Positions 1 through 64,000 of a DNA stretch of 64,000 nucleotides are shown here, in pieces. The DNA comes from a virus (taxonomy: Duplodnaviria > Caudoviricetes), in the IMG/VR virus record IMGVR_UViG_3300035505_000178; one strand, written 5' to 3'. The position numbers and the translations under genes were made by a program. Under the pieces are notes generated by a model, which was given only the letters and a program-made list of their open reading frames with translations, had not been told where the DNA came from and did not search any database. Every line of letters begins with the position of its first letter. Within the stretch, counting starts at the first letter, position 1.

Positions 1-1
1 T

Positions 2-103
2 AAAGCTTTTTACAATGAAGACAAAAGTTGTACCTTTGAAAACATAAAAAATTACTTAGATGAATATAGCAGAACAAAAATTGAAGATGATAAGGAATCT
101 TGA
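2..103 (+). CDS. 3' end of an upstream hypothetical gene (partial)
   Basis: Open frame from the window edge, KAFYNEDKSCTFENIKNYLDEYSRTKIEDDKES-TGA, overlapping the next start as the other genes in this block do. Confidence 0.5.
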   Translation, partial: KAFYNEDKSCTFENIKNYLDEYSRTKIEDDKES

Positions 104-326
104 TGTTGATAATGATTTCTTACACTCTAAACACGGCAAAATTGAATTTAATGGTAAAGAGTATGTTGCTCTTTGCTTTCAGTCAGGGTTACCTTTAATC
201 TTACTAGACCTACCTGTTACTATTATTATAGAGCAGATAGACTGGGAAAACAATTTATTCAAAGTAGATAATTCATGGATTAGATTTAAATTTACACCTT
301 TATCTTTAATGACATTATGCAAGTAA
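87..326 (+). CDS. hypothetical protein (alternative start at 60)
   Basis: ORF 60..326; ATG at 87 gives the short overlap typical of this operon. Confidence 0.6.
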   Translation: MIRNLDVDNDFLHSKHGKIEFNGKEYVALCFQSGLPLILLDLPVTIIIEQIDWENNLFKVDNSWIRFKFTPLSLMTLCK

Positions 327-823
327 TTAACAAAAGTAACAATCCTCTTCCTAAGTATGAATCAGAGTTTGCAGCAGGTATGGACTTGAGAGCTAGTTTT
401 AAATATACTACTCCTGAGAATCCAATTAAGCTGTTTGGTGACGGAGAGATCATATTTGCAGGAGATAATCACGAGAAGACTCTTTTGAGACTCGAACCAG
501 GAAGTAGAGCAATTGTTCCAACAGATCTTTACATGGCAATTCCTGAAGGATTTTTTGGAGCTTTGTTTCCTAGAAGCGGTCTTTCAATTAAGAGAGGTCT
601 TGGTCTTACAAATTCTGTAGGAGTAATTGATTCAGATTATAGAGGAAACGTTGGTATTCCTGTAATTAATCATGGTCTTGAAACTCTTTGGATTGAGGAC
701 GGTGAGAGAATTGCACAGTTAATTATTCTTCCTTATGGCAAAATTAATCAGATTGAGGAAGTCACAGAACTTCCTGAAACTGTAAGAGGAGAAGGCGGAT
801 TCAATTCAACTGGAACGAAATGA
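317..823 (+). CDS. dut: dUTP diphosphatase (trimeric dUTPase)
   Basis: Motifs AGMDL, PRSGL, GVIDSDYRG, RIAQL, RGEGGFNSTG. Confidence 0.97.
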   Translation: MQVINKSNNPLPKYESEFAAGMDLRASFKYTTPENPIKLFGDGEIIFAGDNHEKTLLRLEPGSRAIVPTDLYMAIPEGFFGALFPRSGLSIKRGLGLTNSVGVIDSDYRGNVGIPVINHGLETLWIEDGERIAQLIILPYGKINQIEEVTELPETVRGEGGFNSTGTK

Positions 824-1131
824 TAAACAAAGACGAATTTCATAATCTAATCGGTCTTTATCAAGACATTGATAAGCAAATTGAAATTTGGAAAACTGCA
901 GGAGTGGACATCATAGAATGTCCACTCGTACAGAATTTCTGGAACATTTTTGATTTACTTCTTTATTCTAATTACAATCAAGAACAAGTTGATACTATTT
1001 ATTGGTGGTTGTTAGAAAAAAGCAATGATCCTGATATAAGAATGTGGGTAGATAAAAAAGAATATCCAATAGATACTGTGGATCAATTATTTAATTTTAT
1101 AAACGATGTACCTAGTAATAGTAACGGGTGA
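820..1131 (+). CDS. hypothetical protein
   Basis: ATGA overlap with dut; 103-aa ORF. Confidence 0.75.
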   Translation: MINKDEFHNLIGLYQDIDKQIEIWKTAGVDIIECPLVQNFWNIFDLLLYSNYNQEQVDTIYWWLLEKSNDPDIRMWVDKKEYPIDTVDQLFNFINDVPSNSNG

Positions 1132-1489
1132 TTTTAACGATGCTGACTATGTAGAATCTCATTATGTTTTAAATGATAAAGAATATGAGAGATTTCTAGA
1201 TAGTCTTGATTTGTTTTTAAGAATCACAAAGTTTGCAGCTAGACAAAGTAAAAAATATCATCATCAATCCGATGTAGTAAATCTTCTATATAAAGAGTTA
1301 AGAAGAAATATTCAACAAGAATTACTTTCTAGTTTTACAACTAATGCTAAAGAATTAGCTCTTAATTTCTGGGAAAATTATACTCCTTATTATGATGATG
1401 GAAAACCTCATACTATTGTAAAGGTAGAGGCTGTAGAATTTAATAATGAAATTAGTACTATATATACACATAAACGTATTGAAATATGA
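1106..1489 (+). CDS. hypothetical protein
   Basis: 127-aa ORF in the overlapping gene chain; GDFNDADY motif near the N-terminus. Confidence 0.75.
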   Translation: MYLVIVTGDFNDADYVESHYVLNDKEYERFLDSLDLFLRITKFAARQSKKYHHQSDVVNLLYKELRRNIQQELLSSFTTNAKELALNFWENYTPYYDDGKPHTIVKVEAVEFNNEISTIYTHKRIEI

Positions 1490-1848
1490 AAGAATGGATA
1501 TATTTGGAAAATGGTATAAATCTTGATGAAATATCATTAGATTATATCATATCTAATTTTAAAGATTATGGTATTGTAGAAGCAGAAGGATCTAAACATA
1601 ATAAAGATCTTGTTGATTATATATTGAAAGTTCTTAAAAATGCTCAGTTCATATTTTATAAGAGAGGTGAACAAGAAGTAGCTAAAGTAATATTTAGTAA
1701 AAAAGAGCATACTGCAGAGTCTGCTTTATATGCATATCTTTATACAAGAGAAAATCTTCTTAAAGAATATAAAAGAGTTGAACTACTTGAGTTCAAATCA
1801 GATACTATAGATGGTGTTTATTATGGAATGTTTATTGTTGATTTATGA
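1486..1848 (+). CDS. hypothetical protein
   Basis: ATGA overlaps at both ends. Confidence 0.75.
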   Translation: MKEWIYLENGINLDEISLDYIISNFKDYGIVEAEGSKHNKDLVDYILKVLKNAQFIFYKRGEQEVAKVIFSKKEHTAESALYAYLYTRENLLKEYKRVELLEFKSDTIDGVYYGMFIVDL

Positions 1849-3065
1849 TTAAATTTTTGTTGGGAAAAGCTTCTACAGGTAAATTCAGATATGCAGTAGT
1901 AGAGTGTGATGAGAAATGGAACGATGACGTTAAAGGATATATAATCCAAAGAAGTTACGGTCAAGTGAAAGGAAAGAATACTTTATCTCCTGCAATTATT
2001 GTAGATAAAACCAAACAAAAAAGAAATTGGAAAGAACAATATACTCTTCAATTTAATTCTGAAGTTAAGAAATTTCTTGACAAGGGCTATGTTGAAGTTG
2101 AAAAACATCCAAATGAACTTACTCATGATGAAATGGACCATGCGTTTGGAGATGTCAAGACAAATCAATATGGAGTAATTAAACCTCAGTTAGCTAAACA
2201 AGCTGATAAAGTTACTAATCGAAAGATCTTTGAAACTACATGGATGATTAGTAGAAAACTTGATGGAGTTAAATCTCTATTTTATCTTGGAGAGGATGGA
2301 GTAATCCATACAGCTTCAAGAGGAGGTGGTGATTACGATTGTTCAACTAATCACATTACTACATTCCAACCATTAGTAGATTTTTTCATGTCACATCCTA
2401 AAGTAGTATTAGACGGCGAATTATTCAAACGTAACAAAAGTCTCCAGCAGATTTCTGGAGCAGCACGAATGGAGAAGAATGCTTATGATTGTGATTGGTT
2501 ACAATATTGGATTTATGATTGTTATTTTCTAGATAATCCAGAATTGGATGCAGCTAGTAGACAGAATTTCCTTATAAAAGAACTTACTGTAGAGAGAACT
2601 ATTCCTTATTATGTATCAACAGAAATGGACGAAGTTGATTCTCCTGTATTTCTTTTAATGCAAGGTATTGTCGAAGGCTGGGATGAAATGAAAAAATTAC
2701 ACGATGTGTATGTTCAAGAAGGATTTGAAGGAGCAGTAATCAAAGATATGGATAAACCTTATAAACCAGGTTCTAGAGGTAATCAGCTTATAAAAATTAA
2801 GCAATATAAGTCTTCTGAATTTAAAGTTATAGGTTATGAACTTGGACTTAGAGGTTCAGAAGATATGACATTTATTCTTGAAACTGAGAATGGAGATACA
2901 TTTAAAGCTATGCCAGTTGGTGATAGAGAAACTAAATCTGAATACGTTAGAAACTTTAAAGAGAAGTATAACGGACATATGGCAGAATGTACCTACTTTA
3001 ATCTCTCGGATGATGGAATACCTACACAACCAAAATTAAGAATATTCAGATTTGATTTAGAGTAA
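1845..3065 (+). CDS. lig: ATP-dependent DNA ligase with N-terminal WGR-like domain
   Basis: Motif I RKLDGVK, III VLDGELF, IIIa YWIYD, IV EGFEGAVIK, V LIKIK, then a C-terminal OB domain. Confidence 0.93.
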   Translation: MIKFLLGKASTGKFRYAVVECDEKWNDDVKGYIIQRSYGQVKGKNTLSPAIIVDKTKQKRNWKEQYTLQFNSEVKKFLDKGYVEVEKHPNELTHDEMDHAFGDVKTNQYGVIKPQLAKQADKVTNRKIFETTWMISRKLDGVKSLFYLGEDGVIHTASRGGGDYDCSTNHITTFQPLVDFFMSHPKVVLDGELFKRNKSLQQISGAARMEKNAYDCDWLQYWIYDCYFLDNPELDAASRQNFLIKELTVERTIPYYVSTEMDEVDSPVFLLMQGIVEGWDEMKKLHDVYVQEGFEGAVIKDMDKPYKPGSRGNQLIKIKQYKSSEFKVIGYELGLRGSEDMTFILETENGDTFKAMPVGDRETKSEYVRNFKEKYNGHMAECTYFNLSDDGIPTQPKLRIFRFDLE

Positions 3066-3814
3066 TGAATTTAAGTGATAGAATGAAAGATTACTACGAA
3101 AACAGAGCTAAGACTAGTCTGCTTCGTAGAATGCCAGTCATTATAAGATTGGATGGAAAAGCATTTCATACATTTACTAAAGGATTTGTAAGACCTTTTG
3201 ATAAAATTTTATCAGAAGCAATGCAATTAACAATGAAGTATTTATGTGAACAAATACAAGGATGTGTTCTGGGATATACACAATCTGATGAAATTACATT
3301 AGTACTTGTTGATTATAAAACTTTAAAATCTGAAATGTGGTTTGATGGAGAAGTACAAAAAATCTGTAGTACTTCTGCTTCACTCGCGACAATGTACTTT
3401 AATAAAATATTTAGAAAACTTGTTAACTCTAGTGATGCGAATGTTCATCAAAAATACATATATCAAGCAGCATTAGATAGAGGAGCGATGTTTGATTCTA
3501 GATGTTTTAATATACCTAAAGAAGAAGTTACTAATTGCTTTTTGTGGCGACAAAGAGATGCAATTAGAAATAGTATTCAAATGGTAGGACAAACGTATTT
3601 CCATCATTATCAATTAGAAGGTAAATCTTGTGAACAGATTGTTAATGATTTAATTGTTTATAATGATATTAAATGGGAAGATTTTCCTATTATGTATCAA
3701 AGGGGATCGTGTTGTATTAAAGAAGATGATGGTTGGAAGATTGATAAAGAAATTCCAATATTTGTACAAGATGGACGACAATACATTGAAAAATTAATAA
3801 ACTATGAAGTTTAA
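3065..3814 (+). CDS. tRNA-His guanylyltransferase Thg1-like protein (3'-5' polymerase family)
   Basis: RLDGKAFHTFT, YTQSDEI, FDSR, WRQRDAIRNS motifs. Confidence 0.93.
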   Translation: MNLSDRMKDYYENRAKTSLLRRMPVIIRLDGKAFHTFTKGFVRPFDKILSEAMQLTMKYLCEQIQGCVLGYTQSDEITLVLVDYKTLKSEMWFDGEVQKICSTSASLATMYFNKIFRKLVNSSDANVHQKYIYQAALDRGAMFDSRCFNIPKEEVTNCFLWRQRDAIRNSIQMVGQTYFHHYQLEGKSCEQIVNDLIVYNDIKWEDFPIMYQRGSCCIKEDDGWKIDKEIPIFVQDGRQYIEKLINYEV

Positions 3815-4349
3815 AGGAACTATTGTAATTACTGACCCTTGTTATATTATTCCTGATGATAATAAAGAAGATTGGGATAAATGTGATTATGGAGAAAACA
3901 TGGAAGCTCTAGGAATATATAATTACTTTGTTCAAAGTACTATATATGGAGACTGGGGATGTGCAACTTATAATTGTGGTGATAATAATCCTACGTTAAT
4001 GGTAGATATCCTTGCCAATATTGTTAACTTCCTGTATGAAAAGTATAATGGATATTCAGAAGACGAAGAGAATAAGTGGAACGAACTTACAAAAGCTTTC
4101 GGAATTGATAAATTTGAGATTATTGGTAAGTTTGCAGCTGACTCTGGACAAGTAGGAGTATTTTTGCTTTCAGAAATATTGGAATATAATCCAGATTTTA
4201 ATAAATTCATAGAGGAAGTTCCTTGGTGTGTTACAGTAATTGAGAATTTTAATGGGGATGTAAATTATCATATAGATGATGATAATCACGCTCACATTGT
4301 TGGAACAGGTAAGGATTATAACTTTTATACTCGACAGACTAATGGATGA
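3804..4349 (+). CDS. hypothetical protein (TDPCY ... DSGQ family, DUF4241-like)
   Basis: 181-aa ORF with ITDPCY, YGDWG and ADSGQVGVF motifs. Confidence 0.7.
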   Translation: MKFKGTIVITDPCYIIPDDNKEDWDKCDYGENMEALGIYNYFVQSTIYGDWGCATYNCGDNNPTLMVDILANIVNFLYEKYNGYSEDEENKWNELTKAFGIDKFEIIGKFAADSGQVGVFLLSEILEYNPDFNKFIEEVPWCVTVIENFNGDVNYHIDDDNHAHIVGTGKDYNFYTRQTNG

Positions 4350-4470
4350 TTTTGAAAATTATATGGATAATTACGGTAATTACGTTGATTATTACGATTA
4401 TTGTATAGACCATAATTTGGATCCAGAAGATGAATTGTCTAAAATTGATTATATGGAATCTAATGGATAA
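4342..4470 (+). CDS. small acidic hypothetical protein
   Basis: MDDFENYMDNY... start overlaps the previous stop; lies within ORF 4276..4470. Confidence 0.55.
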   Translation: MDDFENYMDNYGNYVDYYDYCIDHNLDPEDELSKIDYMESNG

Positions 4471-4672
4471 ATACATTTGGTTGTTCAAACATCTTATAAA
4501 GAATGGTCCACAACCAACTAAAAAAGTATATTGGATATATTTACCTAAAAAAGATGCTGATATGCTACGAGAAAAATTTGAAGTAGTAAGTCATAGAACT
4601 CTTCCTAAAGGAGCTAAAGTTGATGTAATATCAGCACTTGATAATTATTTTGTATTAAATGACTCGAATTAA
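4463..4672 (+). CDS. hypothetical protein
   Basis: MDKYIWLFKH... within ORF 4430..4672; overlapping start. Confidence 0.6.
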   Translation: MDKYIWLFKHLIKNGPQPTKKVYWIYLPKKDADMLREKFEVVSHRTLPKGAKVDVISALDNYFVLNDSN

Positions 4673-4832
4673 TTTGAACATTAGTAATGTGATTAATGGT
4701 CACGTAGATATAGACGAAATTGATTTCTTAGCTTTTGCTGATAAATCAAAGTCTTATGAACAAAATATAGTAGATTACATTTTAAAATTTTATCCTGATA
4801 AAATAATCAATGACAATGCCTACTCGATTTAA
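4659..4832 (+). CDS. small hypothetical protein (57 aa, absent from the ORF track)
   Basis: ATG..TAA, MTRINLNISNVINGHVDIDE..., fills the gap and overlaps both neighbours. Confidence 0.6.
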   Translation: MTRINLNISNVINGHVDIDEIDFLAFADKSKSYEQNIVDYILKFYPDKIINDNAYSI

Positions 4833-5097
4833 ACTCGGATTATTTACTATTACTGTTAGATTCGTTGAAAAGCTTGATGATAATAGTTTTGGAAGTTTTA
4901 GTGAAGCTGATAATGTTATAACAATTGCTAAAACAGTTGAATGCGAAGATAGAGTTATTACTCTTGCTCAAGATCAACTGGATAATACATTTTGGCATGA
5001 AGTATTTCACGCATTTCAATTCTATTATAACAATGAATTTATAGAATCTCAGGCACAAGTGTATGCTAACTTTATGTGTCAATTAATGAATGAGTGA
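4810..5097 (+). CDS. small zincin-like (HExxH) metallopeptidase
   Basis: TFWHEVFH followed by a downstream E (ESQAQ). Confidence 0.7.
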   Translation: MTMPTRFKLGLFTITVRFVEKLDDNSFGSFSEADNVITIAKTVECEDRVITLAQDQLDNTFWHEVFHAFQFYYNNEFIESQAQVYANFMCQLMNE

Positions 5098-5515
5098 TAA
5101 TTTACTAGTAATGTGGTGGAAAAGTAGAAAATACTTTAAACCACCACATATACATATAAACATTTCCTGGCTTCCTCTAACTAAATTTTGTTGGTGTATA
5201 TTCGATGGATGGAAATACAAATACGGATACTATCAATGGGTAGAGGATCCAGTAATATACTTAAAATTTTGTGATAAGTTTAAAATCAAGATTCGATTTA
5301 ATTGGATCAAAGATGATGATGACTATCAACAAATTTTAAGAAGTAGATCAACATGGGAAGCGATAATACAATATTATTCTGGAAAGCCTATTGAGAAAGT
5401 AGTATTAACTGGACAATGGGAAGGAGCAGAAGGTTTATATTGTACTCTATATGAAAATTTAACTAAGAAAGGAAAACAAATTTATGACGAAAGAAATTCT
5501 AGACAGAATGGTTGA
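5090..5515 (+). CDS. Trp-rich hypothetical protein, paralog 1 of 3
   Basis: WWKSRKYFKPP, WKYKY and LTKKG blocks shared with 13078..13689 and 13673..14218. Confidence 0.75.
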   Translation: MSDNLLVMWWKSRKYFKPPHIHINISWLPLTKFCWCIFDGWKYKYGYYQWVEDPVIYLKFCDKFKIKIRFNWIKDDDDYQQILRSRSTWEAIIQYYSGKPIEKVVLTGQWEGAEGLYCTLYENLTKKGKQIYDERNSRQNG

Positions 5516-5699
5516 GGAGTTTACAAATCTTAAAGAGAAGATTGAGAAACTCCGTTCATTTTTGTTAGATGATGAAAAGACTAAAGATGTTGACAATTTA
5601 AATAAAGATCTGTTAATTGGACAGTTGAAGGCTATGGAAGCATATCTTTCAATCTTGTCAATTCGAATTGGAATTAACTCTTCTAAAGTAAGTGAGTAA
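5484..5699 (+). CDS. small helical-hairpin phage protein (crAss001_48-like)
   Basis: Pattern DRM..E...L.EK..KL..FL ... LL..QL.AM..Y..IL..RI. Confidence 0.7.
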   Translation: MTKEILDRMVEEFTNLKEKIEKLRSFLLDDEKTKDVDNLNKDLLIGQLKAMEAYLSILSIRIGINSSKVSE

Positions 5700-6540
5700 A
5701 CAAATAATCTTTACAGATACTTCAGATTCTGTACTTGCTAAATATCTTAAAGATGTTTCTAAATATAAACTTATTAGTGCTGAAGAAACTAATAGTTTAA
5801 TTAAGAAAGCTCAACAAGGAGATGAACAAGCAAAAAATAAAGTTGTAAATTCAAATCTTAGATTCTGTATTACTATAGCCAAGAAATATCAAAATAGAGG
5901 AATACCTCTAATGGATTTGATCTCTAGTGCAAACGAAGGATTAATAAAGGCTGTATATAAGTACGATGAAGAAAAAGGTTCGAGCTTTTTATCATATTCT
6001 TTATGGTGGATTAAGCAATGTATTTATAACAATATTTATAGTTACGGAAAGAGTATAAGATTACCAGTATCTCAAAGATTATTAGTCATTAAAATTACAG
6101 ATGCTACATCTAAATTTGTAAGTGAACATCAAAGAAATCCTAGTCCTAAAGAGATCTCTGAAATAACAAATATTCCTGAAAAAGATATTGACTTCTTAGC
6201 TCAATATTCTAATAAGGAAGTATCAGTAGATGATTATATCGGAGGTGACGAAGAAAATAATCAAGTATGTGATGTTATTCCAGATAAAAGTGTTTCTCTT
6301 GAAGATGATTTAGATTCTCAATTTAAAACTAAAGGAATATTAGATATTCTGGATAAGTTAGATATTAGAGAAAGGGATGTACTTTGTATGACTTTTGGAA
6401 TAGGAATGGATCCTGTTGATCCTAAATTAATATGTGAAATGTATGGTTTAGGAGGAGAAAGAATCAGACAAATTAAAGAGAAAGCATTGGGAAAACTAAG
6501 GAAGCATTATGCTTCTAATATAAAATCTTTATTGTGTTAA
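5692..6540 (+). CDS. sigma-70 family RNA polymerase sigma factor (RpoD/RpoS-like)
   Basis: Region 1.2 YLKDVSKY, region 2 NLRFCITIAKKY...DLISSANEGLIKA...FLSYSLWWIKQ, IRLP, region 4 ERIRQIKEKALGKLR. Confidence 0.93.
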   Translation: MSKQIIFTDTSDSVLAKYLKDVSKYKLISAEETNSLIKKAQQGDEQAKNKVVNSNLRFCITIAKKYQNRGIPLMDLISSANEGLIKAVYKYDEEKGSSFLSYSLWWIKQCIYNNIYSYGKSIRLPVSQRLLVIKITDATSKFVSEHQRNPSPKEISEITNIPEKDIDFLAQYSNKEVSVDDYIGGDEENNQVCDVIPDKSVSLEDDLDSQFKTKGILDILDKLDIRERDVLCMTFGIGMDPVDPKLICEMYGLGGERIRQIKEKALGKLRKHYASNIKSLLC

Positions 6541-6866
6541 ATCAAGATTTATTTGAAGATCCTAAAGATGTAACGATTGCTAGATTAAAAACAGCAATCA
6601 ATGCGTTTAAAAAGTATGACGAAAAACGTAAGAAATATTATCAATCACTTGCTATAAAAGTAGGTGAGTTAGAGTCATACGTCGAAGAAATGTCAGATAC
6701 TCAAAAAATTCATAAACATTGTATGAATCAGAGAGTTCAACTCCATAATCTTCAAGAAAAGGTAGATAAATTAACTAATCAGCTTGATGAATTGAATAAG
6801 AAATATCTTGCTGTTGTAGATGAAAATAAAAACCTTATAGCTAAAATCAATGAGCAGAACGTATAA
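6534..6866 (+). CDS. coiled-coil hypothetical protein
   Basis: Heptad-like L/K/E-rich 110-aa ORF overlapping the sigma stop. Confidence 0.7.
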   Translation: MLNQDLFEDPKDVTIARLKTAINAFKKYDEKRKKYYQSLAIKVGELESYVEEMSDTQKIHKHCMNQRVQLHNLQEKVDKLTNQLDELNKKYLAVVDENKNLIAKINEQNV

Positions 6867-7074
6867 TGAACATCATCCTAGCTCTCATTCTAAAAAGAAT
6901 AGAGTTCCTGTTCCATATCTTGAGGATGGAGTACCAAGAGGTAAACGTAAGATGAAACCTTATGGTGTAAAATCCAGTGACGAGAAATATTATAAGAAAT
7001 GGGGAGAAATAAAAGGAGATGTCATAAATAAAAGTCTTGCCAGACGATGGGATGACGATGAAGATTATTATTAA
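6850..7074 (+). CDS. small basic hypothetical protein
   Basis: MSRTY..., 74 aa, followed by a terminator. Confidence 0.7.
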   Translation: MSRTYNEHHPSSHSKKNRVPVPYLEDGVPRGKRKMKPYGVKSSDEKYYKKWGEIKGDVINKSLARRWDDDEDYY

Positions 7075-7080
7075 CAATAT

Positions 7081-7108
7081 AAGTCCTCGTAGCAATACGG
7101 GGACTTTT
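7081..7108 (+). terminator. intrinsic terminator
   Basis: AAGTCCTCGTA-GCAA-TACGGGGACTT-TT hairpin with a GNRA loop just after the stop. Confidence 0.75.
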
Positions 7109-7122
7109 AATTATGAATTTTG

Positions 7123-7359
7123 ATGAAAGTAAAACTAGTAAAGGATGTAAAGGTTACTTGTTGGACAAGAGAGTGGGTAACAGTTGAGGCAAATAGTGTC
7201 GAAGAGGCTAAACAAAAAGCTCTTAAAGATGAAAACTGTGATTCTACAGATTTTGAAGTATTATATGATACTATAGAACCAACAGGTGATCCTATTGAAA
7301 TTTATCATCAGAAAGAACAAATAAAATTCAATCAAGATGACGAAGACACTGACGATTAA
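7123..7359 (+). CDS. small hypothetical protein (VEA.S.EEA motif)
   Basis: VTVEANSVEEAKQKA motif common in small phage proteins. Confidence 0.7.
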   Translation: MKVKLVKDVKVTCWTREWVTVEANSVEEAKQKALKDENCDSTDFEVLYDTIEPTGDPIEIYHQKEQIKFNQDDEDTDD

Positions 7360-7573
7360 AATTGAGGACGAAGATTATAAGGCTATAATCGAAGACATCA
7401 TCTATAGTTTGTATGGAAATGACACTATAGAAGAACAAATAGATGTTGCTATTGAAGATTTATTTGATAACAATTATCATGGAGAAATAGATACTTCTAT
7501 TATTAAACGAGATGTTGCTTTAAGAATAATTGATGATTTAACAAAAAAATGTCTCTTAAAAAATTCATTGTAA
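7337..7573 (+). CDS. small acidic hypothetical protein
   Basis: 78-aa ORF in the overlapping chain. Confidence 0.7.
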   Translation: MTKTLTIKIEDEDYKAIIEDIIYSLYGNDTIEEQIDVAIEDLFDNNYHGEIDTSIIKRDVALRIIDDLTKKCLLKNSL

Positions 7574-7851
7574 CTACCGATACTGAGTATGCTGGAACTA
7601 AATGTGAATATAAAGTAGAAGCAGAATCAGTAGATGATTTTTCTTGTGATGCTGAATCACAAGCATATGATAACTTCCTTGATTTCGGATGTGATACAGA
7701 TGTATTTGATGAATTAGGAGTAGATCAAGATGATTGTACTCAAGAAGAATATGAATCAGTTGAACAATCTTTTGTAGATTATTATAGCTGGTCATATCAT
7801 GAGTATAATCCAGATAAAGATGGTGATTGGGATGATTATGAAGATTTATAA
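7549..7851 (+). CDS. highly acidic hypothetical protein
   Basis: About 31 D/E versus 5 K and no R in 100 aa. Confidence 0.75.
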   Translation: MSLKKFIVTTDTEYAGTKCEYKVEAESVDDFSCDAESQAYDNFLDFGCDTDVFDELGVDQDDCTQEEYESVEQSFVDYYSWSYHEYNPDKDGDWDDYEDL

Positions 7852-7854
7852 ATT

Positions 7855-8259
7855 ATGGGATGGTCTTTAAATATATACGGAATTGATAAAGAAACTGACA
7901 AGAATATTTTTATTGTTGATATAAATAGAAATTCTGAACTTTATAGTCAGTTTCAAGATAGAATAAGTTTGAAGTTTCCAAGTGATGATGGTACTGATCT
8001 TAATCTTGTAGAATTAGATACAGATTTAATGAATATCATTATTGCAGATATTAATAATCAAATTTATAATTCAACAGCACGTTTAAATGAATATGAGAAA
8101 CGAGCAGGGCTTGATATAGTTGAAGATATTATTAGTATGAAAGATTATATTGATGAACTTAAATTTGCAGAAGCTCAAGCGTATATGATCTTATACATGG
8201 TTCAAGCTATAGAATTTGGGTATTCAGGATTTAAAAGTATTAAATGTAATATATCATGA
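7855..8259 (+). CDS. hypothetical protein
   Basis: 134-aa ORF; ATGA overlap with the polymerase start. Confidence 0.75.
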   Translation: MGWSLNIYGIDKETDKNIFIVDINRNSELYSQFQDRISLKFPSDDGTDLNLVELDTDLMNIIIADINNQIYNSTARLNEYEKRAGLDIVEDIISMKDYIDELKFAEAQAYMILYMVQAIEFGYSGFKSIKCNIS

Positions 8260-10446
8260 CAGAGGTATATGACTTAGAATGTTTATCTAATGTATTTACA
8301 TATACAGGTTTTAATTATAAAGACGATATATGGTCTCAGTTTGTAATATGTAAATGGAGAAACGATTATTGTAAGTTAGTAGAACATTTAGCTCCTCTTA
8401 ATCTTCAAATTGGATTTAATAATAAAAAATATGATTACCCATTAGAACATCATTTAATAAATCACTATAACGAATATAAATATCTTGATGGCGAAGAAAT
8501 CAGTAGAAGATTATACGAAAAGTCACAAGAGATTATTGATATGCAGTTTAGTGAAATAGCTGATAAAAATGAGTTTATTCTTCAAATAGACTTGTTTAAG
8601 ATCTGGCATTACGGGAATAAGGCACGCCTCACTTCACTCAAGGACCTTGAGATCGCTATGCGTATGCCTAATGTTGAAGAAATGCCTATTCATCATACTA
8701 AATGGTGTGTTCCTGGTGATGAAATAGACATTCTAGAGTATAATAAGAATGATGTATATGCTACTTATTTATTTCTGAAAACTACTTTAGGTAAAACTGA
8801 TTATTCTCTTTATAAAGGAAAGAATAAAATTCAGTTAAGAAATAATCTAACTAAAAAATTTAAAGTTAATTGTTTGAACTTACCAGATGTTGGTATTGGA
8901 GAACAGTTAATGTTAAATCTATATGCAAGAGCTGTTGGTCTCAATCCATTTAGTTTAAAGAAAAAAGGAGGTACACCTAGACCTGAAATACATTTAAAAG
9001 ATTGTATTCCATATTGGTGTAACATTCAAAGTAAAGAATTTAATCAGTTCTTAGATTTGATAAAGAATACTACTATTCGTGGAGTCAAAGGAGAATTTAG
9101 TAAAAGTATTATCTTTCACGGAATTGCTTTTGATTTTGGAACTGGTGGTGCTCATGGTTGTATAAAACCAGGTGTTTATGAATCTAACGATGATATAATG
9201 ATTCTTGATTTGGATGTATCATCACTATATCCTAGTGTAGCTCGTTCTTTAAATCTTTATCCAGAACATCTTGGTCCAGAATTTATGCAATTGTATTCTC
9301 AATTTATTGATGCTCGTATTGCTGAAAAACATAAACCTAAAGCAGAACGAGATAATGTACTTATTGAAGGATATAAGTTGCTATTAAATGGAACTTATGG
9401 AAAATCTGGAGAAGAATCATCATTTATGTATGATAGACTATATACTTATAAAACAACTATTGCAGGACAGTTATTTATATGTATGTGGGCTGAACGAATG
9501 GTGAAAGAAGTACCAGAATTAACGTTTATACAAATTAACACTAAGTAACCATTGGTGTTGTAAAACCCCGTTAAATGCAGGAAACTCTTTATAATTTAAC
9601 TACCGCACATAATGGTAACATATATGGTAGCACATAGTGTAATGACTATGAGATGGTAAAAACGTTAAATTTTAGACAATCCGCAGCTGAGTATCCATTT
9701 ATAGTGGATAAGAGTTCACAGACTATTCCGAAAGGAAGTACAAGCTATTCGACGGCTTGGAAACACGGGGCAAATTAATAATAATTAATTTGAAGAGATA
9801 GTCGGTACATTTATTAAAATGTAAGGATGGTATTACGATTATGCTCCCAAAAAACAAATTAGAAACAATACGAGCTGTAAATAATCAGCTTACAAAAGAG
9901 ACTACTCTAGTAATAGAAGAGTCGTTGTATTCTAAAATGGTGATAAGAGACGTAAATTCGTATCAAGCAGTATATTCTGATAGTACACGTGATGATGAAC
10001 ATATTAAACTTAAAGGATGCTTTGAGGTAGATAAAGAATATCACAAAGATCCTTCTATGCGTATTGTTCCAATTGCACTAAAAGAGTATTTTGTATATGG
10101 AGTTCCTATTGAGAAAACTATTAAAGAACATAAAGATATATTTGACTTCTGTATGAGGTTAAAGACTAATTCTTCATGTATTCCTTATTATAATTTTCTT
10201 GAAGCTGGTAAACTTGATAAAATGAGATTAGATAGAACTACCAGATATTTTATTTCTAAAAATGGAGGAACTCTTGTTAAAGATTTTGGAGATAATAGAG
10301 TGGTAGGTGTAAATGTAGGATATAGTGTTACTTTGTTTAATACTTTTTATGAATCTAATAATTACGGAATTAATTATCAGTTTTATATAGCTGAAGCAAA
10401 TAAAATTAAGAACACTATAGACGATGGACAATTAAGTTTGTTTTAA
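8256..10446 (+). CDS. polB: family B DNA polymerase, spliced (exons 8256-9542 and 9826-10446, 635 aa)
   Basis: Exo I YDLEC, Exo II GFNNKKYD, Exo III YNKND, motif A DVSSLYPS, motif B KLLLNGTYGK; motif C QINT|DG is restored only by removing 9543-9825. Confidence 0.93.
9543..9825 (+). ncRNA. group I self-splicing intron, no ORF (283 nt)
   Basis: 5' exon AACACT pairs with IGS GGTGTT giving the U.G splice-site pair; P AAATGCAGGAAAC, Q AATCCGCAGC, R TTCACAGACTA, S AAGAGATAGTC; P3 CCCCG/CGGGG; P9 ACATTT/AAATGT; terminal G at 9825; P10 ACCAT/ATGGT. Confidence 0.93.
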
Positions 10447-10447
10447 C

Positions 10448-10606
10448 ATGGAAAAATATATTTTGGTATGGTGGCCTGAAATTCAAGTATATATGGAACA
10501 TCCTAGGTGGAAAGAGTGTATATATTGCACTCCTTCTCCAGGAGATTGCGCCTATGTTGTACCAGAGTCATTATATAACGAAATCAATAATGATAAACGC
10601 GATTAA
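10448..10606 (+). CDS. small hypothetical protein (52 aa)
   Basis: MEKYILVWWPEIQVYMEHPRW...AYVVPES; fills the gap. Confidence 0.65.
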   Translation: MEKYILVWWPEIQVYMEHPRWKECIYCTPSPGDCAYVVPESLYNEINNDKRD

Positions 10607-10730
10607 AAAATTACGTAAGCATATTGCTACCTTTATGTTCGAAGAGGAGTGTGGAGCATTAGAGCTTTTCACTAAAAAAGAGATTGAACAATTACGAGAT
10701 GTTTTGGAGATGTTAAAACGATTTAAATGA
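10590..10730 (+). CDS. small hypothetical protein (46 aa)
   Basis: MINAIKKLRKH...; ATGA overlap with the next gene. Confidence 0.55.
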   Translation: MINAIKKLRKHIATFMFEEECGALELFTKKEIEQLRDVLEMLKRFK

Positions 10731-10960
10731 AAGAATCAGGTTACTACCCAGCTGGAGCACAATTTGATCCTAGAGCGCCTTATAATGAGCCACAAGATAA
10801 AGATTTTGTAGTGAGTGTCACAGTAAGTTTCACTATACGTTCTTGTGATTCGGATTTTGCTAAAGACACTGCAGAAGAAATTGCTGACTCTATTGATAGA
10901 TTAGTTAGCTTAAATGCTAGTGATGTTGTGATTGATGACTTGCAAATATCAGAAGAATGA
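10727..10960 (+). CDS. hypothetical protein
   Basis: YPAGAQFDPRAPYNE motif; ATGA overlaps. Confidence 0.7.
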   Translation: MKESGYYPAGAQFDPRAPYNEPQDKDFVVSVTVSFTIRSCDSDFAKDTAEEIADSIDRLVSLNASDVVIDDLQISEE

Positions 10961-11118
10961 ATAATGGAGAGTATTTTCAATGTTCGGTAACAATTGATTT
11001 TGCTTTATATAATACGGAAGATCCTGAAGATGCAAAATATATAGTAGAACGAGCAAAGAATCTTATTAAAAGCTATTTTGCAGATGATGTTAAAATTACT
11101 AATTTTACAATAAAATGA
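10957..11118 (+). CDS. small hypothetical protein (53 aa)
   Basis: MNNGEYFQCSVTIDF...; ATGA overlaps at both ends. Confidence 0.6.
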   Translation: MNNGEYFQCSVTIDFALYNTEDPEDAKYIVERAKNLIKSYFADDVKITNFTIK

Positions 11119-11363
11119 TTTTAAAATTTTACGCTGACTGGTGTGGACCTTGTAAAGTATTAGAAAAGACATTACAGTCTATTGGAGTTAAATATAAATC
11201 TATTGATGTAGACACCAAAGAAGGAGAAGATTTAGCTGCTATGTATAATGTAAGAAATGTTCCTACATTAATTAAAACAGATATTGAAGGTGTTTATAAA
11301 GATAGGTTAACAGGTAATCAAAGTATTGATAAAATAAAGGAGTTTTTAAATGAAACTAATTAA
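11115..11363 (+). CDS. thioredoxin
   Basis: FYADWCGPCK and VPT cis-Pro motif. Confidence 0.95.
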   Translation: MILKFYADWCGPCKVLEKTLQSIGVKYKSIDVDTKEGEDLAAMYNVRNVPTLIKTDIEGVYKDRLTGNQSIDKIKEFLNETN

Positions 11364-12207
11364 TAGTGATGTAGAAATTTGGAAGCAAGGTTATACTTTA
11401 GAAGAAATTTATAAACATATTGAAAAATGTGGTAGAGTGTGCTATAAATCTGAAGATAAGATAACAGATGATTCCTATATAAAGTTCTGTGATATGCTTA
11501 AAAGAAGTGGACATCTTTCTGTATTTGAACATGGCACTGTATACCTTAAAATAGATGTAGTAGCTTTTGTATACGAATTTATAGTAAATCAATTTATTAA
11601 AAATAAATATTCTAAAGTTAATATGTCTCCTGATGGTAGAATTGCTTATATTACTACTAATATGAGGGTTATTCTAGAAAATGATTGGGAGCATTATTTA
11701 GGTTATATGCATGAGCCTTCTCCTGAGCATAAGAGAAGAATTACTGCACATTTTAATTGTTCTATTGGAACTAGTAGAGAGTTTAATCGACATAGAGTAA
11801 ATTCTATAAGTGAACAAAGCACTCGGTACTGCAATTATTCTAAAAATAAGTTTGGAAATCAGCTTACCTTTACTATTCCTACTTTCCTAGAGGATAGAAT
11901 TGCACCAATAAATAGATATATTCATATTCCAGATGTTATTGAAGATACTATAATAGATGAATACTTATGTAATTTATCTAATGCAGAGAAGTCATATTTT
12001 AATCTTATTGCTTTAGGATGTAAACCTCAAGAAGCTAGAGAAGCATTGCCTTTATCTACAGCTACAGAATTAGTTCATACAGCTTTTGAATCTGATTGGA
12101 ATCATTTTATTGAATTAAGAACTGCTAGTGGAGCACATCCAGATGCACAAAAATTAGCTAATAGTTTAAAAAATCTTATTTACAATGCTGACAGCAGAGG
12201 ACGCTAG
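11350..12207 (+). CDS. thyX: FAD-dependent thymidylate synthase (ends at 12225 if the TAG is read through)
   Basis: GHLSVFEH, REFNRHR-x-SEQSTRY, PQEAREALP, FIELR motifs. Confidence 0.93.
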   Translation: MKLINSDVEIWKQGYTLEEIYKHIEKCGRVCYKSEDKITDDSYIKFCDMLKRSGHLSVFEHGTVYLKIDVVAFVYEFIVNQFIKNKYSKVNMSPDGRIAYITTNMRVILENDWEHYLGYMHEPSPEHKRRITAHFNCSIGTSREFNRHRVNSISEQSTRYCNYSKNKFGNQLTFTIPTFLEDRIAPINRYIHIPDVIEDTIIDEYLCNLSNAEKSYFNLIALGCKPQEAREALPLSTATELVHTAFESDWNHFIELRTASGAHPDAQKLANSLKNLIYNADSRGR

Positions 12208-12433
12208 AGAATTAATCAGATGTGAAAAGAATATACTAGAGAAGCCTGAAAAGGCTTTTCTAGCTTATATTATTGAACCAAAAATAAGAGAAGCTTGTAG
12301 AAAAGGATTTAATTATATTTATATTAAAGAAAATATTCCTGCAAAAGCTTTTGATAATTTAATTAACTCTGGGTATCAAATAGATGTTTATTATAAGTCA
12401 ATTCACGAATGTTATTATACAATAATATGGTAA
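12185..12433 (+). CDS. hypothetical protein
   Basis: MLTAEDAR... ending IIW; overlapping chain. Confidence 0.7.
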   Translation: MLTAEDARELIRCEKNILEKPEKAFLAYIIEPKIREACRKGFNYIYIKENIPAKAFDNLINSGYQIDVYYKSIHECYYTIIW

Positions 12434-12723
12434 AAGAATTTAATGTAATCGTATATGATTATAACAAAAAGACATTTACAGAATATAATATAATGCCTGT
12501 TCTAAGAAGAGAACTTAAAGGCAAAGATCTTCATACTTTTGAAGAGTTTAAAGATTTTGTAAAGAAAACTAGTATGTATTATTGGGCATATAAGTGTGAA
12601 TATGAGATTATTCTTACTGACTGGCCGAATCAAACAACTGGTTCTAAAATTGATGTAAACAGTCAAGTTCAAATGAATATAGATTTAATAACAAGACTTT
12701 TAATGGAGGATAGCCATGTATAA
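12427..12723 (+). CDS. hypothetical protein (start 12409 or 12427)
   Basis: ORF 12409..12723 with YWAYKCEYEIIL and KIDV motifs. Confidence 0.7.
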   Translation: MVKEFNVIVYDYNKKTFTEYNIMPVLRRELKGKDLHTFEEFKDFVKKTSMYYWAYKCEYEIILTDWPNQTTGSKIDVNSQVQMNIDLITRLLMEDSHV

Positions 12724-12916
12724 TTATGGAGACAAAGTTAACTTTTCAATAGAAGATGGAAAAGTTTTACAAGGAGAAATATATATCATAGATAAACATG
12801 GTACTTTTGAAAAGCCTGGTATTCCATCTTATGATATTATGACTGATGATTGTTTATATAAACATGTAACAGAAAATTTGATTTATGGAAAGGTCGGAGA
12901 GAAGATCAATAACTGA
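12716..12916 (+). CDS. small SH3-like beta-barrel protein
   Basis: YNYGDKV.F...GEI...SYDI...LYKHV.E pattern. Confidence 0.6.
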   Translation: MYNYGDKVNFSIEDGKVLQGEIYIIDKHGTFEKPGIPSYDIMTDDCLYKHVTENLIYGKVGEKINN

Positions 12917-13136
12917 TAAAATATCGAGATATTGTTTTCATCATGATGATAAAGACTTTATTGAAATAACAGAATGGACCAATGGAGAAGGATGGGATAT
13001 TGTTATAGATAATAAATATATTCATCTTACTCGTGGAGAATTAGATGCTATATTGTTATTAACTAAACTCTTAGACTATGAATATTTGGAAGAAGTTAAA
13101 ATTTCCATGGTACACAAGATGGGGAACAACTCTTGA
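12885..13136 (+). CDS. hypothetical protein
   Basis: FIEITEWTNGEGWDI motif. Confidence 0.7.
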   Translation: MERSERRSITDKISRYCFHHDDKDFIEITEWTNGEGWDIVIDNKYIHLTRGELDAILLLTKLLDYEYLEEVKISMVHKMGNNS

Positions 13137-13689
13137 TGAGTATTGTGGAATTTGGATTGATAATCCATTAAAAACATGGTGGAAAGCAAGAGAATATTTT
13201 AAAAGACCTAAAATGAGTTTTATGTTTTTTAATGATATTTATCGTTGTTGTCCATATGCTTCTATTAAAAATGTAGGTAAGATTATTGACATACAAATTC
13301 ATGATGTAGGTTGGAAAGACAAATGGGATAGTCCAAGACATGAAAGAAGTCCATATATTTGGATTTGCTTTTTCAAACGATTTGGAATATCTATTGGATT
13401 CCATATCTATTATCATAATGAATTTGGATTAATAGAAAATGGAGACATGGAATATTGGGAATATTTACTTAAATGGTTATACTATAAAGAGAAGAAAACT
13501 CTCAGATGTTATTCTCATTGGGAAATGGATTCAAAGGTTTATCGTAAATGTGTAAAATACGGAGAAGCAGAAGATGGATCTGAGGATGTTTTCGAACCAT
13601 ATAAGGTAATTATTCCTACTGTTGCAATGTCTTTAACTAAAAAAGGAGCATTAGCTTTACAAAAAGAAATATATGCGGATAGGAAGTAA
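13078..13689 (+). CDS. Trp-rich hypothetical protein, paralog 2 of 3
   Basis: NPLKTWWKAREYFKRPK, WKDKWDSPR, YWEY, MSLTKKG. Confidence 0.8.
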   Translation: MNIWKKLKFPWYTRWGTTLDEYCGIWIDNPLKTWWKAREYFKRPKMSFMFFNDIYRCCPYASIKNVGKIIDIQIHDVGWKDKWDSPRHERSPYIWICFFKRFGISIGFHIYYHNEFGLIENGDMEYWEYLLKWLYYKEKKTLRCYSHWEMDSKVYRKCVKYGEAEDGSEDVFEPYKVIIPTVAMSLTKKGALALQKEIYADRK

Positions 13690-14218
13690 ATTGGATAAAT
13701 GCATAGGGTTGTTTATATACAACCCTATGAAAACTTATAATCTAGTTAAACACTATTTTAAACGTCCTAAAATGAGTGTTTATTTCTTTACTAAGCCTGA
13801 TCATTACACTTATTCCGAAATTGGAAAAATTATTGAAATAAGAAGTACTGATGTAGATTGGAAAGATAAATGGTATAGTCCTAGATTTGAAGATTGTCCA
13901 CGTATATGGGTTTGTTTCTTTAGACGATTTGGATTCTGTATTGAATGGCACGCATATTATAAAGATGAGTTTGGAGACACTCTTAACGGAGATATTTATT
14001 ATTGGGAATATGTTTTAAATATAGCATATTATAAGAAAAGATTAACATCTTATTCTACTTGGACTCGTGATTCGAAGTTATATAAATATATTTATAAAGG
14101 AGAGGATAAAGATGTTACTAAACCCTATATTAATGTAATTCCTTGTGTATCAATGTCTCTTAATAAGAATGGAATAAAAGAACTTAAAAAATTACTTGAG
14201 GATGGCAAATATTTGTGA
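13673..14218 (+). CDS. Trp-rich hypothetical protein, paralog 3 of 3
   Basis: NPMKT...YFKRPK, WKDKWYSPR, YWEY, MSLNKNG. Confidence 0.8.
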   Translation: MRIGSKLDKCIGLFIYNPMKTYNLVKHYFKRPKMSVYFFTKPDHYTYSEIGKIIEIRSTDVDWKDKWYSPRFEDCPRIWVCFFRRFGFCIEWHAYYKDEFGDTLNGDIYYWEYVLNIAYYKKRLTSYSTWTRDSKLYKYIYKGEDKDVTKPYINVIPCVSMSLNKNGIKELKKLLEDGKYL

Positions 14219-14510
14219 TAATAGTTTTTATGCTCAGAGCTCTTCTGAAGCTAATTTAGACGCAATAGAAAAATTCTTTGACGCATGGGAAGGATTAGGA
14301 TATGATGTTGATGAGAAATATAGAAGAGATGATGAGTTAGAATATTATTTTGAATCTAAATGGGTTTTTCCAGAATCAGATATGGATAAATTATTTAATT
14401 CTATTCCAGATAAAAATGATATTTTTATGAGATGTCTAAGTGTAGATTACGGTGAACGCTATCATGCACTTTGGTTTTGTGAAGACGAAAATGGGTGGTA
14501 CGAAGAATGA
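14202..14510 (+). CDS. hypothetical protein (YubB/DUF1281 ferredoxin-like fold candidate)
   Basis: MANICDN start and FESKWVFP motif. Confidence 0.6.
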   Translation: MANICDNSFYAQSSSEANLDAIEKFFDAWEGLGYDVDEKYRRDDELEYYFESKWVFPESDMDKLFNSIPDKNDIFMRCLSVDYGERYHALWFCEDENGWYEE

Positions 14511-15172
14511 AAGTAGCAGCATTAAGTGATTTACATGGGTATCTTCCAGAAATAGAACCTTGTGAAGTAGTATTTATTTGTGGAGACTTTTCTCCAAGAG
14601 ACATAGAAGAAGATATTGTAGCAATGGAGGAATGGATTCTTGAAGAGTTCTTGCCTTGGGCTAACAATATTGAATGTGAAAAAGTATTCTTTATTGCAGG
14701 TAATCATGATTTTATAGCACGTCAAGACTTCATGTACGAAGTCTTTAATGACAAAGTTATTTATCTCTGTAATGATTCTACTCAATATGTTTCTAAAGAA
14801 GGTAAAATATATTCTATATTTGGAACACCTTATTGCAAACAATATGGTGATTGGGCTTTTATGCAAGATCCAATTGGACTAAGATTCCATTACGGAGATA
14901 TTCCATATAAAGTGGATATTCTTATGACTCATGATCAACCTTGGGGAATAGGAGATGTTACTTTACAAAATGTAAGCTGGAAAGGTGAGCATATAGGTAA
15001 TATTATTCTTTCTGAAGCAATATTAGAGAAAGAACCTAGACTTTTATTCTGTGGACATTTACATTCTACAGATCACAATCCTTTAAAAATAGGAAACACC
15101 ATTCGATATAATGTTAGTATAGTTGATGAAAATTACATGAAAGTATATGATATTACATATGTAGAAATATAA
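14507..15172 (+). CDS. calcineurin-like metallophosphoesterase
   Basis: SDLHG, CGD, GNHD, THD, GHLH motifs; ATGA overlap at 14507. Confidence 0.92.
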   Translation: MKVAALSDLHGYLPEIEPCEVVFICGDFSPRDIEEDIVAMEEWILEEFLPWANNIECEKVFFIAGNHDFIARQDFMYEVFNDKVIYLCNDSTQYVSKEGKIYSIFGTPYCKQYGDWAFMQDPIGLRFHYGDIPYKVDILMTHDQPWGIGDVTLQNVSWKGEHIGNIILSEAILEKEPRLLFCGHLHSTDHNPLKIGNTIRYNVSIVDENYMKVYDITYVEI

Positions 15173-15176
15173 CAAT

Positions 15177-15220
15177 ATAGGGGAGAAGCAGATTTCGGTC
15201 TGTTTCTCCCCTATTTTTTT
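15177..15220 (+). terminator. intrinsic terminator 1 at the end of the + block
   Basis: ATAGGGGAGAAGCAGAT-TTCG-GTCTGTTTCTCCCCTAT followed by a T run. Confidence 0.85.
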
Positions 15221-15224
15221 GAAT

Positions 15225-15273
15225 TAAGGGGAATCTGAGAGCTTATTGCTTTTGGGTTCCCCTTATTTTTTTT
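15225..15273 (+). terminator. intrinsic terminator 2, tandem
   Basis: TAAGGGGAATCTGAGAGC-TTATT-GCTTTTGGGTTCCCCTTA followed by T8. Confidence 0.8.
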
Positions 15274-18200
15274 AGAACTATGTACCAGCGCCACCTCCGC
15301 CACCAGTTCCATTTTTAGTATCACGTTTATACATTCTATATGTATCTTGCAAAGATCTAGGTAAAGCCTAACTCTTTGTAATTAATTCTCCTGTAGTAGT
15401 ATCTCCGAATATATATCCAGCTAAATCTTTATATGTTTTAAATCCCCATTTGACAGCAGCAGGACTTGTATTATTCATAACATAATCAAATATAGGTAAT
15501 GGACCTTTAAACTCTTCAAAGCTACTTGTAAATCCTTTATATATAAGTTCTGTCATAGCATTTGCAACCACATTTTTTCCATCTCCTTCTTGTTTATGTT
15601 TTTTATAAGCAGGTGCTAATACATTTGAGCAGAGTTCATATAATAACATTGCTACAAGAAAATCAGACAATAATCTTCTAAGATTAGCTCTATTTGTCTT
15701 ACTTGATAAAATATTTTCTTTTATACCTTGAATACCTCTTCCTTCATATAGTTCTCCAAATACATCCTTTACCGTTCTCATTACACCTTGAACCATTAAA
15801 GGAATGTCCTCTAAATAAGGAATCCCTGTATCCTCAGTTGTGATGTTTCCATTTTCATCAATCCACAGTTTGTTACCATTTTCATCTTCTTTCTAAACTT
15901 TTTCAAATTCATAAGAAGATTCTCTACGACTACCAAAATAAACATCATATATACCATTTAACCAAGTAGAGAATACTCCAATCTAAGAACCTACAGCTAA
16001 ATTCTCATACATTGCTTTAGTACTTTTATCATAAGATCCATATATAGTATCTCCAAGATGTTTTACACTTTCAATTTGATTCTAAGTATATCCATCTGGA
16101 AGGTCAGTATCTAGTTTCAAAGTTAAATTTAATTCAGGATTTTGTTTATTAAATTCTTGTAAAAGACTTAAATATAAAGATTTCTATTTATTATATTCTT
16201 CTATGTTGGATTTATCATTTTTAGCTAATAAACTAAATCTTTTATCTTTTCTCCAATTATAATTTAATTTTCCATCCTTAATATCATACGCTTCGAAAGA
16301 ACCATCGTGTTTTAATTTAGCTAAGAACAATGTCATTCTATTTAAATAATCAGGCTTACTTAAAGAAAGATACATCCAATTACTAACATTAGTTATACCT
16401 CCTTTGTTAGTTTTATAACCTTGTTGCTATTGTTCACGATTAATATTAGAAATAAGATATTTACTATTCATCTTATCTAATAAATCGATACTCATTGAAG
16501 AATGAACTCCATGAGTTAATAAATACTAATATGCCCATAATACATCTGTAGAATCTACATCAGTTCTAAATTTAGTTGCACTTCTTACAACATTTGACAT
16601 AAATCCTCCTATTGTATCACGTATTGCAGCAACAGGATTCATTGCAATATAAGCAGTACTTATAGCTTTTCTCAAAGGAGCAATTTTAGTAATTATCTAT
16701 TTACTAGATTCTTCCATTATACTTCTATTAAATACCGAAGTTTTTAAATAATCGTCTATATGTTTAATAGTTTTAGCAAACTTCTAAGGATTTCCTTCTT
16801 CTCTAATTCCAGTTAATTTTAAATATAATAATATACCTCTAGATCTTACCAATGCTTTATTAAATTCTTCTTCCTTAAGATCATGATAAAGATAATCAAT
16901 TACTAAATTTTGAATGTTAGTTTCAAACTAATTAACACCAAATTTAGATATAAGTCTAGCTCTACCTTTTTTAGTTTCAGAACTTTTAAATTTATTATAC
17001 ATCTACATATTTTCAATGTATTTATTTACTTGTTCTTCTTCTTCCTAAGTCATAATACCTTCATATAATTCTTTAAACAATTCGGTAGGGTGTGTAGTAT
17101 AATACTTTGTTTTTCTTCCTAAATCTTCAAAAAATGCGGAAGGATTACTCCATTTAGTAGATTCACTAGCCTATTCTAATGGAACCCATAATGCATTCTC
17201 TTCTGTAGAAAGAATTGTTTTAAGATTATCTCTAGTTACATTTTGAATACGTTTAGAATTAATCAAATATAACACTTCTTTTAAAAATTCTCTTTCTTCT
17301 GTTTTTAAATTGTTTGTCATATCAAAAGGATTTTTAAAGAATAAATCATTATCTTTAAATTCTATTAAATTTTCAAAAACAGAACTTTGATTACCTACTG
17401 CCCAATTCTAAAATTTAGAATATCCTTTTTTCTCGTAATATTTTAAACACTTTAAATTGAAGTCAGAAACTTCTCCGTCAAGTCTGGTAGATATATTATG
17501 AATACCATCCTATAATAATTTACTAACAACTCTTACGTGAGAATTATCCATATTCTAAGGTCTTGCAAATAGACGTTCAAATTCTTCAACGTCTTTTTCT
17601 TCTATTCTTACAATTCCGCTAAGTCTATCTAATGCAATTGATGCATCAATTAATAATTTAGCAGCAGAAGAAATCATTGGATCTCTAGACTTAGATTTTT
17701 CAATAAGTGTATCAGGAGAAAGTCTAATTGCTTTTTCATTAAGGATTTTTGACAATTTATCAATTAATTCTTCTAACCTTGATATTTGAATTTCTGTTGT
17801 TTCGGCAGAAGCTAATGAATCGGATAAAACTCCACTAATGTCATGTCTCATTCCGTCAGAGTCAGATCCAGATATTAATTCTTTCAACTAATTTAAATCG
17901 GATTTAGATAAATCAGGATTATTTTGCATTATGCTATAATATTCATTTATAAGAACTGTAACTGGAGAAACATTTTCAATTTCTTTAAAATGATTTTCCA
18001 TTTTTAATTGAGGTTCTTTTTTAGATATTATAGAATAAGCTTTTACGAAGTTAGGTACAACCATTTGAATAGGATAACTTTGACTAGTAACATCCGTACC
18101 AAGTCCTCCTACAACTTGTATCTCTCCTAACTTAACATCGTTTCCTAGTGAAGGAATTATTTCATTTAATACGAACATTGTTCTCATCATTTCAATGTTA

Positions 18201-19870
18201 CCGTAAGTAGCTTTCAATAATGCTCTACCTTGACTATCTTGAGCATTCATGTCTGTAAGATGAAATCCTAGGATATTCTTACGACCATTAAGCTAAGTAG
18301 TTTTTGAAAGGTTTAAACTAGAAAGAGATACAATATTAAGTTGTCCTGATTTATTTTTAAAAAGAAGTATATTACAATTGTTTAAAGTAGGATTATCAAC
18401 TATTTCCCATTCATAAATAAATTTTTCTTTACCTGTCTCATCATTCTTAATTACTTTTGACTTTTCAAAGTAAGGATAAAAAAATTCATTCAAATAACTA
18501 TTATTGAAACTAGGAAATCCATTACGACGAGCACTTTTAAGTTCAGTTATTATACCTTGTGCGCTTAATGATCCAATATCTGATTTAAGTAAATCGTCTT
18601 TCATAGATTCTACAAAATTATAAACATCTTTGTTTTTAGAACCTCTTGTTGAATCCTCCGTCTAAAATTTAATTCCATTAATTGTTAATGAATAACCTGT
18701 ATCTGGCTATTCTCCTACTTCCCAATACTTCCAATTTTTATCAATGTATTCTTCTATTGTTTGAGTTACACCATCAGCTAAAACATCTTTACCTGGAAAC
18801 GCTGTTTTTAACTGTTTATTTATTTTGTCTATAGATTCATCATTTATTTTAATTTCATTAACGGAAGATCTTATAAATCTTTGAGCTTGTTTCATTTCTT
18901 CGTGCATAATGAAAGCTCCATTTTTATGACTATAACATTCAGAAGGATGTACTTTAATATCATCAATACCACTAAAATCAGAATTATAATCGAATACTAC
19001 AGGAACAACATTAAATCTTATATTCTTAGAACTAATTCCGTTATACTAAAGTATTTGACCTAATAATGCAAATTCATGTCTATATTTTTCTTTTTTAGCT
19101 CTATCCCAAAAACTAGGAGCTTCATGAGAAGTTTTAATATTATAAATTTCTAATGATCCATCAGGTTTAATAACTAAATAATCAATGTGTCCTACAATTG
19201 TTTCATTAGAATCTCCAAGTTTTGCAGTAACATTTAAATTTTTAATTACGTAAGGGGAAGAACTATCTCCAATTTCATGAGATTCCTTTCCATTTTTTAT
19301 ATATACCTACTTTAAAACGTCATCAGAAATTTCTCTCTAAATCTTTTCAGCTAATGGTTCGAAAGTTGTTCCCTTTGTTAGTTTTTCGGTTTGTGAATAT
19401 GTTCTATTATCTCCTAGAATTATTCTATGAAATTCTTTACCATCGTTACCTATTTGTTTCCAACTTTTCTATATATTGTAAATTCTTTGATTTATTTCTT
19501 CCTAAGATAAACCCTGCTCTGCATATTTAGATTTCATTTTATCTAAAAACTATTCATCATTTAAAACAGGCATAATAGGATTACCTTGAGTATCATTATA
19601 TTTATTAGAATCAATAAACGATTGAAGAGTATAATCAGCCCCTCCTTTTTCAATTTCACTACCATCATCGGTTATATGAGTAACTTTTCTTCCTTCATAC
19701 TCTTCCTTTCCTTTCTTTTTTATCTCTGATAATTTGTCGTATATCTTCTACTATGTATCATCATCTCTAGAATAAAGAATATCATGTAACTTGGAAGCAT
19801 CTTCTTTTAATTCTTCTGATAATTCCTAATATGAATATTCCTTGTTATTAAATACATATTTACATTCCAT
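15272..19870 (-). CDS. large virion cargo protein A (~1532 aa, TAG read through) with a PD-(D/E)XK-like domain
   Basis: Six ORF-track fragments share one frame from ATG (MECKY) to TAA (…GGGGAGTQF); GHIDYLVIKPDGSLEIYNIKTS near 19130-19200. Confidence 0.85.
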
Positions 19871-22599
19871 TATTCACAATTTTCTATTATACTTTTATTC
19901 TTTATTCCTTCAGAAATAGCATTAGTAATTTTTCTTTGTATTTGAGTGCTGTTAAGATTATCATTATTCCATAAACTATCAATTACCGTAGAAAAAGTTA
20001 CTTTACTATCTAATTGCTCAGATTTATTTAATCCTTTATTGAAAGAATTAAGAAATCTACTAAAAGTACTTTTAGGTAAAGTAAGAGTATCATTAAGTTT
20101 AGTAATTAATTCATCTGTAAACTTATCTATTTCTTCTTGAGAATTAGTTCTAAAAGCTTCTCCAAAAACTTTACTACTCTACACTTTATTACCTAAATGT
20201 CTTACTAATTTTTCTTCTAACTTATCGTAATAACTTAGATTCTTATATGTTTCCTAATCAACAACAGAGTCTAGATAACTTAATCTATTCTTACTGTTAT
20301 ATTTTGAATAAAGTCCTTTTAATAATTTAGTATAAGCTTCGAAATTACGACCTCTTATTATTCCAAACATTACATGTAAAGCTTCATGAATTAAATCAGA
20401 ATCTTTAGCTGTTGTTTGATTTATATAAATTGTATTATTATAAACGAAAGATTTTATTTTTGAAGTATCTTCGTCTTTATCAAATAAAAGTTTGTCACTT
20501 CCTGCTTCTTTTAATTCTTTCAGCTATTCATCATCAACTATTTCTATTTTCAATCCTTTAAAACGACTCTCAAACGAATCTTTTAAATTCCACAAAGAGT
20601 CTGTAAGACTTTTTACAGGCTTCTTAATATCCTTTCCACTATAATTTATATTTTCTTCTTTATAATGTCTAATGTATGCTTTATATTCCTTATTTGCAGA
20701 TTTATACATTTTATCGACTACAAAGAATTTTTTACCAGCATTATTAATATCCTATATTATAGTATTTATTTTAGACATTGTATCCTAAGAAAGGTTTTCA
20801 TTATCTTTTAATTCCTACTCTAATTTAGAAATAGATAAATCATTTTGTACCATTGCGTACATAAATGTTCCAACTTGTTCAGGAGTAGTAAAAGAAGATA
20901 TGTTTATACCGTATTTTTCATTATAAAATTCTATAATATGATCATATCTATTTTCAATTAAAGCTGAATCAGCAGAAGGAAGAGTAACTTTTTCTTCTAT
21001 TTTATAGTTTATACAAGATAACACCTATCCTACTCCTAATGGATAAGATAATGTAATAGTTCTAGTAGCAACTTCGCGCTTGAGATTAACTAACGCAGCA
21101 TCATTTACATTCTTATATCTATTAAACGCGTCTATTTGATTCTTACATTTTTCTATAGAATTGAATCTAGGAGCGTCATAAAGATTTGGAGATATAGGAC
21201 TAGATGTAATTACATATGTATCTTCGTTTTCAGGAATTTTATAAATATAATATCCGTTATAAGGAGTAGGTTCTTCAACAGTTTTAATTATTGAATCCCA
21301 TCCTAATCCGAATTGAGTTTCTACAGTTTGTCTATTTCTTGACAAATATATTGTACCTTCATCTGTAATATCTCTATATGCAATTGTTCGATTTCCGTTA
21401 TTATCTTTTACTACATAAATGTCTCTTTCTTTTCCTCCTATTTTTATAGTATGACCTTTAAAAAATTCTTGTGCTTGTTCTTCTGATAAACTATTAATAT
21501 CAAATTTTTCAGCATCAAGTTGAGTAGAATTTTTTAATTGTTCATTCTTTTCTTTAATTATTTTCTTTATAGTTGCTTTTAATCTTTCAGAAGGAACTGG
21601 TTTATAACCTTCTTTAATTGCAGTAACACTTTTGATTTCGTATTCACGTAATACAAAATCATTATCAAAATACTATTTTAATTCCTCTGATAATTCTTCT
21701 TGCGACAATTTAAAAAAATTATCTTTAGATTCATATTTCTTTTTAAATTCTTCAAAATTTTCAGATAGTATTTCATAGATTTTACCTTTCTTTATTTCTT
21801 CTAACTTCCAATCTCTAGAATTTTTTCTAAATTCATGAGCTAAGGGAGTATCGTTTTCCATAACTATCTAATCATTTAATTCTCTAAAGAAATTATCAAT
21901 TGTTTGGTTTATGTGTATTTGTTCTCCGTTAATTTCAAGGATTCCTTTATATTCCTAATCTTTTGGAACTTTATATAATGACTTATTATTTAGATAGTTA
22001 TTTATAAAGTCTTTAGTTTTATCAAATCCAAAATGTTTAGCTATTGCATTAATTTTAGACTCATATACTTTTTTTAAATGATCATCTTTTATTTCATTAT
22101 TATCAGTTAAAATAGCTTCTGCTTTTTTTCTAGTTCTTTCAGTTTTAGCAAATGCTTTTACGTCATTCTCATTTCTAAATATATATAGTACTGTATCTTT
22201 TAATCCTTCAACTGGAGTTTCTCCTTTTTTAGTTGAAGGTTTTATTACTATTCGTCCATATAATTTTTCACCATTATACGTTAAACGATCTCGTAACAGA
22301 TAATGATAAGGTTGATCTATACTGTCTATATCAGAAAATACATCTGGATATAATGATTTTAAATCGTCGAAAGAAGCATTAGGAAATATTCCAAATTTAA
22401 GAAAGTTACTTTTATCTGTAATGCTAATTGTCTTTCTAGATGATTGTAAATCATTTATTATTTGTCTTAATTCTCCTCTTTTATTTTCATTCAGAAACTT
22501 AATAATATCATCAAGAGACTCCAGCTCAACTTGGCTAGAGTCTCTTGTTATATTTATAACATTACCGTTTCCGACTTCTAAGATAATGTCACATTTCAT
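19870..22599 (-). CDS. virion cargo protein B (~909 aa, TAG read through) with a zincin domain
   Basis: Five fragments in frame; MKCD...ENCE-TAA with TAATG overlap; HEALH at 20374-20388 and a downstream EEKL. Confidence 0.85.
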
Positions 22600-22603
22600 T
22601 AAA

Positions 22604-25600
22604 TTAACAATTTTTATAAATTAATAGTCTTCCTTGACGTATAAATCTAATTAAAGTATTTACTTGTCCTCTTAAATCGTAGTCTCCACTTTCAGTAAAC
22701 AAATTTCTATTAGTAATTTTATTATGTAAATTCTAGAAAGAATATAACGATTCATCAAGATAACGTTTGAGTCTTTGTAATCTCTCACCTTCTGTTAATC
22801 CAGATCCTTCCAAATTAAGAGGGTATCCATTAAATACATAAGTAAATCCGTTCTTTCCGTCTTTAATTCTTTTAAATATTCTAATTCCGTTTGTTTGATC
22901 TGATACTTTAACATAAGGTTCAGTTCTATAAATAAGAGATCTTTCAGAATAAACAGTAGGAGCTATATAAACTAAGAAATCAGTTGTAGAATCCTTATCA
23001 TTCTCATCAGTAATCATGTCAATGATAGAATCACTCAATTCTTTAGAATCTTGTTTTCCAAGATACTAATAATATTTATATAATTCAGTTCCAGGTGTAA
23101 CAGATTCTGAGAATAAAGCTGTTAAAAACTTACCACCTAATTTGTTATTATTAACAGCTAAATTATATAGCATTAATATATCAGCAATTGAATAGTCTCC
23201 ATTAAATAATTCAGGATGATCTTTAGTTGATTCCTTTAATTCATTTAATGCAACTAAGTATTTATCCATTGTTTTACGATTCGAAAAGCTATCATCTATA
23301 GTAGATAAATCCAATTTAGTTTTTAATATAGTAATTCCTTTATAAGAAGTAAGAACTAAATCTTTAACTAAATCGTTGTCTCCATATTTACTTCTTAAAT
23401 AATCCAATAACTTTGTTTCAACAAAGTTCTTTAATGAATCTATTCCGTTTAAAGTATTTAAAAATATTTCGGATGCTGGCTATTCATCATATTCTGGTGT
23501 AAATTTAAATGTATCATCAAATCCTTTTAGACTAAGAGGTTTGTCTTTAGATAAGAAATATGATAGAACTATTACTTTGTCAGCATAATCGTTTATTTTT
23601 TTAAATAAAGCGTCATCATTTTTCATATAAGTTAGCGTAGGATTCTCAAGAACTCTATCAATAATTTTAGCTTTTACAGAAAACTATCTACGTTGCTATA
23701 ATGTATAATTAAGTAAATCTAAAATCTTGCTATAATGAGGAATCCTAGTTACTATATCTAAAACATTCCAATTGGATTTTATAAGATTAAAATATTTACT
23801 AGCTAATTCTCTATATGAAACTTGGTCACTATCAGAAGCTCTACTTGAATAATAAGTATTCGTTTCAGGAAGATATACTTTATCATTATTCAAAAATTTA
23901 TATAAATCAAAATTACCAAGCAATTTAGTTCTAGCTGCATCAATTAAGATTTCTCTTATTTCGTCATAAGTTAATTCTGGATTATTAGCAACAATATTAT
24001 TAATTACATTCTAATATTTTGTAACTAACTTACTATCATCTCCAGATACATTTCCTTGATCATCCATAGATTGAAGAATTTTAATGATTTGTTCATAATT
24101 CTCTTCACTCTCTGAATATATACCCATTGCATTCTCTCTTCCTGAAACTGTTCCGTTCATCTTTTTTATTAACTTAGTTAATAAAATATCTGTTTGAGGA
24201 ATACCTTGATTAAGTTTTAACCAAGTAGATGCTAAGTCAGAAGTTTCATTCGCTTGTTTAGTTACACTTTCAAATTCTGTTAAGTCTTCCGAAAAATTAG
24301 TTCCGTCATAGTTACCAACTCTATCATTTTCAGATTGAATAGCACTATTAATTTCAGATACTAAATTATTAATCATAGAGAAAGCATAATTAACAGACAT
24401 ATTGTTTGTATCAGTTGGTAACTAAGTTCCTTCTAACTTCTCCATTTCATCTGACTAAGATCTTCCTGTATTAGCTAAAATGTATGCTTGTAAAAATTCT
24501 CCAAATGTATTAGCTTTATATTTACTTCGTAAATCTGGAATGTATTGAAATACCCATTTTAATTTATCATTAACTGTTCTATCAATTTCTCCAGATTCTA
24601 ACAAAGCTATCTAACGTTCTGTTTCATATTCTTCAAGAAGTATTCTTTCTTCATAACTCATTCTAGGTGAAATTAAAATTCCAGTTAAATCGATGTTTCC
24701 ATTTAATAATTTAATTGCTGAATTTATACCTAAATTAAATTTCTAATATGAATTATTAGAAGAATATTTATCTATCATTTCAACAACAGGAGATGTCATA
24801 AATGCAACAATATCTTTAAGTGCAAATCCAGACATTATTAAATGTAAATAGTATTTAGCAAGATTAGTTCCACTATTAATTTTTGAAAGAATCAACTCTT
24901 TAGCATTATCGGTTGCTGCAGAAAGTAACTGTGAAATCATTAAGTCAACTTGTTTGTCATCCATTTCAGCAATGAGTTCATCAACATTATTGAAATCTTT
25001 TCCAAACAATTCTTCCATTTTACGTTTTATTCCAGGATCAGAATTCCACTAATCAGGAATATAACGAACAGTAACAGATTTAAGTTTTCCATCAGCTCTA
25101 CCAGCAATTCTATTATATGTATGAGACATTTTCAAATAAAAAAGATCATTTGGATTATTAGATCTTAATATCATTTGATAATATTGAGTTAAATTGAACC
25201 AATCCTTTTCACCATTTGCAGCAATACCAATTACATCTTTACCTATAATGTTTTGATTTTGCATTATATATTTAGCAAAAGGATTTAAACTATTTAACTA
25301 TTTTGTTTTTTTACCTTTTGGAGAATTTTCTGCCTATGCACGAAGATCTTTCATTGTAATAGGAGAATAAGCATAATATCTATTTCTAATACTATGAACT
25401 ATTGTAAAAATATTAGAACTTGCACTATTCTTAAAAGCAGCAGATCTTAATTTATTAGAACTAGGCTAATACTTCTCGTGATTTTTGATTTTATTTATAA
25501 TTTTTTGTTTAGCTTTTTTATCTTCATCGTCAGCAAAAGTATAATTATATTTTCCGTCATTATCATCAATCTTTTGAATTAGTTTAGCGTATAATTTAAT

Positions 25601-28600
25601 TCTATTTGCTTTTATTTTTTCATTATTAATAGCGTCCAAATCTTCTGTAATGTTATAATTACTTCCTTCAGTTACAACTAAATTAGTTCTTTTTGGAATA
25701 GGAATAGTTTTACTTGCTTCTAGTTCCTAAATAGTATTATAACTAAATAAAGAACTCCAACCAACATAAACTCCAGAATCACCAAAAGATTGTCCCATTA
25801 TATATGCCTTATCAATATCCAGTATTACCTTATGTCTTTCAACATAAGCTCGACTATATCATCACTTGAAATCAAGTGTCTCGCGCTTCGGATTTCTCCT
25901 ACTCCCTTCCGGGATAGTCTGTGAACTTTCATCCTTATAGGATGCTTAGCTGCGGATTGTCCAATCTTATATACTTTTTACTATACCAATAGTAGTTAAT
26001 TATTGCCATTAGATATATTTCTACTCTAATTTAGTATATATAAGCTTAAGGAGTTTCCCGCAATTCACGAGATTTTATGACTACAATATTTTATCTAGTT
26101 AAACTAGAAAGGATCATGTCATACTACTCTGGTATAATAGTATCAATAGTCTGATCCTTGAAGATATGTTTGAATATGACTTACATAAGCAGTATTATTA
26201 CTTCCTTGGGTCCAAGCTACACATTTCATGGGCATAAATGATTGTAAAGATTGAGCAGGAATACGAGAAGATATAAAATGTAAAGAAGCAAGAAACGAAG
26301 AATATTGTTTCTTATAATATCTGTTATCGGAAATAAATTTATTCTTTTCGTTTTTATAATTTTTTGAAAAATCTTCTCCTGAATCTAATGCCTCTATTAT
26401 AGCTTTTATATGATTATTAAAATTATTAGAGTCATTATCTTCTACTAATTGTTGTAATTTAGATTTGATTATTTCAGTATTTCCTCCATTGATCATATCA
26501 GTATTTAACTATACATCCACAAAATTATCAGATCCATATATTTGCTTTACTATATCATCTGGAGCTTTTTGAGTAACTTGATAAAAATCGTATTCTGTAA
26601 GTGCTTCTTTATTATTCTAAACACTTAATTTAATTTTACGATATTTTTTTACATAATCAATCCTACGAAGTATTTCTACTCCTGAATCCGTTTTTACAAT
26701 TTTATATTGATTCTTATCTAATAATCTATCCTATTCGTCATATACAGCCTCATGACTTATAATTTTTCCATCAGAATCTTTCTTTTCTTCTTGATATTTA
26801 TATTTATTATCTTTTACATATTTTCCTACAGTAATTCCTTTATATTTTATATAATAATCTCCTGTCGGCTTATTACTTTTAGGATCTAATATTTTTTCTT
26901 CTGTTTCTTTATCAAAGTTAACTTTATAAACATTTTGATCCTTTATTTCTTTATCAAAAGAAATTAACAAATGTTTTCCATTTCCTTTTATAAAAGCTAC
27001 TGTATGTTGTCCTTTTGGAATTTCAGTGATTAAGCCTTTTCTCTTTTCGAGATTTATGAAATGGTCTTCTTCTGAATCTATCATTTCAGCTAAAGATTTA
27101 TCTCCTGTTTGAAATGTTTCTTTATACATATTTCCCAGTATTACCTCAGCTTCTGTATTTTCAAGACTTCCTTCAATTATATCTATTTCCTATCCATCAA
27201 GAACAAATTTACCTTGATCTAATTTGTCAAGAACTTCTTGTATCTCTCGTTGTTTTGGACGTTTACTTTTATCCAAATTCCAAGAATTTTTAATAATAGG
27301 ATGATCATAGATATTCATATATCTCACTTTTCCATCTTTATTTAAATATTGCCAACGAATCAATGAAGGTTTCAAATTATATGCTTTGGTAATATTTAAT
27401 TGATACATATGTTTTATTTTATCTATTTTACCATTTTCTCTAAAAGATTTTCCTACTATTTGTTCAGCTGCTTTTATTAAATTTTCATTAGTTGTACTTG
27501 TTATTACCCAATCTCCATATGTATCCTTAGAGAATTGTCTAGACAAAACTATTTCTTCACCTTGTGAGTTTTTAATACTGTATTCAGTATTAGATTTCTT
27601 TTCAATGTTAACATCATATTCAACCTCAATATCAAACAATCCGTCTTTAAATTTATAATAATCTGACATTGAGTCTAAACGAATTGGTTTCGATATAACC
27701 TATCCTTTCTCATTTAATATATTTACAATATCAGTTGGCATGAACCAATCTTTATATCTGATATTGTCTTTACTATTTTGTTTAGATTGTAAATATATAT
27801 TAACCAGATTTTTATTATATTGTGTAACATCAGAAACTTCATCATAATTTGTTAATAAACTACTTAAATACGGGTTAGTTATTTCTAAATTTTTATTTCT
27901 AACTTCCTATATTAATTTAGATAAATCAAAGTTTTTAACTCTATCTTCACCACCTAATATGTGTATTAATTGTTGCCTAAATGAAGTCTAAGCTTTTTTA
28001 AGTACATCCTAAAACATATATTGTCTATAACTATGTGTTTTATCATCCCATATTTGGAAATATTGCATCATATTATAACCTGGAACCATTACATATGGAG
28101 ATCCTGGATGTCTACGTTTAATAGAATTTTTATTAATAGTTGCTGTAAGAGCTGTTATAAATTGTCGATATAAACTAGGATCACTAAATGGAATAAGTAA
28201 CTCAGTGTTATTACTTTTGTTTCTATTATTTTTAAATTCATTAGCTATTTCAGATTTTATAATATTAGTTAAGTCAAACTAATTGTTACTATCAGAATTA
28301 ACTATTATTTTTCCAACAATCCTATATAATTTATATCTAGCTTCTTCAGGATCAGTTGAAACAAAATATTGTAACATTGAATCTAATTCTTCTTTTGATT
28401 CTTCATAAGCTGTCTATCCTAAACTCATATAAAGTTCATTAGCGTTATGATACATTTTTCCATAAGCAGCACAAGCAGCAATAACCTGAGAAGCTTCTGA
28501 AGAAGTAGAATCCACTATATCATGGTCAGCATTTAACTAAATTCCTAATCCTGCAATTTTAAGATTGAATGTTCTTAATTTACTATTATCAGTCCAAGCA

Positions 28601-31600
28601 GAAGCTTCATTCATATTTTTTGCTCCGTTTTTTACAGCAGTACTATTAAAAACATAAGCTATGAATTTATTTTTTAACACTTGATATATTTTTCCATCAT
28701 TGGTATATCCACAATTTATTACAAAATTAGTTAATGCTTGATGAATAAAATCTGATACATTTCCGTTAGTATCAACACAATTTACTCCTCCTAAAGCAGT
28801 GAATAATTCAAATAAAGTATTAATACTTCTTGCTCCTCCAGTAGTAGAATGATTAGAATCCTCATCAAAATAATGTTTTACAATATATCCAAGATCTACA
28901 TTTTTATTATTACCAGTATAATTTAACTAACTATATTTTCTTTCTCTAGTAAAATAAATTCCATCCTCATCTCTTCCAAAGTCAATTATTTCTATTAATT
29001 TTCCGTCTTTATTTTTATATATTAATTTATTTCCTTGTAAAATTCTTTTTCTGAAAAAATTAGGATCAATTTTGTTAGGTTGAGAATCTCTTATGTAATG
29101 CGTTAAATTTGTACCTTCATCAAATTCAATACTATGCATTTTCTTGAACATATTATAATCAGAAGAATCAGATTCTAAAGATTGTAATAATGTACTAGTT
29201 GTTTGTCCGAAAGCAGCAAATTTAGCTAAAAAAGAAGTTAAATCAGATGTTTGATCATCCCAGATAGGTTTACGATTAGTTCCTACTGCTTGACTACCTA
29301 ATGAATTATTTTCAAGAATAACCTATATTGAAGACATTTTGGCACTACCATCACAAGCATCAATTTCATCAGATTCAGTTAAGTTATTGACAGGAGCTTG
29401 CATGTCTTTTATACAAGCAACAATAACTTCATCAGCGGACCCATTAAGTTTTCCAGAAATAAGATGTTGTAACGTAGCAGGAATAATTACATTACGTTTA
29501 TACTACGTTCCTTGAGCAGTATTAATTATAGAAATTATAGAATCATTATATACCTCTGGAAGAACAGTTTTTAAATCATTTAAAGAACCTTCGTTTAATA
29601 TTTTTACTACATTAGAATCTTGTTTATAATCTAATCCTGTGATTTCTTTAAACTTTGAAAGTGAATCTTCGTCCTTAGGATTTTCATTAAGCTTACTTAC
29701 TAAACTTTTTAATTTGTTAAAAGTAGTGTCATATTCTTTATCTGGATGATTAATTTCACTTCCAGATAACAACAAACGCATATTATTACTTGCAAGACCT
29801 TCAATATAGAAATATTTTTCTAACAAAGGATTTAATATTGTTTCTCCGTTTTCTGAAAGTTTATCAGTAATTAATGTACCTGTATTCTTATCAATCCAAT
29901 TGTCTACAAATTCTTTTCTCTTTTCTTTGCTATCAAGAATTTTACTACTAGATAATATTTTTAATATAACTCCGTATCTTGTAGTATCTTCTTCTCCTAA
30001 TTTACTTACATTAATCCACTCGTCTAATTCTTCTTTAGTATTAAAAACCTATAGATTAATTCTATTATCCTTTAACTATTGAACAAATATTTGTTTCTGC
30101 TAATTAAAATACTTGATTAATTTTTGATTAGTCTAATCTGTATATAAATCGTTGTAAAATATCAACATTTCGTTTATATCACAAAATTTACGTCCTCCAG
30201 ATTTTTTTTCTCGATAGTCTTTATCAAGTTCTAACTCAATTTTATTCTATGAATTAGCTTGATTATATCTATCTACAACTTGTAATAACTATTCTGCAGT
30301 TTTAGACTTTAAATAATTTCTAACATCATCAATAGTTAATTCTTTTGTAGGATCTGAAAGATCAAATCGAAGTAATGCTCTATATTTATCAAGAACATTA
30401 CCTAATATTCTAGAGTGAGCTTGAAAGAATGTAGTTTTATATTTAAGAATGGCTTCATCCTGAATGCTATGATCTAATTTCATTACTTGGTCTCCATCCT
30501 CAAATATTCCCAAATCACATAAATAATTTAAAAAAGCTGTTTTATCAGAATAAACTGTTGGCTAAAAACAAATACGTCCATCTCTAATAAAAGAATTAAA
30601 AAATTTATCAAAAGCTGCGTGATAAAATAATTCTCCTGATGTCATATCTCTAACTTTTTTAACATCTCCGTTAACAGTAGTAATTTCTTCGTCTACAACA
30701 GGATCTATAGTTAAACTATTTTTTCCAGTATTTATAAATAATAAACATCCAGCAGGATTATTCTCCTCACGTCTATACTTATCAAGTCGTCTGTATATTT
30801 CAGACCCAAGACGTCCAACACTAAAATTAGAAACCTAATCTCCAAATTTATTTAAAGAAGTAGACTTAACAGATTTACCTGTAATAATATAACTAGATTT
30901 TACAAAATCATCAATAGCTTGATCATTATTGATTAATCTAATTAAATGAGATCCGTCAAGCTATTTAACAACAATATCTGAAATAGTTTTAGCTGATTCC
31001 TATTTAATTAAATAATCATATTTACTTCCTTCGGTAATAGCATTATTTTCAACATCTGCTGCTCTTAAACCTAGCAATAAAAAATGTTCTAAGTAGTTAG
31101 TTCCATAAAGTTGATTATCTCTATCTTCTTTATAATGTTCCTTATAATACTAAAGACTTGCTAATCCAGTTTCAGATAAGATTCCTAAGTTTGTATAATT
31201 ATCTACAAACCTAAGAAGATTATACAATAATCTTTCATTATCGTTATTAAAGTTTTGAGATTCTCCTAAACAATTATCAGCAAACTATATTAAATCAACT
31301 TTAGCTAAATCATTAAGTAACTCTTTATTTATGAGTTTAAAATCACCTCTAGAAGTTAATAATCCATATGGATTCTAAACACCACATTTATATTCTAAAC
31401 CAATTTGATGTTCTTCTCCTTTTAAATCTTTAATTTTAATAGTTGTCTAGTAAGTTCCTTTTTCTGTTTCAATATCGCTGAATCCAAATGTCGTTAAAAA
31501 GTCTCTTCCACTTTTATGCATTTGATTCATTTTACTTTTGTAGTTAATTGTTTCAATTTGATCAATAACACTAGAATCCCAGATAAATTTACGTTTTATG

Positions 31601-33357
31601 GAGAAATCTCCTTTTCTAGAATCCGTGTTTATGAAACTATTTTCTACATTTCTATATAACAACGATACTAATTCAGAACTAATTTCATTAAACTCATTCG
31701 TAGAACCTATTCTACTATTTTCTTTAGAAAAAACAGATCCTGAATTTTCATTTTTATCCAGCGTATATTTATAAAAAGAATATAAAATGTCTATATCCTA
31801 ATTATTTAAATTAGTACGGGAAGTAATTTGATCAATTAAATGATTATCAAATAAATTACGAAATAAATATTCAACTTTCTTAGTAGTATCTACATCAATA
31901 GTACTTATTAATCTCTTAAAAATAGTTTCGATATCCCTTCCACTAAATCCTGTTAATTTATAACGTTCTGTTGAACCGTTATGTTCTTTTTCATTAGGCC
32001 ATTGACCACTAAATTTAAGTTTTCCGTTAAATAAATCATCCTTAAATGTATTCCAAGCATGTAATAAAGATACTAAGGTCATTTGTCTCTAAGATAACTT
32101 ACTTGAATCAGAATAAACTAATACAGGAATTTGTTTTAAAATTTCTTTTACATTAGTATCAGTATGAGAGTCACTACTCTTATTCTCACTTTGTCCAAAT
32201 GTAGAAGTCTGATGTTTTTTATTGTCTTTTATAGTATATTTTGTACCTTCTATATAATAAGGATGAACATTAGCTATAAAATCTTGTTCTAATTTAATAC
32301 CAAGATCACTCAAATCAAGAAGATTATCAAACCTTGTTAATATAGTAAAATCATTAATAACACTCAAAGTTTTAAGATTATCTCCAGGAAATTCAATTTC
32401 ATCAAATATCTAAGATAATTCTTCGGACATTTTTTCAAAGTCCTATATGGCATTTTTTATTTTATAATACTGATTAGAAAAATCAAATGCTTGAAATAAC
32501 TAATCTTTTAAATTGTCATTATAAAGAACTTTTAAATCTTCATCGCTTTTTATAAAATCTAAAACTTTTTTCCAATTTTCAATTTGAGATTTTCTATAAC
32601 TTCCAGATTGATTTGCGTGCCATGCTTCATATAACTTCTTTCTATCAACAGTTTTAAGAAAATCATTAAATATTCTTATAACTTTATAATAACCACTGTC
32701 ATTAAAAATTTTATCGTTATATAACGAAAGAGAATTTAACTGTTTTAATATTTCTTCATTATCTTTATATTGTTCCTTTAAAAAGTTAACAATATTATCA
32801 AATTTTTGAATTTTATAGTCTGTAATTCTCCTGTTCATTTGAGCTACAGATAAATTTAATTTTCGAGAATCATCATAGATTAAAAGTCGATATAAATTTT
32901 TTCTGAAATCGTTTTTTACACTTTCAATAACATTTGTATAAAAGCCATATATATTTCTTGCAATTTCTTTAAATTCAACTTCTTTTTCTCCCTAAACTTC
33001 TTCCTAATCAACAGGACCTTTTTCCTCCATATCGGAGCTTTCTCCGACAAGGTTCATGTCGAAGAAAGCATTCAATATGGCTTTTACTATATTAAGTTTA
33101 TTAGGATTAGTTTGAAATGAAAGAGCTCTATTGTCTAAAAGCTCTTTAAACGATTTAATATCTTCATCGTTTTCAACCTCTGACAAATTAATCTTATTAT
33201 TAGATCCTTTTCTAAATTTTTCTTTAACTTGTGCTACAGCCCAATCAATAGAATTTTCAGAATGATTTGATATTGCGTCATCAATAATTCTAGTAATTTG
33301 ATACTTTGCAATATTAAAATCTTTTTTAGAATAAACTAAATTACACTATTCTTTCAT
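22604..33357 (-). CDS. virion-packaged two-barrel RNA polymerase (protein C, ~3475 aa; exons 33357-26146 and 25819-22604; TAG read through)
   Basis: SRIPAQ motif and catalytic GSDY|DIDK formed on splicing (crAss-type DxDID); DGSAK, KRNV, GIQ motifs; all fragments are in frame within each exon. Confidence 0.9.
25820..26145 (-). ncRNA. group I self-splicing intron, no ORF (326 nt)
   Basis: 5' exon GACTAT pairs with IGS GTAGTC (U.G pair); P GAATTGCGGGAAAC, Q AATCCGCAGC, R TTCACAGACTA, S GATATAGTC; P3 TCTCG/CGAGA; P10 AATATT/GATATT; terminal G; removal reconciles the frame difference between exons. Confidence 0.93.
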
Positions 33358-33363
33358 ATAAAC

Positions 33364-36300
33364 TTAACATTTAAATAATTCTTCTTCTATCTATTTCAAC
33401 TAATCTTTATATTTGTCTTTTAATTCCTCTGAAAGATCCATAAAGACATCAACGAAACCTTTAACTTCTCTTGCTATTTCAATAAAACGTTCCTTATTTT
33501 TAATCTCTATGAATCCAGAATCTTCCAAATCTATACCGTAGTTCTTAGCAAATTCAATAACATCTTCATCTTCAATGATATCAAGATATGCTTTTTTAAA
33601 AATTTCAAATTCTTTATCTTCATTTTTAAATTCTTTTGGAATTATAGAATTATCCTCTTCTTTATCAAAGATTTTAAATTTAATAATTCCATTTCCTAAA
33701 ATATCGGATTTTTCAATTTTTCCTTTAATAGGTTTACCATTTTCTTCTCCTCGAAATTCTATTATTCCTTCATCATAAGAAATATTGGTTATATTTATAT
33801 TATTACCACCTATAAGATTACTTTTAATAGTTCTAATAATTATTTCTTTTTTATTATCATTTATTATTCCATGATTAATAAAATCAAGAGTATATTTCAT
33901 AGGTAAATCTTTCACAAATTGAGTTAAAAGCTCTTCAAAAGATGTTTGACTATTTTCCCTTTTTCCAGCATCTACTTCATCTATAAAATCACTAATAACC
34001 TCCTTAATTTCATTTGAAGAAATTTCTACATTAAATAATTTTTTAAATTCATCCTCAGTTAAATCTATTAGATTATCTAAAAAAGTATCATTTGAATGTA
34101 TTTGTTCTTCTTTAGGTTTGTTAGATTCTTCTGGATTAAAGTATTTTTTCTTAATATTTCCAATATTTACTAATATTCCTCCTGGAACTACGTCTACGTC
34201 AACATCAAAGAAAGCTGGATTTGTACCACATTTCAAAAGAATATAATCTTTTTTCTCAGTACCACCGTAATTCAAAACGTCATAATTTGAAGAATGCTCT
34301 AAATAAGGATCTATATAAATTCCATATTTAAAAGGAGCATCTTCTGTATATGCATGACTTTTGTGAATATTTTCATTAGTTCCGTGGAATATAAAATTAA
34401 ACATTGTAAACAATGTATTATCTCCAGAAGAAGTATGTGTTAACATATCATCAGCAAATAATTCAGAAATATCTGCTTGATAAATTCCTTCTTTATTATC
34501 CCCTTGAGTTCTAATATTAATTAATCCACTACTTCCTTCTTCTTTTTTAGAATATTCTTTAGCTTTATAAGTAACTAAACTAATAGCTTTTGGTAAATAA
34601 CTAAATAAAGAATTGCATATTACTTCAATAGGTTCACCTCCCTAAGGATCGGGTTCCTAAAGAATAAGATACTTAATTTTATTATTAGTTTTAAGTTTAA
34701 TCTATCCAGTAAGATTTCTGTTTTCTTTATTTATAAATTCGTCTTTAGGATATTCTGTTCCATCACTGCGAACTAAAGTTAATTCCATAGACCTAGCAAT
34801 ACTTTCAGCTTCATCAGAATTTTTCTAACCTATTAAGCTAAAGACTTTATCTAATAACTTTAAATATTTATTGGCAGTTTCTGGATTAAGAGTTAATAAA
34901 TTGACTGAATCTTTATTTTTATAATATCCATCAGGACTTACTTTGAAATTTCTAACATAGCCTCCGATTTGTGATCCTGTTAAATCAAATCCTAGTCTAA
35001 ATATAGGAATATTTTTTAATGTTTCCTAATTAAATTCATTTAACTTCTATAAATCTTCATCTGCGTTATAATCTCCGTAATAAATTGATTTAAGTTCTTC
35101 ATCAGATTTATTCTCGAAGTTTACTTTTCCAGGATATTTTTGTTCAATTTCATCTTTGTGATGTTCTACATAAAGTTTAGATTCTAATTTTAATAATTTG
35201 TCTAATCTTTCATCATCCCATCCATTCTATTTTTTAAATTCAGATAATTCATTATTGAATTTGATCAATCCTGCTCTGAAGTTCCACATTGCGTTGAACA
35301 TTCGTACTCCTAATACATCCATTCTCCAAGGTTTCTTTATCTTTCCTTTGGCACCAGAATTAAAATGTTCAAGTCTTTGATATACAAGATCAGAAAAACT
35401 TAATCCTTTATTATCAAGAACTATACATCTAACTTCAGGATTGTTGTTTTCTGGATCCTTTTTCTATTCAATATATCTGTCAATTAATTCATTTTTAGGA
35501 ATTGATTTATTAGATGAAACAAATATTACAGCTTTTCCAAGTATTTCATTTGGAAATAATCTTCCTTCTGACTTATTTTTATCATTTATAATATAGACAT
35601 CAGATATTACTTCTGAACTGTTTTTATCTAAGAACGTATTATTGTCTTCTTTATAATTTCCCGATTCGTCTACGTCATAACTATCAACAGTTTCAACACT
35701 AACTCTTCCACCTAAACGTCTAGCTTTTTTTCTTTTTACAAGTCTTGTTGTTTTATGAGATTTATAATCGTCTTCATCAAGATCAATTCTAAATCCATCT
35801 TCCTAACCATTTAATAAAGTTTCAACAAAACTTTTATACTATTTTATAGATTCATCAAAATTATCACGAAAAGTTTGTAATCTTTTTCGTTCTTCAGAAT
35901 CTGGAGATTTCTTCCTAATTATTTTATCAAGATTATCTAATATAGCCTGACGTTTTTCTGTTTTGCTTACTTCATTAAAATCAGTTAATAAACTAATATC
36001 AAACAAAGCAGTAAAAGTTTCTCCTGCTATTTCAAGATTATCGACTTGATAAACTAAAGAAATTACGTATTTAGTTCCGTTAATATCTATAAAAGTAGGA
36101 TCTAAATCAACATTAATTCCAAAATAATCAGAAGATGTTGCTTTTCTTACTTCAAGTTGTAATTTTCCTTGTTTGAACTTTTTTCCAAAATTTGCATCTC
36201 CCCAATATATATCAGTGTTTGATAAACTACCATTATTAAACACAACTGCACGTTGTATAGCTTCGATTTTACGTTGAAGTTCAATCTTACTGTTATAACT

Positions 36301-39300
36301 TTTAAGAACTCTGTCGTCTCCGTCTGTTTCAATCATTTTATCAGAAATGGTTAAAACAAGAGCTTCTCCATTTCTTTTTATTTTATTTTTAGTTTTAGGA
36401 ATAATCCATTCCTTTCTCGTTACTCCTTTATCGTCTACATATTCTCTTGACTCCAATCCTATTATAGGTCTAGTAGTATTTGCTTCTACACATAATTCTC
36501 CTTCTTCTGTTACATTGTAAGTAGGAGGAGTAGGATTAAATTCGTTAAGATTTCTAACAACTTCTTTCTTTTCTGACTTTATTCTTGCATCAAACTATTC
36601 CTCTGTTCCTTCCATATTTGCAAGAGGATCATTAGAATTTTCATCAACCTAAGGAATTTCAAAGTCGTCATCTTCTTCTGGTTCAGAAGAAGTTTCTTCT
36701 TCATTTGTTTCAGACTCTTCCTCGTTTGAAGCTTCTGCAGCTTCTTCTTCCTCATTTGAAGTTTGTTCTTCATTGGTTGTTTGTTCAGAAACTGCTTGTT
36801 GTGTATTCTAAAAATAATGATCTAAAAATTCTATTTTATCAATTTGTTGCAAGAACTAATTTCTATAATCAGAAACCTAATCCTAAATATTAAATCCTTT
36901 TGATTTTAAATCTTCTATTTGATTTTCTCCAAAAACTTTAGTTAAATCGTCTAAGAATATAGATGCAACCTTAGCACGACTCATTAAAGTATAATATTTT
37001 TTAAGAGATAATAATCCAGCATAATCTCCTTTTATTTCAAGTGCAGGATTTTCAAGATTATCAACTATTACATAATCATATTCTTGTCCTTGTACAAAAG
37101 ACTTACCAGGAGTTCTTTCTGCAGATAACACTTCTACATTAGGAAATAAAGCTTTTACTTTTTTAAAGTTTTCTGATTCAGAACTTCCAATAAAACAGAT
37201 GTATCCTTTTTTATCATCAGAAGGCTTAGGTATTTTCTTTAATACATCATCAAGATTAGCATTAATCAAATCTCCGTTTATATCATCCTCACCAACGTAG
37301 GCTCTAAATTTTAAATTTTTAGCTAACTACGGTAATTTCTGTAATGCTTCTCTTCCTTGCTCGAAAGTTCCAATATTAATAATTTCATCTACAGAATCAA
37401 TTAAATTTTCAAAATTGCTGTTATTTTCTTGTTTCTGTATGTTACTAGAACGTAAAGATTCAGTTAATTTAAAAACTCTAGTACAAAAAATAGAAGAAGG
37501 CTCTAAATTTTCTATACGATCTTTAAAATATCCCGATTGAATATTATCACTTGCTAAGAAAGCGGTTGCACTTCTTCCAGATTTCTTTTCTACAAAATCA
37601 CAGAAAGAATTTAAAGTTGCTATTTCAAAAGCACTTAAATGAGCAGCTTCATCAACAAATATAAGATTTCTATCCTTAAAATTTTCACTAAATTTAAACT
37701 TCTAAGGTTTTAATTTAATAGATACCCCTGTTCCTTGTTCTGAATTATTATGATAACTTATAGTAAAGAATTTATTATCTATAGACTTTCCATCAGTTAA
37801 ATCTCTAGATAATTCTTTAGAAGCACTTTCAAACTCACTTGAAATTTCATTCCAATTTTCTACAATTAAACTAAATACATTTGTAGCAGGATCTATATTA
37901 TAAGATTCTGATTCACCTAAAGCATTCTATAGTTTATCAGCGGTTGCTTTAGTAGGAGCAATGATTAAAGCTTTATTCTAATCATCAACAAATCTATCGT
38001 GAATTTGTTTTAACTAAACGTCAGTTTTACCAGCTCCTCCTACTCCGTTTAAGTGAACTATATTAGGAGTAATAGTTCTATCAGGATCTATATATTTTAC
38101 AAGTGCTTTAAATCCAGCTTTATATTCTTTTGAATGTGCTGCCTCAGCTATTCTTATTCCATCTAATTGTACAGTTAAAGGAACAATATTTTCATTATTA
38201 TTTGCAAAACTTTTAATAGATTTATAAAACTCATTAGGATCGTCTGACATTATTGCTAAAAGATGTACTATTCTTTCATAATCCGACATCTCTTGAATAC
38301 TTTCATTAAGTCTGGTTGTTTTCTAATCCTTAATGCTCTTCTTGTCTTTTATTACTTGTTCCCAAAACTTAGTTTTTTCGAAGAATTTATCATACGACCA
38401 TCCTTGCTCTTTTAATAAAGAATGAAATTTATTATATATTTTGTGTGATATTTTATATAATTGACTTAATGAATTATTTTCATCAAATTCAGATAATTCA
38501 TCTTTCAAGTTAAATTCTTTCTCTTCTCCAGATGCTGTTACATATTTAAATTGAAGATCAGATACTATTTGATGAATAATTTTATTTAACGCAATTTCAG
38601 TATTAGACAATCGTTTTAATTTATTCATCTAATTATTAGCTGAAATAATTTTCCATATTTCAACTTCATCGTTAAGATTATTTAATTCCTAATTTAAAGA
38701 TACCTGATAGTCAAGACTTAATTCTGGAAGTTCTTCCCAAGGCTTTATAAGCTGTGAAGAATGATTTCTAGCAAATTCATTTATTTGCTTATTTTGTCCA
38801 AAATAATTACTTGCAGAAGCTTCAGTAGAAGCAGCATAAGTGTATCCGTTAATTGTGGATAATACAGTCTAGATTTTATTTAATAATTTCTGTTGAGTGT
38901 CATTTAATTTAAATGAATCTATAGAATCAGCATTAACATATCCTTCATAAACTTGATTTAATAATTTATTAATTTCTAAAGGAGTATCTGTAATATTGTT
39001 GGCTACTTTATCAAATAATTCTTCAAGAGGACTCTTTACTTCAGATTTTACTCTATTTAATGTATCATATATAGGATTAGATTTAATTCTATTAACTAAT
39101 ACCTATAATCCTTGATTTAAAGCATTAATCTATTTTTTTACTGTTTCTCCTATTGCCTTCTCGTCAAGTTCCTAATCTAATAATATTCTAATATCGTTAT
39201 CTTTAGCAACTATACTATTAGGATTAGCTAATATTGATACGAGTGCTTCAACATATCCTGAGTTATTAAATTTTGCAAAACTTTTACTTAATTCACTATC

Positions 39301-42300
39301 TGGATTATTTAAGTCATCAATAACTTCCTATATTGTTTTTCCTCCTTCTAAAGACTCAGATATAACTCTTTTAAATAAATTATATGGATTTTCAGATCTT
39401 GTTAAAGCTTCAGGAACATAAGCATTAGCAAAGTCCCAAAGTTTTTGTTCAGCTTCTTTTAATTCCTAAGATTCATCAGGAGCAGAAAGAAATTTATTTC
39501 TAAGATCCTAAAGTTCATTTAATAAAGCTTCCTTATTTTCTAAATTAGATTGATTTATAGCTGATTTTATTCTTTGTACAGAAATATCGTCAGGTGTAAT
39601 CTAATACTCTACACTAGGTAATTGAGTTTTTATTAAATCAATTATAAAATTAGATTGTTTATTAACTTCTTTTAATTTCTTTTCTCTCAATTCCTTTTCA
39701 ACCTAATCAGTATTATCTAATTTACTATTTAACTTTTTTAATTCGTCTTTATATTTACTGAAATCAATATCCCCTCCGTTTACATTGATAGGACGACTCA
39801 TTTCTATAGATACAATATCCTTTATTCTGAGTTGAATAAGCTATTGTAATTTTCTATTTTCAGAGGCAGTTAATTTCCAATCAACTTTATCTAATGCAGC
39901 GTTTACCTAATTAATGTAATTTTTATAGATTTGATCATTATAATCATTAATTCTTTGACTTCTATTGAGGATTCTATTCTTAAAATCATCATCAGATTCT
40001 CCTTCCTTTTGATTTTTTCGATTGCCATAATCCTCATCGGATTCTTCTTCTAATCTACTATCAAAATTTAATAAAGGATTTTCTTCTAAATATTTACCAA
40101 TATCGTCGAGTTTATAAAGATCCTGCACTTCTCTTTGATTAGCAGGGTTGTAATTTTGTTGCATCTGACTTATTACAGGAGATAATATCTTTTCTAATCT
40201 TAAATATTCATCGAAAGATTCATCTAAATGTAACATCATTTGATTACGAACATGTTCTCCCCATTTTTTATTTAATTCAAGAAATTCTGAAGTTGTTAAT
40301 TTTTTTGAAGGGTCAATTTGTTTTCTAAACCAGTCTTGATAATTTAAATCCATGAAAGCTGAATTTAACACTGGATCCAAAGCAAATGCTAATTTTCTAG
40401 TATAATATAACGAATTATCACCAGAAAGAAAATTATTAATTTGTTGTTTTGTCTAATTTAACTAATCTTGTAATTTCTTTATATTTTCTTCTTTAATCGG
40501 AAGTTCATCACTTTTCTAGTCAGACTGTTTACCTCCTACTGTTCCATCAATAGTTTTAGAAGCTTTTGTTAAATTATCATAATCTGTAATAACTTTATCA
40601 CGAAGTTTTTTAAATTCTTCATAATATCCAGTTATATGAGATGCGTTTTTATAATCTAAATATCTGGCTTCTTTTAAAACTAAATTGTCAAAGAGCTAAT
40701 CTTCAGTTAGATTTAAATTGTTTCCTACTATTACTGATTCTAATTGATTTATTCTTTCTAATACTTTATCAGCAATAATATCATTTTGAGAATTTGCCTT
40801 ATTAGTTGCAGTTAAATATGTAATGTTTCCGTTTTCATCATAAATAGGAGTTGTTCCATCTAGTTTTGTACTTGCAATTTTTCCTTTATTTTTATCTTCT
40901 AAAACTATATTTCTCAACATATCAGCATGTCCATCTGCAATAAGATCTATCATTTCTCTATCAGTTCTAGTTTTAGGAACATTTCCTTGTATTGCCTCTT
41001 TAGCATAAAACAATCCACCTCCTAAGAAACCACCTAAAAGAGACATTGTATAACGATCAAAAGCTCCTTCTGTATCAATAGGATTTTCTACACTAGGAGT
41101 GTATAATCCCATATCACCAAGTATAGAATAAATAGCTTTAGTAGAATCAGTTACTACTTCTTCAGCTACCTCTTCAATACCTTCACCTAATGCTTTACCT
41201 AATCCATTTAATGAATGATTTTTTAAATCATCAACAAATTTAGTTGATACTTTCTTTCCTAAATCTGCTCCCCATTTAAACCAAGATAAAGGATTCTTTT
41301 TAGTTTTTTCTCCTAAATCTCCAACTATATTTTCTACAGCATTTTGATATTCTTTCTTCATGAGTTGTCTACCTTCCTTAATAGACCCTGGAGTTAACTC
41401 ATCAAAAAATACCTCTCCTAAATGTGCATATTTATCAACTCCAAACATTCCAATAGTACTGCCTAAAGCTACCCAAGCTGCTTCTTTTTTAGTAGCTCCT
41501 TTCTATAACATATCTTCATATACATCAGTATTTGAAATTAATGACATATACAATAAAGAAGCGTCTGCTCCTAATTGTTGTTTCTTTTGAAATGTTTTTA
41601 AAGCAGGTTCATAATATTTTTGTAATGCAGCACGACCGAGTACAGTTCCTTTCCAAGCATCCTCTGTTGCCCCAATAGTAGTACCAAGTTCTGCAAGTTT
41701 TGGGTCAGCCATCTTTAAATCATATAAAGCTTTTGCTTGTTTTTCAGCTTTAATTAAATTGCTATTATCTGTAAATTTAGATACAGCCTAAGCAATCTAT
41801 TTTTGCTATCCCCATTGTAAAGCAACATCTGTCATTAAGTTAGCAATATTCTCAAAACAGAAAGGTTTTTGCTGAGCATATTGAGATGTTGTTGTAGATA
41901 ATTGTTTTCCTTTTGCAGCTAAAGTTTCCATCCATTTAGGAGACTCATGATTTCCCTCTCCTAAAAGATTAGTACTTATATCATATAACATAGGAAGAGT
42001 TTTAACTATTTCCTTTGCTACTATAGCACTATAATAAATAGGAGCTACTGGTGTAAACATAGGTGCAATTAGTGCAATACTTTTAGCAACTACTCCAGCA
42101 GGACTCTTGTCTAAATCATCAGAATCAAAGAAATCTATTTTATTTAAAGGAGAATCTTCAGAAGTTAATAAGTTAGCTGCAGACAATACTGTTTTTCCAG
42201 TAGCTGACCTTCCATTTAATTTCTCGTAATAATATGTTCCAAACTCATTATATTTATATTCTCCTTTTGAATGTTTTCTTCCATATTCATCAACTTCGTC

Positions 42301-42846
42301 TTTATCATATGTCGCAAGTACTAACGGGTCTTTAAATAAATCACCTACCCATTTTACAGGATTTGAAAATAACGCTCTATCATTTGGAGTGTCATCTATA
42401 AATTCTCCTGTCTCTGGATCATATATTTGTTGACTCTATGCAATTTCTTCTTGGGATTTAGTTGGAGCACTTATAGTTCTCCAACCTTCTACTCCCATCT
42501 TAACTCTATCTGGATTTTGATTTAATCCTATAGAAAAATAATTATCTTTAGTTCTTGATTTTCTAGCAGCAGTATCAAACGGATCTAATTTAAGTCCTTT
42601 TGGAAACTCGTTGCTTTGAAAACTATTCCACCTTTGTAACTATGCATTATAAAATGCATCAAATTTATCTTCGGAAAATTCTCCGTTTTTATCTTTAAAT
42701 GCGTCATTCTGTTTTATAAAGTTAGACTTTAAATAGTCTTCTTTACTCAACATCTAAGTGTTATCTGTTGTTAATCCACCTACACCTGTTAAATCTTCAA
42801 CATCTAAATTAGGATTATTTAAACTTGCTACTATCCAATCGTTCAT
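33364..42846 (-). CDS. giant virion cargo protein D (~3160 aa, TAG read through) with an SF1 helicase domain and hydrophobic N-terminal region
   Basis: Nine fragments in frame from MNDWIV to ...LFKC-TAA; Walker A GVGGAGKT (38023-38046), FVDEA, LTESLRS, VQGQEYDYV, YTLMSRAK. Confidence 0.87.
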
Positions 42847-42848
42847 AT

Positions 42849-44684
42849 TTAATTATTTAATAATGAAGCATCTCCTGAATTATATTCTATAGAAGATTGC
42901 TAATATTCCTATTCTAAGTCTTGACCTTCTCTTATTGATAAATTCTGTCCACCACCTAAAGCAGCAGCCTATTTATTCATATTAAGAGGTATATATATAT
43001 TTCCTTTTATTATATGATCATATTTGTTTCCAAGCCATCCAAATAATGTTTCTGTCCAATCATCAACATCAACATCAGGAGTAACTTTATTTTTACCTGT
43101 TCCTGTAGATAAACTCTCTCTAAGTTCTGCAACTAAATCTGGAGTTTGACCTTTGTCAACAACTAATTTATTATTTTTATCAATACTTACTAAAGCATCA
43201 GTAGTCATACCAGATGCAACAATAAATGGAGCAAATCGTTTTAAATTCTAAGTTCCATCTGGATTAAATAGATAATTTAATTTTGGGTTACTTCCGAATA
43301 TTTCTTTTCTGTCTTCTTCAGTTCCATCTGAAGTCATAAATTGTGCATATGCTCTACTATATTCATCCAATATATCAAAGTCAGGAGATCCATCTTCTTT
43401 AATTGGAAGATTTACTCTATATACTCCATTTCCATCATAAGTAATCTTTGTTAACATATCTGGAGAAATTTTCTAGTTTCCAAAATATAACTAATTGTCC
43501 ATATTAGAAATAGATCTTAATCCAGAATCGTTAATCATATTATCCATAGAAGTTTTACCAATGTGCTTACCATTTGTATCCTTTATTTGTTCATAAGCAG
43601 TTCCTTCCATTGTCATAGCTATTCCATTTCCGTTATCTAAAGTAATTACAGAATCGTGACCTCCTTCTCCAGATTGTACTGCTGTAACTAAATCAAGAAC
43701 TCGTTTATCTTTATTTTCATCCGAAGTTTTCTTATCTTTAATTGGGTTGTGAAGAGACAATGAGAATGATTCTTCAGTATCCAAAGTAGAACTAACAAGC
43801 ATTCCAATTAAATCATATACTTCTTTTTTAGTTCCTTCTTTAGTTTTAGTTTGAAGTAAAGTTTTAGCATTTTCTGGTAAAGTTGCATAGATATAAGCTA
43901 ATGCTTGTTCAGCTTGTTTTGCCTAAGATTTAGTTAAGTATTTACCTTTATACAAATTGTCAACGTCTGCTTTATAATCTCCAGCTTTTTGCTATGCTTC
44001 CATAAACGCTTGTAAACCATTTATAATCTAAGTACTTTTAGTATTAGCATATCCTTCATTTGATTGAGTACTTGTACCTATGTGGCTAATAATTGATTGA
44101 ATCTATTCGTTTATCTTACTTATTCCAATTCCATTTTTGACAGTTTTTATAATGCCTCCTGGATCCATTGCTGCAGTAGGACTATATGCTCTTATTCTTA
44201 ACAATTCAGAATTTGTTAAAGGTTGATAACCTTTAGCTTTTTTTAACTAATCTAAAGTTAACAACTAATAATCTCCTTCACTATTAACACAATATAACTA
44301 TCCTCTGTCATTAACAGCAAGTTCATTTATTCCTCCATTTGCACTAACTGTTTTATAAGCATCTTCATATTCTTGTCTATTAAATTTAGCTTTTGCTATT
44401 GCCCCACTAGTTTGTAGATATTGACTAGCTATACTTGATGTATTAAACCCATATTCAGAATTAATTCTGAAATTTTGTAAATCTCTAGTTATTTTATCAA
44501 TATCATTAGGAAGACCATCTACTTTTTCTAACAATTTTATAATATCATCGTCAGATAATCCTTTCTTTGTTGATTCTGTACTTGTTGTAGCAGAAGTTCC
44601 AGTTGCTCCTCCTGTAACAATAACTGGTTCATATGAAACAAAGGGAGGAAGAGCACTTCCTCCCTAATCAAATTTATATATCAT
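42849..44684 (-). CDS. putative internal virion protein E (~611 aa, TAG read through)
   Basis: Four fragments in frame; starts MIYKFDQGG; ATGA overlap with the upstream gene. Confidence 0.8.
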
Positions 44685-47600
44685 TTCATTTTAAGATCTT
44701 TAAAAATTTGTTTATATAAAGATTTAGAAAAATTGTTTAATACTTTAACATTTCTATCTAAAGCTTTATCAGTATATTTAGCAAATCTATTTCCGTTAGC
44801 TATACGTTCTTTTATTTTCTAAACTTCAACGGAGCCTCCATTTTTTGCAACAGAAACTTTTTTATCTCCTATTTCTATACTTGGAGAAGAAGAAGTTGAA
44901 GCAACACTTCTTACACCCGACCATTTAGTATCAGGAATTTTGTAATAAGCTCTAAGCTAACTATTAGTTGCATTAGATATCTTAGTCATAGCTGATCTAA
45001 GAGCAGCCTAATCAGTAGCACTAGTATAATCACTAGGAAGTTTTGTTCCAGAATTTAATTCATTAATGATTCTTTCTTCATCAGAAGTTAAGTCAGAAAT
45101 ATAAGCTTTAGGATTTGCATAAATAGCATCATGAATATCACTCTTAGCAAAACTATCAGCAAGAGCTTCTCTCTTCTGTATGTCTTGTCTTTTATCATAT
45201 TCAAACTGCTTCCAAAGAGTATCCCAAACAGTAGCTCTTTGATTAAGATAACCTAACCAATATTTAAGCTTATTCTATTGTGCAGCGTAAGCATTTTTAG
45301 CGTTAGTGTCTGCTATTTGCCATCTGTTAAGTCTATTATCCTATTCTTGTTGCCAAGATTTTTCACTACTTTCACGAGCTGCTAAATCACTAGTATGTTT
45401 AGCCTATATTTTACCAAGCTCTCCTTGATATGCAGCCTAAAGCTAAGTATTAGTCTAAAGATTACCATCTGAAGTTAAAGGTCTACTTGCTAAACTATGT
45501 AACTATCCAGCAGCTCTTTCTCCTTCTATTTCTGAAAACAAATCACTTGTTATATAACGATGAGCTTCAGTTGGATTTGAAAAGAATGGCTTTTCTCCAG
45601 CTATTGCAGTTCTAGCAATTCTACGATTCTAAGAATCAAGCCATGCTGCTCTAGGTAAAGCATATGCGTAGTTAGGGTCAATTCCTTTATTAATAAAACT
45701 ACTCAATTTATCTTTAATCGAAGTAGTTTCACTTGTTCCAGGTTTTCCCTCTGCAGTGTTTAAATCGGAAGAAGGAACAGGAGATTTTGGGTTTAATATA
45801 CTTTCAGCTAAAGCATTGTCAATAGCAACTAATGTACCATCGTTCTATTTTCCAACATATCCATATTTGCCATTTCCTAAATCAATTTTATGAATACGAT
45901 CAGCTTGATTATTAAATTTATCTTTATAATAATCCATACGTCTTAACCAAGTACTAGAACCAACAGTATCCTCCAAATTATCTTGATAACCAATGTCATA
46001 AACAGATTGTCCGTTTCCACTTCTACCTGCGAACATTTTTCTAAATAACTAATTGTGAGAAGTAGCTCCAGTTTCATCCTAATGATGAGTCTATTTCCAA
46101 TAATTAGTTATAGCATTAGCATTATTATTATATTGCGTAATAAAGTCTTGTAATGAAGCTCCGTTACCATAATTATTATAATAATTCTAAATATCAGAAG
46201 TTACAGCGTCCTTATTACTAACATATGCATCATTTAAAGCATAAGCTTCAGATAAACTTGACGCATTACCATGTTTTTCATTCTTTATATAGTTTCCAGC
46301 TTTTGAGGCATCAAGACTTGGTTTCCACCCTTCTAAGCTTGTCTGTGCGTAAGGGTCGGAATACCAAGTAGGAACCTAAATTCCAGCTTGTGCCTTAATA
46401 ACCCTACCTCCTTTTTTTAATGAACGCAATTCACTATAATTAATCTAACCACCTTGTTTAAATACAATACCGTTATCTTCGAGAAGTTTTTTCCAATTAA
46501 GAGTTACGTTAGGTCTATTTAATTCAGAATTGTTAATAACATAAATTCCATCAGGATTAGTATATCTAACACGATCCTAACCACCTTCGTTAACCCATGT
46601 CGTTCCATAATCGACATTACCGTTATATTTATGGTATTCATCAGAATGGTGAGGCCAAGCTTTCCAGTTATCTAATTCATTCTAAGCGTGTTTAACAGCA
46701 TTATCAGCTTCGTTATATTTAGTTTTGTAATCTCTAAAGAATTTACTAGCTGTTTTATGCTCTTCTCTTAACGCATTATATTTACTTGCAACATTAAGAT
46801 CTTCTCTCCAAGATTCATCAAAATTATAAGTTTTATTAAATCTTGTTAATTGAGATTTATATTTAGTTAATTCTCGTTTAGCATTTTGATATTCGATTGT
46901 GAGTTTATTTCTTTTATTATTATAAACTACTCCACCTTTCCCTTGAATTTTATTTATTTCTGCTTCAATAGCCTTTAACTTACTAGTAACGTTATTAATA
47001 TTAGAAGTTATTTGGTCATGTTGAACTAGCAACTCTTTAGAAGCTCCAGAATTAGTTAATCTTAATTGAGCCTGTTCAGCCTTTTTAAGTTCGGCATTAA
47101 TTTCTCTTAAAGTACGTTTTCCTTTAATTGTTGCTTCTAATGCAGATTTATTATCAGTAGCAGTTTTTAAATTCTATTCTAACTCTTTTCCTATATTTGA
47201 TACTCTTTCATTTCCTGCCTTTAATTCATCAATCATTTTCTATTGCTTATCATTAGCCTTTTTTATGTTCTCAGAGTTAATAAATCCATCGTCGACTTTT
47301 TTGTCAGCTTTCCAAAATCCTTCTTCTGTAGTATATCCTTCTTTGTTACTTTCATAGACTTTTCTAGCTTTAACTTTTGGATCACGTCTAAAAGGAGATC
47401 TAATTTCTCCTTCAGACCAAGGTTTTTGAACATGCCAAAATGTTTTAGAATTAGGAATAACTTCAAAGTCTTTAAGTTCGTCGTATTTCTTTATTATATC
47501 ATTTATTTTTTTAGGATCACCCTCAGCAGCTTTAATAGCTTCTGCGTCCTCTCCACTAAATGCTTTTGTAACAACTTTTCCGTTTTTATTTTTAAAGCTT

Positions 47601-49690
47601 AAACCTATTACATTTTCACCGTCAACTTTAACACTTGCTGTATTTTTTCTATTTGGAAGATAAGCTTTTCCATTACTTCTATTAATTCCACGTTTAACTC
47701 CAGCACTTCCTCCTATCACTGTTTTGATTGCTTGTGAATAATTGCGGAAATCTTCTGTTGTTATATCTTTAAAATCTCCGTTAGTAAGTTTAGAAAAAGA
47801 TTTTGATATTTCTCCTAAATTTCCTACAGTACCTAGAGTATTCAGTGTAGCCATTATTCTAGGAACATAACGAACAAGTGATTTAGCTATTTTCCAACCT
47901 TTACTAGTAACACCTCCTCCAGGAATTAATCCTATAGTATCCATTCCAAGATTTAACCCGAAATTTCCAAGATCTTTCAGTTGAAATCCGTCTTCTTTAA
48001 TATCAGCAAATAAATTAGTCAAAGAAGATGCTGCTCCTGTTGCTGCAGAACCTATAGTTCCATATCCTGGAGCCTAAGCCGCTAATACTGAAATAACATC
48101 AAGCCCCATTCCTGTTAATCTTGCTATATCGGCAGCTGACCAATCATCACTAATTTTTTTATTATCTCGTTTATATTGTTCATAAGTTTTTCCAGATTCA
48201 GCGGCATTAAACTCATCTGCTTTTCTAATTAAATCAGCTGTACTTTCAAAATTGCCACCAAGCTGAAATTTAATTACACCACCTTCTTTTTTATAATAAG
48301 CAGAAGCTCCTTGATCCTCAGTACTATTTATAACTTTATTCCATTCGTCCTCAATATCTCCTACAAATCGAGTTTCAAGTCTTTTTAAAGAAGGATTATA
48401 TACCAATCTGGCGTTATTTTTCTCTATATTTGATCCAGGCATAGGAATATAATATAATTCTTCTCCGTTTTTACTTGTAATTTTACGAGAACCTCCTGAA
48501 TTAATTATATGAGTAATAAGTTGATTTTTATATTGGTTGATATTATTCCTATAGAAATTTGTTGAATCCTAATTAAGTTTTCCGTTAGTGCTTATATAAG
48601 CATAATTATTAAGAAACAAGTATCTTAAATTATCATAATTAATTTTAGAATCAAGTTTCTTTATAAAATCATTAGTAAATTTAATTGAATCAAAATTTCC
48701 ATTGTTATCGTAGTCATGAATAATTTCTGCTCCTTCTCCCCAATATTTACCTTTATAATTACTTTTTGCAAAAGTATTATATAAGTTATCAATTTTAGCT
48801 CTTCGTTCAGCTTCCTTTTTATCAGCATCTTCTTTTTCTTTTTTAGCCTTAGCTTCCTCTTCTTGAGCTTTTATTTGTTCCTCAGTAAGTTCTGGGTTTT
48901 CTTTCTAACTAAAAAACATTTCATAAAACTCTGGAGAAATACCTGCTTTTTGCAAAGAAATTAAATCGTCATCATCCCAGTTACCATTGCTAAGATTATC
49001 AATAGCAGAATTAAGAGAACTTAAATAATTATCTTTAGAACCAAAAGTACTATCGTCATATTTATATTCTTTTAAATTATCACGATACTATTTTAATTCT
49101 TCTGCTAAAAATGCAGCACGATTAGCTCTACTACGTGTTCCATTCTCAAATTTATCTTTATTAAGGAATGGAGTTAAATCCATTTTACCACCAGTAGGAT
49201 TATATTTATTATTAAAATAAGTAGTAAATCCATGCTTTGTTAAATCAAAGTTATCAGTGGTATTTTCTTCTTCTTTTTTATCAGTATTTCTTACTTTTTC
49301 AGCTAAAGCTTTACCTATAATATTAAAGTAAGAAGAAGCTTCTCTATTTGCGTTAAATTTAGTATATCCTTTTTGCTACTTCTTTTTTAACTAATTGTAA
49401 GCAGCAGTATCTATTCTGTTTCCATTGCTATCGTAATAATAATCCTCTCCGTTATTTATTACTCCTTGTGTATCTGTGATTGTTCCTAAGCTATTAGTGC
49501 TAAAACGATTAGATTCAGAATCTAATTGACCTTTATATTCATTCAATAGATTGTTAAAACTTTTACCAAAATCATCTTTCTAAGCCTAAGTCCAATTTTG
49601 GGAATCAATGTAATTCTATACATTTGTTCCAAGATTATGAATATAATCTTTTAATTCAAATTCGTCTTCACCAAATTTATATTTTGCCAT
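44681..49690 (-). CDS. putative internal/ejection protein F (~1669 aa, TAG read through), coiled-coil with Gly/Ala-rich hydrophobic segments
   Basis: Four fragments in frame from MAKYKFG to ...LKMK-TGA; several K-x-G-G motifs. Confidence 0.8.
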
Positions 49691-49709
49691 AAATTAAAAT
49701 TGTATATAT

Positions 49710-49745
49710 AAAAAATGCGGAAATGTTAATAACACTCCCGCATCT
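49710..49745 (-). terminator. intrinsic terminator after the small Gln-rich gene
   Basis: Minus strand ATGCGGGAGTGTT-ATT-AACATTTCCGCAT followed by a T run. Confidence 0.75.
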
Positions 49746-49750
49746 TTGAA

Positions 49751-49984
49751 TCAAATTCGTCTCAACAGTTTTCCGCCCTTGCGATATACGGGTTGCTCTG
49801 CTGGAGCCTCTTCTGGTGCCTGTTGACCACCACCGCCACCACCACTAGCGGCTTCTACTAATGCCTGACATACCTGCAAAGCAGTTTGACAATCTTGTGA
49901 TTGAACAGCTTGAGCAGCTGCTTGAATTAATTGTTGCATTGGGTCACCCATTTGACCACCTTCTTGAAATTTCTTAAACTTCAT
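49751..49984 (-). CDS. small Gln/Ala/Gly-rich putative virion protein G (77 aa)
   Basis: KFQEGG ... YRKGGKL; AT-rich leader and own terminator; GC-richer codons. Confidence 0.85.
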   Translation of the reverse strand: MKFKKFQEGGQMGDPMQQLIQAAAQAVQSQDCQTALQVCQALVEAASGGGGGGQQAPEEAPAEQPVYRKGGKLLRRI

Positions 49985-50080
49985 AATTTTTAATAAATAA
50001 TTTTAACTAGTTAATAATCTAAAAATATTATGTACAATAAATACATATAAAATCTAGAAAAACAAAATATTATTTAAAGA

Positions 50081-50710
50081 TTATTCTTTTGATTCTTCTT
50101 TATTGTTTTGTTCTTTATCTTCGGGTCCTTCAACATACTAAGGTGTTTGATTATCCTGTTTACGTATTTCTTTAAACATTCTTTTACCAAGACGTCTACA
50201 AATTTTATCATACTCTTCAGAATTATCTTTAACTTTTTCTGCTTTCTTTACCCATTTTAACATTTGTAAAGTAGATATTCTACTAAAAATTCTTTCTCCT
50301 CCTTGTAGCAACATTTGAGTTGTACCATCTGGAGCAAGAACTTTCATTTTATATTTATTTAAATCTTCATCGTCATCTATTTCAAAATCGTCTCCAACTT
50401 TAATTCCAGAATCTGAATTGACTTCTAATATCCACTTAACATTAGCAAAAGGAACTAAATCCTCACTTTCAGGAATAGCTCTAAAAACTTGAGTTACCTC
50501 TCCGTCTTCATTGATTCCAATCTAATCGAGCTAAATAGAAGTATCTTTCATCCACATTTCTCGTCTACCTTCTTCTTTCCATTCGAATAACATTCCTTCG
50601 TCAGCAGGTAAACTTTTAACTCCCATTAATCCTTTTTTTCGATCTTCATCAGTTTTTGCTAATTGACAATTATATTCTTTTTCTCCAATTATTACTTTAA
50701 CGCGATCCAT
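50081..50710 (-). CDS. DUF192-domain protein H with an extra C-terminal domain (~209 aa, TAG read through)
   Basis: AKTDEDRKKGLM...LPADEGMLF...MWMKDT..LD..., WILEVN; in frame with fragment 50138..50347. Confidence 0.82.
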
Positions 50711-50755
50711 TTCTTTTGATTAATTTTCAGTCTAAAACTTCTTTTATATTTAGTA

Positions 50756-51364
50756 TCATGAATTTGCGTATTTAAGTCTTAAATCAAAGTGTGCAGATGC
50801 AGGAGCAGGTCTTTCAAACTAATCCTAAAATATTCTAGTTGCTTCTTCTACACTCTTAGAATTTCTAAGCTAATCTAATACTTTCTTATAAGGACCATTT
50901 AATTCTTCCCATAAATAATCTAATTGATTATCTAATGTTGGACTAGAACCGTATTTGTTAAACAAGTTGTTCATTCTATCGTTATACCATTGAGCAATTC
51001 CATAAGAATGTCCATTATCTCCTCTGTTATCAATACGACCTGATGATTCTTGCATTAAATTACCATAGATTCCTCTTACAGCATAATCATTATCTAATCC
51101 TTTACCTTTAAGATAGTCAAAAACTTTTGTTCTAAATTCAGAATTATTTCCAATAGAAGTTGTAGCAGGAGCTGTATATCTCCATCCCTAAAAACCAGAA
51201 ACTGTATTATCTTCAGATTTCTTAGTTTCTTTTTTCTTTTCAGTGTTTGAAAAGTACTATTTCATTCTGTCATAAGGTTTATCTACTTCTACTTTCTTGG
51301 TAAAATCTGTTGTATCTACAGGTCTTACGTTTTCATAAGACACAAATAACTTATCTAGATCCAT
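50756..51364 (-). CDS. phage tail lysozyme (Phage_lysozyme2-like) protein I (~202 aa, TAG read through)
   Basis: GIYGNLMQES, SYGIAQW...R, QLDYLWEEL, FERP...R..YA. Confidence 0.85.
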
Positions 51365-52565
51365 CATCTATTGTTTTTAATAAACCTGTCTTATCTAAAG
51401 TATTGTGTAATATTTCATCTACTAATAATCTACCAGCTTCTATTGCAGCTTTATCAGAGCCATCTTCACATAATTCCTCAAGTTTTTTAGTGACTTCTAA
51501 ATTAAAGATAATTTCATTTCTTTCAATTTCACATTGTTGATTACCATTATTGTCAATTACAGGAATACCTTTTTTAGTAATATTCTCTGCATTATCCATA
51601 TGATGTAAATTAACATGTAAAGCCCCTTCTGGAATTATATTCTTCTAATCTGATAATCTTCCTCCATCCTTACAAAGTTGTATAATAGGAGTAAATGTAA
51701 TAGTTCCACCAGTTTTAAATTCAATGGTTTCTTCAATTTCTGGAATCTCTTCTGGGACAGGAGTAATAATAGGAACAAACTATTTCTAAAAAGTAATAGG
51801 AGCTTTAATACCTGCTGCAATCATTTTAGCTCTTCTTATTTTCATTCCAGATTTACCTACATATATAGAACCAATACCTCCATTCATTTCAGAATTATAT
51901 TTTATATAATTAAGATTGTTTACATTAGCCAACATGTCCTAATTATTATCATTAATTTCTGCAATATCAGATTCTGTATTCTTTGCATTACCAATTCTTT
52001 TGTTCCATTTCTTTCTTTTAAGAAGTCCAGAATTAACTCCTGCATGAGCTTCTGCATCATATATATCAGAGTAAGATCCTCTATAACCTCCTCCCATATT
52101 TGATGCAACTTCTTGATTAACTTTAAAATCATCTGTTTTACCAGAAGTCGCAATATTAAATCCTGTAAAGGCAAGCCCTAATCCTCTTGTATATTTATTA
52201 CTATTAAGAACAGTATTCATAGTATTATAACCTGAAGAATTACTAATTTTAGAATCCATATAGTTTGCTCCAGCATACATTAAATTGTTAAAACCAGTTG
52301 CTACAGAACCTATCATATCCTTATTCTTAGTAATAAATCCATTCTCTCCTAAAAGTCCCGTACCCTATTCTCTAGTCTATAACTGACTACTTCCATTCTA
52401 TTGATCTCCTCCCTATTGACTGGAAGCATCAGTGCTTCCAGTCATATTTGAGAAGTTTGTAAATCCAAATAGTCCTTGTAATCCGTTGTTATTTCCAAAG
52501 AAATTGTTTCCATATTTCTATGTATAAAAACCATCAATAGTACTACTTAATAAATTTTCTCCCAT
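51351..52565 (-). CDS. putative virion protein J (~404 aa, TAG read through)
   Basis: Joins fragments 51939..52316 and 51351..51599 in frame; IPEGALH...GIPVI...EIERNEIIF. Confidence 0.8.
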
Positions 52566-52566
52566 T

Positions 52567-55500
52567 TTATACGTATGATTGTTTATATATTGTTTTCACA
52601 AAATCAATTATTGCTAATTCATCACCTGTGTATCTAATTCTGATTTTTATAAATCTATCTCGCACATCAACTTCTTTTCTATTATGAGCTTCTCCAAAAT
52701 TATATTTATAAATTCCAACATCATTCAACCAATTAGATGTATCTAATGGTAAATTACTTGTTCCTTTATTAAAATCATCGAGTGAATATAATCCATATAA
52801 AGCATTATCTTCACCTTCTCCAGTACTAGTATTAGGAAATTCTATTGAACCTTTCTCTAAAACCTAATCTGGAATAGGAGAATTATAAATAGGTAAAGAT
52901 GGAATTTTATCAGTAGATCCATCTCTTGTTGCCCAAGTAGAATTATAAGGAGAAATCAAAACAGAATTAGCAAGTTTTCTTTCATACTCATTTTTGTAAC
53001 AAACTAAAATAGGATTAATTGTTACTCTCCATTTATCCTCTAAATATTGACAATTAGCGGCAATAATAGATCTTGAACTATCCTAATCTAAATCATCAAG
53101 GTCTACAGCCATTGCATGATTCCAGATTCTAAATTCTTGTCTATTAGAATAATAAACAACTTCTGCTCCAGACAGATGCCTATAATCATAATTCTCAGGA
53201 TAAGTTACATGTAAATAATAATCCTCAATATCATTTATAGTATCTTGTCTAGCATAGTAACGTTTTGGTAAATCTGCAGATTTAGGTTGTTGTCTAGTTT
53301 GAACCTTTAAGAAATTACGGTCATAAACTATATCCGCTCCATTGTATTGCCATAATGCCTTCATTGCTTCCTATCTAAAGAACATATTAACTTTATCTTT
53401 AGCAAAGTCATAAGTTTCACCAACTACTTCATAATGGAATGATTCAGGTTGTGCTTTATTAGCAATAATTTCAATATTAGTAAATATCTTGTGTATAGAA
53501 GGATCGTTAACTACTACAAACTCAAATTCAAAAGGATGTTGTTTACCATACCAATAAGTAGGATAAATGTCGTCTGTAATATCAATAATTCCAGCTTGTC
53601 CGTGTTTCCAGAAATCTGTAGATAAGAACTACATATTCCACTCTGGCATTATAGCTACAACTGATTCGTACTATCCAGCATCAATTAAGTTAGTTCCTGA
53701 ATTATAACTTGCTTTCAAATTATAATATTCATTACTTAAACTTCCAACATTTACGGTATCTAATATCTTAATTTCAGCTTTGATATTTAATAATGTAACT
53801 ATTTTGTCTGGATTAATCATCTCATCACGAGGTAATGTAACACGTTTACCAGTTAAGTCTTTAAATATTGGTAAGTCAGTATATACTTTCTTAGAGCCTT
53901 CTGTAGGATCAGCTTGTTGAACAACCCAGTGATAAGCTAAAGGAATACCATGAACCATAGGAGTTCCATCAGAATACCAAGAAATTAAACTCTCAATTTG
54001 TCCAAGAGTTGTACAAGGATAAGGAGTTTTTCTAGGAATACCATTATAATTACCATTTGCATCAACCTCACTAGCAGCATTTCCAATCTCACAATTTAAA
54101 TCAAGATTAGGATTATTATACAAAGCATGAAGATTTGTTAAATATAATTCATGTATTTCTTCTTCTGATTTACCTTCCATTTCTTCAGCACTAGGAACAT
54201 ATCCACACCACATATCTTTCCAGTTTCCTTCATATGGATTGTAAGTATATACACCTTTAATAGTAGTACTAAGCTTATTAATATCAGAATCAGCATAAAT
54301 ATTACCTGCAATATTACGATAGTAAAGTTCAGATATTATTGAATCAGGATTATATTTAGATTCATAAGTATAGATTTTTTCACTATTCTCATCAAAGATT
54401 TCTAAATAATTATTTCCATCGTTATGTAATACAGAAGTATATTCATCACCTCCAGATCTGAAATAAAGTCCATAAATAGGAACATTATTTCCTGCATATT
54501 TAGCATCATCAGGTAACATCTAATATCCTATTAACTTAACTTCAAAATTCTTATAATTACCATAACTATCTCTCTAAAGAGTGTATGATATTGTATAGAA
54601 CATAGAAGAATCAGGAACAGTTCTATTACTTAAAGATAATGCTCCAATATAACAAGCTCTTTTATCTTCTGGAATTGTATATAAAATAGTTTTAGTATTT
54701 CCTGCTGTATCTACATATTCAATGTTTACATTGAAATTATCTACAGCATAATCGTTAGAATCTAAATAGTTATTAACTACGTTATTAGTTAAAGTGATTC
54801 CATCAGCAAATGAATTTTCAGCGTGGCTTGTTCCTAATTTTGCAATCCATTTAGAAGTATTTCTATCAAATGAGAATGGAACATTATTTATATTTTCCAT
54901 ATAACTAGGAACCCAACTATAGAAAGTAATAAATTTCTAAAGTAATTCATTCCAGCATAAATTCCAAACTTTTTCTTCAAAGCCATAAGTGTTATCATAG
55001 AATGTAAACATTACATCTTGCTTATTAGCATTATATAAAGTTTTAACATTACGAATACCTATGATAGGAGTAAGTTCTCTTTCACCTAATGAAATGTTAT
55101 TATTTAAAAATTCTTGTACTCTAAAGTCTGAAATACATTCAAGAGAATTTCCATCAGTACGCCAAATCTTCTTTGCGACAGTATCTACACCATAAATTAA
55201 TGATGAAGAATTTCCACTTTTTCCTGGGACTTTGAGGACACTTTCAGCCCATTGACTACCAAACATATCTGAAATGATTTTCGGATTGTCTGGAAGCACG
55301 TTAGAGGTGTTTATGAACACATTTCCACCTTGTCCTTCTCCAGCAACTGCTCTTTCGTTAACAGGTATCAAAGCAACTCCATGTTCAAAAACACAAAGTA
55401 AACTTGATTCTAATGGAACTAGTTTAACAATATCACCATATTCTCTAGTATAATCACGATAATGATTACTTTGGAATACTCTATAACCATTTTTGTAAGC

Positions 55501-58500
55501 ATCATTAACATGAATATCAGAATACATAATTCTAGTACCAAACCAATTTTTAATATAAGGAACATCTGGAATCTCAAAATTCCAACGTTCACTTAAATTA
55601 CTTGCAAATCCTTTATTATAGATTGCAGAATCAGGTTTCTTATAAGTGCCATCTGTAGACATAGGTAAATATGGATAATAACCTCTAGGGGATCCTGACA
55701 TTGCAGTTTCATCGACATAAGAACCATCTGTAGATCTAATATTTAAATTGTTACTAGAACGAATTTTAAATGTAATCCACATACCGAGTTTAACTGCATT
55801 AACATCACCTGAATTTATATTAGCATATTTTTCAGAATTACTGGGATCATAGTTATCTCTCCAAGTATCTTCATCAATAATATCATCATTATATGGAGCA
55901 GAAGGATCATTAAAATTACGATTTACTCTATGTGTAAATTGACAAATATAACAATCTCCTCTGTAAACATTATATTGTTGAGTTGCATTTTTAATACTAA
56001 TTCTGTCAGATATAGCATAGAACGTAGAATGATCATCCATTCTTATTTTGAAGTATTCTCTTGTTTTACTTTCATCATATCCAGGAGTCATAATATCAAC
56101 AATCTAAGCAGGATACTTAGGATAATTAATCATTCCAATATATGGTCCAAATGAACCTCTAATTATATCAGAATTAGTTTTCTTATCATCTTCATCATCA
56201 AATTTAGTTCCAACCTATTCATATTTATATGCTTCCTCTGCTTCTCCTGCTCTACTTCTAAATTTATTTTCTTCTAATCCAACACATTTAACATTGTCTT
56301 CAACAGAAATCAATTTAACTTTACTTGAAGTTGAAGTAGAAGCATTATAATAAGATGGAAAATAAAAATGATTTTCATCATTTGTAAAATAATTAGAAGA
56401 GTATCCAGTCAATCCATTTATACACTGAACTCTAGAACTCTTAACTGTAAATTCTCCGCCTGTAAATATTTGATTATAGTAAGGTTGATTTACTTCAAAG
56501 TCAGGACAAACTATTGCTGAAACAGTATTAACTGTATTATCTTTAATAATAACTCTATCTCTAAAGTTATCACTAATTTTTCTAGAATCGTTTATTTCAG
56601 AACGCTTATATCCAGTAGGAATTTTAGTTTCTCGTCCATTTAATTTTTTAGAATTTAATGCTCTAGATGTAGCTAACCTTACTTCATCTGCAATAGCTAC
56701 TACTGAAGCTGTTACTGCTACTGTTGCAGCGGTAGCAACTGCAGCTCCTACTGTTACACACGCAGCTGCACCAGCTGCTCCTATAGCTCCTGTTAAACCA
56801 GCTAACAACCCAGCCTCTAATACTGCAGCTCCACCTAAAGTAACTATAGATCCTACAACACCTGCTACAACAATCGCAAGTCCAGCTGCAATTTTACCAA
56901 TTTTCTTCCAAATACTAGATGATTTAGCTTTTAAAGTAAACTAAAATCTATCAAGAAATCCTTCTGAGATATAATTGACATCATATATATCATTAGTTTC
57001 TACATAAGTACTTTCATCTAAAGAAGAAGCTAATTCTTCTAGAAATCCACCTTGTGTAGGAATTGTAGGAGTGTGAGATACATTATCTAATCCTAATGTA
57101 ACACCTTGAGCTAATACTTTAGGTATTCTTTTCTATCTTACAAAGAAATAACCTTTAACATATTTACTTAATGTTTTTAAATTTTCCTCTGAAGTTCTTA
57201 TATCAAAACTATAAACTTTATCAACATATTCTGAAGCTTTTAATGTTACAACACCTTTAGCATTCTCAAATGTAGCAGAAGAATTTGTATTATCTTCAGG
57301 AGGAATTAAATAATAATCATCGTCATAATTTATTAAGGTATCTGTTTCATCAGGATTATAACTAGGATAATTATAATATTGAGCATCGTTAGATTCGTCA
57401 TCATCTAATTTATTACCTTCATCAAAAGCTTCAATCTAATCTCTACCACGAATATTAAATACTGGAGTTAATTCTCCATTTGGAAGAATATAAACAATAC
57501 CTAATCTGTATATTTCATCATTCCAATATCCAACATTATTATAAATATATAATGGATCGTAATAACCTTTACTTGATGAAGTAATAAGATATTGCTAATC
57601 TATTTGTAAAGGATATATCTCTTCTTTTAAATAAGGCAAGAACCTTAAAGATAACTAAGTTAAAGCTTCATAAGGAATTTCAGGTTTATGAACATTTCCC
57701 AAGAATAACATATTCTAACAAGTAGCACTTGTTTCTGCAGCATCAACTATATTATAATTAAGATTTATTTCATCTGCTCCAATATCAGAAGAATCTTCAA
57801 ATCCATTTATTAAAACATAACCTAAATTAGCATTGCTAATTGGAAATTTTTTATCTATCTTCTTATATTCTGTTTGATTATTATCTCCATCTTCTGCAAG
57901 ACATCTAGAATAATAAACGGTAACATAATTATAAGAAGTATCTCCATTAGATATTAAGAATTTAACTTGTTTATAAGTATTCTCATTTTTATTACCTGTT
58001 CGTGAAGAAAATGGTCCAACATCTCCAATAAATAAAGATACTAATCCAGATTCTCCAACAAAATCTGTTTCGTTTCCATCAGCGTCACAAAATTTAAAAT
58101 AAAAATGATAATTGCCACATTTTAAATTACCACCAGAATAAACACCTAAAAATTCAATAGTAGGAATATTAATTACACGTTTATATAAAGAAGTATCTAT
58201 TTCAAACTAACTTCCCTAATCGTATATATTAGTATCATTATTTCCTTTTCTATCTACAATTTCATAAGTATTTTTTCCAGTTGCACTAAATCTACTATTA
58301 ATTAATCTAGGAGGATTTAATCCATCATTTAATATAAGATTAACAGAACCATCATAACTATATTGAGGAACTATATTTACAGGATGATCTAATGAAAAAG
58401 ATAATTCGTCAGTATCAAAATCAATAAGTTGTCCTTTTTCATACAATTCTGGAACATTATCATCAGTTAATCCAATCCAAGTACTATCATCTTCACTTAA

Positions 58501-58686
58501 AGTAATTCCACACTCGGATTCTAATTCGTCTTTTGTATAATATTTTTCCTTGTAATAATATTTATTTTCTGATAATCTATAATTTCTAAATGGATTATAT
58601 TCATAGACTAATTTACCTTTAGTAGGTAAAGTATTAGTCTACAAATTAAATGTCATAGGATTTAATAATATTTTACTCCAACTCAT
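52567..58686 (-). CDS. tail stabilization/muzzle-like protein K (~2039 aa, TAG read through)
   Basis: Six fragments in frame; NDGLNPPRLIN, GYWNDEIYRLGIVY, RGDCYI, RIMYSD, C-terminal RDRFIKIRIRY, resembling crAss P22 gp10-like tail proteins. Confidence 0.78.
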
Positions 58687-61600
58687 TATTTTTCATTTAA
58701 TAATTGATATGAGAAACATTCCACTTCTGCCTTTTTATTTTTACTACTAGTACCTGTTAATATTTTTTCAGGATCACTACAATATTTCTAAATATTAAAG
58801 TTAAACTATCTATCTATCTAATTATAACTAATTATTTTAGCTAAATTAGATTGCTTTGTTCCTCCTAAATATCCAAATACATCATCTTTATCGACTGGAA
58901 TATATAATCCATCTTGTTCTTTCCATTTATTATAATAAGGAATATTAGCAGAATTAAGTGATACAATAGTATCTCCAGAAACTACACCTATATCATCAAC
59001 ATCACAGTAATATGTTTCTCCGTCAATTTGACCAAGATCTCTATCAAGATTAGTATAGAAACTAGAAACAAGATTTGAAATTTCATAATTAATATTTAAC
59101 TGAACATTTAAATCTTGTTGTACAGGAGTAATAATAATATCAATATTGTTAGTACTAATATCACAATTTGCTTGATCCATTACAACTCTTACATAGTCAG
59201 AAAATGAAATTCCATTAAAAGTAAGTAAATCATCACTAATAAAATCGTCTTCTTCAAGTTCTAATCTCTTATATTCAAATTCAGATTGATTAATACTTAT
59301 TGTTGCATTCCAAGTCTAAACACCAGTAGTTAATTTAATAAAATTATTGGGAACTACTTTATTTAAAGTTCCTAATTCGCATCCACATATAGAATAAAAT
59401 ACTGAGTTTAATAAACTACATAATGTAATATTTTCTGAACTACTTTTCTTATATTTGACTAAAGTTTGAGTATAATTGTCTTTAGATAAATTATTTAAAC
59501 ATTTATAATATTCTTTATATCCATTCCATGCAGTGTTATATGCGTTTTCATATATACCAATTTCATCAGAAGTCCAAGTAGAATTTATATCATATTCTTG
59601 TTCATCTAAACTATAATCCGTTTTTCCTTTATACCAACCTTCATAATATACCTACTAATAATCCTATTCTATATTAGAAGTATCATATGTAGGCTCTGAA
59701 CAACTATCTCCTTCACCATATTTATACCAGTATGTAATAAACCAATCTCCAAGAAGATACCATAATTCCGATTGAGAATCTTTTACTAAAAAACTAAAAT
59801 ATGTATATCTTCCAGAATTATCAGTAGTTCTTATAGATTCTGAACCAATTTTTAAATCATCATCGTCTAATACACTTGAAAAAAAATATTTACTATTATC
59901 TGATCCATTTTTTATAGTATTTGGTAAAGTAACAACATATGTATTTTGTCCTCGTCTGTTGCAAGCTATTCCAACAGGTATAATTGAAAGATTAGGAGCT
60001 TTACTTGATAATGATTGAATGTGTTGTTGAAGAGTAGAATTATCAAATTTACAAGGATTGTCTTTAGTGATTGCTTTATAATCCTAAGCAATATAATTAT
60101 AATACATGTTCTATATAGAATCTTTACTGTCATCTGTTATTACTTGTATTCCTCCTACAATTGCTTGTAAATATGATCGTATCGCAATAAGATAAAAATA
60201 TTTTAAATATAATTGTCCATCAGAATGTAAAAAGAAATTATCAGAATTAGACATTCTAGTAAACTATTTAACTTTTACATTGTCAAACTTATTACCCATT
60301 ATTTTATTAAATCTAACTCCAGTTAAACCTAATGATATTCCATCAATAGTTGCTGCATAATTTAGACCAGATTTAGTATAAGTCTTTTCGTAATTTTCTT
60401 CATCGAAGAAATATAAGTCAAATGAGTCAACATAATTCTTACAAGCTTCAGCAGAATCGTATAATTCTTCATAATCATCTTCTGACTCAACTTTATCAAG
60501 AATAGAATTTTTTAAAGATAAACTAACATTCATAGAATCAAGTAATCCATTCTTATCCATATCAACATAAGAATCAAGATTAGAAGTATAATTACCTTCT
60601 TCTGAATACACAGGATCTTGATTAGTAATAGATTTATCTTTTATTTCTAATCCGAATGTAAGCTAACCTAAAGCATTTTTATTTAATGAAAATACGTCAT
60701 AAGAATCAACAACTGGAGTAATTGTTAATTTAACATTTTCTTTACAATCTTGATTCATTGTCATTACATTAGCTTGTAACTAAGTATATAATTCAGAAGT
60801 AGCTTCATCCTATAAACCTGTACGTTTATATGAATATCCATTTTGAACACATTTACTAGTATCTAACTAAACGTAATTATTTATTGCTAATTCAGGTTGT
60901 AATGAATCAAAATCATATATTGTTTGATAAGATTCATTAAATAATGTATTAGTATAATACCAACGATAAAACTCTTTAGTCTAAAGAGTTCCTACCATAA
61001 ATTCTCCCTAATCATCATATTGTCCATAGTTAATTATAATTTTAACTAAATATAACCAATTAGGATAAATTGTACCAGCATCATTATTATCATCAGTAAC
61101 TTGTAATCCATCATTACTATGAGTAAATATATCATTATTTGAATCTCTATCATTTAAATAATATCCTTTAGTATTTCCAAACTCAATATAATTTGTAAAT
61201 TTACCAGAATAAGAATTTAAACCGTTAATATGATAAGCGGCAGCTATACCTTGATTATCATAAAATTCAAAAGTTACATCCTTTACGTTTGAGTTTTCTT
61301 CTTCATAAACTTCTAATCCCCAACTTAAATTAGAAACACTACCTGAATTATAATATCTCCATTGAGTAAGTTTAATTGAATCAAAACCTAAATTTATTTT
61401 ACTAAAATCAATTTTATTACTTATTGAGTATTCTTCTAATACACCATAATCCATACAAGGAGCTACAGTATATTCCCAAATTAAATCAGAAATATAATTA
61501 TTACAAACTGTTCCATCATCAAATGTTCTATTAATTGGAATTTTAATTGAACCTATAAACTTGATGACATCTTTATTAAATTTATTATTAATTATATCAT

Positions 61601-63014
61601 CTGTAGGTACATAAATTTGATATTCATCTTTAATCTCTTTTTTACCGTTATTAAGTTCATAAAATTTATCAGAATTTATATATTCTTTTTCACCATTTTT
61701 AATTTCTGTAGGTTTATTATAACTTATTTCTCCATTAGTAGAGTTTAAATAACTATAGTAATATGTTCCTATATCATAAAGTCCTGTATCATAATATCTT
61801 AACGGATAAGCATTAATATATTCAGAATAACTAGAATCATCATAAAGTTTAATTAAATCTGATGACTTATCATTAATAATATTTTCAGAATTAGTATTAG
61901 AACATTTAGTAATTTCAATTATTTTTTTATCGTAATATTTAGTTCCATCATAATATGTACTAATTTTCATCCAATCTGGTTCTGTTACAGAAAGTTCATC
62001 CCTTTTCTACTCTTCTTTAGTATAGTTAGTATAATCAGATTTATATGTTTGATATTTATTACTAAAATTAGACTTTGTAAATGTAAAACCTTTGGGAACA
62101 ATATTATTATCACTAGAATCCCATTTTATATTAAAATAAATATTATAACATTTATAAGTATCACAATAACCTTCTTCATTTTCTGGTTTAATTTTTTCAA
62201 TACCAGTACTAACAACAGTATGAGTACAGCTAAATCCATCTATTTTTTCAAGTTCAAACATTAAAGCTAATTTACCTGAATTATTTGATTGAAATATAGA
62301 ATAAGCTGAACTTACTAAAGTTCTATATGAGTCTATGTCTTTCGAAATGCTAGTACTTGAATTATTTTCTATCATGTAATAATTACGAGGTAATATTTCT
62401 TTATCACCTTGTTTAACAGTATACCATTTAGTATTATCATTTAAATATGTTATTCTATTATTATCATCAATAGATACAATATTAATTTTTAAATATTTTG
62501 GTACTCTGCATTGTTTTTCCTAAGCATAATCTGAAAGAACACTAAAATTATTATCAAGATTTGTTGTGTAAACAATGTATTTATCTCCAGGATTTAATTT
62601 CTTTGAGAATTGTTTACTTATTGTTGTTGCTTTTAATTTTCCAGTTGGTTCATCACCTATCATCTCTTGAAACTCAGATGTTTGTAACTAAAGCGTTGAA
62701 TCATCTGTTTCCTCAGTACTGATATTTCTTTCTGGACTAGGAAAGCAACCAATCTAAGATTTATTTTTTAATGGATTATAAGATACTACATAAATAATAT
62801 CTCCGAACTAACAAGTACCTATAGGTACATATCCATCAGGTAATCTAGCTGTTTCTACTCTTGCATTACCCATATCATTTTGTAATTGCATCTCATTACC
62901 ATTCATTGTAACAAGAGTAGCATTTAGAGCACTTGTCATAATGGTGGCACCTGTATTTTCAGGTGTTAAATCCATTACAAGTCCGTCTGAAAATGAGTTT
63001 TTAGCTTCAGGCAT
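58686..63014 (-). CDS. tail stabilization-like protein L (~1442 aa, TAG read through)
   Basis: N-terminal NSFSDGLVMD...ALNAT...LQNDMGN...QIGCFPSP; five fragments in frame; TAATG overlap with K. Confidence 0.75.
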
Positions 63015-63621
63015 TATTTCTCTTTTTATATTTTTTTACTTTATCTTTTCTAAATTGATAATCATAGTTACTAACTAATATATCACTGAATTTTAATGGT
63101 TCTCGTTCTAATATTAATTCTGCTTTATCAGAAATATAATTTTCTTTATATCTTATAAATCCTAAATCCACTGGACAAGGAACTCTAAATATTGCAACAT
63201 AACTACTTCTATCTAAATTACATTCATCAAATAATTTATAAAGATAAACATTACCATATTCTAAATACTTCTTAGGTCTACCTCTTCGTTTTATTTGACT
63301 CTTAAATTTTTCATATTGTGAATTAGTTAAAGCAAAATAATAATATCCGTCCCACTATACTTTCCATCTAACATACATTGTTCTCATTTTCATTATCATT
63401 TTTCTCTTATAATAAGCGAAATATTTTAAAGAATCATTCATTAATTCTCCCGAATAAAACCAATAACGACTGTTAGAAATACCAACATCTCCACCGTAAT
63501 TATTATGTATCAATAAAGATTTAAATCCATATTGTAAAATTCGTTTTATATCTGAAAGAGGAATATCTGGATAATCTTTTGCAATTTCAGTATAATAGTC
63601 TTGAATTGTTTTCTAAATCAT
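63007..63621 (-). CDS. HU/IHF-like DNA-binding protein M with AT-hook (~204 aa, TAG read through; absent from the ORF track)
   Basis: MIQKTIQDYYTEIAKDYPDIPLSDIKRILQYGF...GGDV; KRRGRPKK; TGA stop overlaps the start of L. Confidence 0.65.
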
Positions 63622-63635
63622 ATGTTATAAATTTA

Positions 63636-63671
63636 TTACTAATATAGTTTAAATATTAATAATTTCCAAAT
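63636..63671 (-). promoter_or_regulatory. possible Bacteroidota-like promoter variant
   Basis: TTTG-N20-TATATTAG, one mismatch to the TTTG...TAnnTTTG consensus, in an intergenic gap. Confidence 0.3.
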
Positions 63672-63684
63672 TAATATTCTTGTA

Positions 63685-63981
63685 TTAGTAATTTTTCCCA
63701 GCATTTACATGTTCAGTAATTCTATCTCTATCTTTAGCTGATAGATAAATAGGCTTCATTTTAGATATTTTCTTTTTATTTTGAATATCAAGGACTAACT
63801 AGTATCCTGTAAAGTTAGAAGTAATGAAATCAACATCATTCCATTTACCTCTTTTAAATGCTTTTTTAAATTTATCTCCTTCTGTTCTTTTCATGTACAT
63901 ATAAGCTGTTTTAGTGCTTACTCCTGGAAATTTAAAATGTACATTATTATCTATAATATCATCTGTAACTTTCTAAAGTGT
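63685..63981 (-). CDS. 3' part of a putative IHF-like crAss virion-module protein (partial, TAG read through)
   Basis: TLQKVTDDIIDNNVHFKFP...RITEHVNAGKNY-TAA, open apart from two TAGs. Confidence 0.6.
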
Positions 63982-64000
63982 AATGATACGGCGACCACCG
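63982..64000 (+). other. Illumina P5 adapter sequence (artefact)
   Basis: AATGATACGGCGACCACCG is an exact match to the start of the P5 adapter. Confidence 0.95.

Follow-up and report, generated by a model that had tools for sequence, protein, structure and literature searches.

Paired terminal cysteines at the breaks between giant virion RNA polymerase cargo proteins of crAss-like phages point to a probable head-to-tail tether

A recoded and intron-split RNA polymerase cargo block

The window, the whole 64,000-nt stretch of Caudoviricetes DNA analysed here (IMGVR_UViG_3300035505_000178), carries a block of giant genes that breaks up into fragments of at most 348 aa when translated with table 11 and opens only with TAG as a sense codon. 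Reading TAG as glutamine afforded four products, D, C, B and A, all encoded on the minus strand and comprising 9,076 aa in total. D (33364..42846, 3160 aa) is the first protein of the proposed chain, followed by C, by the zincin-like protein B with its HExxH motif (19870..22599, 909 aa), and by A (15272..19870, 1532 aa) as the last. The start of each downstream chain gene is the first ATG past the upstream in-frame stop. Next to D lie two further minus-strand genes, the neighbours E (42849-44684, 611 aa, one cysteine) and F (44681-49690, 1669 aa, no cysteine).

One point is to be added to an earlier sequence-only reading of this DNA: gene C is not a single open frame but, with TAG as glutamine, falls into two open frames (26143-33357 and 22604-25798) that represent two exons split by a group I intron. 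Exon 1 (26146..33357, minus strand, 2404 aa) encodes the N-terminal part of the virion RNA polymerase (RNAP) and ends in ..QGSDY, exon 2 (22604..25819, minus strand, 1071 aa) starts with DIDKAY, and the intron between them (25820..26145, minus strand, first codon TGA) lies within the catalytic motif. The intron scored 85 bits with the covariance model of Rfam RF00028, above the gathering score of 50 (E 5e-22), and removal of 25820-26145 joins ..GSDY to DIDK.., thereby restoring the GSDYDIDK catalytic motif in frame. The intron was missed by a whole-window Rfam scan at gathering scores and detected by a local E-value scan; some relatives carry the intron and others lack it.

The functional labels given to the four proteins in that first reading fared unequally. 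The RNAP label of C is borne out by the spliced product, which carries the two-barrel RNAP motif G-x-D-x-D-x-D as GSDYDIDK, and exon 1 matched MT835470 with an E-value of 1e-57. Equally, the conserved HExxH agrees with the zincin label of B, being invariant in the B alignment (H738, E739, H742), in which C3 and the C-terminal cysteine are also invariant at 22-23% identity. The helicase label of D finds a Pfam match to AAA_30, but this match remains below threshold (E 0.0013), while the nuclease label of A gained no support in Pfam or PHROGs. With these two collections, A, B and C matched no family, and D gave nothing beyond AAA matches below threshold. Neither tblastn against the phage collection nor a single-sequence IMG/VR scan recovered relatives of B, and relatives were obtained only via C and via alignments.

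By synteny, D is the counterpart of the gp47-like protein (crAss001 gp47, phi14:2 g067), and the gene order F-E-D-C-B-A is the same as in the relatives L001 and L002 and in phi14:2-type loci, with cysteine-free cargo-like genes, a gp47-like giant gene, the RNAP gene and a gp49-like gene following in order. Judged by motif and gene order, D, C, B and A are the window's form of the virion-packaged RNAP cargo block of Crassvirales, known as gp47/gp50/gp49 in crAss001 (Bayfield et al. 2023, PMC10172136) and as g067/g066/g065 in phi14:2 (Drobysheva et al., 10.1101/2020.03.07.982082), where it was also reported that some phages fuse these genes into a polyprotein that is 'likely cleaved'. Common to all are giant proteins, the RNAP GxDxDxD motif, a zincin-like partner and, in the published genomes as in the window, the terminal-cysteine rule described below, whereas the window differs in its four proteins, its TAG recoding and the group I intron in the RNAP gene. 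As mass spectrometry located gp47, gp49 and gp50 in the crAss001 virion (PMC10172136) and the cargo proteins in that of phi14:2 (sequence record notes), the four giant proteins of the window are, by homology, probably packed in the virion and injected as well.

Cysteines at facing termini

On the TAG=Gln translations, each junction of the block is flanked by two cysteines. D ends in ..EELFKC (TGT codon, 33367-33369) and C starts with MKEQC (Cys codon 33343-33345); C ends in ..IYKNC (22607-22609), the sole cysteine of exon 2, and B starts with MKC (22591-22593); B ends in ..IENCE (19876-19878) and A starts with MEC (19862-19864). The claim that all six inner termini, and neither the outer termini nor those of E and F, carry a cysteine was confirmed: a cysteine lies within five residues of the end at 6/6 inner and 0/2 outer termini (D starts MNDWIV, A ends ..GGGGAGTQF), and the termini of E and F are free of it. 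As E and F are nearly cysteine-free and have no terminal cysteine, we place both outside the chain. The chain proteins had also been described as cysteine-poor, and rightly so, with 32 cysteines in 9,076 aa (0.35%) compared to a mean of 1.17% over the 28 other genes of the window, although the 26 internal cysteines make this chain less cysteine-poor than those of the extreme lineages. Among the 28 control genes, a cysteine within five residues of the end occurs at no N-terminus and at two C-termini. The probability of finding cysteines at 6/6 inner ends is ~1.5e-11 when calculated from the chain cysteine frequency and ~2e-8 when calculated from the control frequency.

The pattern was then surveyed in relatives, of which the RNAP pattern G[SAF]D[FY]D[IV]D[KS] retrieved 505 from IMG/VR. 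The sample consists of 45 RNAP-block lineages from the best 80 of these 505 and of 13 GenBank phages, and includes p-crAssphage, crAss001, phi14:2, a cyanophage and phi17:2. Among the matches listed for the 45 IMG/VR lineages, 42 same-strand junctions were present; the upstream C-end carries a cysteine within ten residues in 41/42, and the downstream N-end carries one within nine residues in 39, or in 41 after the re-calling of two starts. Again among the matches listed, cysteines are absent from the outer C-ends (0/34), while other ORFs at the surveyed loci show a terminal cysteine in up to ~10% of cases. Scoring inner against outer termini across Crassvirales, fused and split forms included, was the test put forward in the first reading, and it came out strongly in favour of a pairing of facing ends.

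Individual genomes display the pattern in an almost pure form. The terminal cysteines are the only ones in D (2967 aa), B (804 aa) and A (1525 aa) of MT835470; phi14:2 g067 has a single cysteine as its last residue, g066 has two, at positions 3 and 2179 of 2180, and g065 has one at position 3. Every pair is kept in two syntenic relatives at ~30% identity, ORFs equivalent to E and F upstream in relatives contain no cysteine, and the pattern recurs in crAss001, DAC15, p-crAssphage, crAss002, cr3_1 and cr118_1 as well as outside Crassvirales, in Leptolyngbya phage Lbo-JY46 and Cellulophaga phage phi17:2. In 26-sequence alignments, the invariant residues of the RNAP C-terminal 400 aa are only Y137 and the terminal cysteine C392, and those of the gp49-like N-terminal 400 aa only M1, C5 and N123. 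Two exceptions were observed, namely lineage L088, in which the junction lacking the pair is a split of the RNAP into 1803 + 474 aa, and IAS virus gp055/gp056, with a cysteine on the C-side only and ambiguous bases in the record; each of them may be a sequence error or a true exception.

Gene fusions and splits were compared next. Not a single cysteine occurs in five polyproteins that are fully fused (5636, 5005, 5542, 5472 and at least 3998 aa), while partly fused forms retain exactly one cysteine per remaining inner end, as in a 4424-aa protein ending in ..FEC followed by a 1663-aa protein starting with MATC; the fused p-crAssphage gp44 and crAss002 gp33 likewise have no cysteine close to the fusion point. 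Conversely, D of MT835492 is split into two genes, the first ending in ..EACKVIA and the second starting with MQSNC, at a position where unsplit D proteins have no cysteine. The number of terminal cysteines is twice the number of breaks, and a new split gains both together. Chance or mere inheritance was rejected, since the pattern follows independent fusions and splits. That the cysteines are lost on fusion shows them to be of importance at free ends alone, and their presence in pairs at nearly every break, their absence in fusions and their gain at a new split support a specific pairing of C-end with N-end.

The bond itself is invisible in genomic data, and the terminal cysteines could instead bind another partner, such as the same terminus of a second copy, the portal, an inner capsid protein or a packaging factor, so that no linear chain would form. 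Each cargo protein may indeed be packed in several copies (PMC10172136), and the inner N-ends share a loose motif (Met, one to four residues, Cys and hydrophobic residues, often with Pro next) that could serve as a recognition tag. Such a third-party partner would, however, leave unexplained why only facing ends are marked and outer ends never are, and we consider it improbable. The head-to-tail partner is inferred from the bare outer ends and from parsimony; loss of cysteines on fusion would on its own be no proof of it.

A cause at the level of the mRNA was also considered, in which the TGT codons would act as a translational coupling signal or as a take-off and landing pair for bypassing of the T4 gene 60 type. 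The junctions of the window do resemble such a pair, with a TGT before the stop, a second TGT 11-21 nt further on and a recurring upstream AATTGT. Nevertheless, no downstream gene is without an ATG of its own, which lies one to four codons ahead of the cysteine, sense codons follow the upstream TGT at several junctions (B/A of the window, D/C of L001 and L002), phi17:2 has an extra gene inserted between two partners, and the F/E and E/D junctions are tightly coupled yet lack TGT. Above all, the C-terminal cysteine, usually the sole one of the protein, is retained by 18/18 gp47-like genes that lie convergent to the RNAP gene, and the N-terminal cysteine of the RNAP is kept. These opposite-strand cases rule out an mRNA-level cause, to which we attach next to no probability, and with it the junction nucleotide motif AATTGT...ATGnnnTGT as the origin of the pattern.

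Other known routes of joining or modifying termini were rejected as well. A split intein or protein trans-splicing would find no space for intein halves, as the cysteines lie 1-10 residues from the ends; Pfam scans of five products returned no Hint/intein families, intein blocks are absent, and no His-Asn was found ahead of the N-terminal cysteine. Asparaginyl ligation, hinted at by the Asn-Cys ends of this lineage, does not agree with other lineages, which end in IC, RC, MC, ECK or KCN, and lipidation was dismissed for want of signal peptides.

Nature of the link

A head-to-tail tether without a disulfide, held by a shared metal ion or cluster or by some other enzyme-made covalent link, would yield the same comparative pattern as a disulfide. 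A metal bridge needs no oxidising environment and would suit phages of the anoxic gut, and a zincin motif is present in B. Metal sites, on the other hand, normally need three to four fixed ligands, whereas each end offers a single cysteine, placed anywhere between 1 and 10 residues from the terminus, with no enrichment of His, Asp, Glu or extra Cys within four residues. This lack of further ligands, together with the variable spacing, agrees better with a simple disulfide between flexible tails than with a built metal site, and the strong avoidance of cysteine across all cargo proteins fits a danger of stray disulfides. We give the non-disulfide tether a small chance only. It counts against disulfide formation that assembly takes place in the reducing cytoplasm and that the gut lumen is anoxic.

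Precedent for disulfides between virion proteins is provided by the cryo-EM structure of crAss001, in which cysteines of the gp57 dimer, the tail hub and the ring proteins form intermolecular bonds in purified particles (PMC10172136). The role of these bonds is to stabilise the fixed tail and the portal vertex, whereas the proposed cargo bonds would link mobile proteins end to end and would need to come apart once delivery is complete.

Co-folding of the termini was carried out on crAss001-type sequences with the C-terminal 400 aa of the RNAP and the N-terminal 400 aa of the gp49-like protein, each with its own alignment. The score of 0.41, compared to 0.00 for the best of three controls, lies in a range (at most 0.60) in which the calibration mark, reached overall by 58/80 solved complexes and 2/110 mismatched pairs, was attained by only 7/80 solved complexes plus both mismatches that passed. 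The runs share at least 28% of contacts, with a partner pLDDT of at least 62. Co-folding lends weak support to the pairing, and the weak signal suggests that the terminal domains of the RNAP and the gp49-like protein may also touch non-covalently.

A proposed cargo thread and its setting

We propose that the C-terminal cysteine of each cargo protein pairs with the N-terminal cysteine of the next, so that the separately translated D, C, B and A would be tied head to tail into one thread of ~9,000 aa, most likely by disulfides that take the place of the peptide bond of the fused forms; from the comparative pattern, we assign this reading a probability of about 0.6. The assembled or released virion would be the place in which the intermolecular disulfides form; they would do the job that the peptide bond does in single-polyprotein relatives, the avoidance of cysteine in the remaining cargo sequence would prevent wrong cross-links, and the host cytoplasm would reduce the disulfides after ejection. 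On the further step, a 'polyprotein after translation' of crAss-like phages and their relatives in which a thread of ~1 MDa, joined by single terminal disulfides, would be ejected whole and parted by reduction in the host cytoplasm, our judgement is evenly balanced.

Alternatively, the tether could be real and serve fixed 1:1 co-packaging or the stability of a stored complex rather than threading during ejection. Ejection is not addressed by sequence data, and the weak co-fold signal hints at a non-covalent contact; on the other side, disulfide formation in the cytoplasm during assembly is unlikely, and single-chain forms exist both in relatives and in the vRNAP of coliphage N4, a polymerase likened to beads on a string and proposed to cross the narrow tail in an unfolded or loosely folded state (PMC13434306). 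These single-chain forms suggest that continuity of the chain matters for passage, and we regard the packaging role on its own as rather unlikely. N4 gp50 (Schitoviridae) resembles the window's cargo as a giant polymerase that is stored in the capsid and leaves through a narrow tail, but it is one continuous polypeptide of ~3,500 aa with an unrelated polymerase fold, for which no terminal-cysteine link is involved or described.

Regarding the working principle proposed for the head-to-tail disulfide, the closest likeness is offered by AB toxins of the diphtheria and botulinum type, in which one disulfide holds two chains together while one of them crosses a narrow channel unfolded, and reduction in the cytosol then sets it free. 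The parallel is a likeness only, the window side being known from its sequence pattern. AB toxins are unrelated proteins, the setting in the window would be a phage tail, and the toxin chains are cleavage products of one precursor, whereas the cargo chains are translated separately and number up to four or five in series.

In the human gut, no viruses are more abundant than crAss-like phages. How an RNAP cargo of ~700 kDa to 1 MDa is delivered through a narrow tail is a question raised in previous studies (PMC10172136, PMC13434306). Cysteines found only at facing ends, gone in fusions and gained at splits suggest a covalently continuous cargo thread as a testable model, and reduced and non-reduced mass-spectrometry runs of crAss001 virions exist (PMC10172136). 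If true, gene fusion and linkage by a cysteine pair would be two exchangeable ways to the same end, with reduction as the switch that both releases and activates the virion RNA polymerase. No mention of the terminal cysteines or of a link between the three proteins was found in PMC10172136 or 10.1101/2020.03.07.982082, and no published description of a terminal-cysteine tether was found in the literature; such an end-to-end tether, probably a disulfide, is probably new to description. The terminal-cysteine rule may also aid annotation, as it marks true starts and shows which giant genes belong to a chain; by this measure, the annotations of crAss002 gp33 and similar genes seem overlong.

Gene organisation and terminal cysteines in the window

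Translation of the region between 15 and 50 kb with table 11 gave short frames only, and reading TAG as Gln revealed tightly packed giant genes on the minus strand. In this reading, the cargo genes D (33364–42846, 3160 aa), C (RNA polymerase, RNAP; two pieces, spliced product 3475 aa), B (zincin-like; 19870–22599, 909 aa) and A (15272–19870, 1532 aa) together encode 9,076 aa, with the neighbouring genes E (42849–44684) and F (44681–49690) lying upstream of D. The left plus-strand genes (1–15172) are nearly TAG-free; each of the large minus-strand genes (15272–64000) requires 10–48 TAG read-throughs, and no tRNA genes were found in the window.

The gap within C is a group I intron (25820–26145, minus strand, limits set by exon joining; Rfam RF00028, 85 bits, E 5e-22) that was not picked up by the whole-window Rfam gathering scan. 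Exon 1 ends in ..QGSDY and exon 2 starts with DIDKAY, and splicing regenerates the crAss-type virion RNAP catalytic motif GSDYDIDK, inside which the intron is placed exactly between GSDY and DIDK. Its presence varies between close relatives, being found in some loci (MT835470, L001 23454–24513), with an uninterrupted RNAP in others, such as L014–L017; L012 was a further locus compared in this respect. The MT835470 intron encloses a 234-aa ORF (L001 23748–24452), the N-terminal LLGDG of which resembles a LAGLIDADG homing endonuclease.

At each junction of the four cargo proteins, a Cys near the end of one protein faces a Cys near the start of the next, namely ..FKC and MKEQC (D/C), ..KNC and MKC (C/B), and ..NCE and MEC (B/A). 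A terminal Cys is absent from the outer ends (D start MNDWIV, A end ..GAGTQF) as well as from E and F. Cys content amounts to 0.35% in the chain versus 1.17% in the 28 other window genes, among which a Cys within 5 residues of the end occurred at 0/28 N-ends and 2/28 C-ends; the probability of all six inner-end Cys arising by chance is ~1.5e-11. Retranslation bore out the sequence-only reading in all six inner termini as written, in the lack of Cys at the outer, E and F termini, and in the Cys-poor nature of the chain. The C-end of A is glycine-rich in the window (..TGGGGGAGTQF; 15275–15300, minus strand), and the A proteins of relatives end acidic (..KEDTE, ..YYEEN).

Terminal cysteines across and beyond Crassvirales

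Through C only, two relatives with ~30% identity and identical gene order, MT835470 and MT835492, were retrieved from the phage collection, and both retain every terminal Cys pair (inner starts MAC or MSC; inner ends ..NC, ..IC, ..NCKLNI and ..NCSINLV). All Cys of MT835470 (standard code) in D (2967 aa, one), B (804 aa, two) and A (1525 aa, one) are terminal. A three-way alignment of B (22–23% identity) contained invariant C3, C-terminal Cys and HExxH, and an IMG/VR scan with this alignment yielded 28 further loci, all with the C/B and B/A pairs.

The same rule was found in published genomes. In phi14:2, g067 (1797 aa) has its single Cys as the last residue, the RNAP g066 (2180 aa) has two, at positions 3 and 2179, and g065 (1421 aa) a single one at position 3. 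In crAss001, gp47 ends in ..RCNS and gp49 starts with MAKKC, neither with any other Cys, and the RNAP gp50 starts with MSKRC and ends in ..ICGANTLYEL. DAC15, p-crAssphage, crAss002, cr3_1, cr118_1 and IAS virus obey the rule, IAS virus being partly excepted at one junction. Outside Crassvirales, Leptolyngbya phage Lbo-JY46 encodes a 1552-aa protein with its only Cys as the last residue, followed by one of 2748 aa with its only Cys at position 4, and Cellulophaga phage phi17:2 has the series ..FMC / MASC...KCN / MSC. Since Lbo-JY46 (cyanobacterial host) and phi17:2 encode gp49-like homologues plus terminal-Cys pairs, the cargo chain is older or more mobile than Crassvirales.

An IMG/VR scan for RNAP motifs, from which the best 80 of 505 loci were reduced to 45 lineages, gave 42 same-strand junctions. 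Across these lineages, a Cys lay no more than 10 residues from the upstream C-end at 41/42 junctions and no more than 9 from the downstream N-end at 39/42, or 41/42 after two start re-calls (in both, the upstream gene overlaps the first ATG, and translation from the second gives MAKKC or MSC), compared with 0/34 outer C-ends (within 10 residues) and a background of up to ~10% in other ORFs of the same loci. In 26-sequence alignments of 400 aa each, the only invariant residues, Y137 and C392 at the RNAP C-terminus and M1, C5 and N123 at the gp49-like N-terminus, included the terminal Cys. The terminal-Cys pattern is confirmed and valid across and beyond Crassvirales, and the comparison of inner with outer termini suggested by the sequence-only reading, fused and split forms included, came out in its favour. 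Two exceptions, an RNAP divided as 1803 + 474 aa whose break lacks a Cys pair (L088, 7430–14268) and IAS virus gp055/gp056 (L032 11019–20001; Cys on the C-side only, record with ambiguous bases), could reflect assembly error, recent mutation or true departures from the rule.

Inner N-ends in L041–L120 follow a loose motif of Met, 1–4 small or basic residues, Cys, two hydrophobics, one residue and often Pro (MAKKCAIIP, MSKSCVINP), which occurs on RNAP and gp49-like proteins and is depleted in Asp and Glu. Annotated or first-ATG starts appeared over-long at L034 9270–22007 (crAss002 gp33), L114 6566 and L065 14028, where a second ATG 14–32 codons downstream gives MSC or MAKKC, matching the family rule; the rule may help in correcting start calls. 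Terminal cysteines are unmentioned in Bayfield 2023, the Drobysheva preprint, Yutin 2021, the epsilon-group paper and the 2026 N4 paper, and in the 2023 Crassvirales review, where 'disulfide' likewise does not occur.

Fusions, splits and the mRNA level

Drobysheva et al. (bioRxiv 10.1101/2020.03.07.982082) state no more than that fusion of the three proteins occurs in some phages and that they are 'likely cleaved'. Among the best 80 of 505 loci, five lineages carry a single full fusion (5636, 5005, 5542, 5472 and at least 3998 aa) with zero Cys, and partial fusions have exactly one Cys for each inner end left, for example 4209 aa ending in ..KICP, then 1206 aa starting with MAC; 4424 aa ending in ..FEC, then 1663 aa starting with MATC; and 3890 aa ending in ..NNCK, then 1167 aa (MASC...QNCK), then MSSC. 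The zero-Cys polyproteins (L105, L106, L107, L108, L115; IMG/VR) span the whole RNAP cargo block, and cargo-like ORFs adjoining them upstream are Cys-free too. In p-crAssphage gp44 and crAss002 gp33, where the RNAP is fused to the gp49-like part, the fusion point has no Cys within hundreds of residues on either side. Extra pairs occur at extra splits (MT835492 D1/D2, window B/A, phi17:2 gp038 and L120). The new ends of D in MT835492, ..EACKVIA and MQSNC, correspond to about residue 1442–1446 of window D, and unsplit D proteins have no Cys at the matching position. As extra splits bear extra pairs and fusions lose them, the Cys count in the cleanest lineages equals twice the number of breaks.

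The junctions share a DNA repeat, AATTGT..TAA..ATGnnnTGT, and therefore a translational coupling signal was considered, as was bypassing of the gene-60 type, in which TGT codons would serve for both take-off and landing. Such an mRNA-level cause was rejected: every downstream gene has its own ATG, sense codons follow the upstream TGT at several junctions, F/E and E/D are equally tight without TGT, and an unrelated gene is inserted between two partners in phi17:2. Moreover, in crAss001-type genomes the gp47-like gene is convergent to the RNAP operon and still ends in Cys in 18/18 lineages, usually as the sole Cys in the ~1000 aa seen.

A possible link between consecutive cargo proteins

Judged by the pattern, one thiol is needed at a free C-end and one at the free N-end of the protein that follows, none is needed at outer ends, and neither is needed where a peptide bond joins the two; the simplest reading of the pattern is a specific head-to-tail link between consecutive proteins. 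A disulfide is favoured as this link because each end has a single Cys at variable distance from the terminus (last or second-last residue in 30/40 C-ends, position 3–6 in most N-ends), because His, Asp, Glu and further Cys are not enriched nearby, because Cys is strongly avoided throughout the cargo proteins, in keeping with a risk of cross-linking by stray thiols, and because crAss001 virions contain intermolecular disulfides (PMC10172136). Of the ejection chain proposed from sequence, the comparative part held; the bond and its role in ejection are inferred.

A tether could provide a single threading event, a set order and 1:1 delivery, and cytoplasmic reduction could then release the tethered parts, much as the parts of AB toxins are released by reduction in the cytoplasm. 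The cytoplasm in which assembly takes place is reducing, and the gut lacks oxygen; both bear on when the proposed bond would form. In crAss001, gp47, gp49 and gp50 are located in the virion and thought to cross the tail partly unfolded (PMC10172136), and N4 performs the same task with a single beads-on-a-string polypeptide (PMC13434306).

The co-folding of terminal peptides envisaged in the sequence-only reading was run on the crAss001-type RNAP and gp49-like terminal 400 aa, and weakly favours a contact between them, with a score of 0.41 against 0.00 for the best of three controls. The benchmark mark was attained by 58/80 solved complexes and 2/110 mismatched pairs, with 7/80 solved complexes and both passing mismatches scoring 0.60 or under at that mark; the runs share at least 28% of contacts, with a partner pLDDT of at least 62.
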